Origin: a virus
Strand: one strand, 5' to 3'
Virus record (IMG/VR): IMGVR_UViG_2929074307_000005
DNA: 64,000 nt
In this document: piece after piece, positions 1 through 64,000 of the stretch
How positions within the stretch are numbered: the first letter of the stretch is position 1
How the letters are laid out: each line of letters opens with the position of its first letter
Notes under the pieces: generated by a model
What the model was told of the DNA's origin: nothing
What the model saw: the letters and a program-made list of their open reading frames with translations, nothing else
The model's database searches: none
Position numbers and translations under genes: made by a program

Positions 1-1254
1 GTGCCGATCGAAGTTTCGAATCACGACAAACGAACTTTTGTAAAAATAAGCCTCAAGACCAAGAATCATAAAGAGGCGCTTGAAAAGGCTCAGGGCGTTC
101 ATGACGCGACCGAGCGGCTTTGGGCTGCAATGTCATCAGGAAATGACAATCGCCCGGAATGGGAGCGCTACGAGGCTGCTGTGCGAACCGCACAGTCGCT
201 GGGCTTTGCGTATAAGACGGCTCCGGATTGGGCGCCATTGGTGGACCATGCCGAGTTTCATTCGCGCATGACTACAATTGAAGAGAATTATTCGACACGA
301 CCGACCGTTGTCGTTTCGGTGGCGGGTTTAGCGAAGTATCCGAATCCTCGCATCAGTGATATTTGGCAAATGTACGAAGACTTCAACCAGGCTGCTTTTG
401 TAGGGATGTCACCGAAGCAGCTTGAAAAACACAAAGTATCTCGACAGAGGGCTGTGAAATATCTCGGAGACCTTCTCAAAGATGTTCACTTGAAAGATGT
501 TTCTCGCGCTGAAGTGCTGAGCTACCGCCAATGGTGGACAGACAAGATTACAAAAGAGAGTCTTAAGGCCTACAGCGCGAACCGAAGCTTCAGCGATATC
601 AAAGGAATGCTGTCGGTAATAGATGATGCCATGCAGGCAAACTTTCGAGCTGCCTGGAGCGATATACGCATTAAAGAGACAAACGCCACAAAGCTCGAAA
701 AGCGCGTTCCGTTCTCAACATCATGGGTTCAGGATGAAATCCTGAAAGAAGGAATTCTTGATGGCATGAACGATGATGCGCGGTTCATCGTCTACACAAT
801 GGTGGAAACTGGCATGAGGCTAGGGGAGGTGTGCAATCTCCGCCCTGAAGATATCCGTGTAAACGATGAAGTGCCGCATGTTGAAGTTGCTGACCGAGCC
901 GACCGTCGTCAAAAAACAGAATATTCCATTCGGAGGATTCCACTGGTCGGAGTTGCTCTTTGGGCAATGAAGCAAGCGCAAGGCGGGTTTCCACGTTATG
1001 CGGATAATGCAGATTCAGCATCTGCGGCAATCAATAAGTATTTACGTTCCAAAAAACTATGCCCGACCACTCGGCATACTATTTATTCTCTACGACATAC
1101 GTTTCAGGATCGCATTGAGAATGCGGACTGTTCTGATCGCATGCAAGCTGACCTCATGGGGCACGAATTTGGACGTCCCACATATGGCGATGGCGCCGAG
1201 ATGAAGCGGCGCCAAGCATTTCTGGAATCCATTAAGTTCGTCTGGAAGGATTAA
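1..1254 (+). CDS. int: Tyrosine recombinase / phage integrase (N-terminus may be cut by the window edge)
   Basis: C-terminal catalytic region LRHTFQDRI...MGHEFGRPTYGDG (R..HxxR..Y); SAM-like N-terminal domain; position at the prophage edge. Confidence 0.85.
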   Translation: MPIEVSNHDKRTFVKISLKTKNHKEALEKAQGVHDATERLWAAMSSGNDNRPEWERYEAAVRTAQSLGFAYKTAPDWAPLVDHAEFHSRMTTIEENYSTRPTVVVSVAGLAKYPNPRISDIWQMYEDFNQAAFVGMSPKQLEKHKVSRQRAVKYLGDLLKDVHLKDVSRAEVLSYRQWWTDKITKESLKAYSANRSFSDIKGMLSVIDDAMQANFRAAWSDIRIKETNATKLEKRVPFSTSWVQDEILKEGILDGMNDDARFIVYTMVETGMRLGEVCNLRPEDIRVNDEVPHVEVADRADRRQKTEYSIRRIPLVGVALWAMKQAQGGFPRYADNADSASAAINKYLRSKKLCPTTRHTIYSLRHTFQDRIENADCSDRMQADLMGHEFGRPTYGDGAEMKRRQAFLESIKFVWKD

Positions 1255-1421
1255 GCGGCGCCACGAAGGATTGCCTGCGCACGGCTAACTGCGTCGTTCT
1301 GGGATTTTGCTATTTCGATTTCTTTTTCGACGCGCTCCAAAATCGGTATTGCATCGGTCCCGTAATCAACGACAAGGCGAGCCGCAGTTTTTAGGTGCCG
1401 TTCCAGTTGTACGAGCGACAT
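1251..1421 (-). CDS. Small helical hypothetical protein (~56 aa), convergent with int; possible excisionase or regulator
   Basis: Open frame MSLVQLERHLKTAARLVVDYG... read by hand; below the ORF-track size cutoff. Confidence 0.3.
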   Translation of the reverse strand: MSLVQLERHLKTAARLVVDYGTDAIPILERVEKEIEIAKSQNDAVSRAQAILRGAA

Positions 1422-1423
1422 TT

Positions 1424-1633
1424 TCAACCTGAACCGCCTTTCAGGGCTTGGCGACCGGCAGGGGTTATCTCGAAGAATACCACGCTGCGCCTTGATCCGC
1501 TTTTGACAATTGCCTGTTTTCGGATGAGACGCTTAACCGGCCCCCATGAAACAGCCTCGACACTAAGGCCGCAACCGCTGTGGCAGTTTCCTATCATCGA
1601 TAGAATTTTGCGCTGTCGCTCTGTCAGCTTCAT
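1424..1633 (-). CDS. Hypothetical protein (MKLTERQRKIL..., winged-helix-like)
   Basis: ATGA overlap (1630-1633) with the upstream gene indicates translational coupling. Confidence 0.4.
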   Translation of the reverse strand: MKLTERQRKILSMIGNCHSGCGLSVEAVSWGPVKRLIRKQAIVKSGSRRSVVFFEITPAGRQALKGGSG

Positions 1634-1878
1634 TCGCTCTGCTCCCCTAGTGCGGACGCGGCGAGCATGGCGCGCCAAACGTAGATCGGCCTATCGAGGT
1701 ACATGGCTTCTGCCAGCATATGCTCCGACGGCTCCTGTAGAGCGGCGAGGATGATGGAGAGAAGTTCTTCTGCCTTCTCCTTGCATTCGTATTCATCATA
1801 GGAACCGCCATTGTCCGACGAAACCGATATGTTTCGGAGAAAGGTTGAAACCTCGTTCGTGAGCTCCTTACTCGGCAT
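1630..1878 (-). CDS. Hypothetical protein
   Basis: Member of the coupled minus-strand chain. Confidence 0.45.
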   Translation of the reverse strand: MPSKELTNEVSTFLRNISVSSDNGGSYDEYECKEKAEELLSIILAALQEPSEHMLAEAMYLDRPIYVWRAMLAASALGEQSE

Positions 1879-2125
1879 TGCTGGCCTCTTTCTTTCGCAA
1901 ATCTCTCGGCTTGAATTCGTCGGTGATGTAACCGTCGTGCAGAAGGGTTATGCATGGCTCTAGGCGATCAGACCCGTAAACCCGTCGCAATTCGATCCCG
2001 ATAATAACGCCTTCAAAGCGGTCAAAATCATCCGTTGCATCACAGATGACTTCATCACCAATGTCGAAGCTAAGAAGCTCAGGAATGTCGATAAGCTTGT
2101 TCTCATTCGTCAGAGAAAGTTTCAT
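1868..2125 (-). CDS. Hypothetical protein (MKLSLTNENKL...)
   Basis: ATGA overlap with the upstream gene at 2122-2125. Confidence 0.45.
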   Translation of the reverse strand: MKLSLTNENKLIDIPELLSFDIGDEVICDATDDFDRFEGVIIGIELRRVYGSDRLEPCITLLHDGYITDEFKPRDLRKKEASNAE

Positions 2126-2376
2126 GTGCTGGCCTCCTTTGCGCGCAAGATGGCGGCACACTTCGGGCATGTCGCTGTTCCGTCACGGTGAAAAATCCAT
2201 CCTATTGAGCGCAATTGCGTCAGCGCTTCACCTCGCGTCTGGACGCTTATAGGCTCGTGGGGAAACTCGTTGAAGTGATGATCCGGGTTGTCGTATCGGC
2301 AGTAGGCGTGAAAAGAATATGATCCCGGGCAAATCTCAGGGCCGTCCAGCTTGGATAGTCTGTCAATGAGGGTCAT
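2122..2376 (-). CDS. Hypothetical Cys-containing protein (CPGS...CPKC, possible zinc ribbon)
   Basis: ATGA overlap at 2373-2376. Confidence 0.5.
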   Translation of the reverse strand: MTLIDRLSKLDGPEICPGSYSFHAYCRYDNPDHHFNEFPHEPISVQTRGEALTQLRSIGWIFHRDGTATCPKCAAILRAKEAST

Positions 2377-3122
2377 GGCTTGTCCTCCAAGGCGGCGCGG
2401 GCATCACGAAGATCGCCAAGTGTGATTTCGTAATTGGTGACACTGCCGATCACCAATGTTCCCGGCGTAAAATCGCCTTCGTTCTCTGGATCATAATCAT
2501 TAAGCACGGCAGCAAACGGTTCTAACGCCTTCCTTGCCGCCGCGAGTTGGGTTTCGAGGGCTTTGCGCTGTCTCCAGACCTTTACGAGTAATGAAGGATG
2601 GTCGCCCATATCGACGGAGAATTGCCAAAGAGTTGCATCGCTATGCGTTTCGTTGGCTAGACTGCGGTCCCGCAAGGCCTGCTTTTCGAGAGCGGTATTC
2701 TCCGCCTCCAACTCCTTAACCCGCGCAGTCAGCGCCGCGTTGTCGGCTTCTAACCGCGCCAGATCGGCGATTGTCATGTTACGTTGGTCAAGGGCGGTTT
2801 CGGTGTTCGCCCGTTCCGCCGCAATGATGGCCTCGGCCTGCGTGCGGGTGACGAGTTCGCGGACCAGATTGTCATTATCTCGGTAATAATTCGGGATGGT
2901 TGTTTTCGTCCATTCGCGAGTAGGCGCGTAGAACACTTCATAAGACACGACCTCCAACCCATCTACCGGCGCGGCGGGGCGGGTGACGGCATAGTTATGA
3001 GCATCCATGAGCGCAAGACGGTCATCCACCGTCACAGGACGGCTGAAATGTATTTGCAAGGTGTGCCCGTCTGCCCCGGTGGACATGGAAAGCATATCTT
3101 CAAGAAACGGTTTCAATGTCAT
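2373..3122 (-). CDS. Hypothetical coiled-coil protein
   Basis: Internal ATG at 3122 overlaps the upstream stop (TCAT 3119-3122); long heptad-like region LARLEADNAALTARVKELEAENTALEKQ. Confidence 0.5.
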   Translation of the reverse strand: MTLKPFLEDMLSMSTGADGHTLQIHFSRPVTVDDRLALMDAHNYAVTRPAAPVDGLEVVSYEVFYAPTREWTKTTIPNYYRDNDNLVRELVTRTQAEAIIAAERANTETALDQRNMTIADLARLEADNAALTARVKELEAENTALEKQALRDRSLANETHSDATLWQFSVDMGDHPSLLVKVWRQRKALETQLAAARKALEPFAAVLNDYDPENEGDFTPGTLVIGSVTNYEITLGDLRDARAALEDKP

Positions 3123-3454
3123 TTCAGCACCCACACTGCAAGCACGGTCCACCACGCCTTACAGGCGATGTGCAGGGCTTGATCCTGATTGAATGAAATT
3201 TTCCCGGAGCATTTGTAGTCATCAATCCGGCAGTGCAGAATGAATTCGCAGATTGCGAGAAGCAGACTGCCGGTGATAATACCGACGAAACCGGCGTGAA
3301 TGGCCGAATGTGCACCAAGTGCTTGATACCAAGGCGTTCCAGCAAGTGGCGAGAAACGGTTCTTTGCTTTAGCAATGAAGTCACCTTGCAAGGGGTAATC
3401 CGCCAACACATGACCAAAGACTAGAAGGCCGAACAGTTCCAATTCATTCGCCAT
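3119..3454 (-). CDS. Hypothetical membrane protein (MANELELFGLLVFGH...)
   Basis: Hydrophobic segments; start chosen at the internal ATG. Confidence 0.45.
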   Translation of the reverse strand: MANELELFGLLVFGHVLADYPLQGDFIAKAKNRFSPLAGTPWYQALGAHSAIHAGFVGIITGSLLLAICEFILHCRIDDYKCSGKISFNQDQALHIACKAWWTVLAVWVLK

Positions 3455-3683
3455 GGTTGCTGCCTCCTGTCGGGCGGGTGGCTTTAATGACTGCCTTGGA
3501 CATTTCCTTGACAAGTTTCTTAGTGATGGCGTTGCGCTGGCTGTCTGTGACATATCCACGGATACGAAGTCTCAGCATTGCTTCGCTGTCCTTTTGGAAG
3601 TGATCCGCAATATCATCGGGCAATTCTGGAAACTGTTCTTTGAAGGTTGGCGCACCCCAACCTAATGTGATTTGATCTCTCAT
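3444..3683 (-). CDS. Hypothetical protein
   Basis: Member of the coupled minus-strand chain. Confidence 0.4.
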   Translation of the reverse strand: MRDQITLGWGAPTFKEQFPELPDDIADHFQKDSEAMLRLRIRGYVTDSQRNAITKKLVKEMSKAVIKATRPTGGSNHGE

Positions 3684-4588
3684 CCCGAAACCTCCGGTGA
3701 GGCTGGGAGGGGACGCCAGTGGGTTATGTCATCGAAAGTTTGGGTGTTCTGCGCGCTGTCGATCCAAGCATCAGGCTCGCTGTGCCAGTCGCTATCGCAA
3801 TACTGACCGGCTTCGCCACAGTGATGCTCACGCTTTCCCCAGAAACAATCCGGCTGTCTGCCGAACTCACTCGACCAAAGGTCAATAACCGTCCCATCCT
3901 TCGGCGCTGTCTCAATCGGCAACCAGCCATCCGCTACAGGCTGAGACGAGAGTGCGCGGATACGCTTTGCATGTAAACGATGCCAACCAGCAACGATTGG
4001 GAATGGCACACCGTCTTTATCTCCGTGATGGGCCTCGTAGTATTCGGCCTCGCTTTCGTGCCATTTTGCAGCGACTTCAAGGCCATGGCTTTGACCTGAT
4101 TTGCAGCCAGCCATGGCGCGTATTTCGGCTGCAATCTCTTTGGGCGCTGTCAGCGTGTTGGTTTGATCGTACTGTTCTGCAATCTTAGCCGCTTCCTCCA
4201 ACGCCTGCGCACGCGGGGATGGGGTCGAAACTGTAGTAACGGGGTCGATGAATACCGAATTGATCGCTTCTGCGATTTTTGTGTACTGCTCATCAGTGAT
4301 TTCGTGTGCAACTTCATTCGCGATGCCAAAAACGATTTCCCACAGTTCTGGGCCGTCCAGCTTCACGTATGGCACGACACCCTTGCCGTCGCAGATTTCA
4401 CACAACAGAGATGGATAGCCGACAGGGCAAGCCTCATCCTGCTGGACTTTGGTGCAGGTGCAGTCAACATATGGCTTCTCGCCCACCTTCGCCCCCGTAA
4501 GGAAAGGCAGGGCGGCTAATTCCCGATTCGAGCCGGGTTGGTTCTCTTTTCGATCTTGCGCGTTTCCGGCCTGTGGATAATTATTCAT
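3680..4588 (-). CDS. Hypothetical protein (302 aa)
   Basis: Long ORF with ATGA overlaps at both ends. Confidence 0.5.
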   Translation of the reverse strand: MNNYPQAGNAQDRKENQPGSNRELAALPFLTGAKVGEKPYVDCTCTKVQQDEACPVGYPSLLCEICDGKGVVPYVKLDGPELWEIVFGIANEVAHEITDEQYTKIAEAINSVFIDPVTTVSTPSPRAQALEEAAKIAEQYDQTNTLTAPKEIAAEIRAMAGCKSGQSHGLEVAAKWHESEAEYYEAHHGDKDGVPFPIVAGWHRLHAKRIRALSSQPVADGWLPIETAPKDGTVIDLWSSEFGRQPDCFWGKREHHCGEAGQYCDSDWHSEPDAWIDSAQNTQTFDDITHWRPLPASPEVSG

Positions 4589-4776
4589 CGCAGGACCTCA
4601 CCAACATAACGCACCTCATCACCAACGACGATGGCCCGACCTGTTGCCGCCAGACGGCGAGCAACGGGCAGGGGAATGCCAGTGCTTCCAAGGGATATGC
4701 GCTGCGGGCCTAGCCGCAACGCGTTGAGGAAGGCAGTGTCGATACCGTTGCCGCGGCTGTCAGTGGTACGCATCAC
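4585..4776 (-). CDS. Hypothetical small protein
   Basis: Coupled ORF. Confidence 0.4.
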   Translation of the reverse strand: MMRTTDSRGNGIDTAFLNALRLGPQRISLGSTGIPLPVARRLAATGRAIVVGDEVRYVGEVLR

Positions 4777-5006
4777 GCCGCCCTCCGCTTGAAAGGACGG
4801 CGATTGTCGTTGGCCGGGCGCACACGGCGCATACGGATCTTCTCGCCCGTTTTGCGCGATACATCATATGCAATGTCTTTGATTGTTGCGGCAGTCGTCG
4901 GGTCGCTCACGCGGTACCAACGTGCGATCGAAAGGATTGCTGCTGCTGTGGTGCCCTGAGCAATGAACTCGTCGACGGTAAGGATGTGCGTCTGTCTGTT
5001 AGACAT
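4773..5006 (-). CDS. Hypothetical protein with a C-terminal RPANDNRRPF motif
   Basis: Coupled ORF; carries the recurrent ANDN motif. Confidence 0.45.
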   Translation of the reverse strand: MSNRQTHILTVDEFIAQGTTAAAILSIARWYRVSDPTTAATIKDIAYDVSRKTGEKIRMRRVRPANDNRRPFKRRAA

Positions 5007-5058
5007 GAATAAGTGCTCCTCGTGTGGTGGTGGTGCCGGTTGCGGTCAACCGGGGTGG

Positions 5059-7158
5059 TTAGGCGGCCTGCTTGGTTGGCAGGCTGTTATTGTTAGCGGT
5101 AGGCCATGCCTCCGGTGGGATTTTCATGTTTGTATTTTCGCGAATCCATTCTAGTCCGCGCTGGATGTGAGGTCGTCCATACTTGTCGGATGGCATACCT
5201 CTGTCTCTGTAGTCCTTTACGAACCCTTGGTCTTTCTTCCGGAGACGATTGGCGAATGCTCTAGCCGTTTCATGAACGACACAGTCTGGTGGAGCTACGT
5301 TAACTCTCACCCACTCGGCGCCTTCTTTTACTTTTGGGTAGCCATCAACGTGAGGCAGGCCACGCTGTATCCAGTGATAGATACTAGTAAGATGTTTGCC
5401 ATGGATTTTCGCAAATTCGGTTTTACTAATACATCCCTTTGGGACGCGTAATTTAGAACGCAGTGGGATATATGTGCTCATCCATTTAGTCGCGTCCTCC
5501 ACTGGGACGCCTTTAATTTTATCATACGGCATGCCGGCCCGGATAGGACCTTTCAGTTTATCTGGGTGGATGCCAATTCGTCTGGCAAAGTCAGACATAA
5601 TCTCATATCCTTCTGGAGGAAGCCCCCTCACATTTATGGCTACCCAATCCAATCCGTGCTGGATTACCACCGCCCGGTGTTTATCAATGGGCAGGCCTCG
5701 CCTTATCCAATCGGTAATTGTTCCGGAAGCCACCCCCACGCGTTTAGAGAACGCATGCTGAGATTCACTTCCTTGTTCAATTACCCTGACGTTACTAGCC
5801 ACCCACTCCAAGCCTTCTTTTTTTATTGGGTATTTATTAATGTTCGGCAGGCCATTTATTAACCACCTGTGAACATTTCCTGCACCGACCGCCTCCTTTG
5901 CCATTCTATTAAACTCGGCTGGCGTCACGCACCCCTCTGGCACCACCACCCTTAATTCTCGCAATTGCCCATCAAACTCGCCTATCTCTAGACCAGTTGG
6001 AAACTCATACCCGCACTTGCAGACTTTAGCCCGCTCGGCGCGAACTTCTTTACACTCCGGGCACCGACGCAAACGCCCGTCGCCCATCGATTGCAATCTT
6101 CTCTTGCGAGCGTCGCCATCGAGAGACCACTCAATAGGCGCATCGAACCAGCCGTGATCCATCCAGAGTCCAGCATGGTCGATCACTATCGCCATGTCTT
6201 TGCCTTCTGCTTTACGCAGCACGCGACCGATCATCTGCAAAAACAGTGCAAGTGATTTCGTGGGGCGCATGAGGATGACGGCGTCAATCGCCGGCAAATC
6301 GAAGCCTTCGGTAAAGACTTCGACGTTCGACAAGACCTTAATTGCTCCTGACGCCAGCGCGTTAACAGCACTGTCGCGTTCATCTGAATTTGTCGTGCCG
6401 TCTATGTGACGAGCTGGCACGCCGCTTTCATTGAACCGATCCACCAATGCCTTGCTCATATCTACGCTTGCTGCAAAGATCAGGGCGCGCTTGCCGCTAG
6501 CCTTTTCATTGTACTCTCGCACGGCATCGCCAATCAAAACTGGCGTGTTCATAACGCCTGCCAAATCCTTTTTGGCGTAATCGCCAGCTTGCATTCGTGC
6601 GGCAGACAAATCTGGATCAGACGGCGCGAAATACCTAAACTCTGAAAGATAACCTTCGTCGATCAGTTCGCGTGTCGATGGGCCAACCGTTAGCTCGTCA
6701 AACCAATTCGACAGGCCCTTACCGTCAAGGCGCTCCGGCGTAGCGGTGAGACCAATGTGCTTTGCATCGGAAAGTTGCTCACGGATCGCCGACCAAGACT
6801 TAGCTGCAAGGTGGTGGCACTCATCCCAAAAAACGGTCGAAGGGCGAGGCAAGTCATTTATACGACGAGCTAATGTGCCATGCGAAACGATCTGGACAGG
6901 CTTGCTGTAATCTGGTTCTGCGCGAGGCGACACTACGCCAAAATCAATGCCGGCTTTAGCAAATGAAGACGCAGCTTGGCGCTCGATTTCCTGACGGTGA
7001 CAAATAAACCAGACTGGGCCTTCCTGATCTGCGATCATAGAAGTCGCTACTTTGGTTTTACCGGCACCTGTTGGCATTTGAATTACAACGCTGCTTGATC
7101 TTTCCAACGCTTTGCGCGCGCTATCAATCACGTCAGCCTGATATGGGCGAAGTGTCAT
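5059..7158 (-). CDS. SF2 (DEAD/DEAH-type) helicase with a C4 zinc ribbon and five C-terminal ~45-aa tandem HTH-like repeats
   Basis: Walker A PTGAGKT and DECHH box. Zinc ribbon CPECK...CKCGYEFP. Repeats carry the consensus xFAxxxG....WIxRGLP..K.G...E.LEWV. Confidence 0.85.
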   Translation of the reverse strand: MTLRPYQADVIDSARKALERSSSVVIQMPTGAGKTKVATSMIADQEGPVWFICHRQEIERQAASSFAKAGIDFGVVSPRAEPDYSKPVQIVSHGTLARRINDLPRPSTVFWDECHHLAAKSWSAIREQLSDAKHIGLTATPERLDGKGLSNWFDELTVGPSTRELIDEGYLSEFRYFAPSDPDLSAARMQAGDYAKKDLAGVMNTPVLIGDAVREYNEKASGKRALIFAASVDMSKALVDRFNESGVPARHIDGTTNSDERDSAVNALASGAIKVLSNVEVFTEGFDLPAIDAVILMRPTKSLALFLQMIGRVLRKAEGKDMAIVIDHAGLWMDHGWFDAPIEWSLDGDARKRRLQSMGDGRLRRCPECKEVRAERAKVCKCGYEFPTGLEIGEFDGQLRELRVVVPEGCVTPAEFNRMAKEAVGAGNVHRWLINGLPNINKYPIKKEGLEWVASNVRVIEQGSESQHAFSKRVGVASGTITDWIRRGLPIDKHRAVVIQHGLDWVAINVRGLPPEGYEIMSDFARRIGIHPDKLKGPIRAGMPYDKIKGVPVEDATKWMSTYIPLRSKLRVPKGCISKTEFAKIHGKHLTSIYHWIQRGLPHVDGYPKVKEGAEWVRVNVAPPDCVVHETARAFANRLRKKDQGFVKDYRDRGMPSDKYGRPHIQRGLEWIRENTNMKIPPEAWPTANNNSLPTKQAA

Positions 7159-7227
7159 AATCGATTCCTCGAACAGTGTTTTTGGAGGGAGGGGGCGCTA
7201 CGCCCCGTCGCTATCTTTCGTGGTAAA

Positions 7228-7455
7228 TCATGTGACGCCGAGCCCAACAGCGCCAATGGTCACAAAGAAACCAATGACAACCGTCATCTCGACAGCTTCG
7301 CGCGCTGCGTATCGTATCCAAGGCATGGGGCGAGCGTGCTTCTTTGCGCGGTAATCAGGGCGCCGCATCGGCTCGTCACTGCCTGCACGCGCAGCGTCGG
7401 TGTGCAGGTCGGGCTCCATGTCGGCGAGCATTTCCAGCAGGGCGCGGTCCATCAC
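7228..7455 (-). CDS. Hypothetical protein
   Basis: ATGA overlap with the upstream gene. Confidence 0.4.
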   Translation of the reverse strand: MMDRALLEMLADMEPDLHTDAARAGSDEPMRRPDYRAKKHARPMPWIRYAAREAVEMTVVIGFFVTIGAVGLGVT

Positions 7456-7763
7456 GCAGCCTCCGCCATGGCTTCGTCGGCAGGCTCTGCGCTGGCGGGC
7501 AGTGCGTCAAACAAGGCCTCATTGCTGGTAGCGATCGCGCCGCTTGTCTGGAAAACTTCGTATGTTTCGCCCGGGTAGAGCTTGGCGAGGCGTGTTGCCT
7601 CAGCCAGTGCTTGCTCAAACGACCCGTGTTCATACGGTAGGGTAGTGGCTACGCTGACGCGGCCGGTTTGTTTGCCGCGGCGGAATACAAAGAATCCGCC
7701 GCCGATTACTTCGTTCATGCGAGGTGCTGGCGATCTTCTTCTCGGGGTTTTTGCGTTCGTCAT
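7452..7763 (-). CDS. Hypothetical protein; first gene of the leftward early operon
   Basis: Preceded on the minus strand by ccaacctaACACGAGGAGtgacccaATG, the phage-typical initiation element. Confidence 0.5.
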   Translation of the reverse strand: MTNAKTPRRRSPAPRMNEVIGGGFFVFRRGKQTGRVSVATTLPYEHGSFEQALAEATRLAKLYPGETYEVFQTSGAIATSNEALFDALPASAEPADEAMAEAA

Positions 7764-7869
7764 TGGGTCACTCCTCGTGTTAGGTTGGTTCAGCAGATCA
7801 AGCTGGTGAGGCTGTCTTCGTGCTGTTCTGTCACCTTTATATGCGTATCAGTCATCCTATGTCAACATA

Positions 7870-7892
7870 GATGATGACAAAAACACATCATC
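7870..7892. promoter_or_regulatory. Palindromic operator-like site GATGATGacaaaaacaCATCATC in the leftward-operon promoter region
   Basis: Perfect 7-bp inverted arms in an AT-rich intergenic region; a second palindrome TTATGAT/ATCATAA lies at ~7940-7960. Confidence 0.35.
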
Positions 7893-7985
7893 AGAATTCA
7901 CAGGGTTAACCAGGCGTAAAGAATGTTCTTGAATTGTTCCGATTATGATGGAATCATAATTCAAGAGTTAAGCGTGTGAGGTGCC

Positions 7986-8213
7986 ATGTATCCGCTGTTT
8001 GTTGTCCAAGGATTTACTGCGTGCAGATGGGGCGTGATTCCTGATGCTCCGATCCAGGTAGATACAGAGGATCATGCGCTGAGATTGGCTCATCGCTTGG
8101 CATGCGAAAAGCCTGCCGTCCTTGCTTTGTATAGATGGAACAATGAAACGCAGATCATCGCCGCTATCGGGCGTGTCCCGGATAGCGCACTTGAAGCAGT
8201 AGCTATTGGCTAG
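7986..8213 (+). CDS. Hypothetical small protein
   Basis: GAGGTG Shine-Dalgarno sequence before ATG 7986. Confidence 0.4.
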   Translation: MYPLFVVQGFTACRWGVIPDAPIQVDTEDHALRLAHRLACEKPAVLALYRWNNETQIIAAIGRVPDSALEAVAIG

Positions 8214-8216
8214 CTT

Positions 8217-8894
8217 TTAGCGGGTGTTGTACTTGCCAACGACGCGGTGACAGACTGGCCAATCCGCGCGAAATTCCTTGAATTCCTTATGCGGGTTGTA
8301 CTGTTCCAGCATCCATTCGCGGTCATTGAAGCCGACGAGTCGCTTGATGATAGCTTCGTTCTCGTCCATTGCGCTTGTGTGATAAAGAATTACATCTTCA
8401 TCGCGAACCGGCGGCAAATTCGGGTTCACGAGTGCGGTTTCACCCGGACGATAGGCAGGAACCATTGATTCCCCGGACAATAGAAGGCCGTATCCACCTT
8501 TAACGCCCTGCAGTACTGCAGGCATTTTCATATAGCTGATTGGATCAAAGGTGATGATAACGTGTCCATCGCCGCCCTTCGCTGCAGCGTAAACGGGCAG
8601 GCCGCGCTCTTGGCTTACAAGCTGGTCGCCCGGGATTGGTGCAGGTGTAAAAGTATCAGCAATCGGCTTAGCTGATGACGCGGTCATTTCGCCATTGCCG
8701 AAGGCAAGCCAATCCTCATTAAGATCCAGCGCACGAGCAAGGCGGGCTACAAATTCAACACTGGCCCCGCGCTTCCCGCTTTCCAAAAGACTGATCGACG
8801 ACTTGTCTCGCCCAATAAGAGCGGCAAGGTCAGCCTGGCTCATTTCTTTAAGGTCACGCGCCAAACGAAGGCGCTGCGCGAAATCTTTGTCCAT
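8217..8894 (-). CDS. cI: CI-like prophage repressor (HTH_XRE N-domain plus S24 LexA-like peptidase C-domain)
   Basis: HTH MSQADLAALIGRDKSSISLLESGKR. S24 motifs GESMVP (catalytic Ser) and IIKRLVG (Lys). Start taken at MDKDF (8894). Confidence 0.85.
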   Translation of the reverse strand: MDKDFAQRLRLARDLKEMSQADLAALIGRDKSSISLLESGKRGASVEFVARLARALDLNEDWLAFGNGEMTASSAKPIADTFTPAPIPGDQLVSQERGLPVYAAAKGGDGHVIITFDPISYMKMPAVLQGVKGGYGLLLSGESMVPAYRPGETALVNPNLPPVRDEDVILYHTSAMDENEAIIKRLVGFNDREWMLEQYNPHKEFKEFRADWPVCHRVVGKYNTR

Positions 8895-8937
8895 GTTGCG
8901 CTTTTCGCATATTGTTGTGAAAATGTAACGTGCGAAA

Positions 8938-8957
8938 ATGTCACCACATGTTGACAT
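8938..8957. promoter_or_regulatory. Operator palindrome ATGTCAccacatgtTGACAT; TGTCA half-sites recur at ~8968 and ~8980
   Basis: Imperfect 20-bp palindrome overlapping the -35 of the rightward promoter, in the cI-cro intergenic region. Confidence 0.45.
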
Positions 8958-8979
8958 GGATGCGAATCTGTCATATATA
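8951..8979 (+). promoter_or_regulatory. Sigma70-type promoter TTGACA-17 bp-TATATA (PR-like, rightward)
   Basis: Consensus -35 and -10 hexamers with 17-bp spacing. Confidence 0.55.
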
Positions 8980-9428
8980 GGTGTCATCAACCGGCGCAAA
9001 AGACGCTGGACAGTTCGAAGGAGGGCCTACCTCATGATGCCAGAGAACATCCACCCAAGGATATCGGCACTCAATAGATAGAAGCCGCGCTAACGCGCAA
9101 TTGAAACTGAGGAGAGAGCAAATGACCAATTCCGCCGAAAGAAGCGAACCGGCTCTCGTTGAGGCGCCGCCGTAGGATCAATAGGGACGCTGCTGACCTT
9201 AATAGGGTCAGTGGTGCTTTCGGCGTTCCTGAATGTCGAGAGATTTATAGGACGGCGTTGTGAGCCGGCACCACCCGCTGCTCCGCCGTCCTCGTAATAC
9301 CCCGGCTTACACGAGGAGGGCTTGCGCCACTTCTACACCGGGGGTTCCTTCGCGAGTACCACCCCGCGCAGGACAACAGATGGCTTCACCAAAGTCATTT
9401 GTCAACCAACACCACACACGAGGAGATC

Positions 9429-9710
9429 ATGAAAGATTATGAAACCATAGAAGAAGTGCATCGCATGCACGAGGTGGGCGCCAACCCGACAGAGATCGGA
9501 AATGCGCTTAGCTTGCCCAGATCGACGGTAGCTTCAATTCTGCGTCGTCCTATTCCAAAACCTACAGCCGACCGCATTGTCGTGCGGTGCGTTTCGAACG
9601 GTGGATGGTCCACGGCCAATCACTGCGTCAGTTATATCGCAATGCCACGCATCCGTGCGCTGGAAGCCGCGAACGACAATTACGAACAGCCGGGCGCAAT
9701 CGCAGCCTGA
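9429..9710 (+). CDS. HTH DNA-binding early regulator (Cro/CII-like position)
   Basis: HTH EVGANPTEIGNALSLPRSTVASIL; preceded by caccacACACGAGGAGatcATG; C-terminal AANDN. Confidence 0.6.
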   Translation: MKDYETIEEVHRMHEVGANPTEIGNALSLPRSTVASILRRPIPKPTADRIVVRCVSNGGWSTANHCVSYIAMPRIRALEAANDNYEQPGAIAA

Positions 9711-9767
9711 GCCACGTTGGCCCGCATGTGCAGGCCACAGATCAACCTCCTGACTGGAGGAATATCA

Positions 9768-9971
9768 ATGAAATCTCATAACTTGCGTGAGCCACACAAG
9801 GCTTACCAAACCAAATTCACGCGGACTGGTGAGCGGGACACGACGAACCGCAAGCCTTATCGAACAGCCGCGCAGAAGCTGCATGCCCGAGACACTGCCG
9901 TCCTTAAAGACGGTCGGTATGTTTCTAACGTCCCTGTGTCGTTCAGCAGAACGAAGCGGGGTGCGGCGTGA
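9768..9971 (+). CDS. Hypothetical basic protein
   Basis: GGAGG Shine-Dalgarno sequence before ATG 9768. Confidence 0.45.
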   Translation: MKSHNLREPHKAYQTKFTRTGERDTTNRKPYRTAAQKLHARDTAVLKDGRYVSNVPVSFSRTKRGAA

Positions 9972-10273
9972 CTTGCGAATGCGGTGACTGCTGGGATCTG
10001 CCCGGCTCAATTGTGACCCACAAGCTGACAGGCTGGAAGGGCATCATCATCGGCGACCGAGATGGCTGCATGTTCCTCACGGTGCGGTTCTGGATACCAG
10101 GCACCGGCCTTGGGACGATCGAAGTTTCGCGCTTCGAAGTCGAACCACCTGCCAGTGATGGCGGCGGCGGTGGCGGCTCTGAGGTCGGAACAGAAGAAGA
10201 CAACGTCATTCCGGTCGATTTCACCAAGGGCGTGAAGCTCACTAAAAACACCAAAACACGAGGAGTAGCTTGA
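9968..10273 (+). CDS. Hypothetical protein (Cys-rich N-terminus, Gly run)
   Basis: GTG start overlapping the upstream stop. Confidence 0.45.
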   Translation: MTCECGDCWDLPGSIVTHKLTGWKGIIIGDRDGCMFLTVRFWIPGTGLGTIEVSRFEVEPPASDGGGGGGSEVGTEEDNVIPVDFTKGVKLTKNTKTRGVA

Positions 10274-11073
10274 TGGGTAAACTTAAAGTTGGAGATAAGG
10301 TTAGAAGCCTTGTGACGCAGATCGACGTTCGTGCGGGCAAACTTTACGAGGCCGCTCGCAGTGATGCTGATAGTGGCGTTTGGGTTATCGATGATGTTGG
10401 TGACCAGTTCTACTTGACGAATGAAGAGTTCGAAATTCTGCCGGTTGCGATACCGACATTTGAGGTCGGGGATCGGGTACAAACTATTGCTGACTCACTT
10501 CCTTGGTACAGAGCGGGTGAAGTCGCGGAAGTCGTTATAGCAGATGGCGGAGATGACGATTGCTTTGTTCGATTTAACTCGGATCGAATGGCGAGCGACA
10601 GCTGGTATGTGAAGTGGAAGCATATCCAACTCGCTCCCCTCAAAATCGAAGCAGGCAAATACTACCGCACGCGTGACGGCCGTAAGGTTGGGCCTATGAA
10701 TGCTGCGGAAAGCGAGGGGTATGCTTTTTCTGGTGCATTGGTTGGCGTCGGTTATATTAAGATTTTTCAGTCAACTGGAGTACATGGTTCCATCTACATC
10801 CAGAATGAGCCAGATTTTGACCTCATCGCCGAATGGATTGAGGAGCCTGTCAAGGCATCTGCACCGGTTGCCGTGCAACAGGACTCACCAGAACTAACGC
10901 TCAAGCTCTCATTCGATGCCGTTGATGTAACCAATGCGATCAAAACCACCCTCCTGAAAACAAATCAGGGGTACGGCTTCGAGATTGCACGTCACGGTGA
11001 TTACGTCTGGGTTGATACGGGCAAGAAAGCGCCGATCGTGCTCAAGGCCAACGACGTGCAAGCCGCCGCCTAA
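10273..11073 (+). CDS. Hypothetical protein (267 aa)
   Basis: Conserved aacACGAGGAG element upstream; C-terminal KANDVQAAA. Confidence 0.55.
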   Translation: MGKLKVGDKVRSLVTQIDVRAGKLYEAARSDADSGVWVIDDVGDQFYLTNEEFEILPVAIPTFEVGDRVQTIADSLPWYRAGEVAEVVIADGGDDDCFVRFNSDRMASDSWYVKWKHIQLAPLKIEAGKYYRTRDGRKVGPMNAAESEGYAFSGALVGVGYIKIFQSTGVHGSIYIQNEPDFDLIAEWIEEPVKASAPVAVQQDSPELTLKLSFDAVDVTNAIKTTLLKTNQGYGFEIARHGDYVWVDTGKKAPIVLKANDVQAAA

Positions 11074-11138
11074 CCAGTAAATCCCACCGATAAACCAACC
11101 AGCCCCGCTGCAATCGCGGCGGGGAATGAGGAGGTATT

Positions 11139-11429
11139 ATGCAAAATAGACCGAATGCATTCCAGCGAGTCTTGAGCCGTGAATATGGTGAAGACCGACT
11201 TCTAGGAATGCCAGCACGTGATCATATGCACCACGATCGTCGTATGAATGAGATGGCGCAGATGACTGGCGGCCGTGGGTTTCGCACCCCTTCGAAGGCA
11301 GTTCGACGCTTCGCTGATGGCACCAGTCGTGGCGAACGTAAGCGCCAGCGCCGCGAAACAGCTAACGCAGTTGTTCGTTCAGTGCATGAAGCGGCATGGG
11401 CTCGCACAGCTTATGAGGCCAGCCTTTGA
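11139..11429 (+). CDS. Hypothetical protein
   Basis: GAGGAGG Shine-Dalgarno sequence upstream. Confidence 0.5.
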   Translation: MQNRPNAFQRVLSREYGEDRLLGMPARDHMHHDRRMNEMAQMTGGRGFRTPSKAVRRFADGTSRGERKRQRRETANAVVRSVHEAAWARTAYEASL

Positions 11430-11527
11430 CCGCGCCGTCAAGCAACCGGCCCTTCAAAGACTACGTCGTCGAAGACGACCGCATCTTGTCTAGCGAAACT
11501 ACGCTGGGCTTTGGTGATCGTTTTGTC

Positions 11528-11593
11528 ATGGGGCTGGCAGTTGTCGCAGCGCTTGCGCTGGCAATCGGCTTTTACTCATGGGTGCTGTTGTGA
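11528..11593 (+). CDS. Tiny hydrophobic peptide (21 aa, MGLAVVAALALAIGFYSWVLL)
   Basis: First of four chained small transmembrane ORFs; GTGA overlap with the next. Confidence 0.3.
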   Translation: MGLAVVAALALAIGFYSWVLL

Positions 11594-11751
11594 ACGTCGT
11601 CACGCCAGCCGACAATGGCACCGGTAAGATAGCGCGTTCGCTGGCTTTGACCGGCTTCACCCTTGGGTTCTTGCTGATCGTGGCAGGATTGATTTTTTGG
11701 AACGCAGTGTTGCCGTTCTACGGCCTGCTTTATTTGTGGGGTGCGTCATGA
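11590..11751 (+). CDS. Small membrane peptide (53 aa)
   Basis: GTG start; hydrophobic LTGFTLGFLLIVAGLIFW; ATGA overlap with the next. Confidence 0.3.
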   Translation: MNVVTPADNGTGKIARSLALTGFTLGFLLIVAGLIFWNAVLPFYGLLYLWGAS

Positions 11752-11849
11752 CCTACCCACGGTTCCCCACAATGACGACGGAAGCTCCAGTCTGGCTGAT
11801 CGGCTCGCTCATCCTGCTGGCCATGATGGTCGGTCTGAAAATCCTATGA
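11748..11849 (+). CDS. Small membrane peptide (33 aa)
   Basis: PVWLIGSLILLAMMVGL; ATGA overlaps at both ends. Confidence 0.3.
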   Translation: MTYPRFPTMTTEAPVWLIGSLILLAMMVGLKIL

Positions 11850-11956
11850 ACGCCTTAGCTCTAATAGGCGGGATCGTCGTTTGCGCAATCATCGCCTACG
11901 GGGTCGCGCAGATCGTTGCAAACACCACACCACCAAAAAACACGAGGAGAAAATAA
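11846..11956 (+). CDS. Small membrane peptide (36 aa)
   Basis: LALIGGIVVCAIIAYGV; its 3' end encodes the ACACGAGGAG element of the next gene. Confidence 0.3.
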   Translation: MNALALIGGIVVCAIIAYGVAQIVANTTPPKNTRRK

Positions 11957-12807
11957 TGCGAGGCATCGCGGCACTATTTGCGGGCTTTGTGGCCCTTCTA
12001 GTCACTATCACCGTCGTATTCGGCTCTTGGTACACCATCGACCAAGGCGAAAGAGGCGTGCTGTTGCGCAACGGGGCGGTTGTTGGCTCTGCACAGCCCG
12101 GTCTTGGCTTTAAAACGCCTTGGATTGAGGAGGTTGTGAAGGTGTCTGTGCAGTCACGCGCTCAGATTTACAAGGAAGTGCCCGCTTATTCGAAAGATCA
12201 GCAGTCAGCCATCCTTGCGCTTTCTGTCAATTATCGCATTCCCGCAGATCAGGTGACTGAAGTCTATGGCACGTATGGAGGTGAGGATGGCTTGCTTGCT
12301 CGTCTTGTTGATCGGCGCGTCAATGAAGATCTGAAGACCGTTTTTGGCAGGTTTACCGCTGTGCAGGCCATTCAGGAACGAGGGCGGTTAAATATGGAGG
12401 TTGCGACAGCCGTTCAAAATTCGGTCAAAGGTCCGGTGATTATCGACAGCGTGCAGATCGAAAACATCGACTTTTCCGATGTCTATGAAGCCAGCATTGA
12501 GCAGCGAATGCTTGCGGAAGTCGAAGTGCAGAAACTTCGCCAAAACGCCGAGCGCGAAAAGGTTCAAGCCGAAATCACTGTGACACAGGCAAAGGCCAAT
12601 GCGGACGCTGTGCGTGCTCAATCCAATGCTGAAGCCGAAGCAATCCGTATCAAAGGCGACGCCGAAGCGGCTTCTATCAAGGCACGTGGCGATGCGCTGC
12701 GCGAAAATCCCGGTCTTGTGGCTCTGACGCAAGCCGAGAAGTGGAATGGCCAGTTGCCAACCACGATGTTACCGGGCGGCTCGGTGCCGATGCTGCAGCT
12801 GCGATAA
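11956..12807 (+). CDS. SPFH / band-7 (prohibitin/HflC-like) membrane protein
   Basis: N-terminal transmembrane helix, SPFH core, and C-terminal Ala/Glu-rich coiled coil (AEVEVQKLRQNAEREKVQAEI...). Confidence 0.8.
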   Translation: MRGIAALFAGFVALLVTITVVFGSWYTIDQGERGVLLRNGAVVGSAQPGLGFKTPWIEEVVKVSVQSRAQIYKEVPAYSKDQQSAILALSVNYRIPADQVTEVYGTYGGEDGLLARLVDRRVNEDLKTVFGRFTAVQAIQERGRLNMEVATAVQNSVKGPVIIDSVQIENIDFSDVYEASIEQRMLAEVEVQKLRQNAEREKVQAEITVTQAKANADAVRAQSNAEAEAIRIKGDAEAASIKARGDALRENPGLVALTQAEKWNGQLPTTMLPGGSVPMLQLR

Positions 12808-12871
12808 GCAAACTCGGCGGGGTTCGCTCCGCCACACCACCACCCCACCAAACACACACGAGGAGTTAATT

Positions 12872-13645
12872 ATGGCTATCAGCCTATCAAGCCTCAAATC
12901 GACGAAGAGAAACGACCGGCCAGTCATGCTTTTGTATGGCGTCGACGGTATCGGCAAGACCAGCCTTGCTGCTGAGTTTCCAGATCCGATCTATCTGGCC
13001 ACAGAAGGCGAGCGTCCGCCGTCTGATATTGAAATGGCAACGCCAGGCACGATTGAAAGCTTCGAAGACCTGCTCAACATCATCGGCGAACTGCTGACCG
13101 TTGAACATGATCGGCGCACCGTCATTATCGACAGCGTCGACGGATTAGAACCGCTTGTCTGGGCGGCAACCTGTGCCCGCTTAGGAGTAAGCAGTATTGA
13201 AGAGCCTGGGTTCGGGCGTGGTTACGTCGAGGCTGATAGCGAGTGGCACGAGCTGATGTCTGCAGTCTCAGCGCTCTCGCGTACTGGAATCCACGTCGTG
13301 ATGCTGGCCCACCCTGAGATTATTCGGTTCGACAGTCCAGTCACCGATCCATACTCACGCTACACGATAAAGTTGCATAAACGAGCCAATTCTCTCGTCC
13401 GGGAAAAAGTCGATATCGTGGCCTTCATGAATTATCGCGTGTCCATCAAGGAGAAAGAGGTCGCTCGCCAAACGAAGGTGGCGCACGCGGAAGGTGGCAA
13501 GGAGCGTAATATTCATCTGAACGAAGGTGCGGGCTATGTGGCGAAAAATCGCTTCTCTATGCCGGACTCGATCGTTTACCGAAAAGGTCAGGGCTACGCT
13601 GAGTTAGCAAAGTTCTGGGCTGAAGAAAAAGCTGAAGCTGCATAG
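12872..13645 (+). CDS. P-loop ATPase, Sak4/AAA_24-like (RecA-fold recombination-associated)
   Basis: Walker A GVDGIGKTSLA near the N-terminus; size and context (next to an SSB-like gene). Confidence 0.65.
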   Translation: MAISLSSLKSTKRNDRPVMLLYGVDGIGKTSLAAEFPDPIYLATEGERPPSDIEMATPGTIESFEDLLNIIGELLTVEHDRRTVIIDSVDGLEPLVWAATCARLGVSSIEEPGFGRGYVEADSEWHELMSAVSALSRTGIHVVMLAHPEIIRFDSPVTDPYSRYTIKLHKRANSLVREKVDIVAFMNYRVSIKEKEVARQTKVAHAEGGKERNIHLNEGAGYVAKNRFSMPDSIVYRKGQGYAELAKFWAEEKAEAA

Positions 13646-13647
13646 GC

Positions 13648-14283
13648 TTGCTGTTCGAGTTGAAAAGCCTGCCTAAATCCAAAGCGGAAGCAATGGCGCT
13701 AGGTGTAAGGCACTTCTTCACTGGAATTCCGTGCACTCGTGGACACGTTGCGAAAAGGTACGCTAGCACGGGTCAGTGTACTGAATGCCAGTACCTCCAT
13801 AGGCTCAACTGGAAAAGCAATAATCCCGAAAAAGAAGCCGAGAGCAGACTTCAAGGCGTACGAGCATGGGCGCTACGAAATCCAGATCGGAAACGAGATT
13901 TGGCGCGTAAGTCAAATGCAAAGCCAGATGTCTCGGCGAACAACGTAGCAAGAGCGAAGCGATGGAGAGACAAAAACCCTGAGCAGGCCAGAAACTCTCG
14001 GCTGGTATCTAATCGGAATAGGCGCTCAAGAAAGAGGGGGGCTGAAGGTACTCATATCGCCGAAGACATAGCAAACATACTGAAGCGCCAAAAATACAGA
14101 TGCGCTGAATGTGGAGTTTCGGTCCGAAAGATTGAGCAGCGGCATGTTGATCACATCGTACCCTTAGCTTTGGGTGGATCTAATTGGCCATCTAACCTGC
14201 AAGTACTCTGTCCTGCTTGCAATCTGCATAAAGCGGCGAAAGATCCGCTAGTTTTCGCTCGGCAAAAAGGGCGACTTATTTAA
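13648..14283 (+). CDS. HNH endonuclease
   Basis: CAECGVS...HVDHIVPLALGGSNWPSNLQVLCPACNLHK. Confidence 0.7.
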   Translation: MLFELKSLPKSKAEAMALGVRHFFTGIPCTRGHVAKRYASTGQCTECQYLHRLNWKSNNPEKEAESRLQGVRAWALRNPDRKRDLARKSNAKPDVSANNVARAKRWRDKNPEQARNSRLVSNRNRRSRKRGAEGTHIAEDIANILKRQKYRCAECGVSVRKIEQRHVDHIVPLALGGSNWPSNLQVLCPACNLHKAAKDPLVFARQKGRLI

Positions 14284-14311
14284 CCACATCACCAACACGA
14301 GGAACTAACAC

Positions 14312-14881
14312 ATGGCATCACTAGGTAAGACCTACGTCGCAGGTGACGTAGATACCACGCAGAAAGACTTTGAAGACCTGCCTGCGGGTATCATGCAGTT
14401 CGAGATCGAAGCTACAGACGTTGTTGAAACCGGGCCCGAAGGCGCAAGAACCGGCGTCGGCCTCAAGTACACGGCGAACGTGCTCGCTCCTGAAGAAGTC
14501 TCAGGACGCAAGTTTTTTGGCTTCATCAATCTCGAGAACAAGAACCCTACGGCGCAAGAAATTGGTCAGCGCGAGTTTGCTTCGCTCCGCCGTGCCTGTG
14601 GGATTGACCAAATCGACGACACTGAAGAACTGCATTTCCGAACCTACACCGTGAAGCTTGGATTGGGTCGACCTTCCAAGGATGGGAAATATCCAGCGCG
14701 CATGGAAGTAAAGCGTTACTTCTTCCCCGATGAAGGCAACGTGCCAGAGCCGAGCATTGACGCTCAGCAGCCTGCGGCGGCAGCGCAGCGGCCTGCCAAC
14801 GACAACCGTCTTGCAGCGGCAAACAATAACAAGCCTGCGCAGCCTGCAAAAGCTGCGGGCAGCCGTCCCTGGTCTAAGTAA
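14312..14881 (+). CDS. SSB-like protein (DUF669-like), tentative
   Basis: Size, acidic/Pro/Ala-rich C-terminal tail with ANDN, and position after a Sak4-like ATPase. Confidence 0.45.
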   Translation: MASLGKTYVAGDVDTTQKDFEDLPAGIMQFEIEATDVVETGPEGARTGVGLKYTANVLAPEEVSGRKFFGFINLENKNPTAQEIGQREFASLRRACGIDQIDDTEELHFRTYTVKLGLGRPSKDGKYPARMEVKRYFFPDEGNVPEPSIDAQQPAAAAQRPANDNRLAAANNNKPAQPAKAAGSRPWSK

Positions 14882-14937
14882 GCGCCAACAAGCTGCCGGT
14901 GCTTTCGCGCCGGTGGCTCCGCAAGAGTGAGGGAAGA

Positions 14938-15126
14938 ATGAATTACGAATACAACGTTGAAGAAGCTACAGAATACCTTTCGACCGGAGGTCTCGGCGAA
15001 GTGATCGGGCTGACTAATATTGCGAGGCAGAACCTACAACCCAAGGTTCAAGTCGATACCGATATGGCAATGGCGCTTTGTTTGCTTGCTGATGAAGCAT
15101 TGAAGGCGCGGAAGGTTGAAGTATGA
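14938..15126 (+). CDS. Hypothetical small protein
   Basis: Shine-Dalgarno sequence before ATG 14938. Confidence 0.4.
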   Translation: MNYEYNVEEATEYLSTGGLGEVIGLTNIARQNLQPKVQVDTDMAMALCLLADEALKARKVEV

Positions 15127-15395
15127 ATCTAGCAGAGTTTAAAGCATGGCTTGAAGGCTATAGCGCGTCTTTTAAGGAAGGCGCCCCCAGCCAAGAACAG
15201 TGGGCTATTATCAGCAAGAAACTGGGCGGTGTGATTGCGCCATTTGCAACACAGCCTGCAATTTCAAAACTGCCACCTATTGGTGAGCCTTGGCTGGATC
15301 GTCAAACCGTGCCGAAAGTTTGGTACGAAACCAAGATTATCAGTGACGACCGACCAATGATGCAGTCATGGAATAGCGCCGTCCTTCACGGATAA
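15123..15395 (+). CDS. Hypothetical protein
   Basis: ATGA overlap with the upstream gene. Confidence 0.45.
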   Translation: MNLAEFKAWLEGYSASFKEGAPSQEQWAIISKKLGGVIAPFATQPAISKLPPIGEPWLDRQTVPKVWYETKIISDDRPMMQSWNSAVLHG

Positions 15396-15456
15396 CGCAC
15401 CAACCATGGCGCGGTCACCAGCCGCGCCTGACACCACCAACACGAGGAGAAAACCC

Positions 15457-16515
15457 ATGCGGGTAACGCTTGACCGAGCGCAGCTTGCGCACGCCTTGTC
15501 GACCGTGACAAAGGCAGTTGAGGCCAGAACGACAATTCCGATTCTTGGCAACGTGCTTTTGTCCGCGGACAAAGGACAGCTGAGCATCACTGGCACCAAT
15601 CTCGATCTGGAAATCAGCACCAGTTTGCCGGTTCTGGATAGCCAAGAAGGCACTGTCACAGTTGCGGGTAAGTTGCTTCTGGATATTGCCAAGCGCGCCA
15701 CGAGTGACGTTAATTTGGAAGCCGACGGCAATCATCTGGTCGTTAAATCTGGCAAGAGCCGTTTCAAACTCGACACGCTTCCAGCTGCGGACTTCCCGTC
15801 CTTCAATCGCGGAAGCTTCGACACGACGATCGACATCGATCTAGCCGCGCTTGTTGGTGCGGTTAACTTCGCTGTCAGTAACGAAGACACCCGCTATTAC
15901 CTGAACGGCGTATTTTTGGAAGCGAAGGACGGCCAGATTGTTGCCACGGCAACAGACGGACATCGCCTTGCATCGACACGCATTGAGCAGGAAGCCACGT
16001 TTGCACCCGTTATTCTGCCGAACAAGCTGCTGTCATTGCTGCCCACCGGAGTCGTGTCGGTTTCGCTGTCATCAAACAAGGTGATGGTCGAGGTCGGTTC
16101 GACTGTCATCGTGTCGAAACTCGTCGACGGCACTTATCCAGATTACGAGCGCGTTATTCCAAAGCCCTCGGAGCGTGTCGCTACTCTGTCGGCTAAAGCA
16201 CTGCGCGAAGCAGTCGGCCGCACATCAGTTATCGCCAGCGAGCGTGGGCGCGCTGTGCGCTTATCATTCGCTTCGGATGCTCTGACGTTGAACGTTGCTA
16301 ATCCAGATCGCGGCGATGCGACTGAGGAGATGGAAGTCAACTTCAGTAGCGAGCCGCTGACGATCGGTTTTAACGGCCAATATGTCACCGACCTCATGGC
16401 AGCGTTTGGCGCGGATGAAGTTACGATGTCGATGGCCGATTCCGGTTCGCCTGCGCTGATCACGTCGGCAAGTAGGCCGGGATACAGGTGCGTACTTATG
16501 CCGATGCGGGTTTAG
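15457..16515 (+). CDS. dnaN: DNA polymerase III beta subunit (sliding clamp), phage-encoded
   Basis: N-terminus MRVTLDRAQLAHALSTVTKAVEARTTIPILGNVLL; three-domain length; conserved initiation element upstream. Confidence 0.85.
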   Translation: MRVTLDRAQLAHALSTVTKAVEARTTIPILGNVLLSADKGQLSITGTNLDLEISTSLPVLDSQEGTVTVAGKLLLDIAKRATSDVNLEADGNHLVVKSGKSRFKLDTLPAADFPSFNRGSFDTTIDIDLAALVGAVNFAVSNEDTRYYLNGVFLEAKDGQIVATATDGHRLASTRIEQEATFAPVILPNKLLSLLPTGVVSVSLSSNKVMVEVGSTVIVSKLVDGTYPDYERVIPKPSERVATLSAKALREAVGRTSVIASERGRAVRLSFASDALTLNVANPDRGDATEEMEVNFSSEPLTIGFNGQYVTDLMAAFGADEVTMSMADSGSPALITSASRPGYRCVLMPMRV

Positions 16516-16523
16516 GTGGTGAA

Positions 16524-16748
16524 ATGAAGTTTAATTGCGGGCTAACACCAGAAGAGCTACGGGAAGAGAAACGCAAGAAATGGTGCGTGTGGCATAAATG
16601 GTTTGCTTGGCATCCTGTGCGCGTTGGTAGATCGGATTGCCGCTGGCTTGAAACAGTTGAGCGTAAAGCTCAGTATGTTTCTGTCGGTATAATTCTGGAA
16701 GCCAGACCCTATGAGTGCGAATACCGCGCTGTTGAGAAGCCATCGTAA
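16524..16748 (+). CDS. Hypothetical Trp/Cys-rich small protein
   Basis: Shine-Dalgarno sequence upstream; TAATG overlap with the next gene. Confidence 0.4.
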   Translation: MKFNCGLTPEELREEKRKKWCVWHKWFAWHPVRVGRSDCRWLETVERKAQYVSVGIILEARPYECEYRAVEKPS

Positions 16749-17674
16749 TGGCTCCACTCCCCAAACCACAATCGACAACCGTCGGCGCGATCTACGCTGC
16801 TTACGAGGCCCAGGCGAAATCCTGGGACTCGTGGGGCATCAGCGTGGGCGAGGCGGGCACCGAATGCGACAGGGCGCTTTGGTATGGTTTCCGATGGGCG
16901 TCAGCCCACGAAGTCCACAGCGGCCGACAGCTACGCTTGTTTGCAACGGGTAACATCGAAGAGGATCGGCTTGTCGCTGATCTCGAGCGCATCGGCGTCG
17001 ACGTGCACGGGCAGCAAGACAAGATCCGGCTTGTGTCAGGGTTCGTGCGCGGCAAATGCGATGGGAAGGCAATGAATGTGCCTGAAGCGTCGAAGACTGA
17101 GCATCTGCTAGAGTTTAAATCGAGCAATGCCAATGGCTTCGCGCTGATTGTTAAGGATGGTTGTCAGAAAGCAAAGCCGCTTCATTATGCGCAGTGCCAG
17201 CTTGGAATGCACGCCTTCGGTCTGACACGATGCCTTTATCTCGTCTCGTGCAAGGACAGCGACAGCCTTTATTCCGAGCGCATCGAATACGATCTGGAAT
17301 TCTGCCTGCGACTTGTGGCGCGCTGCGAACGCATCGTGTTTTCGGACATGCCTCCAAGCAGAATTAGCGAAAACCCGGAGTTCTTCGGATGCATGTTTTG
17401 CAAGCACAAAGCGGTCTGTCACCACGACGCACAGCCACGAGTGAACTGCCGAACCTGCCTTCATGCTCAGCCTGAAAGCGGCGGTGATTGCCATATCTCA
17501 TGCGCACGATGGGCAAAGCCTTTGTCGATCGACGAACAGCGTGACGGCTGCCCGGCGCACTTGTATCTGCCGGGCATGGTGAATGGCGAACAGATCGACG
17601 TCGATGAGGATGCCGAGACGATCACTTACAGGATGAAGTCGGGTGAGGTGTGGGTGGATGGGGCTAAGGGTTAG
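16748..17674 (+). CDS. Cas4-like PD-(D/E)XK exonuclease with an Fe-S cysteine cluster
   Basis: EFK (ExK) motif and QxxxY-like HYAQCQ; N-terminal Cys plus C-terminal CMFCKHKAVC (C-x2-C-x5-C). Confidence 0.7.
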   Translation: MAPLPKPQSTTVGAIYAAYEAQAKSWDSWGISVGEAGTECDRALWYGFRWASAHEVHSGRQLRLFATGNIEEDRLVADLERIGVDVHGQQDKIRLVSGFVRGKCDGKAMNVPEASKTEHLLEFKSSNANGFALIVKDGCQKAKPLHYAQCQLGMHAFGLTRCLYLVSCKDSDSLYSERIEYDLEFCLRLVARCERIVFSDMPPSRISENPEFFGCMFCKHKAVCHHDAQPRVNCRTCLHAQPESGGDCHISCARWAKPLSIDEQRDGCPAHLYLPGMVNGEQIDVDEDAETITYRMKSGEVWVDGAKG

Positions 17675-18285
17675 GACCAGTATTGGGAAAGCTCACGAAA
17701 CTCATGGTCTAACCGGTCTCTCAGTGACTGTGCTTGAAGTTGAAGTATTCGATATCGATTACGTAAATCTAACTCGTCGTCGTGCCCAAAATAGTGCTTG
17801 TGAAACGACTGGATTGTTCCATTTAACGATTGAAAAGAATAAACAAACCCGGGGGCTAGTACCTTGGTGGCCCTGTCAATGTAAGTATCGTCAAATGGGC
17901 CAATATTAAACCCGTCGACGTCAGGATCGCGGTTGGCTAGTTGTTCATCGAATGTCATGCATAGCATTGAGCTGCACCAATCAGAGGCCGCTATCATAAC
18001 GTCAAGCTGCTCTTTGAACGACCGTCTAATGCTGGCCGCATGCTGCCGACGATTAGCGTCCAACTGTTGCTTTGCAACGACCACAGCAACGAGAACTGGG
18101 ATTCCAGCAAGGATCGTTCCGTAATTCTTCATAAGATCCAAGAATGCTTCGCCGAAGGTCGGCATCTTTGAATAGAGGGCGCCAAATACCATCGCGCATA
18201 CGCCGACATATACAACCGTTGCGACGTACAAAATCGATGAAGAAAACTGCTCGTTTTCTTTTTCAGCTTTCTCTTTATCAGACAA
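17671..18285 (-). CDS. Two-transmembrane membrane protein on the opposite strand in a low-GC island (moron; candidate exclusion or abortive-infection gene)
   Basis: Two N-terminal transmembrane helices plus a ~120-aa soluble domain; AT-rich relative to its flanks; antisense to the early operon. Confidence 0.55.
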   Translation of the reverse strand: MSDKEKAEKENEQFSSSILYVATVVYVGVCAMVFGALYSKMPTFGEAFLDLMKNYGTILAGIPVLVAVVVAKQQLDANRRQHAASIRRSFKEQLDVMIAASDWCSSMLCMTFDEQLANRDPDVDGFNIGPFDDTYIDRATKVLAPGFVYSFQSLNGTIQSFHKHYFGHDDELDLRNRYRILQLQAQSLRDRLDHEFRELSQYWS

Positions 18286-18300
18286 GGTAACGCCCCCAAC

Positions 18301-20052
18301 ATGCTAACCTTACGAAACTACCAGTCAGAAGCAATAGACGCCGTATTCGACTATTGGCAAGAGGAGGCAGGCAATCCGCTTGTTGATCTTGCGACGGGCT
18401 GCGGCAAGTCGTTGGTTATGGCGTCTTTGATCCAGCGCCTCGTTGAAGGCTGGCCTGATATGCGCGTGATGGTCGTCACCCACGTCGCGGAGCTGATCGA
18501 GCAGAATTATCTGGAATTGCTTGGCGTCTGGCCGTTTGCGCCTGCAGGCATCTATTCGGCTGGTTTGGGTCGTCGTGATGCGCGCAGTCAGATCGTTTTT
18601 GCCGGCATTCAGACTGTTCATAACAAGGCGCAGAAAATCGGTCACGTCGACGTCCTTATGGTCGACGAGTGCCACCTGATTCCGATCAACAGCAACACGA
18701 TGTATCGCAAGTTCATTGATGCGCTGCTCGAGATCAACCCGGACATGAAGATCCTCGGACTGACTGCCACACCTTATCGGCTCGACAGCGGTCGCTTGGA
18801 TGAGGGCGCGGATCGTCTGTTTGATCAGATCGTCTACACCTACGGAGTTGCTGACGGTATCCGCGACGGCTTCCTTGCTCCACTGACGAGCAAGCCGACA
18901 GCAACAGAATACGACGTTAAAGGCGTCGGGCGGCTTGGCGGCGACTACAAACAGCGCGCGCTGGAAGAGGCAATCAATCGAACAGACCTCAATGATGCTG
19001 TGGTTTCTGAGATCATAGCAAAGGGCGCTGATCGTCGCTCCTGGCTTTGTTTCTGCGCCGGTGTAAAGGCTGCGCTGGACGTGCGCGACGTCTTCAGATC
19101 TCGCGGCATTACATGCGAGGCCGTCACGGGGGATACTCCTAAGGAAGAACGCCGCCGCATCCTTGAGGACTTCAAAGCATACCGCATTCAATGTGTGACG
19201 AACAATTCAGTTCTTACGACAGGTTTCAATCATAAGGGTGTTGATTTAATTGCATTTATGCGCCCGACGCTGTCTTTGAGTTTGTACGTCCAAATGGCTG
19301 GGCGTGGCACTCGTCCGCTCTACAAGGCTGGTGCGCCACTGGATACGGTTGAGGAGCGGCTTACTGCTATCTCGGCAGGCCCTAAACGTAATTGCCTCGT
19401 CCTGGATTTCGCGAAGCTTGTCGATCGGCACGGCCCTGTCGACATGGTCGAGCCTAAAGCGCCAAGCGCTGGCAATGGGGAGCCGCCAATCAAGATCTGC
19501 CCGACAGTGCCAGACGACAATGGGGCGATTGGCTGCGGTGAGAAGGTGCACATCTCGCTGATGAAATGCCCATGTTGCGGATATGACTTCCCTCCTAACG
19601 AGGACGAGAAGCTAACCCGCCAAGCCGCTGACGTTCCGATTGTCAGCACCGCCGAAGCAGAATGGCGCAAGGTAACAGGCCGGACGTTTCACTTTCACGA
19701 AGGCAAGGGCGACAAGCCGCCTTCGGTCAAGTGCAGCTACATCGCAGGATATACGCAGATCAATGAATGGCTCTGCCCACAGCATAGCGGGTTTGCGCAA
19801 ACTAAGGCGCATCGATGGTGGACGCAGCATGGAGGCCAGCGGCCGTTTCCAAAGACGGTCATGGAGTGGCTTGAGCGCCAGCGCGAGTTGCTCACCACCG
19901 ACGAAATCAGCGTCGTGCCGAACGGCAAATACTGGAATGTGAAAGACGTGCGGGCTGGAGACGTAGCAGATAACGACAACGTTCCGGAGCCTGCGAATGA
20001 CAATGTGTCTGTTGGCCTTTCGGAGCTTCTAGACGACGAAATTCCATTTTGA
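18301..20052 (+). CDS. SF2 helicase with a zinc ribbon and a C-terminal SSB-tail-like DDEIPF
   Basis: GCGKS Walker A and DECH box. Zinc ribbon CPTVPDDNGAIGCGEK...CPCCGYDFP. C-terminus ...LLDDEIPF. Confidence 0.85.
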   Translation: MLTLRNYQSEAIDAVFDYWQEEAGNPLVDLATGCGKSLVMASLIQRLVEGWPDMRVMVVTHVAELIEQNYLELLGVWPFAPAGIYSAGLGRRDARSQIVFAGIQTVHNKAQKIGHVDVLMVDECHLIPINSNTMYRKFIDALLEINPDMKILGLTATPYRLDSGRLDEGADRLFDQIVYTYGVADGIRDGFLAPLTSKPTATEYDVKGVGRLGGDYKQRALEEAINRTDLNDAVVSEIIAKGADRRSWLCFCAGVKAALDVRDVFRSRGITCEAVTGDTPKEERRRILEDFKAYRIQCVTNNSVLTTGFNHKGVDLIAFMRPTLSLSLYVQMAGRGTRPLYKAGAPLDTVEERLTAISAGPKRNCLVLDFAKLVDRHGPVDMVEPKAPSAGNGEPPIKICPTVPDDNGAIGCGEKVHISLMKCPCCGYDFPPNEDEKLTRQAADVPIVSTAEAEWRKVTGRTFHFHEGKGDKPPSVKCSYIAGYTQINEWLCPQHSGFAQTKAHRWWTQHGGQRPFPKTVMEWLERQRELLTTDEISVVPNGKYWNVKDVRAGDVADNDNVPEPANDNVSVGLSELLDDEIPF

Positions 20053-20126
20053 GGCTTGCGCCGACTGACGACCCCACCACAATGAGCATTACCCGGCCTC
20101 ACCAGCCAACCACACGAGGAGAAAAC

Positions 20127-20882
20127 ATGAAGAATATCTACGCTGATAACTACGATCCTTACACCGCCAGAGGCATGGGGGACAACAACCCGCCGACCTC
20201 CGCATATGAAGAGATCAAACAGGAAATCGAAGACCTGTACGGAGAAGCTAAACTGTTTGCGGACGGCGAAGCCATCGACAATCAGGCACTCGCCGACGCC
20301 GTGACCGAACTGCACGACAAGTTGCATGAGGCTGGAAAGCGCGCCGACGAGGTTCGTAAGGACGAGGCAAAACCGCACGACGATGCCAAGGCCGAAATCC
20401 AGACGCGCTACAACAAGCTGATCGGCAACACGAAGACTTCAGGCAAGGGCAAGGTCGTGCTTGGCAAGGAAGTGCTGCAAGGACTTCTTACCCCGTGGCG
20501 CAATAAGGTCGCAGCAGAAAAGGAAGCTGCGGCACGTGCAGCGCGTGAGGAAGCCGATCGCGTAATTCGCGAGGCGCAGGAAGCCATACAGGCGAGTAAT
20601 GGCAATCTGGAAGCGCGCGAGCAGGCCGAGGAACTGGTCAAGGAAGCGAAACAGGCTGACCGCTGGGCGAAGCGCGAAGACAAGGCGGCAACGACTGGCA
20701 CTGGCCTTCGCTCGGTATGGCACTGCGATCTGGTTGATGAAGGTGTCGCGCTTGATTGGGCGTATGGCCGCGCGCCGGAGCGTTTCAAAGCTGTTGTGCA
20801 GGCCATGGCCGAGGAGACGGTACGCGCCGGTATGCGTCAGGTGCCGGGATTCAATGTGCGCGAGGAAAGGGTGGCTAGGTGA
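20127..20882 (+). CDS. Hypothetical coiled-coil protein
   Basis: caaccACACGAGGAGaaaacATG upstream. Confidence 0.5.
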   Translation: MKNIYADNYDPYTARGMGDNNPPTSAYEEIKQEIEDLYGEAKLFADGEAIDNQALADAVTELHDKLHEAGKRADEVRKDEAKPHDDAKAEIQTRYNKLIGNTKTSGKGKVVLGKEVLQGLLTPWRNKVAAEKEAAARAAREEADRVIREAQEAIQASNGNLEAREQAEELVKEAKQADRWAKREDKAATTGTGLRSVWHCDLVDEGVALDWAYGRAPERFKAVVQAMAEETVRAGMRQVPGFNVREERVAR

Positions 20883-21064
20883 TGGGTAAGCTAGATCCTG
20901 CGGATTATGTGCCAAGCATCAAACGCTTGCGAGAGCAAGGGATGGGGCTGGATGAGGCAAGGAAACAAGTGGATCGCCTATATCTGTTGAACGGCATAGA
21001 TAACGCGTCCAACTTCTTTGAGCTTCGGCAAGTCGTGCGAGCCTGCATGGAGAAGGTGTTGTGA
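20879..21064 (+). CDS. Hypothetical small protein
   Basis: Start overlaps the upstream stop. Confidence 0.4.
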   Translation: MMGKLDPADYVPSIKRLREQGMGLDEARKQVDRLYLLNGIDNASNFFELRQVVRACMEKVL

Positions 21065-21306
21065 GCTACGCTTGGCTGATGGCTCCGCACGAGTATGAGC
21101 CAAATTATGACGCGTACATCAATGAAATGTATTCGTTGGAAGAGGCAATGATTGACGTCGTCGCCTATGACGACTGGTTCCCCGAGCTCATTCGCCCGAT
21201 TGCAGCCGTGCAGCAAGGCGGTGCAGGGTTGCGTTGCAGTGAATGTGGAGAGCCGCAGTTCATGACCCCGCATGGCATATGCTGTGCAGCAAGGCAGCAC
21301 AGCTAG
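21061..21306 (+). CDS. Hypothetical protein with C-terminal CSECGEP...CC
   Basis: Coupled ORF. Confidence 0.4.
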   Translation: MSYAWLMAPHEYEPNYDAYINEMYSLEEAMIDVVAYDDWFPELIRPIAAVQQGGAGLRCSECGEPQFMTPHGICCAARQHS

Positions 21307-21366
21307 CCTTTAACCAACACCCGCCAGCCACCAACTGGCGGGTTACCACACACGAGGAGAGAATGA

Positions 21367-21939
21367 ATGCATGCACCGCTACCCAGCGGGCCTTTCGGCT
21401 GCGTCCTTGCGGACCCGCCATGGTCTTTCAGAACATACGGTAAAAAAGACGTCGCACCGGCACGAGGCCGTCAGCCTTACGGCGTGATGTCACTTGACGA
21501 TATCAAAGCACTGCCTGTCGAACAGGTATGTGCTCGCGACTGTTTGTTGTTCATGTGGACGGTTTCACATCTACAGGCTGCTGCGATCGAGGTGGCTGCC
21601 GCATGGGGCTTTAAGCCTGTTAGTGTTGCTTTTGTCTGGGACAAAGGCCGCATGGGCATGGGTTATTGGACACGGCAGGAAGTCGAAATCTGTCATCTGT
21701 TCAAGCGCGGTAAGCCTCGCCGTCTATCGAAAGGCGTGCGCTCCCTGATCAAGGCCCCGCGCCGCGAGCATTCCCGCAAGCCAGATGAGCAATACGGACG
21801 CATCGAGAGGCTGGTTGACGGTCCTTATCTCGAGCTCTTCGCTCGTCAGGCGTGGCCGGGCTGGTCTTCATGGGGCAACGAGTCTGATAAGTATGTTGCC
21901 GCAAACGATAATCAGGATTTGCTGGGGAGGGTGGCTTAA
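21367..21939 (+). CDS. N6-adenine DNA methyltransferase, MT-A70 family
   Basis: DPPW motif (CVLADPPWSF); conserved initiation element upstream. Confidence 0.8.
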   Translation: MHAPLPSGPFGCVLADPPWSFRTYGKKDVAPARGRQPYGVMSLDDIKALPVEQVCARDCLLFMWTVSHLQAAAIEVAAAWGFKPVSVAFVWDKGRMGMGYWTRQEVEICHLFKRGKPRRLSKGVRSLIKAPRREHSRKPDEQYGRIERLVDGPYLELFARQAWPGWSSWGNESDKYVAANDNQDLLGRVA

Positions 21940-22751
21940 TGGCGAAGCTCTCCAAGGCGCAGGCGAAAACACACACTCAAGCAGTTGCTATCCTTCAGCA
22001 AGAACAGTTGTCGGAAGATGATAAGGAATTCGTATATCGCAACTGGAACGAGGGCGCGAACCACGTAAACGGCGCAGCTGGTGCATTCTTCACCCCATTC
22101 GATATGGCGTTTGATTTTGCGATAGATGCTGGCGGCGGTCGCATTATTGACCTGTGTGCTGGGATTGGAATGCTCTCTTACGCCATTTGGCAGCGTAGCC
22201 GTTTCAACGACAATAGGCCGCAAATTACCTGCGTCGAGCGTAATGCCGATTATCTTGAGGTCGGGAAAAAGTTGCTGCCAGAAGCAGAATGGATTCACGC
22301 TGACGTATTTGATGTTCTCGATATGGGACTGGGGCACTTCGATACTGCGATTAGCAACCCTCCGTTCGGAAATATCAAGCGGACCAGAAACTCTCCGAGA
22401 TACAGCGGCAAGGATTTCGAATTCCATGTAATTGATATTGCGTCACATTTAGCGGACTACGGCACGTTCATCGTTCCCCAAATGTCGGCAGGCTTCAATT
22501 ATTCCGGGCGGAATAGCTATGAGCGTCAGACCAGTGGCAAAGCCGTTAAGTTTCAGGAGTTGACCGGTCTGCATTTCGATGCAGGCTGCGGCGTCGATAC
22601 TGCCTATTTCATCGATCAGTGGAAAGGCGTCTCTCCAATGTGCGAGATCGTTTGCGTTGAATTTACAGATGCGCCCGTCGTTGCCGCGAAAGCGCAACCG
22701 GCGAACGACAATGTGTCAGCTCAGCCCAGCCTCTTCGGTGACGCAGCATGA
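21939..22751 (+). CDS. N6-adenine DNA methyltransferase (NPPF class)
   Basis: SAM-binding IDLCAGIGMLS and catalytic ISNPPFG; C-terminus ...PANDNVSAQPSLFGDAA. Confidence 0.75.
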   Translation: MAKLSKAQAKTHTQAVAILQQEQLSEDDKEFVYRNWNEGANHVNGAAGAFFTPFDMAFDFAIDAGGGRIIDLCAGIGMLSYAIWQRSRFNDNRPQITCVERNADYLEVGKKLLPEAEWIHADVFDVLDMGLGHFDTAISNPPFGNIKRTRNSPRYSGKDFEFHVIDIASHLADYGTFIVPQMSAGFNYSGRNSYERQTSGKAVKFQELTGLHFDAGCGVDTAYFIDQWKGVSPMCEIVCVEFTDAPVVAAKAQPANDNVSAQPSLFGDAA

Positions 22752-23065
22752 GCCATCCAGATCAATGTCACGTCTGCTTCCGTCACGCCGTGGGACTCGG
22801 GGTGCAGGAGGGCAAGGAACCGATCCGCTGGCTATGCAAGGAGTGCGCAGACATTGCCGAGCATATCCGTTCCCGACGCAGGATGGACCCTTACGAACTG
22901 CGGGCCCTTGATACCGGCGTTGAGGCGGTTGGGGAGTTTTTGCAGTCCATACAGAAAACCGACCTCGCCGACTGCGATGAGCTTGAAGCGCGCATTCTGG
23001 TGAAAACAGCGTGGGAGGCTTGCGGGCGAGGGATGAGGGAAGCACTGAAGGAGGCGCCGTTTTGA
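22748..23065 (+). CDS. Hypothetical Cys-rich protein (CHVC...CKEC)
   Basis: ATGA overlap with the upstream gene. Confidence 0.45.
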   Translation: MSHPDQCHVCFRHAVGLGVQEGKEPIRWLCKECADIAEHIRSRRRMDPYELRALDTGVEAVGEFLQSIQKTDLADCDELEARILVKTAWEACGRGMREALKEAPF

Positions 23066-24093
23066 CCGCCTACTACAACGAATTCGATCCTAAAGCTGCC
23101 GCTTGGCTGCGCGAGCTGATCAAAGCAGGACACATAGCCCCGGGAGATGTTGATGAGCGTTCAATTGTCGATATTCGACCTGCCGACCTCGTCGGATACA
23201 CACAATGTCACTTCTTTGCCGGTATCGGCGTCTGGTCCTACGCATTGCGTCGAGCAGGATGGCACGACGACCGTCCTGTCTGGACAGGTTCATGTCCCTG
23301 CCAACCTTTCAGCGCGGCAGGCAAAGGAGATGGGTTTGCTGACGAGCGGCACCTATGGCCGCACTTCCACTGGCTTATTCAAAACTGCCGACCTGCAGTC
23401 GTCTTTGGCGAGCAAGTTGCGAGCAAGGACGGACTCGGCTGGCTCGACCTTGTACAAGCTGACCTGGAAGGATCGGGCTACGCCAGCGGGGCGGTCGATA
23501 CCTGCGCTGCGGGCTTCGGTGCGCCGCACATCAGACAGCGCCTCTATTGGGTGGCCCACGCCGACGACACGCGATCACAAGGACGGAGGGGAGTGTCAGA
23601 ACGTTCCGCTGAACGCATTGTTGGGGCGAGTGGCGTGGCTGACTGGATGGCCGACGGCGAGATGTGGGGGCAATCCGGAGGGGTACGGGAACGCCGATCG
23701 TCAGAATGGACCGAGAGGAAGGTTGGAGGACACCGTGCCACTGGCAGGTTGGCCGACAACGACAACGACGGACGCATTGCGCCACCCATCACCGAACTTC
23801 AAAACAAAGAACGTCACACTGAACCACGCAGCAGCAATGGCAGGCCCGGCCCGACTAACGGCCACTGGTCAGATGCTGACTGGCTCTTTTGCCGGGATGG
23901 AAAGTGGCGGCCAGTTGAACCCGGCACATTCCCGCTGGCTCATGGGTCTGCCGCCAGAGTGGGACGATTGCGCGGTTACGGCAATGCAATCAATGCCGAG
24001 CAAGCGCAAGCGTTCATCGAAGCGTATCGCGAAACCGAATTAGTTGCAGCCAACGACAATCACTGCAGCAATACGCTGTGGCCCTCCGCATAG
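23062..24093 (+). CDS. DNA cytosine-5 methyltransferase
   Basis: Motif I FFAGIGV, motif [11 protein letters not shown], and a QxRxR-like HIRQRLY. Start uncertain (TTG 23062). Confidence 0.7.
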
Positions 24094-24248
24094 AGATGGT
24101 TGACTAGGCCAGCGGTATAGTTGGCCTGCCACTGCTCAAACCCGGTTTGAACGTTACCGCCGAGCTCGGCTACTTGTTCCGTCACTTTATCAATAACGGC
24201 CCAGGTTCCGTCTGGCATTTCTCGAATGCTGTATCTGGCTTCGTTCAT
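24060..24248 (-). CDS. Small hypothetical protein antisense between the C5-methyltransferase and the primase
   Basis: ggagaaaacgaATG on the minus strand; overlaps the methyltransferase 3' end by ~34 nt. Confidence 0.4.
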   Translation of the reverse strand: MNEARYSIREMPDGTWAVIDKVTEQVAELGGNVQTGFEQWQANYTAGLVNHLYAEGHSVLLQ

Positions 24249-24271
24249 TCGTTTTCTCCAAGGAAACAAAC

Positions 24272-26452
24272 ATGCATACTAACATCACGTCCGTTGTCGA
24301 AGAAGACCCAATGCTCGATGTTGCGTTGTCGTATCAGGCACAAAACTGGCCCGTTTTCCCATGCCGCCACCGCGACGAGGAGATTATCGACCCGCAAACC
24401 GGCGAAATTGAAATCCTTGCCACCAAGACCCCGCTGACCAGCAACGGGTTCCGTGGCGCGACGCTGAATGAGCGCATCGTCCGTGAATACTGGCGCCGCA
24501 ACCCTTACGCAATGATTGGCGTGCCAACAGGTGCGCCTATAGGTGCATGGGTTCTAGATATCGACCCGAAACACGGCGGCGACGAAACGCTTGCCGCGCT
24601 TGAGGCCGCACACGGCGCGCTACCTGCTACGCTAACCGCAGAAACCACGAGCGGCGGACGGCACTATTTCTTTCGTCATCGGCAGGGCGTTCGCAACCGT
24701 GGCGCGCTTGGCTCCGGCGTCGACGTGCGCGGTGACGGTGGTTATGTCATTGCGGCCGGCAGCGTGCCCGAGGTTGGCCTGCCTTACCGTTGGATATCTG
24801 AGCAAGAGCCGATCGACGCGCCAGACTGGTTGCTGGAACTGGTGCTGCCGCGCTCATATGAGAGCACATACACCGCAGCACCGTCTGTTAGCGGCAAGAT
24901 CAATGACCGCTATGTCGAGCGTGCAGTTCAATCTGAGCTGGACGATCTTGCGCTTGAACCGATGGGTAATCGCAACAACCGGCTGAACGACGCCGCGTTT
25001 CGTTTGGGCACGTTCGTTGGAGCCGGAGCTCTGGCTGAATCCGAAGCACGCGCTCTGCTACAAGACGTGGCACGAGGTTGGGGCCGGGACTGGCCGCGCT
25101 GTGTAAAGACGATCGACAACGGACTTGCTGCCGGTGCCCGCAGCCCGCGTAGTGTGCCACAGAACGACAACGATAACACGCGTCTGGTCGATATCAGCCG
25201 TATGATTGCCAATGGACTGGCGAAAGCGGAGGCGCGCACCGACGTGGTCGCAGAGCCAGTTTCGGATTTCGATTCATCTATAAACCAACAGGAACAAACT
25301 ACTGAAAATAAACGCGCAATCATTGCTACGCCATTCGTATGGAAAGACCCGGCGACGCTTCCACGGCGCGAGTTTGCATTCGGTAAGCACTTCATTCGCA
25401 AGTATGTGTCGGTGACGGTCGCGCCGGGCGGTCTCGGCAAAACTGCGAACAGCATCGTCGAAGCATTGGCCATGGCGTCGGGTAAAGCGCTCAATGGCAC
25501 GAAGCCGCCGAAGCGTCTTAAGGTCTGGTTGTTCAATGCCGAAGATCCGCGCGACGAGCTTGAGCGCCGCATTATGGCCGCTTGTATTCATTTCAATCTG
25601 AAGCCAGCAGATATCGACGGGCATCTGTTTCTAGACACAGGCCGCGAGCAGGAATTGGTCATTGCGATCGATGACAAGAAAGGCGTGCGGATTCAGGAAC
25701 CCGTCGTTGAAGCTGTTGTTGAAACGATCTCGGAGCTTGGCATTGACGTGATGATTGTTGACCCGTTCGTGTCGACGCACCAAGTCAATGAAAACGACAA
25801 CGGCGCAATCGACAAGGTGGCCAAGCTTTGGGCGCAGGTAGCGGATCGAACAAACTGCTCAATCGATATCGTGCATCATCTGCGAAAGGTGAGCGATCGT
25901 GAAGCAACTGTTGAAGACGCTCGCGGTGCGGTTTCGCTGATCGGTGCGGCACGTTCGGTGCGCGTGCTTAACCGTATGTCGGAAGCGCAAGCCAGTGAAG
26001 CTGGCCTTACACATGAAGCGCGGTTTTCATATTTCAGCGTGGTCTATGGCAAGTCGAACTTGTCAGCACTGTCGCACAAGGCTGACTGGCGCAAGCTGGA
26101 AAGTGTCGCGCTGGGGAACGGGCAGGGCCTGACCAAGCCTCAAGACCATGCGCCGGTCGTGACGTCATGGGCATGGCCGACAAGTGAGGAAGTTGCTGAG
26201 ACATTGACCGAGGACGAACGCGACGCAATCCGGGGTGTTGTGAACGGCGGCATGTATAAGCCGGCACCGCAGGCCAAGGATTGGGTAGGGCGCGCCGTTG
26301 CGTATGCACTGCAGCTGGACGTCGACGAAGAGACGGAAAAGAAGCGGGTGGGCATGATCACCAAAGCGCTGTTTGCAGAGGGCTTCCTAATGAAGGTGGA
26401 AGACCGGGACCCTGTTCAACGCAGGGCCACGACGTTTGTTCGAGCGATGTGA
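24272..26452 (+). CDS. Bifunctional primase-polymerase (PrimPol N-domain) fused to a RecA-like/AAA_25 ATPase domain
   Basis: PrimPol motifs DIDPKHGG and GYVIAAGS; P-loop APGGLGKT; phage P4-alpha-like organisation. Confidence 0.8.
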   Translation: MHTNITSVVEEDPMLDVALSYQAQNWPVFPCRHRDEEIIDPQTGEIEILATKTPLTSNGFRGATLNERIVREYWRRNPYAMIGVPTGAPIGAWVLDIDPKHGGDETLAALEAAHGALPATLTAETTSGGRHYFFRHRQGVRNRGALGSGVDVRGDGGYVIAAGSVPEVGLPYRWISEQEPIDAPDWLLELVLPRSYESTYTAAPSVSGKINDRYVERAVQSELDDLALEPMGNRNNRLNDAAFRLGTFVGAGALAESEARALLQDVARGWGRDWPRCVKTIDNGLAAGARSPRSVPQNDNDNTRLVDISRMIANGLAKAEARTDVVAEPVSDFDSSINQQEQTTENKRAIIATPFVWKDPATLPRREFAFGKHFIRKYVSVTVAPGGLGKTANSIVEALAMASGKALNGTKPPKRLKVWLFNAEDPRDELERRIMAACIHFNLKPADIDGHLFLDTGREQELVIAIDDKKGVRIQEPVVEAVVETISELGIDVMIVDPFVSTHQVNENDNGAIDKVAKLWAQVADRTNCSIDIVHHLRKVSDREATVEDARGAVSLIGAARSVRVLNRMSEAQASEAGLTHEARFSYFSVVYGKSNLSALSHKADWRKLESVALGNGQGLTKPQDHAPVVTSWAWPTSEEVAETLTEDERDAIRGVVNGGMYKPAPQAKDWVGRAVAYALQLDVDEETEKKRVGMITKALFAEGFLMKVEDRDPVQRRATTFVRAM

Positions 26453-26455
26453 AAA

Positions 26456-26481
26456 GAGCGCCCTACGGGGCGCTTTTTTTG
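26456..26481 (+). terminator. Rho-independent terminator after the primase
   Basis: GAGCGCCC-tacg-GGGCGCTC stem followed by T7. Confidence 0.7.
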
Positions 26482-26600
26482 TTAGATCGACGCACGGTTT
26501 ATCCAAAAGTATTCTGAAATGGCTTGCTTGCTCCCACTAATCTGGTTGATCGGTCGAAAACAAAGATCTATTGAAAGAAGGGGATAACAGGCGGGGTAAA

Positions 26601-26930
26601 ATGACTAGGTTTTTTCTGTTCTTCTTGATTTCTTGCACTTTGATCTCTGGAGTAAACGCTGCTGTTTATGAGACTTTGAACAAACTGCCGGATAAAATGA
26701 GGATGCTATACATCACTGGGATGGGCGAAGGGTTCATGTGGTCCAGTGCAGCAGTTAAAAACAATTACGATAAGATATACTGCCCACCGCAACACATCGG
26801 GTTGAATGGGGATCAATACGTGGCAGTGCTTGACGGATTTGTTAAAAGGCATCCAGAAATGGAGGCAGATAAAATGGAGATAGGCCACCTCATGTATACG
26901 GCTCTTCAAGAGAGCTTTCCGTGCAAATAA
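26601..26930 (+). CDS. Small secreted protein (signal peptide) in a low-GC island
   Basis: MTRFFLFFLISCTLISGVNA signal-like N-terminus; AT-rich. Confidence 0.5.
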   Translation: MTRFFLFFLISCTLISGVNAAVYETLNKLPDKMRMLYITGMGEGFMWSSAAVKNNYDKIYCPPQHIGLNGDQYVAVLDGFVKRHPEMEADKMEIGHLMYTALQESFPCK

Positions 26931-26987
26931 TACTGTTTAAGTGGCTGGGTACAACCCGCTGTCACAATCAAAATACAACCATAGGTA

Positions 26988-27135
26988 ACGCGTAAGTCTT
27001 GTTGCGTAAGTCTCAAAAAACCTAAAAAGACTTGCGCAAAAGCACGCTGCTTTTAGTGCGTAAGAGTTCTTATATAGAAACTTACGCACAAAGCGCGCAG
27101 CGCGTAGTTCTATGCGTTTGAGAACTACGCACTTT
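26988..27135. repeat. Iteron-like array: GCGTAAG(T/A) repeats in both orientations, plus a 10-bp inverted repeat GCGTAGTTCT...AGAACTACGC
   Basis: At least five copies of GCGTAAG or its reverse complement within 150 bp; perfect inverted arms at 27102-27131. Confidence 0.5.
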
Positions 27136-27311
27136 TTAGAAAATTTCCTGATTGAAAAATACAACCTGATTTGAGGTTGGTTGAAATTATGCCGGTTGAC
27201 GCTTGACCGACCTGTCACTCCCGCCATGATGTGAATTGTTCCGCTACCAACGGGACAACCGCAACGGAAGCCCACCAAGCTGACGCACCATGAAAACGAG
27301 GAGAGACACGG

Positions 27312-27821
27312 ATGCGAAACATCTGGTTTATGAGCGATACCCATTTTGGGCACGCGAACATCATCAAATACAGCCGAACGCAGTTCGATAGCGTTGATGA
27401 GATGGAAAGCGCCATCATCGAGCGCTGGAATGAAAAGGTGAGTAAGCAAGACCTGGTTTATCATCTCGGAGATTTTGCATGGTCGGCAAAAGACGCAAAG
27501 CGCGTCAGACCTAAACTCAATGGCTCCATTCGCCTGATTGTTGGCAATCATGATGACATTCCTGCGCTGGCATCTGCTGGACTATTCCAAAGAATTCAGA
27601 TGTGGCGTCAGTTTTCCGAAATCGGAGTAACTGCATCGCACTTACCAATGAGGCGAGAACAAATCCGCCACGGCAGTATGAACGTCCATGGCCACGTACA
27701 CGGCAATACCAGTGGGTTGGAAAACTTTCATTTCGATGTATCTGCGGAAAGCGTGAATTATTCGCCAGTCCATTTCGACGAGATTGCAGACTGGGCTAAT
27801 TCGAACAGGGCATCATCATGA
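27312..27821 (+). CDS. Calcineurin-like metallophosphoesterase
   Basis: DTHFGH, GDF and GNHD motifs; aaaACGAGGAGagacacggATG upstream. Confidence 0.8.
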   Translation: MRNIWFMSDTHFGHANIIKYSRTQFDSVDEMESAIIERWNEKVSKQDLVYHLGDFAWSAKDAKRVRPKLNGSIRLIVGNHDDIPALASAGLFQRIQMWRQFSEIGVTASHLPMRREQIRHGSMNVHGHVHGNTSGLENFHFDVSAESVNYSPVHFDEIADWANSNRASS

Positions 27822-28339
27822 AGGCCCGCAAACCAAAGGTTGGCACTTCGGTGTCAACCCAGACTGTCCGCATTAATGGCATCAGAACAATCATTACGAC
27901 ACGCGACGGCAAGGTGACAACAAAAGCAGCCCTGCCTCTGGAATGGGAACTGCAAGCAGCACAAGTTCGCAGCCTGCGTAAACTGCCAGAATACGTGCAC
28001 ACAGCGCGAGACGTGCAGCTGGGAACATTCACACTGGCTGGAGATCAGAACGCAGCCAAGCGTGGCCCCAAGGCGAGAGCGGAAGCGTTAGCGGCAGGAC
28101 TGACGCCGGGAGAAGCAGACGTCCGGATATATCTCTACGGTGGCGTGCTGCGGCAGATTGAAAACAAGGTCGGCAAGGCGAAGCTCGAACCAAGCCAGAT
28201 AACCCGTCACCAGCTGCTTGATGCTCTTGGCTTTCCCGTCGTGGTCGTCAGGGCAGTTACCGAGGATGATGCAGCGGAACAGGCGGTAAGGCTGGTTAAA
28301 GGCTGGCTGAGTGAAAGCGCGACAAACCAAGCCGCGTAA
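27818..28339 (+). CDS. Hypothetical protein
   Basis: ATGA overlap with the upstream gene. Confidence 0.5.
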   Translation: MKARKPKVGTSVSTQTVRINGIRTIITTRDGKVTTKAALPLEWELQAAQVRSLRKLPEYVHTARDVQLGTFTLAGDQNAAKRGPKARAEALAAGLTPGEADVRIYLYGGVLRQIENKVGKAKLEPSQITRHQLLDALGFPVVVVRAVTEDDAAEQAVRLVKGWLSESATNQAA

Positions 28340-28367
28340 GTGATGAACCAAACACGAGGAGAATTTT

Positions 28368-28733
28368 ATGAGCAAAGCAGTAACAAACAAAATCATCCCT
28401 GAAGGCTTCTATTGGTCGAAGTTGTGCGGAATGGCTTTAAGAAAGAGACAGCTAGGATCACCTGTATCTGTAGAACGGCACACCATGGCCCCAAGTTCTT
28501 TGTTGAGGCGGGCGCTTGCAGAAATATCGTCTGTCGAGAACGACGCGAATGAAGCCAAAAAGCTGACATCAGAAGACGCTTCCCGTTACGGTTCTGCATT
28601 GTGGTCTGGCAAACTGAAAGAATATTTCTCGTGGAGGGCGGGGCAGGGCTTGTCGTGGTGGCATGAACAAGAGCGCCTTTATCCTTCCGCAGCCAATGAC
28701 AATTCGGCAGCAGCAGTCAGGAAGGCAGCATGA
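28368..28733 (+). CDS. Hypothetical protein (C-terminal AANDNSAAAV)
   Basis: ccaaACACGAGGAGaattttATG upstream. Confidence 0.45.
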   Translation: MSKAVTNKIIPEGFYWSKLCGMALRKRQLGSPVSVERHTMAPSSLLRRALAEISSVENDANEAKKLTSEDASRYGSALWSGKLKEYFSWRAGQGLSWWHEQERLYPSAANDNSAAAVRKAA

Positions 28734-29638
28734 GCAGGCACAAGTCCCTTGCCGGAGCCATGACTGCTTTGATGGCTTACAAAAATCGGCCTGAAAGCGA
28801 AATCATACCCGTTTCAACAAACTGGAATGTGGTGCCTGAGAATAGCAACGAACCTGAAGTGATATCGCAGATGCATACTGAGCGGCGCATTCAGATACTT
28901 CCGACCGTTGAGGAAATCATGCGGAATGTCGGCAGTGAGGACATCGAGCGCAATGATCTAGGCCAGATAGTTCGTATAGGTCGCCTCAAATTCAGCGATG
29001 GCACGCAAGTTGAGGCAGGAAATAAATATGGACCCGGTGGCGAGGTAATCGCCACCAAACACCGAATGCCAGCGGGTGCAATGCTTGGATGCCGTGAACA
29101 GGAAAGCAGAGCGCTAGGAGGAGATGAAAATCCATCCGAAGTTGCAGCAAGTAATAACTACTTTCTAGCTGCGTTCGAATTGAAGCGCCGAGAGCGTATT
29201 CCATCAGGGAAAAAGACAAAACGAACTTATCAAACGCATGACCAAGCGAAAGAAGACCTCGCAAAAGCATACGCAAACACGCCAGCGCTGCCGCCAGTAA
29301 CAAGATGCCGGCCTGGCCTACCCAATGCAGGCAACCGCATTGGAGACAGCTTTCTTGGGATGAAGAAAACGACAACTGGTGAATCGGGATCAATGGGGTG
29401 GCAAGACGTTTCTAGTGCCCTGGTAGATCGCGAGATATGGGCCCAAGCCATTGAGGCGCTATCGGAGAGGGATAGAACGGCAATGGATACGGCGGCACAT
29501 GGGAAGGTGAGGAACTACGAAGGGTTAGGGATATCTTTGGGCTTCAAGACAGAATATTCGAGACGCAAGGGCGGACGGAAGGCCTTAACGGCGGCCAATG
29601 ATAATCTTCAAGAAAACATAAAAAGATTTTCTGCCTAG
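28730..29638 (+). CDS. Hypothetical protein (C-terminal AANDNLQENI)
   Basis: ATGA overlap with the upstream gene. Confidence 0.5.
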   Translation: MSRHKSLAGAMTALMAYKNRPESEIIPVSTNWNVVPENSNEPEVISQMHTERRIQILPTVEEIMRNVGSEDIERNDLGQIVRIGRLKFSDGTQVEAGNKYGPGGEVIATKHRMPAGAMLGCREQESRALGGDENPSEVAASNNYFLAAFELKRRERIPSGKKTKRTYQTHDQAKEDLAKAYANTPALPPVTRCRPGLPNAGNRIGDSFLGMKKTTTGESGSMGWQDVSSALVDREIWAQAIEALSERDRTAMDTAAHGKVRNYEGLGISLGFKTEYSRRKGGRKALTAANDNLQENIKRFSA

Positions 29639-29970
29639 GTCCATATTTCGCATAGTTATGGTTCTTAGATGTGAAGGGGTCGAGATGGAGACATTACGAC
29701 CTCTAACAGTTCCGACCACGGACCCTGCGCTATGCTGCATCAAGTGCAGCCTCTGAGTGTGGGGTAACTACCCGACGACGGTATTCAGTCGTCAATCGGA
29801 AAAGCAAGCGCAATCCCCTGCAGTCATTGGCTCGCAGACATAGGCAGTGCACGCCTGCATTGCGCTTGCCACTCTATTCAAATCCCCGGCGCCGTTTCTC
29901 CTCCGGCAGACGGGATACGGCGGGTTGAGGTTGGCAACGATAAAGCCAGTGCCTCCCCGCCAAACAATTC

Positions 29971-30046
29971 GCCCTTGTAGCTCAGTTGGGAGAGCGGCTG
30001 CCTTGTAAGCAGATGGTCCGGGGTTCTATTCCTCGCGAGGGCACCA
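29971..30046 (+). tRNA. tRNA-Thr (anticodon UGU), 76 nt with encoded CCA
   Basis: Cloverleaf folded by hand: acceptor GCCCTTG/CGAGGGC, D-arm GCTC..GAGC, anticodon loop cTTGTaa, T-arm CGGGG/CCTCG; one G-A mismatch in the anticodon stem. Confidence 0.65.
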
Positions 30047-30053
30047 ATTCAAT

Positions 30054-30129
30054 GCGGAGTGGAGAAGTGGTCATCTCGTCTGGTTCATACCCAGAAGACC
30101 GTCGGTTCGAATCCGACCTACCGCAACCA
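30054..30129 (+). tRNA. tRNA-Met-like (anticodon CAU) with an imperfect acceptor stem; possible degenerate phage tRNA
   Basis: Perfect T-arm GTCGG-TTCGAAT-CCGAC and anticodon arm TCTGG-ttCATac-CCAGA. Initiator-like 3' end CCGCAACCA. Acceptor stem has two mismatches. Confidence 0.45.
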
Positions 30130-30243
30130 AACAAGACCAATGGCATCTGTAATTCTTGACCTCTTGCAGATGCTTATCAGCGGGTGAGCGAAAGCTCCCC
30201 GCTGTTCTTGATAGAGGTCATTATCAGCCAATGGAGTCAAGCC

Positions 30244-30900
30244 ATGGGTTCTTTCAGGGATTTATCAGGCCAGATATTTGGTCGACTGACCGTAATTGAT
30301 CGAGCACCCAATAAGGGTGGGCGTACAATGTGGAATTATTTGTGTGAATGCGGGAACGCAGGAAGTACTGCGTCATACTACCTTACAACGGGCGGAACCA
30401 CGAGTTGTGGCTGTTTCCATCGAGAAATGGTTGGAAAAATGGGCCGCGATCAAATCATCCATGGTGCCACGAAGGGCGGCAAGCTGACAGCGACTTACTC
30501 ATCGTGGAGCGCAATGCGTGAAAGGGTGCTGAGTAAAACGCATCACGCATACGCTAGGTATGGCGGACGAGGTATTAAGATTTGTGATCGCTGGCTTGTG
30601 GGTGAAGGTTTGCTTTCCGGCTACGAGTGCTTCCTAGAAGATATGGGCGAGCGACCTGACGGGCATTCAATAGACCGCATTGACACCAACGGTAACTATG
30701 AGCCCGGTAATTGCCGTTGGGCTACACCTGCAACGCAGGCGAGAAACGCAGTCGACAATAAGATGTCAGGCATGGATGTTGGCATCCTTCACGCCATGGT
30801 GGCTAATGATAACTCACCTCTGTCAACGATGGCTGATAGGTTCGGTATATCCAAGCAGCATGCTTGGAGGATCAAGACAGGGCAGAGATGGGCGGCATAG
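30244..30900 (+). CDS. HNH_3-type endonuclease-like protein
   Basis: HSIDRIDTNGNYEPGNCRWATPATQARN; C-terminal VANDNSPLS. Confidence 0.55.
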   Translation: MGSFRDLSGQIFGRLTVIDRAPNKGGRTMWNYLCECGNAGSTASYYLTTGGTTSCGCFHREMVGKMGRDQIIHGATKGGKLTATYSSWSAMRERVLSKTHHAYARYGGRGIKICDRWLVGEGLLSGYECFLEDMGERPDGHSIDRIDTNGNYEPGNCRWATPATQARNAVDNKMSGMDVGILHAMVANDNSPLSTMADRFGISKQHAWRIKTGQRWAA

Positions 30901-31193
30901 GCCAACGAAGCGTTGAGGCTCGTCAGTATCACAAGCTTTATCGTACAGCGCGTTGGCAGCGTCTAAGGCAACATCAACTCGCACAGCAACCGCTTTGTGA
31001 GTGGTGCCTGCAAATGGAAATCATTGAACCTGCAACTGAGGTCCACCACCACGGGCCGCATCGAGGCGACTTGGATAAATTCTGGTCTGGGCCGTTCATA
31101 TCCACATGCAAGTCATGCCACGCCTCACGCGGTCAACGTGAAGACCTCGGGCAAACCATCGTGACTTTCGGGGCCGATGGGTGGCCGGTTTAA
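30888..31193 (+). CDS. Small HNH endonuclease of the terminase-associated type
   Basis: YRTARWQRLRQHQLAQQPLCEWC...EVHH; located immediately upstream of TerS. Confidence 0.75.
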   Translation: MGGIGQRSVEARQYHKLYRTARWQRLRQHQLAQQPLCEWCLQMEIIEPATEVHHHGPHRGDLDKFWSGPFISTCKSCHASRGQREDLGQTIVTFGADGWPV

Positions 31194-31298
31194 CCCCCGG
31201 GCATAACAAAAAGTCCAACGCTTTCGATTCCAACGGAACGGCGAGGGACTGTCGAACGCGATCCCGCAAGTTTTCAAAGTTTTTTTTACAGGTGAATA

Positions 31299-31769
31299 AT
31301 GGGCGCAAGAGGGCCAAGGCCTGAAACGCCTGAAATTCAGGCGCTAAAGGGTAATCCGGGCAAGCGAAAGAAGCGTGCGCCGTCGATACGCCCGAACGGC
31401 GATGTTTATATTCCAAACTATTTAGATGACGATGCCCGCGAGTGCTTCGAGATGATCGTCTCGGCTATGCCGCCAAGCACTTACTCGGCGACAGACGCGG
31501 GCGGTATTGCCGTTTACGCAGCCGCATGGGCTGACCACAAACGCGCGACAGAAGCATTAAAGACATTACCGGCATTGGTGCCGGGGTCGACCGGGAATCT
31601 GTCAGTAAACCCATGGTTCAAGATCAAGAATGAAGCCGCACGCATTATGATGGCAATGGGCGACCGCTTAGGGTTGGACCCAAAATCGCGCGCTGGTCTT
31701 GTTGCGCCAGAGGAGAAGCCAAAATCGAAGTTCGCAGGCCTGATTGGGCAAAGCGCGGTGAAGGCGTAA
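31299..31769 (+). CDS. terS: Terminase small subunit (P27 family)
   Basis: N-terminus MGARGPRP...LKGNPGKR; size; position. Confidence 0.8.
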   Translation: MGARGPRPETPEIQALKGNPGKRKKRAPSIRPNGDVYIPNYLDDDARECFEMIVSAMPPSTYSATDAGGIAVYAAAWADHKRATEALKTLPALVPGSTGNLSVNPWFKIKNEAARIMMAMGDRLGLDPKSRAGLVAPEEKPKSKFAGLIGQSAVKA

Positions 31770-31819
31770 CCCAACAGGGGCTGGACCGTGCAGAACGTGT
31801 AATCCAGTTCATTGAGCTG

Positions 31820-33346
31820 TTGCGCGTACCGAGCGGTGAAGGGCAAGGCGGTCAACTACTGCTTAGACCTTGGCAAAAGCAGTTCATATCCGACTTGTAT
31901 GCGCCGCATGATGCGAAAGGCCTTCGAAGAGTGAGGCGGGCTTTGCTGTCAGTTGCGCGTAAAAACGGCAAGACGGCGATTATCGCTGCCATTGCACTGG
32001 CTCATCTTATCGGCCCCGAGGCTATACAGAACGGCGAAATCTATTCAGCTGCTAATGATCGAGAGCAGGCGGCACAGGTTTTCAAATTCATTCGCCAGTT
32101 GGTGGATGCTGACGAAGAGTTAAGCCAGGCGCTTGACGTCGTACCGTCGACCAAAACGGTTGTGTGTAAGAGCAACGGTTCCTTTTACAGGGCACTGAGC
32201 GCCGAAGCGGGCACAAAGCATGGCTTGAACCCGTCAGTTTGGATCTACGACGAGCTGGCTCAGTCTAAAAACCAAGAACTCTATGAGGTAATGAACACCT
32301 CTCAGGGCGCTCGGCAAGAGCCGCTGGGGATCGTCATTTCTACACAGTCGCCAGATCCTGAGCACCCGCTTTCAAAGTTGATCGATGATGGCCTAGTAGC
32401 TGATGATCAAACCGTTCTAGTTCACCTGTATTGCGCAGATGATGAAGCCGATATCATGGATGTAGATGCGTGGAACGCGGCAAATCCAGCCTTAGGAGAC
32501 TTTAGATCTATTGAAGATCTCAAGGCGCTTGCTGTGCAGGCGTCCCGCATGAAGACAATGGAATCGAGTTTTCGGAACCTATATCTCAACCAGCGTGTAG
32601 ATCAGACATCCCCGCTCATTCCTCGTTCCGAATGGAAGGCGTGCCAGACAGGCGGAACACTTACTGCGGGAGAGCGAGCCTTTTTTGCGCTCGATCTTTC
32701 GGGCGTACATGATCTTACGTCACTTGTTGGTGTGAGCGCCGATGCAAGTGAAGATAGATTAAAGGCATGGAACTGGAAGCCGCAGGAGTTCTTGCTTGAC
32801 CACACAAAGCGAGATCGCGCTCCATATGACGTTTGGGCCGCCGAGGGCTGGTTAGATACTCCTCCCGGTCGCGCTATCGATTATGCGTATGTTGCTCAGC
32901 GAATAGCTGAAATTCGTGAAGAATATGATGTCGTCGGGCTGGCTTATGATCGCTGGCGCATTGAACAACTACTCGTCGAATTTCAGCGCATTGGTGTCGA
33001 TGTCTTTATCGACGGCAAGGACAAGCCATATGATGGCGCGTTGCGCCTTGTTCCGTGGGGGCAAGGATATCGCGATATGTCGCCAGCAGTTGAAGCGCTG
33101 GAAGCTTCGGTCATTCATCGCCGATTAAAGCACGACGGCAATCCGGTGCTGACTTTCTGCTTTGCGAACGCGATCGTGGCAACTGACGCATCCGGTAATC
33201 GCAAACTCGATAAGAGCAAAACTAGATTTCGTATCGACGGCGCCGTCGCATCAGCGATGGCAATCGGCCTAAAGGCTCGCGAAGTTACACCCGAAGAGCC
33301 AGAAAACCTAGATGACTTCATCAATAACATGGTCGTCATCGCCTAA
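31820..33346 (+). CDS. terL: Terminase large subunit
   Basis: Terminase_1-like ATPase (SVARKNGKTAIIAAIAL) and nuclease domains; only a TTG start is available, with no clear Shine-Dalgarno sequence. Confidence 0.8.
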   Translation: MRVPSGEGQGGQLLLRPWQKQFISDLYAPHDAKGLRRVRRALLSVARKNGKTAIIAAIALAHLIGPEAIQNGEIYSAANDREQAAQVFKFIRQLVDADEELSQALDVVPSTKTVVCKSNGSFYRALSAEAGTKHGLNPSVWIYDELAQSKNQELYEVMNTSQGARQEPLGIVISTQSPDPEHPLSKLIDDGLVADDQTVLVHLYCADDEADIMDVDAWNAANPALGDFRSIEDLKALAVQASRMKTMESSFRNLYLNQRVDQTSPLIPRSEWKACQTGGTLTAGERAFFALDLSGVHDLTSLVGVSADASEDRLKAWNWKPQEFLLDHTKRDRAPYDVWAAEGWLDTPPGRAIDYAYVAQRIAEIREEYDVVGLAYDRWRIEQLLVEFQRIGVDVFIDGKDKPYDGALRLVPWGQGYRDMSPAVEALEASVIHRRLKHDGNPVLTFCFANAIVATDASGNRKLDKSKTRFRIDGAVASAMAIGLKAREVTPEEPENLDDFINNMVVIA

Positions 33347-33363
33347 CTCACGACGGAGCGAAT

Positions 33364-34608
33364 ATGGGCTTCATTGATCGATGGGTCGGAAAACCCATCA
33401 AGCTCACCGACGGCGAGTTCTGGCGAGGTTTCTTCGGCCTTGGAACAACGTCGGGTGAAACAGTCACTTACGAAAAGGCTCTTGAGCTTGATGCTGTTTG
33501 GGCCTGCGTAAATCTCGTAGCTAACTCTGTGAAAACGCTGCCATGCAACGTGTTCAAAGACGACGGCGTTACAATCGATCGTGAAAACGTTCTTTATGAG
33601 CTGCTTCACGATATGCCCAATCTTGACGACACAGCGTCTGATTTTTGGGCCATGGTTGCGATGTGCCTTTGTCTGGATGGCAACTTCTTTGCTGAAAAGA
33701 AGATGAACGGCGGTCGGCTTACGGCTTTGAATCCGTTTCATCCTCTTGCTGTTAAGGTCTGCCGAGACGATCGAAACAATCGCTATTACGAAGTGACTGA
33801 AACCGCCAAGGGAAAGTCAGGCACGACCCGACGTATCAGCGAAGACAAGATGTTTCACGTTCGCGGGATGGTTATTCCCGGCTGTGATCGTGGTCTTTCG
33901 CCAATTGGTGTGGTCAGAAACACTGTCGGTAACGCGCTTGCGGGTGAAAAGACGGCTGGCAAAATGTTTGCCAACGGCATGCAGGTTGCAGGCGTTCTTT
34001 CATCGGACCAGATCCTAAAATCAGAGCAGCGCAAACAGCTCGGCGAGGTGCTTGGCCAGTTTGCCGGGTCTGATAAGGCCGGTAAAATTGCTGTTCTTGA
34101 AGCTGGACTTCAATACAAGCAGCTAACAATCAATCCACAAGACGCACAGATGCTCGAAACGCGTCAGTTCAGCGTTGAGCAGATCTGCCGCATCTTCGGT
34201 GTTCCGCCTGTCATGATTGGCCATGCCTCGAATGGCACGACAACGTGGGGCAGTGGGATCGAGCAGTTAATCCTGCAGTTTACCAAGACCTGCCTCACTC
34301 CGTTGCTGCGAAGCATTGAATCGGCAGTCTATCGCGATTTGCTTGATGCAAAGACGCGCAAAACGACTGTCGTGAAGTTCAATATGGAAGGCTTGCTGAG
34401 AGGCGATAGCCAAGCTCGCGCCGAATTCCTTCAACGGATGGTTCAGAACGGCATTTATACGCCGAATGAGGCCAGAAGTTACGAAAACAAAGCGTCGAAG
34501 CCGGGCGGTGACGAGCTCATCGTCAACGGAACAATGCAACCTTTGCACGGCATCGGCCACAACGGCGGACCATCGCTTGATGGCGCGCCCGACACGCGCG
34601 CTGCTTAA
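33364..34608 (+). CDS. Portal protein, HK97 family
   Basis: Size, order and sequence character. Confidence 0.8.
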   Translation: MGFIDRWVGKPIKLTDGEFWRGFFGLGTTSGETVTYEKALELDAVWACVNLVANSVKTLPCNVFKDDGVTIDRENVLYELLHDMPNLDDTASDFWAMVAMCLCLDGNFFAEKKMNGGRLTALNPFHPLAVKVCRDDRNNRYYEVTETAKGKSGTTRRISEDKMFHVRGMVIPGCDRGLSPIGVVRNTVGNALAGEKTAGKMFANGMQVAGVLSSDQILKSEQRKQLGEVLGQFAGSDKAGKIAVLEAGLQYKQLTINPQDAQMLETRQFSVEQICRIFGVPPVMIGHASNGTTTWGSGIEQLILQFTKTCLTPLLRSIESAVYRDLLDAKTRKTTVVKFNMEGLLRGDSQARAEFLQRMVQNGIYTPNEARSYENKASKPGGDELIVNGTMQPLHGIGHNGGPSLDGAPDTRAA

Positions 34609-34617
34609 GGGATTTCA

Positions 34618-35733
34618 ATGAAGTATCAGAATATCCTCTCGGCATTCGCTGCCGAGCCTTGGGCAATTGCGCCTGAAAAACTCGAAGCTATGACCGCCTT
34701 CCTGCTGTTTAAGGCAGAAGGCGGCAGCTTTTCGCCTGATGAGGTCGCCGCCCGTATCAGCAACAAGCGAGCTAATGAACTCGCAAAGACGGAAGGCGCA
34801 ACCGCTGTCATCCCTGTTTATGGCGTACTTGCGCAGCGCATGGACCTCATGTCTGAGATCAGCGGTGGTGTTTCATACCAGTCTCTGAAGCGAAGCATCC
34901 ACGAGGCGCTAGCCAATGATGACGTGAAGGCTGTTGTTCTGGACATTGATAGTCCGGGTGGGGCTGTTCCGGGCACTGATGAGCTTGCTTCTGAAATCCG
35001 CGCCCTTCGTGGCGGTGACAAGCCAATTATTGCACAGGTCAACAGTTTGGCCGCTAGCGCAGCCTATTGGATAGCATCTGCTGCCGACGAGATTGTTGTC
35101 ACCCCATCTGGCCGTGCGGGCTCTATTGGAGTTTACACATCGCACGATGACGTGTCTGCGTATCTCGAAAAGAATGGCGTTAAGCGCACGTATATTTCAG
35201 CGGGCAAATACAAGGTCGAAGGCAACGAAGTTGAGCCTTTGGGTGAAGATGCTCGCCAGTTTATTCAGGATCGCGTTGATTATTCTTATCGCCGTTTTGT
35301 TGAGGCAGTGGCGGAAGGCCGCGGCGTCACGAAGTCCAAAGTAGAGGACGGATTCGGTCAGGGTCGCGTGTTTTTCGCACAAGAACTTCTCGATCGTGGA
35401 ATGGCCGACCGGATCGCCACGCTAGACGAGACATTGGCTCGATATGGCTCCGACAGCACACCTCAGCCAATTAGGCGCATCAAAGCCGCAAACACGGCGC
35501 GCGCGCAGGATGCCGACACGCTGATCGCGAAGATCCGTGCTGGTGATGAAGTTTCAAAACGTGAATTCGAGAACGGCCTCAAGGGTCTTGTGGGCTGTTC
35601 GAATTCAGAGGCAGAGCGGGCCGCTCGGCTCTACCTCAAGTCTGATCAGGGGGAACCTGATGTCGATGCGGATGCTGCTGTTTCGGCGGCGCTAGATCAG
35701 CTCATCGCTGAAACAAAATCGTTCAAAATTTAA
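34618..35733 (+). CDS. Prohead protease, S49 (SppA/ClpP-like) family
   Basis: VLDIDSPGG motif; position between portal and capsid. Confidence 0.8.
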   Translation: MKYQNILSAFAAEPWAIAPEKLEAMTAFLLFKAEGGSFSPDEVAARISNKRANELAKTEGATAVIPVYGVLAQRMDLMSEISGGVSYQSLKRSIHEALANDDVKAVVLDIDSPGGAVPGTDELASEIRALRGGDKPIIAQVNSLAASAAYWIASAADEIVVTPSGRAGSIGVYTSHDDVSAYLEKNGVKRTYISAGKYKVEGNEVEPLGEDARQFIQDRVDYSYRRFVEAVAEGRGVTKSKVEDGFGQGRVFFAQELLDRGMADRIATLDETLARYGSDSTPQPIRRIKAANTARAQDADTLIAKIRAGDEVSKREFENGLKGLVGCSNSEAERAARLYLKSDQGEPDVDADAAVSAALDQLIAETKSFKI

Positions 35734-35747
35734 CATCAGGAGGACTT

Positions 35748-36953
35748 ATGTCCGATATTAATCTAGCCGATAAGATCGGCGAGCTTGGCCAGTCGATTGC
35801 TGCCATCAAAGAACACGTCGGCAATCTGGGTGCTGAATACACTGCAAAGCTTGAACAGGCGGGCACTGTATCTACTGAGCTGAAGGACAAGACCGACAAG
35901 GCTCTGTCGCAGCTTGGTGAAGCTACCACTCGTATCAGTGAGCTTGAAAAGCGCGCGGCTCGCGAAAAAGAAGTCCAAACTGCTGGCTTTAAGGGCCTCG
36001 GTGACTATCTCGTCGAATCTGAAAAGTTCCTTGCCATGGACAAGGGCGGTCGCGGCTCCGTTCGCGTAAAGGCCGAGCGCGCAGATATTACTTCTGCCAA
36101 CACAACTGTCGGTGCCGGTCGCTCGGATACAACGTCGCTTGTGTCGGGTCATCGCGTGCCAGGCATTATTGCTCCGCCTAACCGCACCTTCACGATCCGT
36201 GATCTGCTTGCACAGGGTGAAACCTCGAGCAACAGCATCGAGTACGTAAAGGAAACGGGCTTTACCAACAACGCCGCTCCGGTTGCCGAAGCGCCGACCA
36301 CGCCGAAGCCGAAGTCGGATATCACTTTCGACCTTGAAACGACGCCGGTTCGCACGATCGCACATATCTTCAAGGCTTCTCGCCAGATCATGGACGACGC
36401 GCCAGCACTTGCTTCGTACATCAATGCGCGCGGCACGTACGGACTGAAGTTCGTTGAAGAAAATCAGCTCCTCAACGGTGATGGCACCGGCCAGAACCTG
36501 AACGGCCTTCTGCCGCAGGCTACTGCCTTTGCTCCAGCGTTTACGCCGGCATCCGCAAACGGCATCGATCGTCTGCGCCTCGCAGTGCTGCAGGTCATTC
36601 TTGCTGAATACCCAGCAACTGGCTTCGTCCTCAATCCAACTGATTGGGCCAAGCTGGAACTGACGAAGGACGGCGAAGGTCGGTACATCATCGGTAACGC
36701 TCAGGGTGCTACCGCTCCGACCCTCTGGAACCTTCCAGTGGTTCAGACGCAGGCCATGGCCGTCAATGAGTTCCTGACCGGTGCGTTCAATCTTGCCGCT
36801 CAGATCTTTGACCGTCAGGATGTTGAAGTTCTGCTCTCGAGCGAGAACGAAGACGACTTCGTCAAGAACATGCTGACGATCCGCGTGGAAGAGCGTCTTG
36901 CACTGGCCGTATATCGTCCTGAAGCATTCGTTACCGGCGACGTCGAGGAATAA
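35748..36953 (+). CDS. Major capsid protein, HK97 fold with an N-terminal delta/scaffold region
   Basis: N-terminal coiled coil then capsid domain; order. Confidence 0.85.
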   Translation: MSDINLADKIGELGQSIAAIKEHVGNLGAEYTAKLEQAGTVSTELKDKTDKALSQLGEATTRISELEKRAAREKEVQTAGFKGLGDYLVESEKFLAMDKGGRGSVRVKAERADITSANTTVGAGRSDTTSLVSGHRVPGIIAPPNRTFTIRDLLAQGETSSNSIEYVKETGFTNNAAPVAEAPTTPKPKSDITFDLETTPVRTIAHIFKASRQIMDDAPALASYINARGTYGLKFVEENQLLNGDGTGQNLNGLLPQATAFAPAFTPASANGIDRLRLAVLQVILAEYPATGFVLNPTDWAKLELTKDGEGRYIIGNAQGATAPTLWNLPVVQTQAMAVNEFLTGAFNLAAQIFDRQDVEVLLSSENEDDFVKNMLTIRVEERLALAVYRPEAFVTGDVEE

Positions 36954-36998
36954 TAGCGGCTGGGAGGCTCCGGCCTCCCTCCCTTTTGGGAGGGTCAT

Positions 36999-37331
36999 AT
37001 GGCGCTATTAGAACTTGATACTGTCAAACGCCACCTACGCGTCTTTCATGATGATGAAGGCAGCCAAATAGAAATCTATACGGCTGCTGCGGAATCTATC
37101 GTTACGGAATATCTCGACCGAGAAGTTGTCGCGACCGGCGAAACTCCAACGATGCCTGACGGCATTGCTGTTGGTCCCGCTATTGTTGCGGCAATTTTGT
37201 TGGTTACAGCTGATCTGTACGAAAACAGAGAGCCTGACATGAGCGTACAGGGCGAGGTGGTTTTACCTCGACACGTTCGTGCTCTATTGGCTCCGTGGCG
37301 TGTTTGGCGTTCTATTCCTGAAGTGGATTAA
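36999..37331 (+). CDS. Head-tail connector (gp6-like)
   Basis: MALLELDTVKRHLRV...; size. Confidence 0.65.
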   Translation: MALLELDTVKRHLRVFHDDEGSQIEIYTAAAESIVTEYLDREVVATGETPTMPDGIAVGPAIVAAILLVTADLYENREPDMSVQGEVVLPRHVRALLAPWRVWRSIPEVD

Positions 37332-37334
37332 TGA

Positions 37335-37757
37335 ATGCAACCAAAGAATTACAAAACCGACGGCGGTGATACGCTCGTCATCGGCGGCACACTGAAGGTT
37401 GAAGCCGGTGCAACGGTTGAAGGCCTTGAAGGTGGCGGCGGTGCTACTGCCTGGGCCGACATTACGGACAAGCCTGCCGTTATTGCTGCCGGTGCGGATC
37501 AAGCCGCTGCGCGAACTGCAATTGGAGCAGGAACGTCGAGTTTGGCTGTAGCCACCACCGCTCCTGCCGCTTTGGCTGCCGCTGCTGCTGTCGGCACTGG
37601 CACTACCGCTGCTCGTGCAGATCATGTGCATGCTCTTCCTGCAGCTACTGCGCTTCAGGTTGTTGCCGGAACTGGTGGTCTCGCCGCTGGTAATCTGCAG
37701 GTTACACTACAGGCACTTGCGACTCGCATCGCAGCTCTTGAGGCCGCCGCAGGTTAA
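37335..37757 (+). CDS. Ala/Gly-rich hypothetical structural protein
   Basis: Low-complexity A/G/T-rich sequence. Confidence 0.4.
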   Translation: MQPKNYKTDGGDTLVIGGTLKVEAGATVEGLEGGGGATAWADITDKPAVIAAGADQAAARTAIGAGTSSLAVATTAPAALAAAAAVGTGTTAARADHVHALPAATALQVVAGTGGLAAGNLQVTLQALATRIAALEAAAG

Positions 37758-37824
37758 TGCCTTGGGTTCGCTTCTCCGAAGACTTCGACTGGAAGCCACT
37801 CCCGCAAGTCACGATTGCTTATAA

Positions 37825-37862
37825 GGGGTCGGAACAAGAGCAGTCCAAAATCGTACGCTAAG
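37825..37862. repeat. Tn3-family left terminal inverted repeat
   Basis: GGGGTCGGAACAAGAGCAGTCCAAAATCGTACGCTAAG, matching the reverse complement of the right end. Confidence 0.8.
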
Positions 37863-37992
37863 CCCGAACGAACGATGAAGTTACGGTCAGTTCGGTTCGG
37901 ATTGAAACTACATCGTAAGGCTACTTCCGCTACCCGATTTACCATCTTGGATTGCTTTGCAGATATGCCAATCAAGCTCGCTATGATGGATA

Positions 37993-38343
37993 TTAAAGGT
38001 CTATAGAGAGCTCATAAATGCCTAGCGCAGCGAGCACCGGCTTTGAATAAGTAATCTGCCGTATGTTCGTAAGTTCCCACGCCAACCACCCCTCTTCAAA
38101 ATAGTTTGCGCAAGCTGCCACCATATCCGTATGCTGAAACGGCCTGACCGATGCGATCCTCACAATGGCTACAGCTCTGCCGTCTGGATCCTCTTCGCCA
38201 TCGGCTCGCAGGAAACGGTTATTCTCAACGATCAGTAGATCTTCGTCGGGCCGCAGGCTTGGAGACCACCGCCTCACCTCAAGCGTTTTAAGACCATTCG
38301 CGATTCTCAATCCGCTTGGCGCGACAATGGATAAAGCCTTCAT
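37993..38343 (-). CDS. ASCH/PUA-like domain protein (transposon cargo), tentative
   Basis: Size and weak ASCH-like pattern; lies inside the transposon. Confidence 0.4.
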   Translation of the reverse strand: MKALSIVAPSGLRIANGLKTLEVRRWSPSLRPDEDLLIVENNRFLRADGEEDPDGRAVAIVRIASVRPFQHTDMVAACANYFEEGWLAWELTNIRQITYSKPVLAALGIYELSIDL

Positions 38344-38474
38344 GCTGTGCTCCTTCCTGTAAAGAGCGGTTTGAACACTTCTTGCTGCCTGCCCGATACG
38401 ACGACGACATTCGCACTGGCACGACCATGAACACTTATGTTGTCAGTTCGCTCCGGTCGGAACTAACTCCAAAC

Positions 38475-41450
38475 TCATGCAGCACGCAACAATCGACTGG
38501 TGCGGCGCAACGGCCTGAAGCCGTCTGTCATTTGCTGCTCTGCATCCCAGGAATAGATCCCGGTGAGGTTTATGTGTTCCCAACTGAGTGGCGAGACATG
38601 TTTCAATAACTCGTCTGGAATATTCCGGCCTTGTTGTCGCAAATGTGCGGCAGCACGACTGAGATAGACCGTATTCCAGTAAACAATTGCGCTCACTACC
38701 AGATTGAGGCCGGATGCTCGAAATGCCTGGCTGTCGTAGGATCGATCACGAATTTCTCCGCGCTCATGGAAAAAGACAGCGCGTTTCAGCTTGTGGGCGG
38801 CTTCGCCCTTGTTGAGACCAGCCTGACAACGCCGGCGCAGCGCCGGATTTGAATACCACTCGATCATGAACAGCGTGCGCTCAATGCGACCTAGCTCACG
38901 CAAAGCTTTTGCAAGTTCGCTGGATTTCGGAGAAGCAGAGAACCTTTTCAGGATCGTTGACGGCGCGACTGTGCGTGTTGTGATCGACGCTGCCAAACGT
39001 AACAGGTCATCCCAATGTTCGAGAATGAGGGCGCTGTTGATCGGTGCGCCGATATGACTTTCCAGCGCCGGATAGGCATCGGCCTTCTCGAATGTGTGGA
39101 ATTTTCGGTCCTTGATGTTTCGAAGCCTCGGCGCAAAACGCTTGCCGATCAGGGCGAAGATCGCAAAAACATGATCGCTCGCGCCGCCGGTATCGGTAAA
39201 ATGCTCCTCGATTTCCAGAACCGTGTCGTGATCAAACAGGCCGTCGAGGACATAGACGGCCTCGCTTTCAGTCGGGCTGATTGGCAATATGCCAAAATAT
39301 CCGTACTGGTCAGAGAGATGGCTGTAGAATTTCGAACCCGGTTCACTGCCATAGTGCAGATTGATATCACCGCGCTTGGCGGCTCGGTCGCTGGCACGGA
39401 AGAATTGCCCATCGGATGATGCGGTTGTTCCATCGCCCCAGAGCAGCGAATGCGGATGGCGCATATGAGCGTCTGTTATACAAGCCTGCGCCGCCCTGTA
39501 GGTTTCAGATCTGGCGTGAAAGGTGCGCATCCACCCGATCTGGTGCGCGCTGATCCCTTTCGACGCTCCTGCCATGCGTTTGGGTCCGAGGTTCGTGCCG
39601 TCCGCCAGAACGCCGGCGAGCATTGCGGAGATATTTTGCGGCGTATCTCCCGTCCGGACATGCGTGAACTGGTCGGCGAACCCGGTCCAGTCATGTACTT
39701 CCCTGAGAAGGTCGGGTACTTCGATCAACGGGTACATGTCGCTGATTTCGATGTTCAGTTCATCGGCGGCGGCGGGAATATCGCTCGTACGCGGCGTCAC
39801 GATCAAGGTTCCGGCTTTCAGCCTGACGTGATCAAGCTTTCTATTGCGAGCGCGATAAGCCAGGCGCTTGAGATTAAAGTCCATCATCTGCCGGACTTCC
39901 GTGAGCCAGGCTGCGCCGTCCCCTTGAACACCGAGACCGAGTTTGCCTTCATCTTTCATGGCGACGAAAGCAGGCTTAGGCATGAGATGTTCATCAATCG
40001 GCCGAAATGATCGGCTCCCGTCAACCCAGACATCCCCCGAGCGTAGCCGATCGCGCAAATGGGCCAGAGTTGCAATCTCGTAAAGCCGCCGATCCGGCTT
40101 TCCGTCCACGAATATCAGCCTTTTCTCAGATGACCCAAGATGGCCGACCGGCACGCGATCCGGTAGAACACGCCTCCCTTCCGTATAAAGCCCTTTCAGG
40201 GTTGAAAGCGCTGCCAGAAGCGGATCATACGTTCGGTGTGAGTGAAACGTGAACGTCTGAAGGAACACGCCTGCGAACTTTCGAACATTCGCGTATTGTT
40301 CTGCCGCCGTCGCCAAAGGCGATGTGTCAGCGTTCTCCACCATGGCTTCAAGGTTAGGCTTGATCTGGAGCAGCTTATGCCAGCCAACCTCCCTGTTTAT
40401 CACTCTGATTGCATCTTCATCAGCATCGTTGGCGTTCTGCAAGGCGACAATTGTGTCGAGGAATAATTTGAGCGCTCTGGATGTTTCCATCCGAGCATTC
40501 ATATGCCGCTGCTTTTTCCTGTTATTGGCTTTTGAGAATAGCCGACCGATCAGCTTGATGAACATCGTTACCGCATCGTCGGTGAGCTTCTGGCCGAGCT
40601 TGATAAGCTGAGTCACAATTGTAGCGCGCCGACGACTGGAACTGAAGTCACTGGCAAGCCATGCCGGAGTGGCATCGCCCTCGCGGATCATCTGATCCCA
40701 CCGACCGGCGGGAATGCGAAGTTGCAGCCGGGGATCAATCTCAAGATGGCGTAGGAACGCTATACGCTCCGTCATTCCGATCAGATTTCCTGCTCCCGGG
40801 GCGTCAGGAGCGGACCGCAACCAATGAAACCGCGTCTGACGGATCGCCGGGTCAACGTCCAATAGGATATCAAGAGCTTCCAGCTTTTCATCACTCAGAT
40901 CAGCAATGAGCGCACTCTCAGCGCGCCGACGAGCAATAGCACGGGCTGCGAGCCCCATTCGCTCGATCATATTCAATGCCGGTAGGAGAACGCATTGTTC
41001 GCGGAATGTGGCGATAATCGCTTTTGCTATCGACAACCCTTTATCTGTTTGGGAGGCTGCTTCAATACCCGCACGCAAAGCGGCGCGACGGTCTTCAGCG
41101 GTTGCACTCCGCAGATCGAGATAGCGCTGCAAATGTGCGATATGTTCGCGTCGGGTTTCCTCACGCGTTGCGTATAAACTAAATAACCGTGGATCCACGT
41201 TGATTTGCTCGGCGATATAGTTGAGTAGCATCGGTGGGGGAACTTCATTCGGCAGGAGCGCTCTTCCAGGGTAGCGCATCAGGCAAAGTTGCACAGCAAA
41301 GCCAAGCTGATTTTGCTTGCGCCGACGAAGCTCTATTTCCAGGCGATCCGCCGGAGAAAGCGAATAATGTCTGATCAAACTATCTTCGTCGGTAGGGATG
41401 TTGAAAAGCTCATGTCGGTCCTGAATTTTTAGAAGCGTCCGCTTGGCCAT
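38475..41450 (-). CDS. tnpA: Tn3-family transposase
   Basis: 991 aa; N-terminus [37 protein letters not shown] is typical of TnpA. Confidence 0.9.
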
Positions 41451-41602
41451 TCTTTACTCTCGCAACTCTGTACTACCGGTCTACCCCCTGTACGGAATCG
41501 TCCGATTGCGTACAGGGGCAAAACACCCTGTCCACAAATTATCTTGACATGGTTTCGAACAGTGGAGATATTTCGGACATCCTATTCGGACGAAATGAGC
41601 CC
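41451..41602. promoter_or_regulatory. Res site and divergent promoters between tnpA and tnpR
   Basis: Inverted repeats CTGTACGG...CGTACAGG in the divergent intergenic region. Confidence 0.5.
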
Positions 41603-42208
41603 ATGCCACGTACCTTTGCCTATGTTCGCGTATCCACGACCGGACAGACCACCGAAAACCAGATCCAGGAAATTAAAGCTGCCGGTTTCCATGTCGAACC
41701 GCGCCGGATCGTCACCGAGACGGTTTCCGGCAGCACGGCCATTGCGCAGCGCCGTGGTTTCTCCCGATTATTGGATAAGATGGAGGCCGGTGACATTCTG
41801 ATCGTCACCAAGCTCGACCGCCTTGGTCGTGATGCTATCGATGTAAGTAGTACCGTCAAAGCCCTCGCAGAAATGGGCGTCAGGGTTTACTGCCTCGCAT
41901 TAGGTGGTGCTGATCTAACCAGTTCAGCCGGCACAATGACCATGAATGTGCTGAACGCCGTGGCGCAGTTCGAGCGCGACCTTCTGATCGAACGGACGCA
42001 ATCAGGCCTCAAGCGCGCCAAGTCGGAAGGGAAATCTTTGGGTCGTCCATCCACACTTGACGATAAACAAAAGCAGGACGTCCTTGCCGATCTGGTGGAA
42101 GGAATAAGTATTTCAGGCATTGCTCGAAAATTTTCCACGAGCAGACAAACAATCATGCGCATCCGGAATCAGGCTGCTGAAAACGTTGGGAAAATGAATG
42201 GCAAATGA
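41603..42208 (+). CDS. tnpR: Serine recombinase / resolvase
   Basis: YVRVSTTGQ catalytic Ser motif; C-terminal HTH. Confidence 0.85.
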   Translation: MPRTFAYVRVSTTGQTTENQIQEIKAAGFHVEPRRIVTETVSGSTAIAQRRGFSRLLDKMEAGDILIVTKLDRLGRDAIDVSSTVKALAEMGVRVYCLALGGADLTSSAGTMTMNVLNAVAQFERDLLIERTQSGLKRAKSEGKSLGRPSTLDDKQKQDVLADLVEGISISGIARKFSTSRQTIMRIRNQAAENVGKMNGK

Positions 42209-42752
42209 ATCCTGGCAATCGTTTAAGATGCTTACTGAGCGCTTGGAACTGCGTCTGGTCATGGTATCAGATAGCGTTGCACTGCAAAAGCTAATGACAC
42301 CTGCGATCAGTCAATGGGTGGCAGTTTGGCCATACCCTCTTACGCAAGAAGCGGCAGAGAGGATAATTGATAAAGCGCTTATTGGGCATTCAGTGCAACG
42401 CACGCTTCCACTGGTAATCGTGAACCAAGCTGAAAATCAGGTTATTGGTTGGATCAAGGTCGATATTGAAGAATGTGATGGAAAGCGAATTGGCGAAATC
42501 GGCTACTGGCTTTCTGAGGAAGTTCACGGCATGGGATTTGGGTATGAAGCTGCCCAAGGACTGATTGCTGCGTGTTTTGAAGAATTGGAAATTCACTCTA
42601 TGCGAGCAGGCGCGCAGACCGCAAATGCCGTTTCTCATAATCTCCTGATGAAACTTGGAATGCACAGGACTGGCGAGCAACTTGTCTTTGCGCCCGCTCG
42701 TGGCCGAGATGAATTGTGCACCTATTTCGAACTGGAAAGGTCAAGAACCTAA
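42198..42752 (+). CDS. GNAT N-acetyltransferase (RimJ/RimL-like)
   Basis: GYWLSEEVHGMGFGYEA acetyl-CoA binding region. Confidence 0.7.
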   Translation: MANESWQSFKMLTERLELRLVMVSDSVALQKLMTPAISQWVAVWPYPLTQEAAERIIDKALIGHSVQRTLPLVIVNQAENQVIGWIKVDIEECDGKRIGEIGYWLSEEVHGMGFGYEAAQGLIAACFEELEIHSMRAGAQTANAVSHNLLMKLGMHRTGEQLVFAPARGRDELCTYFELERSRT

Positions 42753-42803
42753 TTTTTGGGCCATCTCGCCGATCATTGATTTATCTTCCACAAAAATCAG
42801 AGT

Positions 42804-43748
42804 TTGCAGCAAATGGATCACTTCTCGCTAAGCGCACAAAAGCTCTCGGAAAACCTGGAAACCGATATCGAGTTTGTTCTAAGCCACAGCGCGCCCGTCC
42901 AGTTTGCCGATCTGACTTCCGGAGCAAAGAATTCCAAGGCAATTCGCCTGGTAGATGAATCCCGACAACATGCAGGATCCTTCAAATATAGGGGAGCCAT
43001 ACTCGGAGTTAGCAAACATCCGAAAGGCGTTGTTGCTTGCGGTTCCGGAAACTTCCCCATAGCCGTCGGGTTGGCTGCATCAAAGCTTGGCATTCCAGCG
43101 ACAGTCGTTATGCCTGACGATGCACCTGCTGCAAAACGAGAAATGGCCCTGAATTCTGGTTCGGAAGTCCTTCTCGTACCACGATCGGACTTTGTTAATG
43201 ATGCGGAACTGGAAGCGAAAGCGCGGGGATTGCCATTGTTGCATCCGTTCAGGGACGCATCCATGCTGGTCGGGAGCTGTTCCCTTGGTGTGGAACTGGC
43301 TCATGCAATGAAGGATGATGCTTCTCCTGACGATGCCATTGTCGTAGCTTGCGGTGGCGGTGGATTGGCAGCAGGAACCTCATTGGGGCTCAGGATCAGC
43401 GGGATCGAGAACGATATTTATGTAGCTGAGCCTGAGCATTATCCACGCCTGTATGCTGCTTTTAACGTGTCGCATCCTGTGGAGATCGTCGCTCAAGAGC
43501 AGACAATCTGTGATGCTCTGAGAGTTACCGAAATAGGCTCGCTTGCTTTTAGCATTCTCCAGAAAATTGGGGTCCGTACACTAGCAGCATCAGACGCAGG
43601 CGTCATCGAAGCGCAAGCGCATATGGCCCGTGAAACAGGCATACAAGCGGAGCCCAGCGGAGCGTTGGCTTTGGCAGCGATTTCCGAGCAAGAACTTCCA
43701 AGGCGCTATCACAGGCTTTGGGTGATCGTATGTGGCAGCAACGTTTGA
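42804..43748 (+). CDS. PLP-dependent Ser/Thr dehydratase-family enzyme
   Basis: PLP-lysine motif SFKYRGA; Gly-rich CGGGGLAAG. Confidence 0.7.
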   Translation: MQQMDHFSLSAQKLSENLETDIEFVLSHSAPVQFADLTSGAKNSKAIRLVDESRQHAGSFKYRGAILGVSKHPKGVVACGSGNFPIAVGLAASKLGIPATVVMPDDAPAAKREMALNSGSEVLLVPRSDFVNDAELEAKARGLPLLHPFRDASMLVGSCSLGVELAHAMKDDASPDDAIVVACGGGGLAAGTSLGLRISGIENDIYVAEPEHYPRLYAAFNVSHPVEIVAQEQTICDALRVTEIGSLAFSILQKIGVRTLAASDAGVIEAQAHMARETGIQAEPSGALALAAISEQELPRRYHRLWVIVCGSNV

Positions 43749-43783
43749 AGTTAGCATAACTGCACGTTCCTCTTTCGTTCGAC

Positions 43784-43821
43784 CTAAGCGTGCGATTTTG
43801 AACTAATCTTGTTCTGACCCC
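43784..43821. repeat. Tn3-family right terminal inverted repeat
   Basis: Reverse complement GGGGTCAGAACAAGATTAGTTCAAAATCGCACGCTTAG. Confidence 0.8.
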
Positions 43822-43924
43822 TATAAGGCTGGCTGGTCCGGCCTTATGACAACGCCTTGCGCAACTGCTGCAATAGAACGCAACAAGGCTGTGCGGCTGA
43901 AAACCCCCAAGAAAGGCGAGAAGG

Positions 43925-44275
43925 ATGGCGACACGTAAAGGCGCAGGTGCGCTCAACAACATCGTCGTCTTTCAGCAGCGTGAAGCGGTGAGAGACGAGG
44001 GCGGCGGCACAAGCCAAGAGTGGGTCGACAAGTTCGAAACTGCGGCTCGTTTGCAGCCCCGACTTGGTTCTGAAACCGACATCGCCGCTCGTACGCAAGG
44101 TATCCAGCCTTATACGCTTGTTGTTCGCAGCGAACCGCGAACACGAGGCGTTACGCCGTCATGGCGCGCGAGAAACAAGCGAACTGGCGTTCTTTATGAA
44201 ATCCAGTCTTGTGCTAACCCCGACGAAGTTAATCAGTACATTGAAATGCGCGCTGTCGTGCAGGGCGGTGGCTGA
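43925..44275 (+). CDS. Head-tail joining / head closure protein
   Basis: Size, order and sequence character. Confidence 0.6.
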   Translation: MATRKGAGALNNIVVFQQREAVRDEGGGTSQEWVDKFETAARLQPRLGSETDIAARTQGIQPYTLVVRSEPRTRGVTPSWRARNKRTGVLYEIQSCANPDEVNQYIEMRAVVQGGG

Positions 44276-44748
44276 TGGCTATCGGTGCTCGCATTCTAGG
44301 GTTGGCTAAACTCGAACAGAAGTTCAAACGCTTGCCGAAAGTCGCTCGCGACATGGTTCGCGGTGCAATGGAGCAGGGCGCCGACGATATCGTCGACATG
44401 ATGAAACGTCGTGTTGCTGAAGATGACGGCGCACTAAGGGAAAGTATCGGCTGGACTTGGGGCAAAGCGCCAAAGGGCAGCATGGTTATCGCAACCGTCG
44501 AAGCCAGCCTTGCAGCTGATTGGACGATCACGATCTATGCAGGCGACAAAGAAGCTTACTACGCGCGCTGGATTGAATTCGGCACTGTAGGCTTTGCCAA
44601 CAAAGGCATGTTTCCCGGTACAAAGAACCCCGGTCAGGGCAAACAACCATTCTTCTACGTGACGTGGCGCGCAAAAGACAAAGAAACAAAACGCCGTATT
44701 CGTCGAGCCATCACCAAAGCAGCGAAAACAGTAGCCGCAGGAGGCTGA
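44275..44748 (+). CDS. HK97 gp10-like tail-attachment protein
   Basis: ATGA overlap with the upstream gene; order. Confidence 0.6.
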   Translation: MAIGARILGLAKLEQKFKRLPKVARDMVRGAMEQGADDIVDMMKRRVAEDDGALRESIGWTWGKAPKGSMVIATVEASLAADWTITIYAGDKEAYYARWIEFGTVGFANKGMFPGTKNPGQGKQPFFYVTWRAKDKETKRRIRRAITKAAKTVAAGG

Positions 44749-44751
44749 TGG

Positions 44752-45171
44752 ATGGACCCAGTATGGGAACTTCAAACCGCGATCTATGCGCGGTTATCGC
44801 AGAATGCTGCGCTGACAACGCTAATCGGTGTCGACAAAGTCTATGACAATCCTCCCGCCGATCCCAATGGCAATATACCGGCCGCAACCTATCCGTATGT
44901 TTCATTTGGCAGCGCCTCATCTTCTGATGACAGTGCCGATTGCGTTGATGCGGTAGACGTTACTTTTCAAATTAATTGCTGGTCGTCTTTGCCAAGTCAG
45001 AAACAGGTTCGGCAAATCGCTGATGCTGTCACCAAGGCGCTTAGACGATGGGAGCCGCCGCTCGCGGTGAACGCTCTCGTCACCTTCGATTATTGGCGGA
45101 CTGACTACATCCGCGCTCCCGGCATCAATCAGGCTTCTATCCAATACACGGCAGTCATAGAGACGCCGTAG
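44752..45171 (+). CDS. DUF3168-like tail completion protein
   Basis: MDPVWELQTAIYARLSQ...VYDNPP. Confidence 0.55.
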   Translation: MDPVWELQTAIYARLSQNAALTTLIGVDKVYDNPPADPNGNIPAATYPYVSFGSASSSDDSADCVDAVDVTFQINCWSSLPSQKQVRQIADAVTKALRRWEPPLAVNALVTFDYWRTDYIRAPGINQASIQYTAVIETP

Positions 45172-45208
45172 CTCACGCAGCCGGATTTCACCACTCAATC
45201 TTTTTCAA

Positions 45209-45232
45209 GGTCGCCATGGGCGGCCTTTTTTG
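45209..45232 (+). terminator. Rho-independent terminator-like hairpin
   Basis: GGTCGCC-atg-GGCGGCC followed by TTTTTTG. Confidence 0.5.
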
Positions 45233-45244
45233 TTGGAGGCCGCA

Positions 45245-45694
45245 TTGGCTCAAGCAACGACTATCAAGGGCGGCAAATTCCGCGTCCTTATCGGCGACGA
45301 TGCCGACCCAATTGTCTACGAAAACCCATGCGGCTTCACGCAGCGGTCGATCACAATCAACAAGGGCCTCGAAGAGGTCAATGTTCCTGACTGTACCGAT
45401 CCCGATAAGGTGGATTGGGTCGGTCGCGATGCAACCAGCCTTTCGATGAGTATCAGTGGTGAAGGCGTACTTGCCGCTGAAAGCGTCGATGTTTGGCTAG
45501 ATGCGGTCGACAGTCTCGAATCCATTCCAGTGAAGGTTGAGTGGGAGTTTCCAGCAAAAACCATTACTTGGACCGGCTTCATGCATGTTGAAAGCATTGA
45601 GGCAGGCGCAACGAATGGCCAGCGCGCAACGCTCAACGTCAGTCTGCAGTCTGACGGTGTCATGGTTCGTACGTCTACCCCGGCTACTCCATAA
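45245..45694 (+). CDS. Major tail protein
   Basis: GGAGG Shine-Dalgarno sequence with a TTG start; size; position before the chaperone and tape-measure genes. Confidence 0.6.
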   Translation: MAQATTIKGGKFRVLIGDDADPIVYENPCGFTQRSITINKGLEEVNVPDCTDPDKVDWVGRDATSLSMSISGEGVLAAESVDVWLDAVDSLESIPVKVEWEFPAKTITWTGFMHVESIEAGATNGQRATLNVSLQSDGVMVRTSTPATP

Positions 45695-46110
45695 TGCGCG
45701 ACGCATCGATTGAACTAACCTGGGCGGATGATGATTACACCTTCCGCCTTGGATGGAGCGAGCTCGAAGCACTTCAGGAGGCCTGCGATGCGGGCCCCTG
45801 GGTTATTCTTGAGCGGCTGATATCGAAGCAGTGTTTCGTCGGTGATATTGCAAACGTCATTCGGCAGGGCCTGATTGGCGGGGAGATGAAACCCACTGAC
45901 GCGACGAAGCTTGTGCAGCGTTATGTCGAAAAGCGTCCACCGGCCGAAAGTTTGCTTCATGCAATTGCGATATTGCAGGCTGGAATTCAGGGCGTGCCGG
46001 AGGAGCCAGTGGGGGAGCCGGGGGCGGCAAGTCAGACGGAGAGCGTATCGACAGCCTTCCCAACGGAAAAATCAGATTTGCCGCGATCTATGGAAACGGT
46101 GCAGTTCTAG
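45694..46110 (+). CDS. Tail assembly chaperone (gpG-like, GTA g10-like)
   Basis: Position immediately upstream of a frameshift extension and the tape measure. Confidence 0.6.
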   Translation: MRDASIELTWADDDYTFRLGWSELEALQEACDAGPWVILERLISKQCFVGDIANVIRQGLIGGEMKPTDATKLVQRYVEKRPPAESLLHAIAILQAGIQGVPEEPVGEPGAASQTESVSTAFPTEKSDLPRSMETVQF

Positions 46111-46259
46111 GATTTACGCCGCAAGACGTTGGGAAAATGTCGATGTGGCAATACATGGCTGCGCTTGATGGTTACATCAAAGCGAATACGCCAGATGAGC
46201 CCGGCAAGCTGTCAGAGTCCGAGAAAGATGATCTTTGGGATTGGATTAAGGCTGGGTGA
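46062..46259 (+). CDS. -1 frame extension (gpT-like, ...FTPQDVGKMSMWQYMAALDGYIK...) probably expressed by a programmed frameshift from the chaperone
   Basis: The -1 frame is open from at least 46062 to TGA 46259; candidate slippery site GGAAAAA at 46065-46071. Confidence 0.45.
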   Translation, partial: NGKIRFAAIYGNGAVLGFTPQDVGKMSMWQYMAALDGYIKANTPDEPGKLSESEKDDLWDWIKAG

Positions 46260-46267
46260 TGCTGGCC

Positions 46268-46582
46268 TTACCAATACTTTACGCCGATGTTCTTGTCATG
46301 CCAAGGCCGTCCGACTGTGTAGTTCAGACACCGGTCAACTTCGCCTCGGGCTTTGGCAAAGCTATCAGCGCGACCGTCGGGGCTGCCTTTCTTCCAAGAA
46401 TTCAGGGCTTTTACCCAAACATCGCAATCAGCCTCGTAGTCCCTAAGCGCTTGCTCTGCGCTAGCTGAACGCGCTGCGGCAACATACTGCGCAGCACGAT
46501 ACTCATTCCAAAAATAGTATCCGACAAACGCGATTACCGCGATGCAGGCCGCGCTGATCAATACTTTCATCCACATCCTCAA
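46268..46582 (-). CDS. Small membrane protein on the opposite strand between the chaperone and the tape measure (moron)
   Basis: N-terminal transmembrane helix ISAACIAVIAFVGYYFW; TTG or ATG start. Confidence 0.45.
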   Translation of the reverse strand: MRMWMKVLISAACIAVIAFVGYYFWNEYRAAQYVAAARSASAEQALRDYEADCDVWVKALNSWKKGSPDGRADSFAKARGEVDRCLNYTVGRPWHDKNIGVKYW

Positions 46583-46606
46583 GCTCGCGTTACTGCGAGC
46601 TTTTTT
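46583..46606 (+). terminator. Terminator-like hairpin GCTCGC-gttact-GCGAGC followed by TTTTTT, just upstream of the tape measure
   Basis: Perfect 6-bp stem plus T6. Confidence 0.5.
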
Positions 46607-46621
46607 CTTATCAGGACATCG

Positions 46622-49396
46622 TTGAGTATGGCAAGAACTGACCTCGAAAGTCTGGTTGTTCAGCTTTCTGCTGACTTCAAGTCATTTGAAAAGAGCCTGG
46701 CCCGCGCCAACGATGTTTCTAATCGCCAGTTCAACGCGATTGAACGTCGCGCGCGCCAGATGAACAAGAATCTGGATGGCATCTTTACACGTTCATTTAG
46801 CGGACTCACAGCGCCGCTCGCAGGTATAGGTGCAGCGCTTGGCGTCGACCAATTGCGCAAGATGACAGACACGTGGACGGACATGACATCCCGCGTCAAT
46901 CTTGCCGCAGGTTCGATTGATAAAGGCACGGAGGTCATGGGTCGCCTAGGAGAAATGGCGCGCCGTACCTATTCCGACCTTTCGCAAACTGCTGAAAGTT
47001 ATCTTTCGAACGCTACAGCCCTTCGCGAACTTGGCTATAATGCCGATGAATCCCTCAACTACACCGAGGCGTTAAATAACGCACTCGTTGTGTCCGGTGC
47101 CAAGGGTGATCGAGCAGCACGAGTAATTGACGCTCTCGCCAAGGCGATGGCAACAGGCAAGCTGCAGGGCGACAACCTGAACACCGTGATTGAATCGGGC
47201 GGTCGTGTTGCTGAAGCGCTGGCTGCGGGCCTTGATACGACAGTTGGCGGACTGCGCAAGCTTGGTTCACAGGGTAAGATCACTGGTAACGACATTGTTC
47301 GCGGTCTATCGAGCCAGATGGAAACGCTTCGCCAAGAAGCAGCCGACATGCCCGCCACGATTGGCGACGGCTTCACTCTTCTGAACAATGCTCTGCTGCA
47401 ATACGTCGGTAATGCTGACAGCGCAGCCGGTGTGTCTGCGAAGATTTCCGAAGCACTAGTCATGATTGCCGACAACTTCGACAAGGTCGCAGATGGCGCT
47501 TTGCAGGTTGCTGCGGTGATTGCGGGTGCCTTGGTTGGTCGATCGCTCCTCGGGATGATCCGCACGCTCGGTCTTGGTGTGACGGCTTTGGGCCAATTCA
47601 GAAAGGCTCTAGCTGCCGCAAGCACAATGGGTGGCTTGGCTACAGCTTTTGGCGGGCTTGGTGCCGCAGCTGGGCCTGTAGGCATGGTCATCGGTGGCGC
47701 GGTTGTATCGTCGCTCATTCTCTACAACTCAACTGTTGGTGAATCGAGTCAGGGAGCTACGCTCTTTGCAGAGCGGCTAAAGAAGGTTGAGGAGGCTGCT
47801 AAATCGTCCGGCAACGCTGTTGAGCAGGCCGGCCGACAGAATGATGCCTACACCCAGAACTCACTGAGCAAGGAAGTTGAGGCTTCGGTCGTCGCACTTG
47901 ATGATGCCCGCGAAGCCGCAGTCAACATGCTGGCCTCGTTCGCTCAAGTCTCGTCGATGAGCCTCATAACTCCGCAGCAATATGATGAGCTTGCTCGTCT
48001 GCGTGATGGGGTTAATGAAGGCACTGTATCTGCAGAAGACGCTAAGCAATCTCTGTTCGCTATGGCGAATGCTGATTACAATTTTCAGGAAGTTGCGGAC
48101 GCAATTGGCCCGATCCTCGATCGTCTAGCCATGGTTTCTACAGCTGCACGAGGTGCTGCCGCGGATCTTGCTGCGGTCACTGGCGCTCGGGCATTGGTCG
48201 AAGACCGTTCGACCCGTTCAGCTAAAGATCCATACATCATGCAGCGTGAAGCTGCGAATGAGTATGAACGCGATCAGATGCGCCTTGCTGCACTCAGCAA
48301 GAAAGAGCACGCGCTCGAAATGGAGCGCAAGAAAGTCCGGGACGCTGCAACTAAAGACGGCATTGCTCTTACAGAGAAACAAATCGACGCTATTGCACGC
48401 GCGAATGTTGCCGCTCAGGAAAGTCGAACCGCCGAAGGAAAGAAGCCGAAGAAAGAGAAAAAGACTCCGGCGGATAAATTCGACATGACCGTTCAGGACG
48501 CTAACGACCGCACAGCTGCATTGGTCGCCGAGACTGAGGCGCTTCGTCAGATCAACCCGCTGATCGACGATTACGGCTTTGCTGCTGAAAAGGCACGCAC
48601 GGAGCAGGAATTGCTCAATGCAGCTCAAAAGGCTGGTATTGCCATCACTCCTGAACTGCGATCGCAGATTGCTCAAACTGCCGATCAGTGGGCACTCGCA
48701 ACAGCTGAAGCGAACAAGCTCAACGAAGCTCAAGGAGAGCTAAGGCAGAAGTCATCGGAATGGCGAAGCACAGAGCTTGATGCGTTCAAGGGGCTTGTTA
48801 CTGACCTGTCATCTGGCAAGGATGCGGTTGAAGCCCTTACAGACGCAGTACAAAAGCTGATCGATAAGCTGCTGGACATGACATTGAACAACCTTTTCGA
48901 AGGTCTGTTCGGCAAGTCAGGCAGTCTTTTCGGCGGTTTTCTCGGCTTCAAAGATGGTGGACTGCCTAAGTTTGCCAACGGAACGCCTTCGCGTCCCGGT
49001 CCCGGTCTCATTCGTGGGCCTGGAACTGGTCGCAGTGACAGCATCCTCGCGAGAGTGTCGAATAAAGAGTTCATCACGAACGCTCGTTCGACAGCGAAAT
49101 ATCGCGGGCTGCTGGAAGCAATCAATGAGGATCGCTTGCCTGCCTTTGCGACCGGCACGCCGAGTTTGCGCGCGCCCTCGATGCCGATACTCGGGGCTCC
49201 GCAAAGACCAAGCGCTGCTGGCCCGATGCGTGTTGATGTTGTGACGCGGTTCGAGAATGACGGCAACTTCCATTCGTATGTTGAGAACGTGTCTCAGAGC
49301 GCCAGCACAAGAACCGTCAAAGCATACGATAAATCCGGTCCGATGCGCTTTGCGCGGGACAGCAAACAGGCCTCAAGGCGGGGGTTAGTGCGATGA
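46622..49396 (+). CDS. Tail tape measure protein
   Basis: 924 aa, helical and Ala-rich, with a C-terminal Gly-rich region. Confidence 0.85.
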   Translation: MSMARTDLESLVVQLSADFKSFEKSLARANDVSNRQFNAIERRARQMNKNLDGIFTRSFSGLTAPLAGIGAALGVDQLRKMTDTWTDMTSRVNLAAGSIDKGTEVMGRLGEMARRTYSDLSQTAESYLSNATALRELGYNADESLNYTEALNNALVVSGAKGDRAARVIDALAKAMATGKLQGDNLNTVIESGGRVAEALAAGLDTTVGGLRKLGSQGKITGNDIVRGLSSQMETLRQEAADMPATIGDGFTLLNNALLQYVGNADSAAGVSAKISEALVMIADNFDKVADGALQVAAVIAGALVGRSLLGMIRTLGLGVTALGQFRKALAAASTMGGLATAFGGLGAAAGPVGMVIGGAVVSSLILYNSTVGESSQGATLFAERLKKVEEAAKSSGNAVEQAGRQNDAYTQNSLSKEVEASVVALDDAREAAVNMLASFAQVSSMSLITPQQYDELARLRDGVNEGTVSAEDAKQSLFAMANADYNFQEVADAIGPILDRLAMVSTAARGAAADLAAVTGARALVEDRSTRSAKDPYIMQREAANEYERDQMRLAALSKKEHALEMERKKVRDAATKDGIALTEKQIDAIARANVAAQESRTAEGKKPKKEKKTPADKFDMTVQDANDRTAALVAETEALRQINPLIDDYGFAAEKARTEQELLNAAQKAGIAITPELRSQIAQTADQWALATAEANKLNEAQGELRQKSSEWRSTELDAFKGLVTDLSSGKDAVEALTDAVQKLIDKLLDMTLNNLFEGLFGKSGSLFGGFLGFKDGGLPKFANGTPSRPGPGLIRGPGTGRSDSILARVSNKEFITNARSTAKYRGLLEAINEDRLPAFATGTPSLRAPSMPILGAPQRPSAAGPMRVDVVTRFENDGNFHSYVENVSQSASTRTVKAYDKSGPMRFARDSKQASRRGLVR

Positions 49397-50010
49397 TCGA
49401 TCTTCTCTCAACCGTCCGCTTTGTACCGTCGTATCCCATGCTTAATAATCCGACCAGCCAGACGAAGTTTGGCGGTCGGGTTATTTCGACGGTCGAATTT
49501 GTTGACCCGTATCGAACCGTTGATATGGAAACTTTGCCGATGAAGGCCAGTGAGGCGGTTCAGCTTCAGGCCTTCATTGCGGCTGCAAAGGGCGGCATGG
49601 AAACGATTGTCTATCGTCCTAAACATATATGCATTCCACGCGCTTATTGGGGTGATCCGAACAACACACACATCACCGGCACAGCATCGCGCGGGACGGT
49701 GACTGGCGGATACTCTGTTCAGTTAACAGGTGTTGTTCCCGGCCTGCAATTGATGGACGGCGATATGTTTTCGCTAAAGAGTGGTGACTATCGGCAGTTC
49801 TTGCAGGTCGCTTATGGCGGCGGCGCTACCGCTGTCAGCACTCAGATGGTTGTTAAGGTCGATCAGCCGATTGCGTCTTATATCGCAACTGGCGCAACAG
49901 CTCGATTCAAGCAGCCGGAGATGAATACACGGCTGGTCAAGGACAGCTTTCAGATGTCGAAGGGTCCGCGACCGACGGCAAGTTTCCAGCTGATTGAGGT
50001 GCCGCGATAA
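49393..50010 (+). CDS. Distal tail protein (DUF2460 / GTA g12-like)
   Basis: ATGA overlap with the upstream gene; order. Confidence 0.55.
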   Translation: MIDLLSTVRFVPSYPMLNNPTSQTKFGGRVISTVEFVDPYRTVDMETLPMKASEAVQLQAFIAAAKGGMETIVYRPKHICIPRAYWGDPNNTHITGTASRGTVTGGYSVQLTGVVPGLQLMDGDMFSLKSGDYRQFLQVAYGGGATAVSTQMVVKVDQPIASYIATGATARFKQPEMNTRLVKDSFQMSKGPRPTASFQLIEVPR

Positions 50011-50579
50011 TGGCTTTCCCAACTCGTCTACAGCAATTGCTGGAAGAGGGGCGCATTGTTGTGCGCTCTCTCGGAGAATTTCAGTTTGGCACCGGCTTTT
50101 GGTATATGTGGAACGGGTCGTCCGAATTCACTTGGAACGGCAACACCTACATCCCCAACCAGCTTATTGCGATTGAAGAGCCACCGTATCAGTTGGGTGC
50201 TGAAGCGCTGCCGATCACGATCACAATGCCGACGGCAGCGGATTACGGTGTAACTCCTGACAAGCTCGCTCAGATCGAAAGCGTGGATTATAAGGGCCGC
50301 ACGGTCATCCTATCCGATGCTTATTTCGATCCGGACACGCGAGAGCTGCTCCATGTCGAGCCAATGTATCGCGGCTATATCGACACCATCGATCACGTCA
50401 TTGACGGTGGCGAAATGGTTCTGAAAGCCAACGTAGAAACGTCAGCGCTAGAAAACCACCGTGATGGCTATCGCACTGCATCGCACGAAGATCAGCAGCT
50501 TATCTCTCCGGGTGACAAGTTCTTTGAATACGCATCAACCGTGAAGCGCGAGAATTTTTACATCACGCCGTACCAATAA
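50010..50579 (+). CDS. DUF2163 / GTA g13-like tail protein
   Basis: Order; sequence character. Confidence 0.55.
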   Translation: MAFPTRLQQLLEEGRIVVRSLGEFQFGTGFWYMWNGSSEFTWNGNTYIPNQLIAIEEPPYQLGAEALPITITMPTAADYGVTPDKLAQIESVDYKGRTVILSDAYFDPDTRELLHVEPMYRGYIDTIDHVIDGGEMVLKANVETSALENHRDGYRTASHEDQQLISPGDKFFEYASTVKRENFYITPYQ

Positions 50580-50581
50580 GC

Positions 50582-50881
50582 CTATTCATCAGGAAACAAG
50601 ATTGATGACAAGTCGTCTGACGAAATCCGAAGTTCGTGCGCTGTCTTGCCTTCGCACTTGGAAAGAACGGCGCGTAATTGATCGGTCGCTTTATTCAGCA
50701 GAAGTTCTTCAAGCTGCGCGATCGTTAAATCGTCGTGGCTTTCTATCCGAAGGTCAAATGATACAGATTGAGCTACTGCAGTTGAACCGACCTCGTCAGA
50801 TAGGCGGAATTCAACCTTAGCAGCCAAGAGGCTGGTCCCGGCGTCATACTTTGTAATGTCTTTGATGATGAATTCCATCAT
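50582..50881 (-). CDS. Hypothetical protein on the opposite strand inside the tail module (moron)
   Basis: MMEFIIKDITKYD...; its neighbours run in the opposite direction. Confidence 0.4.
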   Translation of the reverse strand: MMEFIIKDITKYDAGTSLLAAKVEFRLSDEVGSTAVAQSVSFDLRIESHDDLTIAQLEELLLNKATDQLRAVLSKCEGKTAHELRISSDDLSSILFPDE

Positions 50882-50947
50882 AGCAGTTCCCCTTCGCCCT
50901 AAGTGTGACGGCAGATAAGCACACGCTCTCCAACTAAGGCAACAGAT

Positions 50948-51337
50948 ATGCACCAGCAATGGGAAAAACGCCTCGTGGCTGTCACAGAGGCGCACTTAGT
51001 CACGCCTCTGGTTTGGGGCAAGTCGGATTGCCTTCTGACTACCTGTGACGCAATAGAAGCCATGACCGGCGTTGATCCGGCTGCGGATATTCGCGGAAAG
51101 TACAAGAGCAAGGCCGGTGCTTATCGCCTGATTAAACAGCGTGGCTACGACAGCCTTGGTGCGGTTCTGGCAGACCGTTTTGAAGAAATTGGAACAGCCA
51201 TGGCGCAGCGCGGTGACGTTGGCATCTTCGAGAAAACCGTCGGCTACTTCTGTGAATACGGCTTCGCTGTGAAAGGCGAGGACGGTTTGCGCTTTCTACC
51301 GCGCACAATGGCCGAGAGGGCCTTCAAGGTTTCCTGA
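50948..51337 (+). CDS. NlpC/P60-like cell-wall peptidase (GTA g14-like)
   Basis: GKSDC catalytic Cys context; size. Confidence 0.6.
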   Translation: MHQQWEKRLVAVTEAHLVTPLVWGKSDCLLTTCDAIEAMTGVDPAADIRGKYKSKAGAYRLIKQRGYDSLGAVLADRFEEIGTAMAQRGDVGIFEKTVGYFCEYGFAVKGEDGLRFLPRTMAERAFKVS

Positions 51338-53973
51338 TGTTTTACATTCTGGCGATTTTATTCGCGCTGCTGGCAACGCCTGCGGCGGCGGACCCTGTTT
51401 CACTTGTGACAGGCATTGTCGGCCTTGGATCATGGCTGTTCGGCGGTACGGTTCTTGCAAACATCGTGCTTGGCGGACTTCTTGTTGCTGCGAAGTACGC
51501 GCTGACGTCGATCTTCCAGCAAACGCCGAAGTCTTCCGCCTCTGCTACAGAAACCAAGTATGGCGAAAACCTCGTGCGCGAGGTCGGCCTTGGCGTCTTT
51601 GGCACGATGGGCCATCACATCTACCGAAACGCGTTCGACAAGGGCAATCACATTGTCCAGGACGTGTTCAAGCTGTCGGATTTCCGATGCCTTGAGCTTC
51701 TTCGCGTGCAGATGGATGGCGAATGGAAGTCACTTTCTCCCGATCAGCAAGGCGATGAGGGCCGCATCTATGGCCAGCGCATTCTCGGTGTGAAGGATGG
51801 TGGCCAATGCTTTGTGCGCTTTTATCAGGGTACGCTTGACCAGACTGCCGACCCGGCACTGATCGCCTATGCCAATCCGGCCGGTCGCTGGACATCAGCG
51901 CATCGTGGCGCTGGGCTTTGTTATGCAATCGTCACGACCATAACTGACGTGGACAACCTCACGTCGGTCCCGAACCTCATGTTCGAAGTACGCGGCGCTC
52001 CACTGTATGATCCGCGCAAGGATAGCTCTGTCGGTGGTTTCGGCGCACATCGCTGGAATGACCAGAGCACTTGGGAATTCAGCAACAACAACGCCGTAAT
52101 GATGTATAACCTCGAACGAGGCCTCTACATCGGAACTGAAAAGATCGTCGGACGTGGAGTGGCTGCAAGCCGCCTGCCTTTGTCTGATTGGTTCACAGCA
52201 ATGAATATCTGCGATGAAATCATGTCGGATGGCAGCAAGCGTTATAGTGCGGCTCTAATTGCATCGTCCGGCGATGGCGTTACCCACGAAACCAACATGA
52301 CGCCATTGCGCGAAGGTTGCGCAGGCTCTTGGATTGAAGCTGTTACGGGCGAGTATCCTATTGTTGGTGCAAATCAGGCTGTCGTTGCGACAATCACCGA
52401 TGATGACATTGCGTGGGAAAAATCTTTCCAGCTATCGCTGACGCGCACGCGAACCGAGCTCGTTAATACGGTCGCTGCATCGTACGTCAGTCCGGACCTA
52501 TTCTATGAAACCACGTCACTGACCACCCGCATCGATGCACTTGCTTTGGCGCAGGATCGTGAGCGCTTGGCTTCCAAGGTCGATTACACGGCAGTTACCG
52601 ATCATCGAGTTGGTGACCGGCTGGCAGATATTGCAATCCGTGCATCGCGCTATCAGGCCAACGGCAGCTTTACTGTTCATCCAAAGTTCCTTGCGCTTCA
52701 GGTAGGCCAGTGGGTGCAATGGCAGTCTGACCGATACAATCGCACGGTTAAGTTCCAGATCCATAGCAAGTCTCTCGGTGCGATGGGCAGTGACAGCGTT
52801 CGCGATGTTTCAATTTCTTGGCAGGAGGTAGGCGAGGGCATCTTTGATCCAACCGCCTATGAAACCAATCCACCTGTTTTGATCCCCAACCAGCCACCGG
52901 ATTATCAGGCGCAGCTTGCCAACTTCAACGCCATCCCGAACAAGGTCATTGGTGATGATGGTCAGGAATACCCAGGAATTCGCCTATTCTGGGATGAAAT
53001 CACAGACACGACGGTCGAAGGCGTCGAAATTCAGTATTGGCCTGAGAATGATCCGTCGCAGGTATTCACGGCTTACGTGCCGCGTGACGTGACGGTGTTC
53101 CAGATCGTCAACGGACTGACCAGCAAATCAGAATGGAACGTGCGATATCGCTTCAGAGTGGCGGCAGGAACGCGCCCTGTGGTTTGGTCTGCTCCAGTGC
53201 TGGTTCTGACGCAGGAGGTGTCAGGCGATGACAGCCCGGTCGATTACGGCCGTCTTGATGACGACTTGTCGGGTCTGATTAACTGGATAACTGACGATAT
53301 GCGCGAGCTTAAAAGGCAAGCGCAGGAACTGGCAACCAGCACTGCCGACAATCACAACACCAACTACGCTGACTTGCAGACCATTCGCCGCCAGCTGACC
53401 AGCACGTACGGAACGGCAAAAGCATCGTGGCAAGAGGATATCCTTGTCGCAACGGGTCCAAATAGCGCCATTGGGCAACAGCTGACGCAGATCAATGTCA
53501 GCCTTGGCACCAAGGCAGATGCCAGCACAGTCGTGCTTTTGCAAAGCCGCGTGGATGGCGTCGAAGGCGATATGACTGCCATTTCGAATGCGCTGACTGA
53601 GGTCAATGCATCGGTAGATGGAACTGTCTCGAATGCCGCTTGGCGCATGACGGCAACACAGGGAAGTGGCGGACAGTCGGTCAAGATTTCAGCGTTTGGC
53701 CGCATTGGGTCTGGCGATAGTTGGAAACAAGCCGGGTGGTTTGTGAATGTCACTCCGACAGGCAGCCAGTTTGTCATCGTTTCCAACCAGTTCGCGATAG
53801 CTGACCCGAACGATGACGGCAGCTTTACGTATCCGTTTGTCGCTCAGAATGGTGAGATTTACATGCAAAGCGTTCGCCTCGGAACGTTGAGGTTTGATCG
53901 TCTCCTGTCAAACAATAGCAAGTTTGATGCACGTGGCGATGGCGGCAACGCATATCTGAGGATTATCGTCTAA
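51337..53973 (+). CDS. Host specificity / central tail protein (gpJ-like, GTA g15-like)
   Basis: 878 aa; ATGA overlap with the upstream gene; order. Confidence 0.75.
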   Translation: MFYILAILFALLATPAAADPVSLVTGIVGLGSWLFGGTVLANIVLGGLLVAAKYALTSIFQQTPKSSASATETKYGENLVREVGLGVFGTMGHHIYRNAFDKGNHIVQDVFKLSDFRCLELLRVQMDGEWKSLSPDQQGDEGRIYGQRILGVKDGGQCFVRFYQGTLDQTADPALIAYANPAGRWTSAHRGAGLCYAIVTTITDVDNLTSVPNLMFEVRGAPLYDPRKDSSVGGFGAHRWNDQSTWEFSNNNAVMMYNLERGLYIGTEKIVGRGVAASRLPLSDWFTAMNICDEIMSDGSKRYSAALIASSGDGVTHETNMTPLREGCAGSWIEAVTGEYPIVGANQAVVATITDDDIAWEKSFQLSLTRTRTELVNTVAASYVSPDLFYETTSLTTRIDALALAQDRERLASKVDYTAVTDHRVGDRLADIAIRASRYQANGSFTVHPKFLALQVGQWVQWQSDRYNRTVKFQIHSKSLGAMGSDSVRDVSISWQEVGEGIFDPTAYETNPPVLIPNQPPDYQAQLANFNAIPNKVIGDDGQEYPGIRLFWDEITDTTVEGVEIQYWPENDPSQVFTAYVPRDVTVFQIVNGLTSKSEWNVRYRFRVAAGTRPVVWSAPVLVLTQEVSGDDSPVDYGRLDDDLSGLINWITDDMRELKRQAQELATSTADNHNTNYADLQTIRRQLTSTYGTAKASWQEDILVATGPNSAIGQQLTQINVSLGTKADASTVVLLQSRVDGVEGDMTAISNALTEVNASVDGTVSNAAWRMTATQGSGGQSVKISAFGRIGSGDSWKQAGWFVNVTPTGSQFVIVSNQFAIADPNDDGSFTYPFVAQNGEIYMQSVRLGTLRFDRLLSNNSKFDARGDGGNAYLRIIV

Positions 53974-55526
53974 TGGTCAGTTGGTTTGTGGGCTGGAAAC
54001 CGGGCGTCGGCGCGGTGATGAAGGTCAATAAATATGACAGCGATTGGCCGCTGGATGTACCGAACGATGCGCATAATCGCTTTTATTTCAATTCGGAGGC
54101 AAGCAATCTTTCCTATGTGTTTGGAAACTTTCAGACACCGCAGCCCCTGAACAAATCGAACTATCCCGGGGGATATCTCCCGGGGGGCATGTATGGCCTG
54201 CAAACTGGATCACTGAGCGATCAGTGGGTTATGAAAAGCACCTACACGACATCTAATGAGACTGGCACTCGTTATGATATCTATGGGCTGATTGGTCGAA
54301 TGCCCGACCTCGCAGGCACAATCCCATTTGCAGAGGTGAAGTTCATCTCTGCGGATGGAACATCTCGCATTCTTTGGAACAATAAGCCGGGGAGTTCGAG
54401 CGCCTATTATTTCAGCGTCACCAATTACGGCGTGACTTGCTACTCCACGGAGACTGGCGAGACTGGCCTCGGCTATCGACGTATCCCCTCAAACTTCGGC
54501 TATACCGGATGGTGCATAAGGCCATCGGACACGTCCGCGAGTTTTGACACCTACCTCGGCGGCGACAAAGAATACGTGAATACGATGATCTGGGATTTGC
54601 CGTGTAACAACGTGCCAATCCCTAAGCCTGTCGGAACGCCTATCGCAGGACAGATAGCTTTTGAGGCGTCCAACACCCGCATCAAGATGGCAAGGCCGGG
54701 GTTTTCCATTGATACAGCGACAGGTCGTCAGCTCATCATGGATAGTGACAGAACGCCTATCAAGTGTGTGATGATGGGCGAAACGCCTGCCATCGCGCCG
54801 GGAACATCATACTTTGTCGCAAAGCCTACATCGATTGACTTCGACCTGTCTCCTTCAATGGTCTGCGATACGATTTGCAGCCTGAATGGTTGGGGATTTG
54901 CCGTTCCTCCAGTCAACCTGAATACTGGCTTTGATGAAGAACAGACTTGGGCATATTACCGCGTCGAGCATGGCGGAATAAGGTTCTCGGTCGTCGGTAC
55001 GCACTCAGTTGCTATTCGTTTCATGCTCTACGCAACTGGCATTCAAGGCCATACGACGGGCGGAAGCGCTGTAATCCGGAAGGTTGAAGGCCAGTACCTT
55101 CAGATCAAAAGGCCGGGTTCCAGTGATGTAGCACCGGGGTACAACGATATCCTTCTGGACACTCGTTTCGCAGCTGTGACGGTATTGGCAGAAGGGTATA
55201 TCCCCGCCTCAAGTTTCAGCGCAGCCAATCAGGTCCACTGGCGTTACGGGAATATCGCGGCCCGGATTAATTTCGACAGCCAAGGCTTGTTCGTGTTTCC
55301 CAAGGTCATCGTCGATTTTGGCGACATGTTCCGGCAGGGCAATCACACAATGTATCTGTCACCGGGCGGTGGTGTTGAAGTGCTGCGGCATTCAATGGCG
55401 ACGGTCGTCAATAGCGATCATTGCATTGTTCATATCTCGCCTGGCAACAGTGCTGGCCCCAATGTGACGGGTTTTCCCGACCCTGTTGGCGTCCGCTATT
55501 ACATCCTCGGAGCCACCACGCTCTAA
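53973..55526 (+). CDS. Tail fibre or hypothetical tail protein
   Basis: Order; ATGA overlap with the upstream gene. Confidence 0.5.
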   Translation: MVSWFVGWKPGVGAVMKVNKYDSDWPLDVPNDAHNRFYFNSEASNLSYVFGNFQTPQPLNKSNYPGGYLPGGMYGLQTGSLSDQWVMKSTYTTSNETGTRYDIYGLIGRMPDLAGTIPFAEVKFISADGTSRILWNNKPGSSSAYYFSVTNYGVTCYSTETGETGLGYRRIPSNFGYTGWCIRPSDTSASFDTYLGGDKEYVNTMIWDLPCNNVPIPKPVGTPIAGQIAFEASNTRIKMARPGFSIDTATGRQLIMDSDRTPIKCVMMGETPAIAPGTSYFVAKPTSIDFDLSPSMVCDTICSLNGWGFAVPPVNLNTGFDEEQTWAYYRVEHGGIRFSVVGTHSVAIRFMLYATGIQGHTTGGSAVIRKVEGQYLQIKRPGSSDVAPGYNDILLDTRFAAVTVLAEGYIPASSFSAANQVHWRYGNIAARINFDSQGLFVFPKVIVDFGDMFRQGNHTMYLSPGGGVEVLRHSMATVVNSDHCIVHISPGNSAGPNVTGFPDPVGVRYYILGATTL

Positions 55527-55548
55527 CAATCCGAAATCGGAGAATATT

Positions 55549-56937
55549 ATGGCTGTTTTGTCAGATTACACCTCTGGCACGATCACGCTCGCCAATGGCT
55601 CAACGGCTGTGACCGGAACCGGCACACTGTTCGACGTGGCGAAGTTTCGCGAAGGTGATACGCTTCAAATTGAGAACCTGACGGCTGTTATTGCCAGTGT
55701 CGATAGCAATACCCAATTGACGCTGACTGCGCCGTGGACCGGCACTTCGCTGACGGATGCGCCCTATAGAGCGCGATATTTGCCAGACGGCGCGCGCGTA
55801 ACTGCACAGGCGACAACGCTGATCGAATTGCTCGGCAACGGCGTTCTGTCCAACCTTGCTGAACTTGGCGTCGAGGATGGCAAGGTGCCTGTCGGTAATG
55901 CTGCTGGTGAGTATGAGCTGCACGACTATTTAGATGACCCGAACGGCACATTGGCGAAGTTTGCAGCGCTGACAGTAACTGCCCGTCAAATCTTTCAGAC
56001 GGATGAAAACGGCGCGCTGAAGGCTTTGGCTCTTCTGGCGAATAAATTCATCTATACGGATGCAAATAAAGACTTAGCACAGGGCGATATCACGCCTTGG
56101 GCAATCACAATGCTGGGTCTGACGGGTACGGCTGATCGCTTGCCCTATCTAAATGCAACCAACACATCAGCGTTGACGCCCCTGACTCCTTTTGCTCGGT
56201 CAATTTTGGATGATGCGAATGCGGCAGCGGTTCGCACAACTCTTGGGCTTGGTACAGCTGCAACGCGTGATGTTGGAACGAGCGGTTCGGTAATTCCAGT
56301 TCTGAACGCTGTAAATACTTGGAGTGGGCTCCAACGATTACAACTCGACGGTAATGCCCCTTTGGGCATTAATATGCGTTCGACTGCAAACACAGGAACA
56401 ACAGGGTCTTTTAACATATCTCCTGTACTTCGATTACAAATACCCAGAGGTGGGTTTGGTGTTTCAGATGGGGCGTATGGTCAGATACAATATGAAGAGA
56501 ATGTCGGAACATCAAACCAATTAACGATCAATATCAATGGGTTCAGTTCTAATAGATACTGGCAATTTCGCGATGACGGCAGCGCCTACGCGCTTGCGGG
56601 TTCTTGGGTCAACTCTTCTGACGGACGATTAAAAACCGAGGTTAAAAATATCCACGATCCGCTCGAAGCCTTGAAAAAGCTAAACGGCTGCACTTGGACC
56701 CGCATTGACACTGGTGCAAACGGTATAGGCCTAATTGCTCAGGACGCAGAAGAGGCGGTTCCAGGATGCTCACAGGTCAGCGAAAAAGAGAAGACGTTGC
56801 CAGACGGCACGACAATCACCGATGTGCTGGCGCTTGATACTGGTGGTGTGGCTGCGGCTGTGCTCGTGGAGGCGTGTAAGATGATGCTAGAACGCATTGA
56901 ACAGCTCGAAAGCCGCATTACGGAGCTGACCGCTTGA
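55549..56937 (+). CDS. Tail fibre with a C-terminal S74 intramolecular-chaperone auto-processing domain
   Basis: DGRLKTEV...LNGCTWTRIDTG...IAQDAEEAVP, typical of Peptidase_S74. Confidence 0.7.
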   Translation: MAVLSDYTSGTITLANGSTAVTGTGTLFDVAKFREGDTLQIENLTAVIASVDSNTQLTLTAPWTGTSLTDAPYRARYLPDGARVTAQATTLIELLGNGVLSNLAELGVEDGKVPVGNAAGEYELHDYLDDPNGTLAKFAALTVTARQIFQTDENGALKALALLANKFIYTDANKDLAQGDITPWAITMLGLTGTADRLPYLNATNTSALTPLTPFARSILDDANAAAVRTTLGLGTAATRDVGTSGSVIPVLNAVNTWSGLQRLQLDGNAPLGINMRSTANTGTTGSFNISPVLRLQIPRGGFGVSDGAYGQIQYEENVGTSNQLTININGFSSNRYWQFRDDGSAYALAGSWVNSSDGRLKTEVKNIHDPLEALKKLNGCTWTRIDTGANGIGLIAQDAEEAVPGCSQVSEKEKTLPDGTTITDVLALDTGGVAAAVLVEACKMMLERIEQLESRITELTA

Positions 56938-57054
56938 GCGAAGCGCTAGCAGCCTAGCGTAGAAGCCTTCTTGGCTGAACTATCTGCTTTCACGTGGAAT
57001 GGATCAGTGCGACGTTGCTATGATGAGCGACGCCGCACAACTCCAAGGATTTTC

Positions 57055-58446
57055 TTAATAGGTTGGAGATGAAATTCGTGCTGATTTATCCATCCTTTTG
57101 CGGTACTCGTCACGCAAGTCTTCTCGTAGAAAGCTTAAAGCCCAGTTGTGAGTTGCACTCTCAATCTCTGGAAGATATTCTCCAATTGATCCGTCAAACT
57201 TGTCATTTATCACGCCGCGCAAGTAGTCAAATATCTCAAAGTGGATAAACAAACGCTCGTCGCTAAAGCTAACGTCTTGGCCAGGCCGACCAAGTCGATA
57301 AAAATAGTGAGCTTCCGGTATCACAACTACAGATGTAGCTAGAGAAAGCGCAAGATAGTTGAATGGCAAATCGTCAAAGCGCTTCAAATTTTCGTTGAAA
57401 TCAATTTCGTACTTTTCTAGAAAATTTCTACGATAAATACGACGCCAGATTTGAGGTGCGTTATTGATGTAGTCTGGTTTATGGCTCGTCTCGTATGGAA
57501 AAGAGATCGCCCCAAATGGAGGTTCGGACACAATTTCGGCCTCTCCACCTTCCTCGTAAGCTTTGACGAAACCGCATTGACCGACATCCTTCATTCCAGG
57601 CAAGACAGACGTAATTAAGTCTTCAAACATATTTGGTGAAACCCAATCATCCCCGTCCACGAACCCTACATAAAGCCCCGACGCTACTTGCAGTCCTGCA
57701 TTCCGGGCTGATGCGCAGCCTCCATTAGCTTTATGGATGACTTTTAGCTTTCCTGGGTAGCTTGCTGCCCATTGATCAGCAATTTCTCCGGATCTGTCTT
57801 TAGTTCCATCATCAACAACAATAATCTCGATCTCCTCAAGTGTTTGATTACATAAAGTTTCCAGACATTGAGGAAGATATTTTTCAACTCCATAAGCTGG
57901 CACTATTACAGATACGTAAATTTTGGATTCATGATTTGAACTACTTAAAGTACCGCTCTCTAAAATTAGGTGCACATGGAATTTTTCAGCAATCAACGAA
58001 AGATCGCGATGCAATTGATAAGCACTCCGAAGAAAACCTTGAGCGGCTCCCGCAAGGTAGCGGATTTTTATGCAGGATTTGAGTAGTGAATCTAGCAGTT
58101 CATCGGTCAACCAAGTTTCGTCTACACGACAAAAATCAATAGATTCATCACCAATATGATCCCGGAGTGCCGCTAAACTATCTATATATATTACTCCGGT
58201 CGACCTTTGAGATCGAACTGGATCCAAAACGAATATCCTAGCAAGAGGGTAGTTCTCTTTTATAAAAGCCGTTTCCAATCCTGACCGATCACCCACAATA
58301 AGACACCGAGGTTGCGGCGTTGATGGCGAAGTTATTGGTCCATAGAAGGAGTCCGCAATGCGGCGAAGGTCGCTGCCCAGTAATGATTTCTCAATCCCGT
58401 GCTTCTCTAAAGTTTGTGCAACTTTTTTCCAATGATAAGGGATCAT
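57055..58446 (-). CDS. Family 2 glycosyltransferase with an extra N-terminal ~165-aa domain (low GC)
   Basis: VSVIVPAYGVEKYL...IIVVDDGTKD GT2 signature. Confidence 0.75.
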   Translation of the reverse strand: MIPYHWKKVAQTLEKHGIEKSLLGSDLRRIADSFYGPITSPSTPQPRCLIVGDRSGLETAFIKENYPLARIFVLDPVRSQRSTGVIYIDSLAALRDHIGDESIDFCRVDETWLTDELLDSLLKSCIKIRYLAGAAQGFLRSAYQLHRDLSLIAEKFHVHLILESGTLSSSNHESKIYVSVIVPAYGVEKYLPQCLETLCNQTLEEIEIIVVDDGTKDRSGEIADQWAASYPGKLKVIHKANGGCASARNAGLQVASGLYVGFVDGDDWVSPNMFEDLITSVLPGMKDVGQCGFVKAYEEGGEAEIVSEPPFGAISFPYETSHKPDYINNAPQIWRRIYRRNFLEKYEIDFNENLKRFDDLPFNYLALSLATSVVVIPEAHYFYRLGRPGQDVSFSDERLFIHFEIFDYLRGVINDKFDGSIGEYLPEIESATHNWALSFLREDLRDEYRKRMDKSARISSPTY

Positions 58447-59603
58447 TGCTTACCTCGGTATTTGATCATTCGAACGGGGGCCATCATTCGAGATACTAAC
58501 TCGTTCTTGATCACCGTTTTTTGTTGCATATTTTTTACCAAAGGCGCTTCAATAGCAGAACTATCCAGTGGTCTGCCGCCAATTAATCTAAGTAAACCCA
58601 ACTCGTCTTTTTTACCAGAAAGTGAGCTGAAATTGCGCTCTCTTTCATTCTCACTGTAGCGCATTGCATACAGCTCCCACCAATCAGCAGGTAATCCGTC
58701 AATCAAGCTTAAGAATTGTCGGATATAGCTATGTTTCAGTAGTGATGGACAATACTCACCACACCAATGCACTAGTCTGGAAAGCTGACCGCACAGGTTG
58801 GCGCCCGCATCGGAAGAAAGCGTCATCACGTATTTAGAATCAACAATTTCTTTGACTCCAGTTAGGATATCAAACCTACTTTTTCCTTTTGATGCGGTAA
58901 TTTGGCCTGCTCTATCGATTCTATAGAGCAACAAGTAATCGTTCAAAATTCCTATTCGTCCTGCGCGCGCTATCGCGCGAGAATGCGGAGCCACGTCTTC
59001 AAAAATGACGCCCTCTGGAAATTGAGTAATTTCGCGATCATAGAAATCTTTTCTAAAAACACGAATTGAAGAGTTGGGTTCAATACGAAATAACCGCGGC
59101 TCGCGGTAAATGTTTGTTACAAGAAAGTCTCGGTTATTGAGAATCTTATCTAAGATGAAATGATCGCCAAATAATTGGCTTCTCAGTGTCAGATTGCTGA
59201 AACTTTTTGCTCGTGCTAAAACAAGATCGAGATTATTTGCTTCCGCTAAGTCAACCATCGTACGATATACGAAAGACTGTACAAGATCATCGCTGTCAAG
59301 AAAGGCAATATACTTGCCGCGAGCAAATTGAGCGCCGGTATTACGGGCGGCTCCAAGGCCGCCATTCTCTTTTTGTACGAAACGTACGTTGATTGAGTTA
59401 CTATTGATCCATTGAAGAATTTTTTCTGCAGATGAATCAGGGCTGCCGTCATCAACAATTACAATTTCAAAATCATCACCTGCCGAAGTCGCGATCGACT
59501 GTAGGGTCTCTAATACGTATCGTTCTGTATTATAGACAGGAACAATTACAGATAGGAGCTTTTCGCCATCACTAGTACGCTCCATGACAATTCTGTGTAC
59601 CAT
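58443..59603 (-). CDS. Family 2 glycosyltransferase (low GC)
   Basis: LSVIVPVYNTERYV...IVIVDDGSPD; ATGA overlap with the downstream glycosyltransferase. Confidence 0.75.
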   Translation of the reverse strand: MVHRIVMERTSDGEKLLSVIVPVYNTERYVLETLQSIATSAGDDFEIVIVDDGSPDSSAEKILQWINSNSINVRFVQKENGGLGAARNTGAQFARGKYIAFLDSDDLVQSFVYRTMVDLAEANNLDLVLARAKSFSNLTLRSQLFGDHFILDKILNNRDFLVTNIYREPRLFRIEPNSSIRVFRKDFYDREITQFPEGVIFEDVAPHSRAIARAGRIGILNDYLLLYRIDRAGQITASKGKSRFDILTGVKEIVDSKYVMTLSSDAGANLCGQLSRLVHWCGEYCPSLLKHSYIRQFLSLIDGLPADWWELYAMRYSENERERNFSSLSGKKDELGLLRLIGGRPLDSSAIEAPLVKNMQQKTVIKNELVSRMMAPVRMIKYRGKQ

Positions 59604-59620
59604 TTTTTACCCTAGATCGC

Positions 59621-59800
59621 TTAGGCAGAATGCCAGATTCGGATTAAGATAGCTGTAGTTACGCTCGCTAAGCCGAAAGAGAATAACAAGACAGAGATTG
59701 AGACAAGAATGTCTGTGCCGTAAGGAACGAATCCCAATTTGCAAAACAGGTACAACAATGCTCCAAACATTGTAATCACTAATCCGTTTCTACCACCCAT
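59621..59800 (-). CDS. Small two-transmembrane peptide (~59 aa) upstream of the glycosyltransferases; coordinates approximate
   Basis: Open frame MGGRNGLVITMFGALLYLFCKLGF... read by hand. Confidence 0.3.
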   Translation of the reverse strand: MGGRNGLVITMFGALLYLFCKLGFVPYGTDILVSISVLLFSFGLASVTTAILIRIWHSA

Positions 59801-59972
59801 AGTTGCACTCTCTTCTAAATGAATAACATTCGCGTGCGTATACCTAGAAGAGAGATTGATTAAAAGGGTTGCTCGTAGAAAATGTGAATTTAAAAATACT
59901 GTGTGAATTTTGCGACAGTTTTTAATGGTTGATCGGCAGCCAAGAACAGTTTGAATATGCCCCCTATGTAGA

Positions 59973-60242
59973 TCACTTAGGGCGCTGGGATTTTATTTTT
60001 TTGAATTCCAGCTGGTAGCCTAGGCGATGAAGAACTAATGCGGTGTAACGCATAGATGGGTTAGTGTTGCGACCGAGAAGTTGACTAGCGCGAGCCCTTG
60101 TTACACCTAAAGCCGCGCCTAAATCAGCATGTGTCATCTTCTTTTCCGCTAGCATTACATTCAAAACTTCGTGGAATTTATCAACCGTATCCTGAGCAAT
60201 CTTTTCCTCTGTCTCGCTCCACTCTCTCATTATTCTGGTCAT
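59973..60242 (-). CDS. XRE-family HTH transcriptional regulator
   Basis: MTHADLGAALGVTRARASQLLGRN. Confidence 0.7.
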   Translation of the reverse strand: MTRIMREWSETEEKIAQDTVDKFHEVLNVMLAEKKMTHADLGAALGVTRARASQLLGRNTNPSMRYTALVLHRLGYQLEFKKIKSQRPK

Positions 60243-60667
60243 TCTACCCTACTCAATGTTCGATCTGGTTATTCTTGCTGCAAACGCCGTAGATCATTGG
60301 CCTGTAAAAGTGGCTAACTACCATGATTACGGTTTGAGGCAATCAAATTGAACAACGAATAAGTGCGTGGCGCTGCCATTGATGCGGTTTTTTTCATGCC
60401 GAAAGAAAACCCCGACCGGTTGTGTGCGGTCAGGGCTACGCAGGTCTCCAGTCGCGTCTCGAAGATGAACTGCGCTCGCCAAGCTTACACCCACCCTGGA
60501 ATGAAGAAAACCCCGGCGACCGCAAAGCCCACCGGGGTAATGCGCCTTGCTCTGATGTGGGTCAGGACAGCTTGCAAGGTCATCATCTCACAATAATAGG
60601 AAAACACAATGGCACGACGCATAAACGCGGTGGCGCTTTCGCTCATTTAATCTCCAAGGACAATCAA

Positions 60668-61531
60668 ATGAACAAAACAACGTTCTTCGCGTATGCGAGG
60701 CGCGCGCCTTTTGGCGGCCGTCTTTCGCAGGCGCAAGTCAGCGGCACCGAGGCAATTCTTGCCGAAGCCGCTAAAAGGAATCTGCCCGACGAACAGATCG
60801 CATACATCCTCGCGACCGTCTTCCACGAGACTGGCGGCAAGATGCAACCGGTTGTCGAGAAACTGAATTACTCGTCGGCTGCGCGCATTAGGCAGGTTTG
60901 GCCTAAGCGCTTTTCTTCGGTCGCTGCTGCCCAGCCTTATGTGAATAATCCGCAGGCGCTTGCAAATAAGGTCTACGGCGGTCGCATGGGTAACGACAGC
61001 GTTAACGACGGCTGGACTTATCGCGGACGTGGCCTGCCTCAGATCACTGGCGAGGACAATTACAAGAAGTTCGGCATTGCCGATACACCGGAGAAGGCGC
61101 TGGAGTTAGCCACTGCAATCCGCATCCTGTTTGAAGGAATGGTGCTGGGCAAGTTTACGGGCCGCAAGCTCGCGGATTATTTCGGCAAGGGCAAAGCCGA
61201 TCCAGAAGGCGCGCGAGTCATCGTCAACGGAACCGATAAGGCCACGCTGATCGCCGGCTATTACCGCAACTTCCTCGACAGCCTTATCGCTGCGCGCGAA
61301 ATGAAGGCGGCAGCTGTCGAAGATGCCAAGCCTGACGATGTGCCGTTGCTTAAGGATAAGACGGTGCAGACCATTGTCGCCGCTGGCGGCGGTACGTTCG
61401 TAACCGGACTTATAGGTGCTGTTTCGAACCCGTGGGCCTTCCTGACAGTTGCCTTGATCGTGGTTGCCTTGGGTGGCGGCTTCTGGCTTTGGCATACAGG
61501 TAGGCTGGAACTGAAAAGGGCGGCGGCGTGA
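60668..61531 (+). CDS. Endolysin, GH19/lysozyme-like, with a C-terminal hydrophobic anchor
   Basis: HETGG...YRGRGLPQITGEDNYKKFG motifs; C-terminal transmembrane-like FLTVALIVVALGGGFWLW. Confidence 0.65.
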   Translation: MNKTTFFAYARRAPFGGRLSQAQVSGTEAILAEAAKRNLPDEQIAYILATVFHETGGKMQPVVEKLNYSSAARIRQVWPKRFSSVAAAQPYVNNPQALANKVYGGRMGNDSVNDGWTYRGRGLPQITGEDNYKKFGIADTPEKALELATAIRILFEGMVLGKFTGRKLADYFGKGKADPEGARVIVNGTDKATLIAGYYRNFLDSLIAAREMKAAAVEDAKPDDVPLLKDKTVQTIVAAGGGTFVTGLIGAVSNPWAFLTVALIVVALGGGFWLWHTGRLELKRAAA

Positions 61532-61716
61532 GGATCGTGATTGACTACGATGTTTATGCTCAGACTGCTGCAGTTACGATCGACGGCACGGTCCAGCATT
61601 GGACTGATGTGCGCTTAACTCTCGCGCGAGGCGTCACTGAAACACGCGACGGGTATCTGATCCGCCGCGAACGCGACGGTTCGAAGTCTTTGCTTCTTAC
61701 GGGGGAGCAGACGTGA
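61528..61716 (+). CDS. Hypothetical small protein in the lysis cassette
   Basis: GTGA overlap with the endolysin stop. Confidence 0.35.
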   Translation: MRIVIDYDVYAQTAAVTIDGTVQHWTDVRLTLARGVTETRDGYLIRRERDGSKSLLLTGEQT

Positions 61717-61949
61717 CCTTCCTCTTAGCCCTACGCTCCAAGCTGACAGGCTACGCCGTGGCAATCGCTGCGGCGCTGGCGGTCCTTGTCAGCGCGTACC
61801 TCAAAGGCCGGTCTGATAGCAAAACAGCTCAGACGGCACGAGACGCACAATCCGCAACCAAAGCACGGAAGATAGAAAATGAAGTCAGCCGTCTTGATGA
61901 CAGCGCTGTTGACGCTCGGCTTGCTAAGTGGATGCGCGACAAGCGGTAA
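61713..61949 (+). CDS. Rz-like inner-membrane spanin
   Basis: N-terminal transmembrane helix then a charged coiled coil. Confidence 0.5.
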   Translation: MTFLLALRSKLTGYAVAIAAALAVLVSAYLKGRSDSKTAQTARDAQSATKARKIENEVSRLDDSAVDARLAKWMRDKR

Positions 61950-62064
61950 CTATTGCGACGTGGCGCGGGCGATCTATGCCAGCCATGACGACACATCAGA
62001 AACCAAGCGCCAGATCCTGGCCGAGAATGAGAAAATGGAAAAGCTGTGCGGGGTACGGCCTTGA
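61879..62064 (+). CDS. Rz1-like outer-membrane lipoprotein spanin, overlapping the Rz 3' end in another frame
   Basis: Lipobox LLSGC after a signal peptide; overlapped Rz/Rz1 architecture. Confidence 0.55.
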   Translation: MKSAVLMTALLTLGLLSGCATSGNYCDVARAIYASHDDTSETKRQILAENEKMEKLCGVRP

Positions 62065-62101
62065 GGAATCCTGCAATGAACGAATTGATGGGTAACGTGA
62101 A

Positions 62102-62437
62102 ATGACTGGCACTGAAATCATGGGCGTTGTCGGCTTCATCGTGATGCTGTTTGGCTTTTTGTTTGGCCTTTGGAAGTACGTCGACAGCAAGATCAACGCC
62201 GCGAGAAACGAAACGGCCGCCAAAGCCGAAGCAGCCACAGCGCTTGCCGCTCTGACGCGGCAGGAGCTTTCAGACTACAAGCTGCGTGCGGCTGAAACCT
62301 TCGCCACAAAGGCCGGGATGCAGGAACAGACCTCACAGATCATGCGCGCCATCGAAAGCGTTGCAAACCGCATCGATGGGCTTACCGAGCGCATGGATCG
62401 GGTGTTCGAGCAGAAGACGACGCGGGCGCGATCATGA
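62102..62437 (+). CDS. Single-transmembrane membrane protein (holin-like candidate)
   Basis: N-terminal transmembrane helix IMGVVGFIVMLFGFLFGLW then a coiled coil. Confidence 0.4.
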   Translation: MTGTEIMGVVGFIVMLFGFLFGLWKYVDSKINAARNETAAKAEAATALAALTRQELSDYKLRAAETFATKAGMQEQTSQIMRAIESVANRIDGLTERMDRVFEQKTTRARS

Positions 62438-62554
62438 TGTTGAAAGAAAGCGGTCTCTGGGCCCCTCTTTTTTTGTTTGACGCCCCTTTCACTTCCACCA
62501 CAATGACAAATTGCGGGCTACCAACCCGCAAACCAACCAACACGAGGAGACTGT

Positions 62555-62830
62555 ATGTCTGAACAGGCACAGGGCGCGGGAGCGCGCGTAAATACGGGCG
62601 GCAACGCCTTTCCTTCACCAGACTGGAATGGTGACTGGAAAGGCCCGGACGCTAGCCATGGCATGACGTTGCGTGATCATTTTGCTGGGCAAGCGCTGAA
62701 TGGCCTCATTGGCGGATCGCACCATGAGATGGCGACCGTCGCAGAGGCGAACAATACAACAATCCTCAAGGTGGCTGCCTCGCTAGCTTACGCTTACGCC
62801 GACGCCATGATTGCTGCCAGAGGACACTAA
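62555..62830 (+). CDS. Hypothetical protein
   Basis: ccaaccaACACGAGGAGactgtATG upstream. Confidence 0.45.
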   Translation: MSEQAQGAGARVNTGGNAFPSPDWNGDWKGPDASHGMTLRDHFAGQALNGLIGGSHHEMATVAEANNTTILKVAASLAYAYADAMIAARGH

Positions 62831-64000
62831 ATGCTCTCAAACCAAGAACTAGCACGCCGTGTAGCTGCGTATCAGCAGCACGGCACGATAACGAAGGCCG
62901 CGCACGCATGCGGCGTCAAGAAGTCTGCGTTTCATGAAAGCATCAAGCGCGCGGCTGAGCTTGGGCTGATGGGCCCGAAAGAAACGCTGCCAGGCTATGC
63001 AATCAAAAGCCTGACTGAGACGCCTAACGGCACTTACATGCGCCAGACTAAAGAGGCTGGCCCTGTCTATGAAGCAACTGCTGGCCTTGCCGTTAAGGGC
63101 AAGACGACCCTCGTTAACAGCGAAGGCCGCATCGTCACGCAACACATCATGGAGCGTGCGGACGCCGATCAACAGCGGGCTGCTATCATAGCCATGGTTG
63201 AAGCGCTGAAAGAAGACCTGCCGCGCGTATCTATCATGCCTGCGCCGAAGGGCTGTCGCGAGGATCTGTTAAATCAGTTCACGATCACTGACAACCATTT
63301 CGGCATGATGTCGTGGCGCGAAGAAACTGGCAGCGATTACGATCTGCGGATTGCTGAGCAGTTGCTGCTTGATTGGTTCTCTGCGGCTGTAGCGCAAGCG
63401 CCTGACGCTCACACAGCCATTCTGGCGCAACTCGGCGACCTGATGCACCACGATGCGCTTGAAAGCGTCACGCCTGCCCACAAGCATGTTCTTGATGCCG
63501 ACAGCCGCCTGCAAAAAGTCATTCGCATTGTGATCCGCACGATCCGCCGCATCATCGATATGCTGTTGCAGAAGCATGAGCGCGTTCATGTCGTGATGGC
63601 TTCGGGGAATCACGACCCGGCCTCATCTGCATGGCTGCGTGAAATGCTGGCCGTTATGTACGAGAACGAGCCGCGTATCACTGTCGATAATTCGCCGTCG
63701 CTCTATTACGCCTTCGAGTGGGGTAGCACGATGCTTGCCTATCACCACGGGCATAAGCGTGGTGTCGCAAATATTGAGGGCACGATTGCAGGGATGTTCC
63801 GTGGGATGTTCGGCCGCTCGTTGCAGGCCTACGTGCATATCGGACACAGACACAGCGATGACGCCAGAAAAGGCACTCTGATGTATGTCGAGCAGCATGA
63901 AACGCTCGCAGCACCAGATGCTTATGCAGCTGGCGGCGGCTGGCTGTCAGGCCGATCAGCTAAGCGGATAACCTATAGCAAGCAGTTCGGCGAAGTCGGT
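62831..64000 (+). CDS. HTH plus calcineurin-like metallophosphoesterase (NinI/SbcD-like motifs); 3' end beyond the window
   Basis: Not in the ORF track because it has no stop within the window. Motifs DNHFG, GDLMHHD, GNHD, HHGH and GHRH. N-terminal HTH ARRVAAYQQHGTITKAAHACGV. Confidence 0.6.
   Translation, partial: MLSNQELARRVAAYQQHGTITKAAHACGVKKSAFHESIKRAAELGLMGPKETLPGYAIKSLTETPNGTYMRQTKEAGPVYEATAGLAVKGKTTLVNSEGRIVTQHIMERADADQQRAAIIAMVEALKEDLPRVSIMPAPKGCREDLLNQFTITDNHFGMMSWREETGSDYDLRIAEQLLLDWFSAAVAQAPDAHTAILAQLGDLMHHDALESVTPAHKHVLDADSRLQKVIRIVIRTIRRIIDMLLQKHERVHVVMASGNHDPASSAWLREMLAVMYENEPRITVDNSPSLYYAFEWGSTMLAYHHGHKRGVANIEGTIAGMFRGMFGRSLQAYVHIGHRHSDDARKGTLMYVEQHETLAAPDAYAAGGGWLSGRSAKRITYSKQFGEVG

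Follow-up and report, generated by a model that had tools for sequence, protein, structure and literature searches.

The Tn3-family element and its ends

We analysed a 64,000-nt stretch of DNA (the window) that carries an HK97-like, cos-type prophage of Ochrobactrum sp. BH3, otherwise intact with integrase, CI-like repressor, replication, HNH, TerS, TerL, portal, protease, capsid, tail and endolysin genes. Lying between its head and tail genes is a Tn3-family transposon of 5,997 bp (window positions 37825–43821, boundaries exact as recomputed from the sequence), and the features of the locus are, from left to right:

37757–37824, + strand: 5' part of the split phage gene (codons 1–22 and part of codon 23; by reconstruction and translation)
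37820–37824, no strand: target-site duplication, left copy TATAA (5-mer identical to the right one; a single copy in 15 empty-site relatives)
37825–37862, + strand: left terminal inverted repeat, IRL (GGGG...ACGCTAAG; 32/38 against IRR)
37993–38343, − strand: ASCH-domain protein, 116 aa, downstream of tnpA (PF04266, E=1.2e-8)
38475–41450, − strand: tnpA, 991-aa Tn3-family DDE transposase (NF033527, PF01526, PF13700, alignment with Tn4430 TnpA)
41451–41602, no strand: res region between the divergent tnpA and tnpR (152-bp spacer with three conserved blocks)
41603–42208, + strand: tnpR, 201-aa serine resolvase (PF00239, E=1.2e-35, plus HTH_7; N-terminal YVRVST motif in the translation)
42198–42752, + strand: GNAT N-acetyltransferase (Acetyltransf_3), 184 aa (PF13302, E=1.2e-21)
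42813–43748, + strand: fold-type-II PLP enzyme of the serine racemase/Ser-Thr dehydratase superfamily, 311 aa (PF00291, PALP, E=2.9e-48)
43784–43821, − strand: right terminal inverted repeat, IRR, pairing with IRL
43822–43826, no strand: target-site duplication, right copy TATAA (5-mer identical to the left one)
43827–43938, + strand: 3' part of the split phage gene (codons 24–59 and stop, with no start left; by reconstruction and from intact homologues)

The two ends, IRL (GGGGTCGGAACAAGAGCAGTCCAAAATCGTACGCTAAG) and IRR (GGGGTCAGAACAAGATTAGTTCAAAATCGCACGCTTAG), are identical at 32 of 38 positions and have the length (~38 bp), GGGG start and TAAG end of Tn3-type repeats (GGGGTC...ACGCTAAG), and the flanking TATAA is a perfect 5-bp duplication with one copy at the empty site, as for a Tn3-type target. 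Recomputation thus bore out the family, length and target duplication given in the first-pass annotation, and its list of contents (tnpA, res, tnpR, GNAT, PLP enzyme and ASCH) agreed with the domain matches and res blocks. Shuffling the region 30 times gave best 38-nt inverted matches of 24–29, all exceeded by the 32 observed; the likeness of IRL and IRR runs to 56 nt at 82%, and the region contains no longer inverted repeat. The ends differ from each other at 6 of 38 positions. The element has a GC content of 52.8%, compared to 53.2% for the window.

Transposition genes, res and relatives of the element

TnpA matched the NF033527 equivalog with 973 bits (cut-off 500) over profile positions 2–954 of 954, matched PF01526 and PF13700 (DUF4158), and aligned end to end with Tn4430 TnpA (7qd8, E=2.6e-154), its D680, D753 and E883 aligning with D679/D751/E881, the catalytic triad of the Tn4430 transposase (PMC9579193). 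It is thus a large (~1,000 aa) Tn3-type DDE transposase. TnpR, also 201 aa long in the public annotation, and the adjoining res would together constitute a cointegrate-resolution module of site-specific recombinase and res site. On alignment, the three res blocks are invariant or nearly so down to relatives of 76–78% nt identity on rhizobial plasmids, and a palindrome at 41485–41518 with 16-nt arms (94% match) is part of them. A promoter-like TTGACA-17-GATATT also occurs in res on the + strand (41544–41572), a consensus match at or below shuffle expectation. By extension from the Tn3 family, TnpA would bind the 38-bp ends and transpose the element replicatively, by paste-and-copy, into an AT-rich target of 5 bp, and TnpR would resolve the cointegrate at the three-block res and, by analogy with Tn3 and gamma-delta, also repress the promoters embedded there.

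The element resembles Tn3 and gamma-delta/Tn1000 in its divergent tnpA/res/tnpR layout, ~1,000-aa DDE transposase, 38-bp GGGG...TAAG ends, AT-rich 5-bp target duplication, serine resolvase with HTH and ~150-bp res with a promoter-like site, and its passengers, as in other Tn3-type elements, lie outside the transposition core. It departs from them in having no antibiotic- or mercury-resistance cargo, in the coupling of the GNAT gene to the 3' end of tnpR and in the location of the ASCH gene between tnpA and IRL. Tn4430 is only distantly similar in TnpA and differs in resolvase type, having TnpI.

Elements with the same gene order and length, 90–91% identical in nucleotide sequence and with PLP proteins 93–95% identical, were found in Ochrobactrum chromiisoli YY2X, GCA_036678585.1 and metagenome contigs. 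These Brucellaceae copies diverge from the BH3 copy by about 9–10% and occupy other insertion sites, none in this prophage. Across Brucellaceae genomes and metagenomes the element has at least five different right flanks, and the presence of the same unit at other sites in other Brucellaceae identifies it as a mobile unit. Two other complete copies that we examined (L009 and L019) carry all five genes in 5,997 bp (90–91% identity) and have no matching 5-bp flanks, a textbook duplication being seen only in the BH3 prophage copy; truncated remnants occur in other Brucellaceae (L017, L020, L021 and L022). More distant elements on plasmids of Rhizobium, Shinella, Sinorhizobium and Agrobacterium (e.g. 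NZ_CP032409.1 p4 and pSmeSM11b, NC_010865.1) share 76–78% nt identity over tnpA-res-tnpR and the same three res blocks, but carry other cargo or none. An element on Brucella anthropi plasmid p1 (NZ_CP103347.1) has a 95.5% identical tnpA and the same type of inverted repeat, yet is a tnpA-only element of 3,159 bp without tnpR and the ASCH, GNAT and PLP genes. This is, then, a new, unnamed element of a known family.

Passenger genes

The ASCH protein scored 36 bits against PF04266 (cut-off 21.2), and its AF2 model (pLDDT 93.9) had as top Foldseek matches the ASCH structures EOLA1/CXorf40A, TTHA0113, ZmASCH and TRIP4, with probability 1.00. The passenger is accordingly modelled as an ASCH domain of PUA-like fold.

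The GNAT gene starts 11 nt before the end of the tnpR stop, the two reading frames overlapping by that length, and has a local GC content of 47–48%; its family is narrow, being restricted to the Brucella/Ochrobactrum group. In NCBIfam the protein fell far under the cut-off of every family, and the named acetyltransferases that we considered were rejected on this count: AAC(6') (17.4 bits, cut-off 250), ArsN1 (27.5, cut-off 170), RimL (23.4, cut-off 184) and RimJ (23.2, cut-off 190). We also rejected a type II toxin of the TacT/AtaT kind, for the neighbours are tnpR upstream and the PLP gene 60 nt downstream, with no antitoxin domain (RHH/DUF1778). Toxin–antitoxin passengers of Tn3-family transposons likewise lie tight against the transposition genes and are probably under res/TnpR control (Lima-Mendez et al., 2020; PMC7157771), but the BH3 GNAT has no antitoxin partner and is downstream of tnpR rather than between res and tnpA/tnpR. 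The paper nowhere mentions 'GNAT' (0 occurrences), and its list of toxin families has no such entry.

For the PLP enzyme, whose translation contains the SFKYRG lysine motif and a GGGG phosphate loop, the nearest solved structures were 1v71 and 1ve5. Comparison with PRK08246, threo-3-hydroxy-L-aspartate ammonia-lyase, IlvA, TdcB, EutB and D-serine ammonia-lyase gave no named family, the best NCBIfam score being 168 bits for PRK08246 (cut-off 331), the next 145 (cut-off 452) and the rest lower. PF00291 and these two structures therefore place the predicted enzyme at superfamily level only.

Translational coupling of the GNAT gene to tnpR, followed by the PLP gene, would create a single tnpR-GNAT-PLP transcription unit, in which the GNAT may N-acetylate an amine-bearing small molecule and the PLP enzyme may act on a hydroxy-amino acid by beta-elimination or racemisation. 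However, the GNAT and PLP genes, previously described as a pair, are not conserved as one outside the transposon lineage, and they matched no curated resistance family. PADLOC-DB likewise gave no defence-model match for the ASCH, GNAT or PLP proteins or TnpR at E<=0.01. Most likely, the cargo consists of separately acquired accessory enzymes rather than a co-evolved pathway. A bolder and improbable proposal is that the ASCH, GNAT and PLP proteins form a new module for small-molecule or antimetabolite modification, or resistance, under TnpR control and spreading in the Brucella/Ochrobactrum group, and/or that read-out from the tnpR promoter has rewired the prophage tail block, uncoupled from head production, toward domestication. 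Confinement of the trio to the transposon, with the three not found together elsewhere, speaks against a joint cargo module. The Brucella/Ochrobactrum group includes opportunistic pathogens.

The interrupted phage gene and the fate of the prophage

The first-pass annotation had set the insertion between two genes; instead, it falls within codon 23 of a phage ORF of 59 codons that matches phrog_29233 (E=3.9e-37, residues 1–59 against positions 2–60 of 61), and this small gene is truncated. The ATG of this ORF, at 37757, overlaps the stop just upstream in the sequence TAATG, and at the other end the ORF's own stop overlaps the beginning of the head-completion gene (43925). Its 5' part now ends inside IRL as a 34-aa product with 23 native residues, called as an ORF in the draft annotation. 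Rejoining the halves restores an unbroken 59-codon frame, identical at 54 of 59 positions to that of the relative L005. The place of the gene, between head-tail adaptor/virion-protein genes and the head-completion (Hc1) gene, is common to L005, L007 and the isolated Rhizobium phage RHph_Y3_1 (EVB59_036). Moreover, the uninterrupted junction that had been proposed as a check, ...GATTGCTTATAAGGCTGGCTGG..., was found in 15 IMG/VR viral contigs (L036–L050), with a single TATAA, an intact 59-aa ORF and otherwise identical flanks; L005 and L007 have TACAA at the corresponding site. The ORF is thus intact in all 17 relatives examined (L005, L007 and L036–L050), and its maintenance in these and in isolated Rhizobium phages argues for selection on the gene.

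The insertion leaves the head genes 6 kb from the tail genes, the first 3.6 kb of this being antisense to tnpA and ASCH. That the cargo and tnpA run against late transcription, as had been stated, holds for tnpA and ASCH but not for the GNAT and PLP genes, which like tnpR are on the + strand, as the head and tail genes are. Late transcripts that come in from the left would become untranslated and would likely terminate, and the head-completion and tail genes would then be expressed mostly by read-out from the promoter that TnpR controls. Such read-out is possible, as a consensus scan (whose matches did not exceed shuffle expectation) gave no terminator-like site on the + strand from 43748 to 43925. 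The head-completion gene keeps its ribosome-binding region and start unaltered. The unit genome would also be ~6 kb longer, which must fit the capsid if, as the HNH gene adjoining TerS suggests, packaging is cos-type and unit-length. Probable loss of transcripts from the left, dependence of the tail genes on read-out and a longer genome together suggest that virion formation is lost or strongly reduced. A defective prophage is thus plausible, probably crippled by this single lesion. We consider it highly likely, judging from the sequence, that an unnamed Tn3-family transposon of 5,997 bp from the Brucella/Ochrobactrum group has inserted, as an intact copy, at TATAA in the phrog_29233 gene of an otherwise intact prophage, with virion formation probably lost or strongly reduced: a clean but commonplace instance of a mobile element disabled by another.

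Alternatively, though with clearly lower probability, the phage may still be viable and carry the transposon as cargo, as P7 carries Tn3, with a dispensable split gene and tail genes expressed by read-through and/or from the tnpR promoter. The co-directional tnpR-GNAT-PLP genes, the lack of a terminator-like site before 43925 and the untouched head-completion start would allow this, and phrog_29233 is a protein of unknown function. Tn3-family transposons do occur in temperate phage genomes (P7, annotated 'transposon:Tn3', P1 and SJ46), but there the prophage is a plasmid and the insertion site a tolerated one, whereas the BH3 prophage is integrated, HK97-like and siphovirus-type, and has a conserved gene of its virion-assembly operon split by the insertion. 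Tn3-family TnpA was present in just 21 of 50,697 phage records, mostly phage-plasmids, and the right-end 29-mer of the element was not found in IMG/VR viral contigs. Probable selection on the gene, 3.6 kb of antisense, untranslated sequence in the late operon and ~6 kb of additional DNA to be packaged likewise weigh against viability.

The BH3 draft assembly (GCA_004341145.1) contains both junctions independently of the window, 100% identical to it: contig SLYR01000003.1 crosses TATAA and covers 93 nt of the left (IRL) side of the element, and SLYR01000008.1 begins 95 nt inside the right end (IRR side plus TATAA). The element itself forms another contig of 5,999 bp with 100% identity to the window, and the flanking contigs end at it with k=95 overlaps. 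This behaviour of the assembly graph, a break at both ends plus a contig of its own, suggests at least two near-identical copies in BH3. Near-identical copies collapsed to one contig are at odds with an old, immobile fossil in which transposon and prophage are both decaying, a reading that the inverted-repeat mismatches and the truncated remnants elsewhere could favour but that we regard as unlikely: tnpA (with its DDE triad) and tnpR are full-length, the duplication is perfect, the ORF halves rejoin in frame and the other prophage genes are full length. The separate contig could also reflect a repeated 6-kb sequence wrongly scaffolded into a prophage whose true site is empty. This is very improbable, since the flanking contigs themselves contain the junctions, these bear opposite element ends and the same 5-mer, as one simple insertion predicts, and an empty-site allele would branch the graph 2 nt, not 93 nt, inside the element. 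An ancestral moron or island of the phage lineage, which the matching GC content of element and window might hint at, is refuted by the related phages with empty sites, besides the inverted repeats, the duplication and the same unit in non-phage contexts.

These data add to the Brucellaceae catalogue an unnamed element of the Tn3 family whose cargo is not of the resistance kind. The addition is of modest weight, and the cargo enzymes are candidates for substrate screening with no specific new activity indicated. They also document a precise, recent-looking inactivating insertion in a prophage assembly operon. BH3 thereby provides a natural experiment: its copy of phrog_29233, a small virion-module gene that is conserved but uncharacterised, is cleanly knocked out, and isogenic-like empty sites are present in relatives. 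This bears on whether virion production requires the gene, or an unbroken operon, and on whether phage tail genes can be driven from a promoter under TnpR control.

Boundaries of the element and the interrupted late gene

On re-reading the sequence from 37600 to 44100 and recomputing the ends, we found TATAA at 37820–37824 and again at 43822–43826, and the segment between the two copies (37825–43821; 5,997 bp) has 38-bp ends that are inverted repeats with 32 of 38 positions identical (GGGGTC...ACGCTAAG). The end similarity runs on to 56 nt at 82%, no inverted repeat of greater length occurs in the region, and in 30 shuffled controls the best 38-nt inverted match was 24–29, compared with the 32 observed. 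The first-pass annotation, which had called a Tn3-family insertion with inverted repeats and a TATAA target-site duplication, was thus exact to the base, and the element shows every testable defining feature of the family.

The same annotation had placed the insertion between the head and tail genes, which is not borne out, since it is intragenic. With the element and a single TATAA taken out, a 180-nt ORF (MPWVRFSEDFDWKPLPQVTIAYKAGWSGLMTTPCATAAIERNKAVRLKTPKKGEKDGDT) of 59 codons reappears; the insertion falls in its codon 23, and the ORF has a full-length match to phrog_29233 (E=3.9e-37). At its 5' end the ATG (37757) shares bases with the stop codon of the 140-aa virion protein gene upstream (TAATG), and at its 3' end, with the stop codon at 43936–43938, it runs into the head-completion gene, which starts at 43925; overlaps of this sort are the signature of a gene predicted to be translationally coupled within the late operon. 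What is left in the window encodes 23 native residues followed by GSEQEQSKIVR, and public annotation calls a 34-aa ORF there. The insertion point is at the base of an imperfect 11-bp hairpin (43822–43850; TATAAGGCTGG...CCGGCCTTAT) within this conserved small phage ORF.

The uninterrupted junction that the annotation had named as a check was recovered in a scan of IMG/VR, where 15 viral contigs contain CACGATTGCTTAYAAGGCTGGCTGGTC, all with one TATAA and the 59-codon ORF intact; amino acid variation among these 15 ORFs lies mostly in the C-terminal half. Two further relatives reached via an identical head-completion protein (L005 and L007) likewise have an intact ORF, with TACAA at the site, a synonymous change. 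The right-end 29-mer of the element had no match in IMG/VR. In isolated Rhizobium phages, homologues of the split ORF are found at the equivalent position, the order in RHph_Y3_1 being capsid, connector, hypothetical, split-ORF homologue and head-tail joining. Among isolated phages these relatives exist at the protein level only, and searching the isolated phages by megablast with the tail region gave no match. The Ala/Gly-rich 140-aa ORF upstream (37335–37757; phrog_1954, ‘virion structural protein’) is also present in RHph_Y3_1 and absent from L005 and L007, where the 59-aa ORF directly follows the adaptor gene (L005 9503–10014). Beyond its tape-measure gene, in the downstream direction, L005 also has ribosomal protein S21 and cold-shock-domain genes, encoded on the other strand (17954–19044).

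Gene content, res region and cargo

Genes and spacer of the element
37993–38343, minus strand, ASCH protein (PF04266)
38475–41450, minus strand, transposase tnpA (NF033527, 973 bits, cut-off 500)
41451–41602, tnpA–tnpR spacer of 152 bp with three conserved blocks
41603–42208, plus strand, resolvase tnpR (Resolvase and HTH_7)
42198–42752, plus strand, GNAT acetyltransferase (Acetyltransf_3)
42813–43748, plus strand, PLP enzyme (PALP fold)

TnpA can be aligned over its whole length with the Tn4430 transposase of known structure (7qd8; E=2.6e-154), its D680, D753 and E883 falling on D679/D751/E881, the Tn4430 catalytic triad (PMC9579193). The TnpR N-terminus, MPRTFAYVRVST, is a serine-recombinase motif. 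Aligning the spacer with its counterparts in two copies of 90% identity and two rhizobial plasmid relatives of 77% identity revealed three strongly conserved blocks, CTGTACGGAATCGTCCGATTGCGTACAGGGG (a palindrome with 16-nt arms at 41485–41518 and the candidate site I), CCTGTCCACAAATTAYCTTGACA and ATATTTCGGACAKCCTATTCGGACGAAAT, which look like the subsites of a three-subsite res. A promoter-like TTGACA-17-GATATT spans blocks 2 and 3, with the tnpR ATG 31 nt downstream. If the element behaves like Tn3 and gamma-delta, TnpR would regulate its own expression.

The PLP enzyme belongs to the serine racemase/Ser-Thr dehydratase superfamily (PF00291), with S. pombe serine racemase (1v71) and T. thermophilus threonine deaminase (1ve5) as nearest structures, and has kept both the lysine motif SFKYRG and the phosphate loop GGGG. 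The enzyme scores below every curated NCBIfam cut-off (best 168 versus 331 bits). Its start on record is the ATG at 42813, a TTG-start version having no exact protein match. The GNAT, RimJ/RimL-like, is also far below all curated NCBIfam cut-offs, including those for AAC(6') and ArsN1; its family is narrow and limited to the Brucella/Ochrobactrum group, and GC in its region is lower (47–48%). The ASCH protein is a member of a small, highly conserved family, with 60–75% identity across Pseudomonas, Rhodobacterales and Roseomonas. The confident model of the protein (pLDDT 93.9) matches the ASCH structures of EOLA1/CXorf40A, TTHA0113, a Zymomonas protein and the TRIP4 domain, the last solved bound to dsDNA, and much more weakly the ac4C amidohydrolase YqfB.

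The GNAT and PLP enzyme had been presented as a pair, a description that did not survive comparison with their homologues: PLP homologues of 62–76% identity occur singly in a range of chromosomal or island settings, and GNAT homologues of 54–57% identity occur in other mobile contexts lacking a PALP gene. This separate occurrence outside the element led us to discard a co-evolved pathway or conserved operon as unsupported, and the two are best seen, from these comparisons, as accreted passengers. The only other PLP–GNAT adjacency seen was in Rhizobium leguminosarum (L014 2966–12718), where an integrase-bearing island contains a PLP enzyme of 76% identity beside an MBOAT gene and a convergent 141-aa GNAT unrelated to that of the element. 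A toxin role for the GNAT in a toxin–antitoxin pair was dismissed, as there is no antitoxin partner, and PADLOC gave no match for an anti-phage defence role of the cargo. Only generic activities are proposed here, namely N-acetylation of an amine and β-elimination or racemisation of a hydroxy-amino acid.

Other copies of the element and its probable copy number in BH3

Further copies were traced through proteins 93–95% identical to the PLP enzyme. A five-gene, 5,997-bp element at 90–91% nucleotide identity is present in GCA_036678585.1 (L009), two copies occur in Ochrobactrum chromiisoli YY2X and more in metagenome contigs, and fragments were found in Brucella pseudogrignonensis, B. daejeonensis, B. 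pituitosa and Paenochrobactrum pullorum. Among the copies there are at least five distinct right flanks. The 5-bp flanks of the other two complete copies are unmatched (TACAT/GAGGT at 3008–3012/9010–9014 in L009; TAAAA/TGGAA at 3006–3010/9010–9014 in L019), perhaps because copies have recombined with one another or the neighbouring DNA was rearranged once they had inserted. In PLSDB, megablast found no plasmid record covering at least 80% of the element, only tnpA-res-tnpR relatives. Plasmid p1 of Brucella anthropi carries a 3,159-bp tnpA-only derivative with inverted repeats of the same type and a 95.5%-identical tnpA (L001 5948–9106), an IS-like IR-tnpA-IR arrangement without resolvase or cargo; a third, solo IR-like end lies ~4.3 kb away (1653–1690), amid IS6, IS110, IS5 and IS21 elements.

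The window is 100% identical, in every segment compared, to the draft assembly GCA_004341145.1, whose GNAT is named as from Ochrobactrum sp. BH3. There the element forms a separate 5,999-bp contig (‘AA’ plus the element), and the left contig extends 93 nt into the left inverted repeat (IRL) end and the right contig begins 95 nt before the end of the right one. Both junctions are read-supported, since the flanking contigs themselves reach into the element from each side. The 95-nt overlaps point to branching of the assembly graph immediately beyond the ends of the element, which fits at least two near-identical copies in the BH3 genome, the copy number that we infer. Had a mixture of occupied and empty sites caused the breaks, the branch would lie 2 nt inside the element rather than 93–95 nt.

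Late transcription and the fate of the prophage

The annotation had both tnpA and the cargo running against late transcription, which holds for tnpA and ASCH, the only antisense genes, and fails for the GNAT and PLP genes, which share the plus strand with tnpR and the phage late genes. The end of tnpR and the beginning of the GNAT gene share 11 nt (ATGGCAAATGA), and the PLP gene follows 60 nt after the GNAT. Late transcripts entering at IRL would first cross 3.6 kb of antisense, untranslated sequence and, on general principle, would be prone to premature (Rho-type) termination. No plus-strand terminator-like site was found between 43748 and 43925; the sole strong hairpin from RNA folding of 43740–43930 (overall z-score 0.13), the 11-bp stem of native phage sequence at the insertion site, was rejected as a terminator because it has no U-tract. 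The TnpR-controlled promoter may supply transcription to the head-completion and tail genes.

Apart from the split gene, the prophage looks complete, with a CI-like repressor, replication genes, TerS/TerL, portal, S49 protease, capsid, adaptor, tail genes, tape measure and fibres, in addition to:
1–1254, integrase, cut by the window edge
60422–61531, endolysin

Two back-to-back HNH genes (30184–30900 and 30864–31193) lie directly upstream of the small terminase gene, with a third in the early region (13648–14283). The position of an HNH gene next to TerS is suggestive of cos-type packaging, under which 6 kb would be added to the unit genome. Few phage genome records have a Tn3-family transposase (21 of 50,697, mostly P1/P7/SJ46 phage-plasmids), although transposon insertion into prophages is a known route of prophage decay. 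On balance, the prophage is probably crippled by the insertion as a single lesion; a viable phage carrying the transposon seems unlikely.

Elsewhere in the prophage, a full three-domain DNA polymerase III β sliding clamp (15406–16515) has in its neighbourhood an SPFH/Band-7 protein (11881–12807), a Cas4-like exonuclease (16748–17674), a C5 cytosine methylase (23011–24093) and a Prim-Pol/AAA_25 primase-helicase (24272–26452). Between the replication and packaging modules lie a Thr-TGT and a Met-CAT tRNA gene, next to each other (29971–30129); these two were all that Rfam returned over the whole window. Two family-2 glycosyltransferase genes on the minus strand (57055–59603), between the tail-fibre genes and endolysin, may be surface-polysaccharide/serotype-conversion morons.

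We found no name or publication for the 5,997-bp element in the literature. It is a tidy rather than surprising example of the Tn3 family, and its insertion provides a useful natural knockout of phrog_29233.

What the first reader, a model, noticed from the sequence alone, without database searches (positions are those of the whole stretch)
57055..60242. Low-GC glycosyltransferase moron operon (two GT2 enzymes plus a two-transmembrane mini-protein) under an adjacent XRE regulator
The run lies between the tail fibre and the lysis genes, on the opposite strand, and is AT-rich. It comprises an XRE regulator, a 59-aa two-transmembrane peptide, a GT2 enzyme, and a second GT2 enzyme carrying an extra N-terminal Rossmann-like domain. 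TGTGAATTT direct repeats at ~59880-59925 look like operators. The placement is classic for prophage O-antigen or surface-glycan modification modules (gtr-like). These change host serotype and block superinfection by related phages.
Basis: partly seen in the sequence, partly recalled or inferred. Interest (0 to 1): 0.6.

Follow-up and report, generated by a model that had tools for sequence, protein, structure and literature searches.

The report
Prophage O-antigen capping glycosyltransferase cassette

Summary
The genes are real and at the stated coordinates. They are an 89-aa HTH protein, a 59-aa two-TM protein and two GT2 enzymes, all on the minus strand, at GC 0.40-0.45 against 0.53 for the window. 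They lie between the tail fibre and the endolysin of a prophage that fills the whole window (source: Ochrobactrum sp. BH3).

The same pair is appended to wzm/wzt/glf O-antigen clusters in Serratia, K. aerogenes and Brackiella. It usually comes with a terminal-modification enzyme: a pyruvyl-, Kdo-like or methyl-transferase.

The 59-aa protein is conserved in five loci. It is not annotated in the source genome and is absent from the Klebsiella system.

The HTH gene belongs to the conserved phage backbone, not to the cassette. Related Brucella pituitosa prophages keep it at 91% identity next to entirely different glycan-modifying cargo.

The TGTGAATTT repeats exist, but they are not above chance and are not conserved.

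Verdict: a new member of a known kind, of moderate interest.

The parts
57055..58446 (-). GT-A, 463 aa, a WbmW-like enzyme. It has an N-terminal Rossmann-like domain (aa 1-172, nt 57931-58446), then a GT2 catalytic domain (Pfam match aa 179-345), then a C-terminal helical region. Its start codon overlaps the GT-B stop codon (ATGA).
58443..59603 (-). GT-B, 386 aa, a WbmV-like GT2 enzyme. It is a paralogue of GT-A (25% identity over 251 aa).
   Evidence: PF00535 at 110.5 bits. 37% identity, E 5e-80, to the first gene of the K. pneumoniae wbmVWX locus. Paralogy with GT-A. D52, D103/D105/D106 and E202/D203 are invariant in the family alignment. No TM segment. 100% identical to the Ochrobactrum sp. 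BH3 protein.
59621..59800 (-). 59-aa two-transmembrane mini-protein, the first gene of the cassette. Its conserved C-terminal motif is IRIW-x-(S/A)-A in the four alphaproteobacterial copies; the Brackiella copy diverges there.
   Evidence: Two hydrophobic segments. Homologues of the same 59-aa length lie directly upstream of the GT pair in L090 (59% identity), L002 (58%), L001 (51%) and L006 (26%). Substitutions concentrate at codon position 3, e.g. 20/12/43. Not annotated in the source genome. Only one related cluster among 1.84 billion representatives. No Pfam, PHROG, NCBIfam or PADLOC match.
59801..59950 (-). Cassette-specific AT-rich leader and presumed promoter region. It contains the two TGTGAATTT copies (59883-59891 and 59902-59910) and a 10-bp perfect inverted repeat (59808-59817 / 59845-59854) whose 3' arm overlaps the Shine-Dalgarno region of the mini-protein.
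   Evidence: Repeats and inverted repeat. Repeat count is not above chance. The RNA hairpin has z = -1.9. No sequence conservation with the regions upstream of the other cassettes. No Rfam match. On the gene strand, TTCACA-18 nt-TTTAAT starting at the second repeat resembles a sigma-70 promoter (my reading; inference).
59973..60242 (-). 89-aa HTH (XRE-like) protein. It is a conserved phage-backbone border gene, not part of the variable cassette.
   Evidence: PHROG 1373 at E 1e-8; Pfam HTH_26 below its cut-off. 91% amino-acid identity in B. pituitosa prophages L099 and L100, which carry different cargo, and 84% in L090, where it is convergent with the cargo. Nucleotide homology with those loci starts at window 59951, 22 nt past its stop codon. 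Its 90%-identity cluster has 16 members.
56938..57054 (.). Intergenic region between the convergent tail-fibre and GT-A genes, with an imperfect 13-bp palindrome (57007-57019 / 57026-57038). This is the left junction of the variable slot.
   Evidence: Sequence read directly. Tail-fibre homology with related prophages ends at 56874-56910. Terminator function has not been shown.
55549..56937 (+). Tail fibre with a C-terminal Peptidase_S74 (intramolecular chaperone) domain. It is the left flank of the slot.
   Evidence: Pfam PF13884 and PHROG tail-fibre families. Gene call of 462 aa in the source genome. 82% identity in L090 and 73% in L099.
60668..61531 (+). Endolysin (287 aa as called in the source genome). 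It is the right flank.
   Evidence: phrog_181 endolysin at E 4e-56. Gene call. 92% identity in L099 and L100.

Best explanation
The cassette at about 56938-59950 is a prophage-borne relative of the Klebsiella wbmVW O-antigen 'second-domain' locus. It consists of the mini-protein, GT-B and GT-A.

Shown:
- GT-B and GT-A are paralogous, soluble GT2 (GT-A fold) enzymes with intact catalytic motifs, encoded by overlapping genes.
- They are full-length, collinear homologues of WbmV and WbmW.
- The pair recurs next to ABC-transporter (wzm/wzt) O-antigen genes and next to enzymes that modify glycan termini.

Inferred mechanism:
1. In the lysogen the two enzymes work at the cytoplasmic face of the inner membrane on the host's undecaprenyl-diphosphate-linked O-polysaccharide (or a capsule made the same way).
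2. They alternately add two sugars, so that a new repeat-unit glycan is built on the non-reducing end of the host chain.
3. The host's own ABC transporter and ligase then export and attach the hybrid chain.
4. The cell therefore displays a new outer epitope, which changes serotype and probably masks the receptor of this and related phages.

The 59-aa hairpin membrane protein is proposed to tether or organise the soluble enzymes at the membrane; this is the weakest step. The neighbouring HTH gene is a conserved border gene of the slot. At most it supplies read-through transcription or regulation.
For: Identity of the enzymes:
- Both pass GT2 Pfam thresholds and both keep invariant DxD and acidic motifs.
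- Neither has a TM segment.

Homology to wbmVWX:
- K. pneumoniae plasmid pLH375-5 carries a GT2 (438 aa), a GT (487 aa) and a pyruvyltransferase, flanked by IS elements.
- The N-terminus of its pyruvyltransferase, MKINLVGAVGGGNFGDEFILNCCIAEH, matches the Kp WbmX rows of the SI alignment of PMC10629545. I take this as identifying the locus as wbmVWX.
- Window GT-B is 37% identical to its first gene (E 5e-80) and GT-A is 33% identical to its second gene, N-domain included (E 1e-84).
- PMC10629545 states that O2c is a second repeat-unit domain attached to the non-reducing end of O2a, that WbmV and WbmW make its backbone, that WbmX adds a terminal pyruvate, that export is by a non-specific ABC transporter, and that the analogous wbbYZ locus is functional on a phage genome.

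Genomic context of homologous pairs:
- Serratia liquefaciens rfb locus: wzm, wzt, glf, three GTs, a pyruvyltransferase, then the pair, lying between rfb and gnd/his.
- K. aerogenes: wzm, wzt, glf, GTs, then the pair, next to his.
- Brackiella: Wzm/Wzt, Glf and a pyruvyltransferase.
- Acetobacter: the pair with a pyruvyltransferase.
- A mobilisable element: the pair with a pyruvyltransferase.
- Related prophages L001, L090 and L094: the pair with a Capsule_synth (KpsC/S-type) protein and an FkbM methyltransferase.
- The neighbouring GT is a GT-B homologue in every case.

Moron character:
- GC dip.
- Opposite strand to the late genes.
- The slot carries other glycan cargo in B. pituitosa prophages whose endolysin is 92% and HTH protein 91% identical.
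Against: - Identity to WbmV/WbmW is only 33-37%, so sugar and acceptor specificity cannot be transferred. Polymerising activity, as opposed to single additions, is not shown.
- No terminal-modification enzyme (WbmX-like or other) is present in this window.
- The host's O-antigen pathway and structure are unknown to me, because only the window and 21 kb of its contig were readable.
- Expression in the lysogen is not shown. No promoter or terminator passes the consensus scan convincingly.
- The mini-protein is absent from the characterised Klebsiella locus and from Serratia, K. aerogenes, Acetobacter and L093. Its role is a guess.
- In L090 the cassette follows the tail fibre on the same strand with a 60-nt gap, so there it could be transcribed late in the lytic cycle rather than in the lysogen.
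- My identification of the plasmid locus as wbmVWX rests on matching fragments of WbmX in a supplementary alignment, not on WbmV/WbmW reference sequences.
Confidence: 0.55

Rival explanations
1. Side-branch decoration rather than a second polymer. Each GT2 adds a single sugar as a branch or cap to the host's Und-PP-linked O-antigen, capsule or another carrier-linked glycan in the cytoplasm, in the way TarS, TarP and RmlT glycosylate wall teichoic acid. The epitopes change, but no new repeat-unit domain is built.
Against: The closest characterised sequence homologues, full length and in the same gene order, are WbmV/WbmW, which build a repeat-unit backbone. The strict pairing of two paralogous GTs in at least 10 loci suits an alternating two-sugar polymerase. 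Frequent linkage to enzymes that modify chain termini also fits a polymer.
Confidence: 0.22
2. One reading: a gtr-like three-component system. A bactoprenol-linked sugar is made by a GtrB-like GT2, flipped across the membrane, and transferred to the O-antigen in the periplasm.
For: PHROG families named 'GtrB-like O-antigen conversion' match both GTs, at E 7e-12 and 7e-14. The position between tail and lysis genes is typical of seroconversion modules.
Against: - The PHROG matches cover only the generic N-terminal nucleotide-binding half of GT2 (profile positions about 2-140 of 309).
- There is no GtrA (PF04138) and no polytopic GtrC-like ORF in 56.9-60.3 kb.
- Neither GT has the C-terminal TM helices of GtrB (maximum Kyte-Doolittle 19-residue window 1.31 and 0.79).
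- A 59-aa two-TM protein is not a four-TM GtrA.
Confidence: 0.03
3. Glycosylation of phage components. The GTs would modify the tail fibre or other virion proteins, or otherwise act during lytic growth, to alter host range or evade immunity or defence.
For: The cassette is adjacent to the tail fibre. In L090 and L001 it lies on the same strand as the tail genes, 60-240 nt downstream of tail-fibre sequence. By my own knowledge, virion glycosylation by phage GT2s is known in mycobacteriophages.
Against: Homologous pairs sit in chromosomal rfb loci, on a Klebsiella plasmid and on a mobilisable element, none of which has phage structural genes. In this window the cassette is on the strand opposite to the late genes. 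A membrane mini-protein and linked pyruvyl-, Kdo-like and methyl-transferases fit polysaccharide assembly.
Confidence: 0.06
4. Inert or decaying cargo. The cassette is a hitch-hiking remnant, with no suitable acceptor in this host and no phenotype.
For: It lacks the terminal-modification genes that accompany the pair in most other loci. It is inverted relative to L090 and L001. Its 90%-identity cluster has only 3 members.
Against: All three ORFs are intact, with invariant catalytic residues. The genes overlap or are closely spaced in a way that suggests translational coupling. Identical copies were recovered in two further independent assemblies (L008, L009). The mini-protein shows the substitution pattern of a coding sequence under purifying selection.
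Confidence: 0.08

Closest known systems
Klebsiella pneumoniae wbmVWX (O2c antigen locus). WbmV and WbmW are the glycosyltransferases and WbmX is the terminal pyruvyltransferase (Kelly et al. 2019 JBC, as cited in PMC10629545).
   Same: - Two adjacent, collinear, paralogous GT-A-fold GT2 genes, with 37% and 33% identity over nearly full length, including the N-terminal extra domain of the second enzyme.
- Carried on mobile DNA and unlinked to the main rfb locus.
- Relatives of the window pair are linked to a pyruvyltransferase in the same arrangement.
   Different: - No pyruvyltransferase in this window.
- An extra conserved 59-aa two-TM gene precedes the pair; it is absent in Klebsiella.
- The vehicle is a prophage slot between tail fibre and lysis genes in Brucellaceae, not an IS-flanked plasmid segment.
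- WbmV has a longer C-terminal tail (438 aa against 386).
- Sugar specificity is unknown.
Klebsiella wbbY-wbbZ (O1 / D-galactan II locus), including the functional copy on a phage genome, BK049963.1 (PMC10629545).
   Same: The same strategy: an unlinked, horizontally mobile locus adds a second repeat-unit glycan to an ABC-transporter-dependent O-antigen in the cytoplasm. A phage-borne functional example exists.
   Different: WbbY is described in PMC10629545 as a single protein encoded alongside WbbZ. By my memory of Kelly 2019 and Clarke 2020 it is a dual-domain enzyme (GT-B plus a GT111 GT-A domain), not a pair of GT2 proteins. I did not test sequence homology to the window proteins.
S. aureus TarP (prophage-encoded), TarS and L. 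monocytogenes RmlT: soluble GT2 enzymes that glycosylate wall teichoic acid.
   Different: They come from Gram-positive bacteria and act on a teichoic-acid acceptor. They are single enzymes that add single sugars. Identity is only 17-23%. They have no partner GT and no mini-protein.
GtrABC O-antigen glucosylation cassettes of Shigella and Salmonella phages.
   Same: They are prophage-borne, low-GC serotype-converting modules near the tail or attachment end of the prophage. They use a GT2 catalytic domain.
   Different: They work in the periplasm through a lipid-linked sugar and require a GtrA flippase, a membrane-anchored GtrB and a polytopic GtrC. None of these features is present here.
Brucella genomic island GI-2 (wboA/wboB).
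   Same: It is a precedent in the same bacterial family for horizontally acquired, phage-related DNA carrying O-polysaccharide glycosyltransferases (PMC12144129).
   Different: It is a different island and integration site. By established knowledge the enzymes are GT4-type, not a GT2 pair. No homology was tested here.

Membership tests
GtrABC three-component O-antigen glucosylation system | GtrA: a small four-TM flippase (Pfam PF04138, GtrA_DPMS_TM) | tested here: not met
   PF04138 does not match any ORF of the region. The only membrane ORF is 59 aa with two hydrophobic segments and has no family match.
GtrABC three-component O-antigen glucosylation system | GtrB: a GT2 bactoprenol glucosyltransferase anchored by C-terminal TM helices | tested here: not met
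GtrABC three-component O-antigen glucosylation system | GtrC: a polytopic, serotype-specific periplasmic glycosyltransferase | tested here: not met
   There is no further ORF of 100 aa or more on either strand between 56938 and 60242 apart from the two GTs.
CAZy/Pfam GT2 (inverting GT-A-fold glycosyltransferases) | PF00535 match above the gathering score, plus DxD and acidic catalytic motifs | tested here: met
   Scores of 120.6 and 110.5 bits against a cut-off of 23.3. The DGDD (264-267) and DSDD (103-106) motifs contain invariant aspartates (D264, D266, D267; D103, D105, D106), and D358-D359 and E202-D203 are invariant across homologues.
CAZy/Pfam GT2 (inverting GT-A-fold glycosyltransferases) | GT-A fold | tested here: met
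WbmV/WbmW-type O-antigen second-domain glycosyltransferase pair | Adjacent collinear pair with full-length sequence homology to WbmV and WbmW | tested here: met
   37% identity (E 5e-80) and 33% identity (E 1e-84), in the same gene order. The reference locus was identified as wbmVWX through the WbmX N-terminus. This is indirect, because no WbmV or WbmW reference sequence was available.
WbmV/WbmW-type O-antigen second-domain glycosyltransferase pair | Linked terminal pyruvyltransferase (WbmX) | tested here: not met
   No PS_pyruv_trans ORF is present in the window cassette. One is present beside the pair in L002, L006, L095, L096 and L104.
WbmV/WbmW-type O-antigen second-domain glycosyltransferase pair | The host makes an ABC-transporter-dependent O-polysaccharide that serves as acceptor | not testable with these tools
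   Only the window and 21 kb of the source contig could be read. Homologous pairs lie beside wzm/wzt in Serratia, K. aerogenes and Brackiella.
WbmV/WbmW-type O-antigen second-domain glycosyltransferase pair | Alternating transferase activities that polymerise a disaccharide repeat on the non-reducing end of the primary chain | not testable with these tools
   This needs enzymology or O-PS structure determination.
XRE/Cro-C1 family HTH transcription regulator (89-aa ORF) | Cro/C1-type HTH domain above the family threshold | tested here: inconclusive
   HTH_26 scores 19.6 bits against a cut-off of 22. PHROG 1373 'transcriptional regulator' matches at E 1e-8. NCBIfam gives no match. Some cluster members are named 'helix-turn-helix transcriptional regulator' by NCBI.
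Phage moron (autonomous accessory cassette) | Composition differs from the backbone, and cargo is present, absent or different between otherwise homologous phages | tested here: met
   GC 0.42-0.43 against 0.53. B. pituitosa prophages whose endolysin is 92% identical carry a TylF methyltransferase, a pyruvyltransferase, a different GT2 and two unknown proteins in the same slot.
Phage moron (autonomous accessory cassette) | Own promoter and terminator; expressed from the repressed prophage | tested here: inconclusive
   The consensus scan finds no convincing promoter upstream of the mini-protein. A TTCACA-18-TTTAAT candidate and a palindrome downstream of GT-A were seen by eye. No expression data are available.
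Class I SAM-dependent (FkbM-like) methyltransferase, for the GT-A N-domain | Sequence match to a methyltransferase family, or a specific structural match | tested here: not met

The most novel reading that the evidence does not exclude
The unannotated 59-aa two-TM protein is a previously unrecognised obligatory subunit of a branch of WbmVW-type O-antigen capping polymerases, acting as a membrane tether or gate to the ABC exporter. In addition, the slot between tail fibre and HTH gene in Brucella/Ochrobactrum prophages is a dedicated exchange site for a modular kit of O-antigen-end-modifying genes. The kit would comprise the GT pair with or without a beta-Kdo-type transferase, a methyltransferase, a pyruvyltransferase or a TylF methyltransferase. 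Temperate phages would use it to re-cap the O-antigen of Brucellaceae, re-writing their own receptor.
Probability: 0.3. Interest if true: 0.6.

Novelty: new member of a known kind. Interest (0 to 1): 0.42.

Why it matters
In the Brucella/Ochrobactrum group, O-polysaccharide structure determines serology, phage sensitivity and interaction with hosts. A prophage that carries a wbmVW-type pair would show that the 'add a second glycan domain inside the cell' route of O-antigen diversification also circulates on temperate phages in Alphaproteobacteria. That route has so far been worked out in Klebsiella, with one phage-borne wbbYZ example.

The variable cargo in one conserved slot gives a natural set of alleles for testing how phages edit their own receptor. 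The conserved mini-protein, missed by annotation, is a concrete candidate for a new accessory component of these soluble glycosyltransferase complexes.

If the cassette turns out to have no phenotype, it is just another glycosyltransferase moron.

Tried and rejected
- DNA similarity of the cassette to deposited phages: none. The wider 24-kb region gave only a 53-bp hit to a Sinorhizobium phage.
- HTH protein against phages by tblastn: none.
- HTH protein in representative genomes and in IMG/VR by pattern scan: none confirmed.
- Word-index search with the mini-protein: no candidates.
- Exhaustive phmmer with the mini-protein: one cluster only.
- IMG/VR scans with GT-B alone and with the family alignment: single distant GT2 genes only, with no pair, no mini-protein and no HTH gene.
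- GT-A against deposited phages by tblastn: only catalytic-domain matches at 35.6% identity or less, with no N-domain.
- Rfam on 56.8-60.8 kb: nothing near threshold.
- Alignment of the regions upstream of five mini-protein genes: no conserved element, so neither the repeats nor the SD-overlapping hairpin can be called a conserved operator or RNA switch.
- PADLOC: no defence-system match.
- Kelly et al. 2019 (JBC), the primary paper on WbmV/WbmW, is not held in the library. The enzyme activities are therefore cited only through PMC10629545.

Full report
**1. What is in the sequence**

The minus strand of 57055-60242 carries four ORFs exactly as described:
- GT-A, 57055-58446, 463 aa.
- GT-B, 58443-59603, 386 aa. 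Its stop codon overlaps the GT-A start codon.
- A 59-aa ORF, 59621-59800.
- An 89-aa ORF, 59973-60242.

GC falls to 0.40-0.45 here, against 0.53 for the window. This is the lowest stretch of the 64 kb. GC3 of the two GTs is 0.37-0.38, against about 0.6 in the flanking phage genes.

The left flank is a tail fibre with a Peptidase_S74 chaperone domain. The right flank is an endolysin. The endolysin starts at about 60668 according to the gene call in the source genome.

The whole window is a prophage. It contains:
- an integrase at 1-1254;
- a CI-type repressor with an S24 peptidase domain at 8217-8999;
- replication genes;
- two tRNAs;
- head and tail genes.

GT-B is 100% identical to a protein of Ochrobactrum sp. 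BH3 on contig SLYR01000008.1. The window maps onto that contig.

**2. The proteins**

Both large proteins pass the GT2 Pfam threshold. They are paralogues, 25% identical over 251 residues. Neither has a hydrophobic segment. Both keep invariant DxD and acidic motifs across their families.

The 59-aa protein has two hydrophobic segments and no family match in any library.

The 89-aa protein is an HTH protein. It is sub-threshold in Pfam and matches PHROG 1373 at E 1e-8.

**3. A conserved three-gene unit**

Looking up where homologues are encoded showed that the mini-protein, a GT-B-like gene and a GT-A-like gene recur together in several settings:
- A Brucella gallinifaecis prophage (L001). The mini-protein is present there but was not called as a gene.
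- Metagenomic contigs of a phage whose tail fibre is 82% identical to this one (L090, L091, L094).
- A mobilisable element with a MobA relaxase (L002-L005).
- The chromosome of Brackiella oedipodis (L006).

The mini-proteins are all 59 residues long. They are 51-59% identical to the window copy, and 26% for Brackiella. Their nucleotide differences concentrate at codon position 3, for example 20/12/43, which is the signature of a real coding sequence.

The mini-protein is not annotated in the source genome. It is nearly invisible in protein databases: one related cluster among 1.84 billion representatives.

It is not universal. L093, Serratia, K. aerogenes, Acetobacter and the Klebsiella plasmid all lack it.

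**4. What the GT pair is**

More distant members of the pair (33-44% and 36-37% identity) sit at the end of classical ABC-transporter O-antigen loci:
- In Serratia liquefaciens the order is wzm, wzt, glf, three GTs, a pyruvyltransferase, then the pair, immediately before gnd and the his operon.
- In K. aerogenes the order is wzm, wzt, glf, three GTs, then the pair, next to his.
- In Brackiella the pair lies among Wzm/Wzt, Glf, RgpF and a pyruvyltransferase.

A tblastn search against plasmids found full-length GT-A homologues on many K. pneumoniae plasmids. In pLH375-5 the locus is a GT2 of 438 aa, a GT of 487 aa and a pyruvyltransferase, flanked by IS elements.

The N-terminus of that pyruvyltransferase is MKINLVGAVGGGNFGDEFILNCCIAEH. 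This matches the 'Kp WbmX' rows in the supplementary alignment of Kelly et al. 2023 (PMC10629545). I therefore identify the locus as wbmVWX.

Window GT-B is 37% identical to its first gene (E 5e-80). Window GT-A is 33% identical to its second gene over residues 18-448, the N-domain included (E 1e-84).

According to PMC10629545:
- O2c is a second repeat-unit glycan attached to the non-reducing end of the O2a chain.
- WbmV and WbmW are the GTs needed for its backbone.
- WbmX adds a terminal pyruvate.
- Export is by a non-specific ABC transporter.
- The analogous wbbYZ locus lies between transposable elements and is functional when taken from a phage genome.

**5. The company the pair keeps**

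The pair is repeatedly linked to enzymes that act on glycan termini:
- a pyruvyltransferase in L002, L006, L095, L096 and L104;
- a Capsule_synth (KpsC/KpsS-type) protein in L001, L090, L093 and L094, accompanied by an FkbM methyltransferase in L001, L090 and L094.

The window cassette has none of these enzymes.

**6. The slot and the HTH gene**

A blastn comparison places the homology breakpoints with related prophages as follows:
- Left breakpoint at 56874-56910, the end of the tail-fibre gene.
- Right breakpoint at 59951, which is 22 nt past the stop codon of the HTH gene.

From 59951 homology resumes. It is 88-91% across the HTH segment (59951-60408) and 76-90% in the main blocks of the lysis region, interrupted by short non-matching gaps.

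In the B. pituitosa prophages L099 and L100 the endolysin is 92% identical, the HTH protein 91% and the tail fibre 73%. The slot there holds quite different cargo: a TylF-type O-methyltransferase, a 245-aa unknown protein, a pyruvyltransferase, a different GT2 and a 678-aa unknown protein.

In L090 the slot holds the mini-protein, GT-B, GT-A, a Capsule_synth protein and an FkbM methyltransferase. The GT cassette there is in the opposite orientation to the window, and the HTH gene (84% identical) is convergent with the cargo.

The HTH gene is therefore a conserved border gene of a hypervariable glycan-modification slot. It is not a member of the cassette. It points into the slot in every case, and co-directional cargo follows it in two of the three architectures. 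A role in driving or controlling cargo expression therefore cannot be excluded, but nothing supports it directly.

**7. The repeats**

TGTGAATTT occurs twice, 19 nt apart, inside the cassette-specific 150 nt upstream of the mini-protein. Two copies in the window are within chance: 21 of 100 shuffles give at least 2. No other cassette has the motif or any conserved upstream sequence.

On the gene strand the second copy contains TTCACA, followed 18 nt later by TTTAAT. This is a plausible sigma-70-like promoter, but it is my reading and it is not confirmed by the scan.

A 10-bp perfect inverted repeat overlaps the mini-protein's ribosome-binding region. As an RNA hairpin it is only marginally better than shuffled sequence (z = -1.9), and it is not conserved. 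Rfam finds nothing.

**8. Mechanism**

The best-supported reading has three elements:
1. In the lysogen, GT-B and GT-A act at the cytoplasmic face of the membrane on the host's carrier-linked O-polysaccharide, or on a capsule made by the same route. They extend its non-reducing end with a new glycan, as WbmV and WbmW do.
2. The host ABC transporter then exports the hybrid chain, and the outermost epitope changes.
3. The adjacent tail fibre is the likely receptor-binding protein, and the slot next to it always holds glycan-modifying genes. Self-protection against superinfection is therefore a reasonable but untested consequence.

The mini-protein is most simply a membrane tether or organiser for the two soluble enzymes. 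This is inference only.

The gtr model fails on all three of its defining components.

The main live alternative is that the enzymes add single sugars, in the manner of TarS and TarP, rather than a polymer. Virion glycosylation and inert cargo are less likely, for the reasons given under the rival explanations.

**9. Novelty**

Phage- and plasmid-borne loci that add a second O-antigen domain are known from Klebsiella (wbbYZ and wbmVWX). This is a new member of that kind. It differs in host group (Brucellaceae) and in vehicle (a prophage moron slot). It also has an extra conserved mini-protein and lacks the terminal pyruvyltransferase.

No deposited phage and no IMG/VR contig that I could reach carries the pair.

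Noticed in passing
window 37993-43748: A Tn3-family transposon appears to be inserted in the middle of the prophage structural module. It comprises a Tn3 DDE transposase (38475-41450, minus strand, E 2e-145), a resolvase (41549-42208), a GNAT acetyltransferase (42198-42752) and a PLP-dependent enzyme (42804-43748). An ASCH-domain ORF lies at 37993-38343. GC dips to 0.48 at 42-43 kb. Terminal inverted repeats and the effect on phage viability were not examined.
   Followed up: partly
window 59621-59800; L007 9632-10000: The 59-aa mini-protein gene is not annotated in the source genome or in the B. gallinifaecis genome, and this exact sequence is absent from the 15-billion-protein collection. 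It is nevertheless conserved in five loci.
   Followed up: yes
L001 9510-9737: In the B. gallinifaecis prophage, a 76-aa ORF immediately upstream of the cassette is 80% identical to the C-terminal 71 residues of this window's tail fibre. That prophage's own fibre gene is otherwise only 32% similar. This looks like a relic of a fibre C-terminus that travelled with the cassette, or of recombination at the slot boundary.
   Followed up: partly
L099 7001-13143 and L100 7001-11083 (Brucella pituitosa prophages): The same slot carries different cargo: a TylF-type O-methyltransferase, a 245-aa unknown protein, a polysaccharide pyruvyltransferase and a 376-aa GT2. L099 also has a 678-aa protein with no Pfam match next to the tail fibre.
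   Followed up: partly
window 60408-60646: A 53-aa ORF on the minus strand (60485-60646) is followed by a terminator-like hairpin (60408-60437). It lies between the endolysin start and the HTH gene. It is called as a gene in the source genome and is weakly conserved in L100. Function unknown.
   Followed up: no
window 29971-30129: tRNA-Thr(TGT) and tRNA-Met(CAT) lie 6 nt apart inside the prophage, just upstream of the packaging and head genes.
   Followed up: no
window 11881-12807 and 15406-16515: The prophage encodes an SPFH/Band 7 protein and a full-length DNA polymerase III beta-clamp (DnaN) homologue.
   Followed up: no
window 59808-59854: A perfect 10-bp inverted repeat (CTCTCTTCTA / TAGAAGAGAG, 27 nt apart) has its 3' arm over the ribosome-binding region of the mini-protein gene. 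The RNA fold is -22.5 kcal/mol with z = -1.9, and it is not conserved in other cassettes.
   Followed up: partly
L104 (K. pneumoniae plasmid pLH375-5, NZ_CP035201.1) and 18 other Klebsiella plasmids: The wbmVWX-type locus is found on small mobilisable and larger K. pneumoniae plasmids, flanked by IS1, IS5 and IS3 elements. It is annotated only as generic glycosyltransferases and a pyruvyl transferase.
   Followed up: partly
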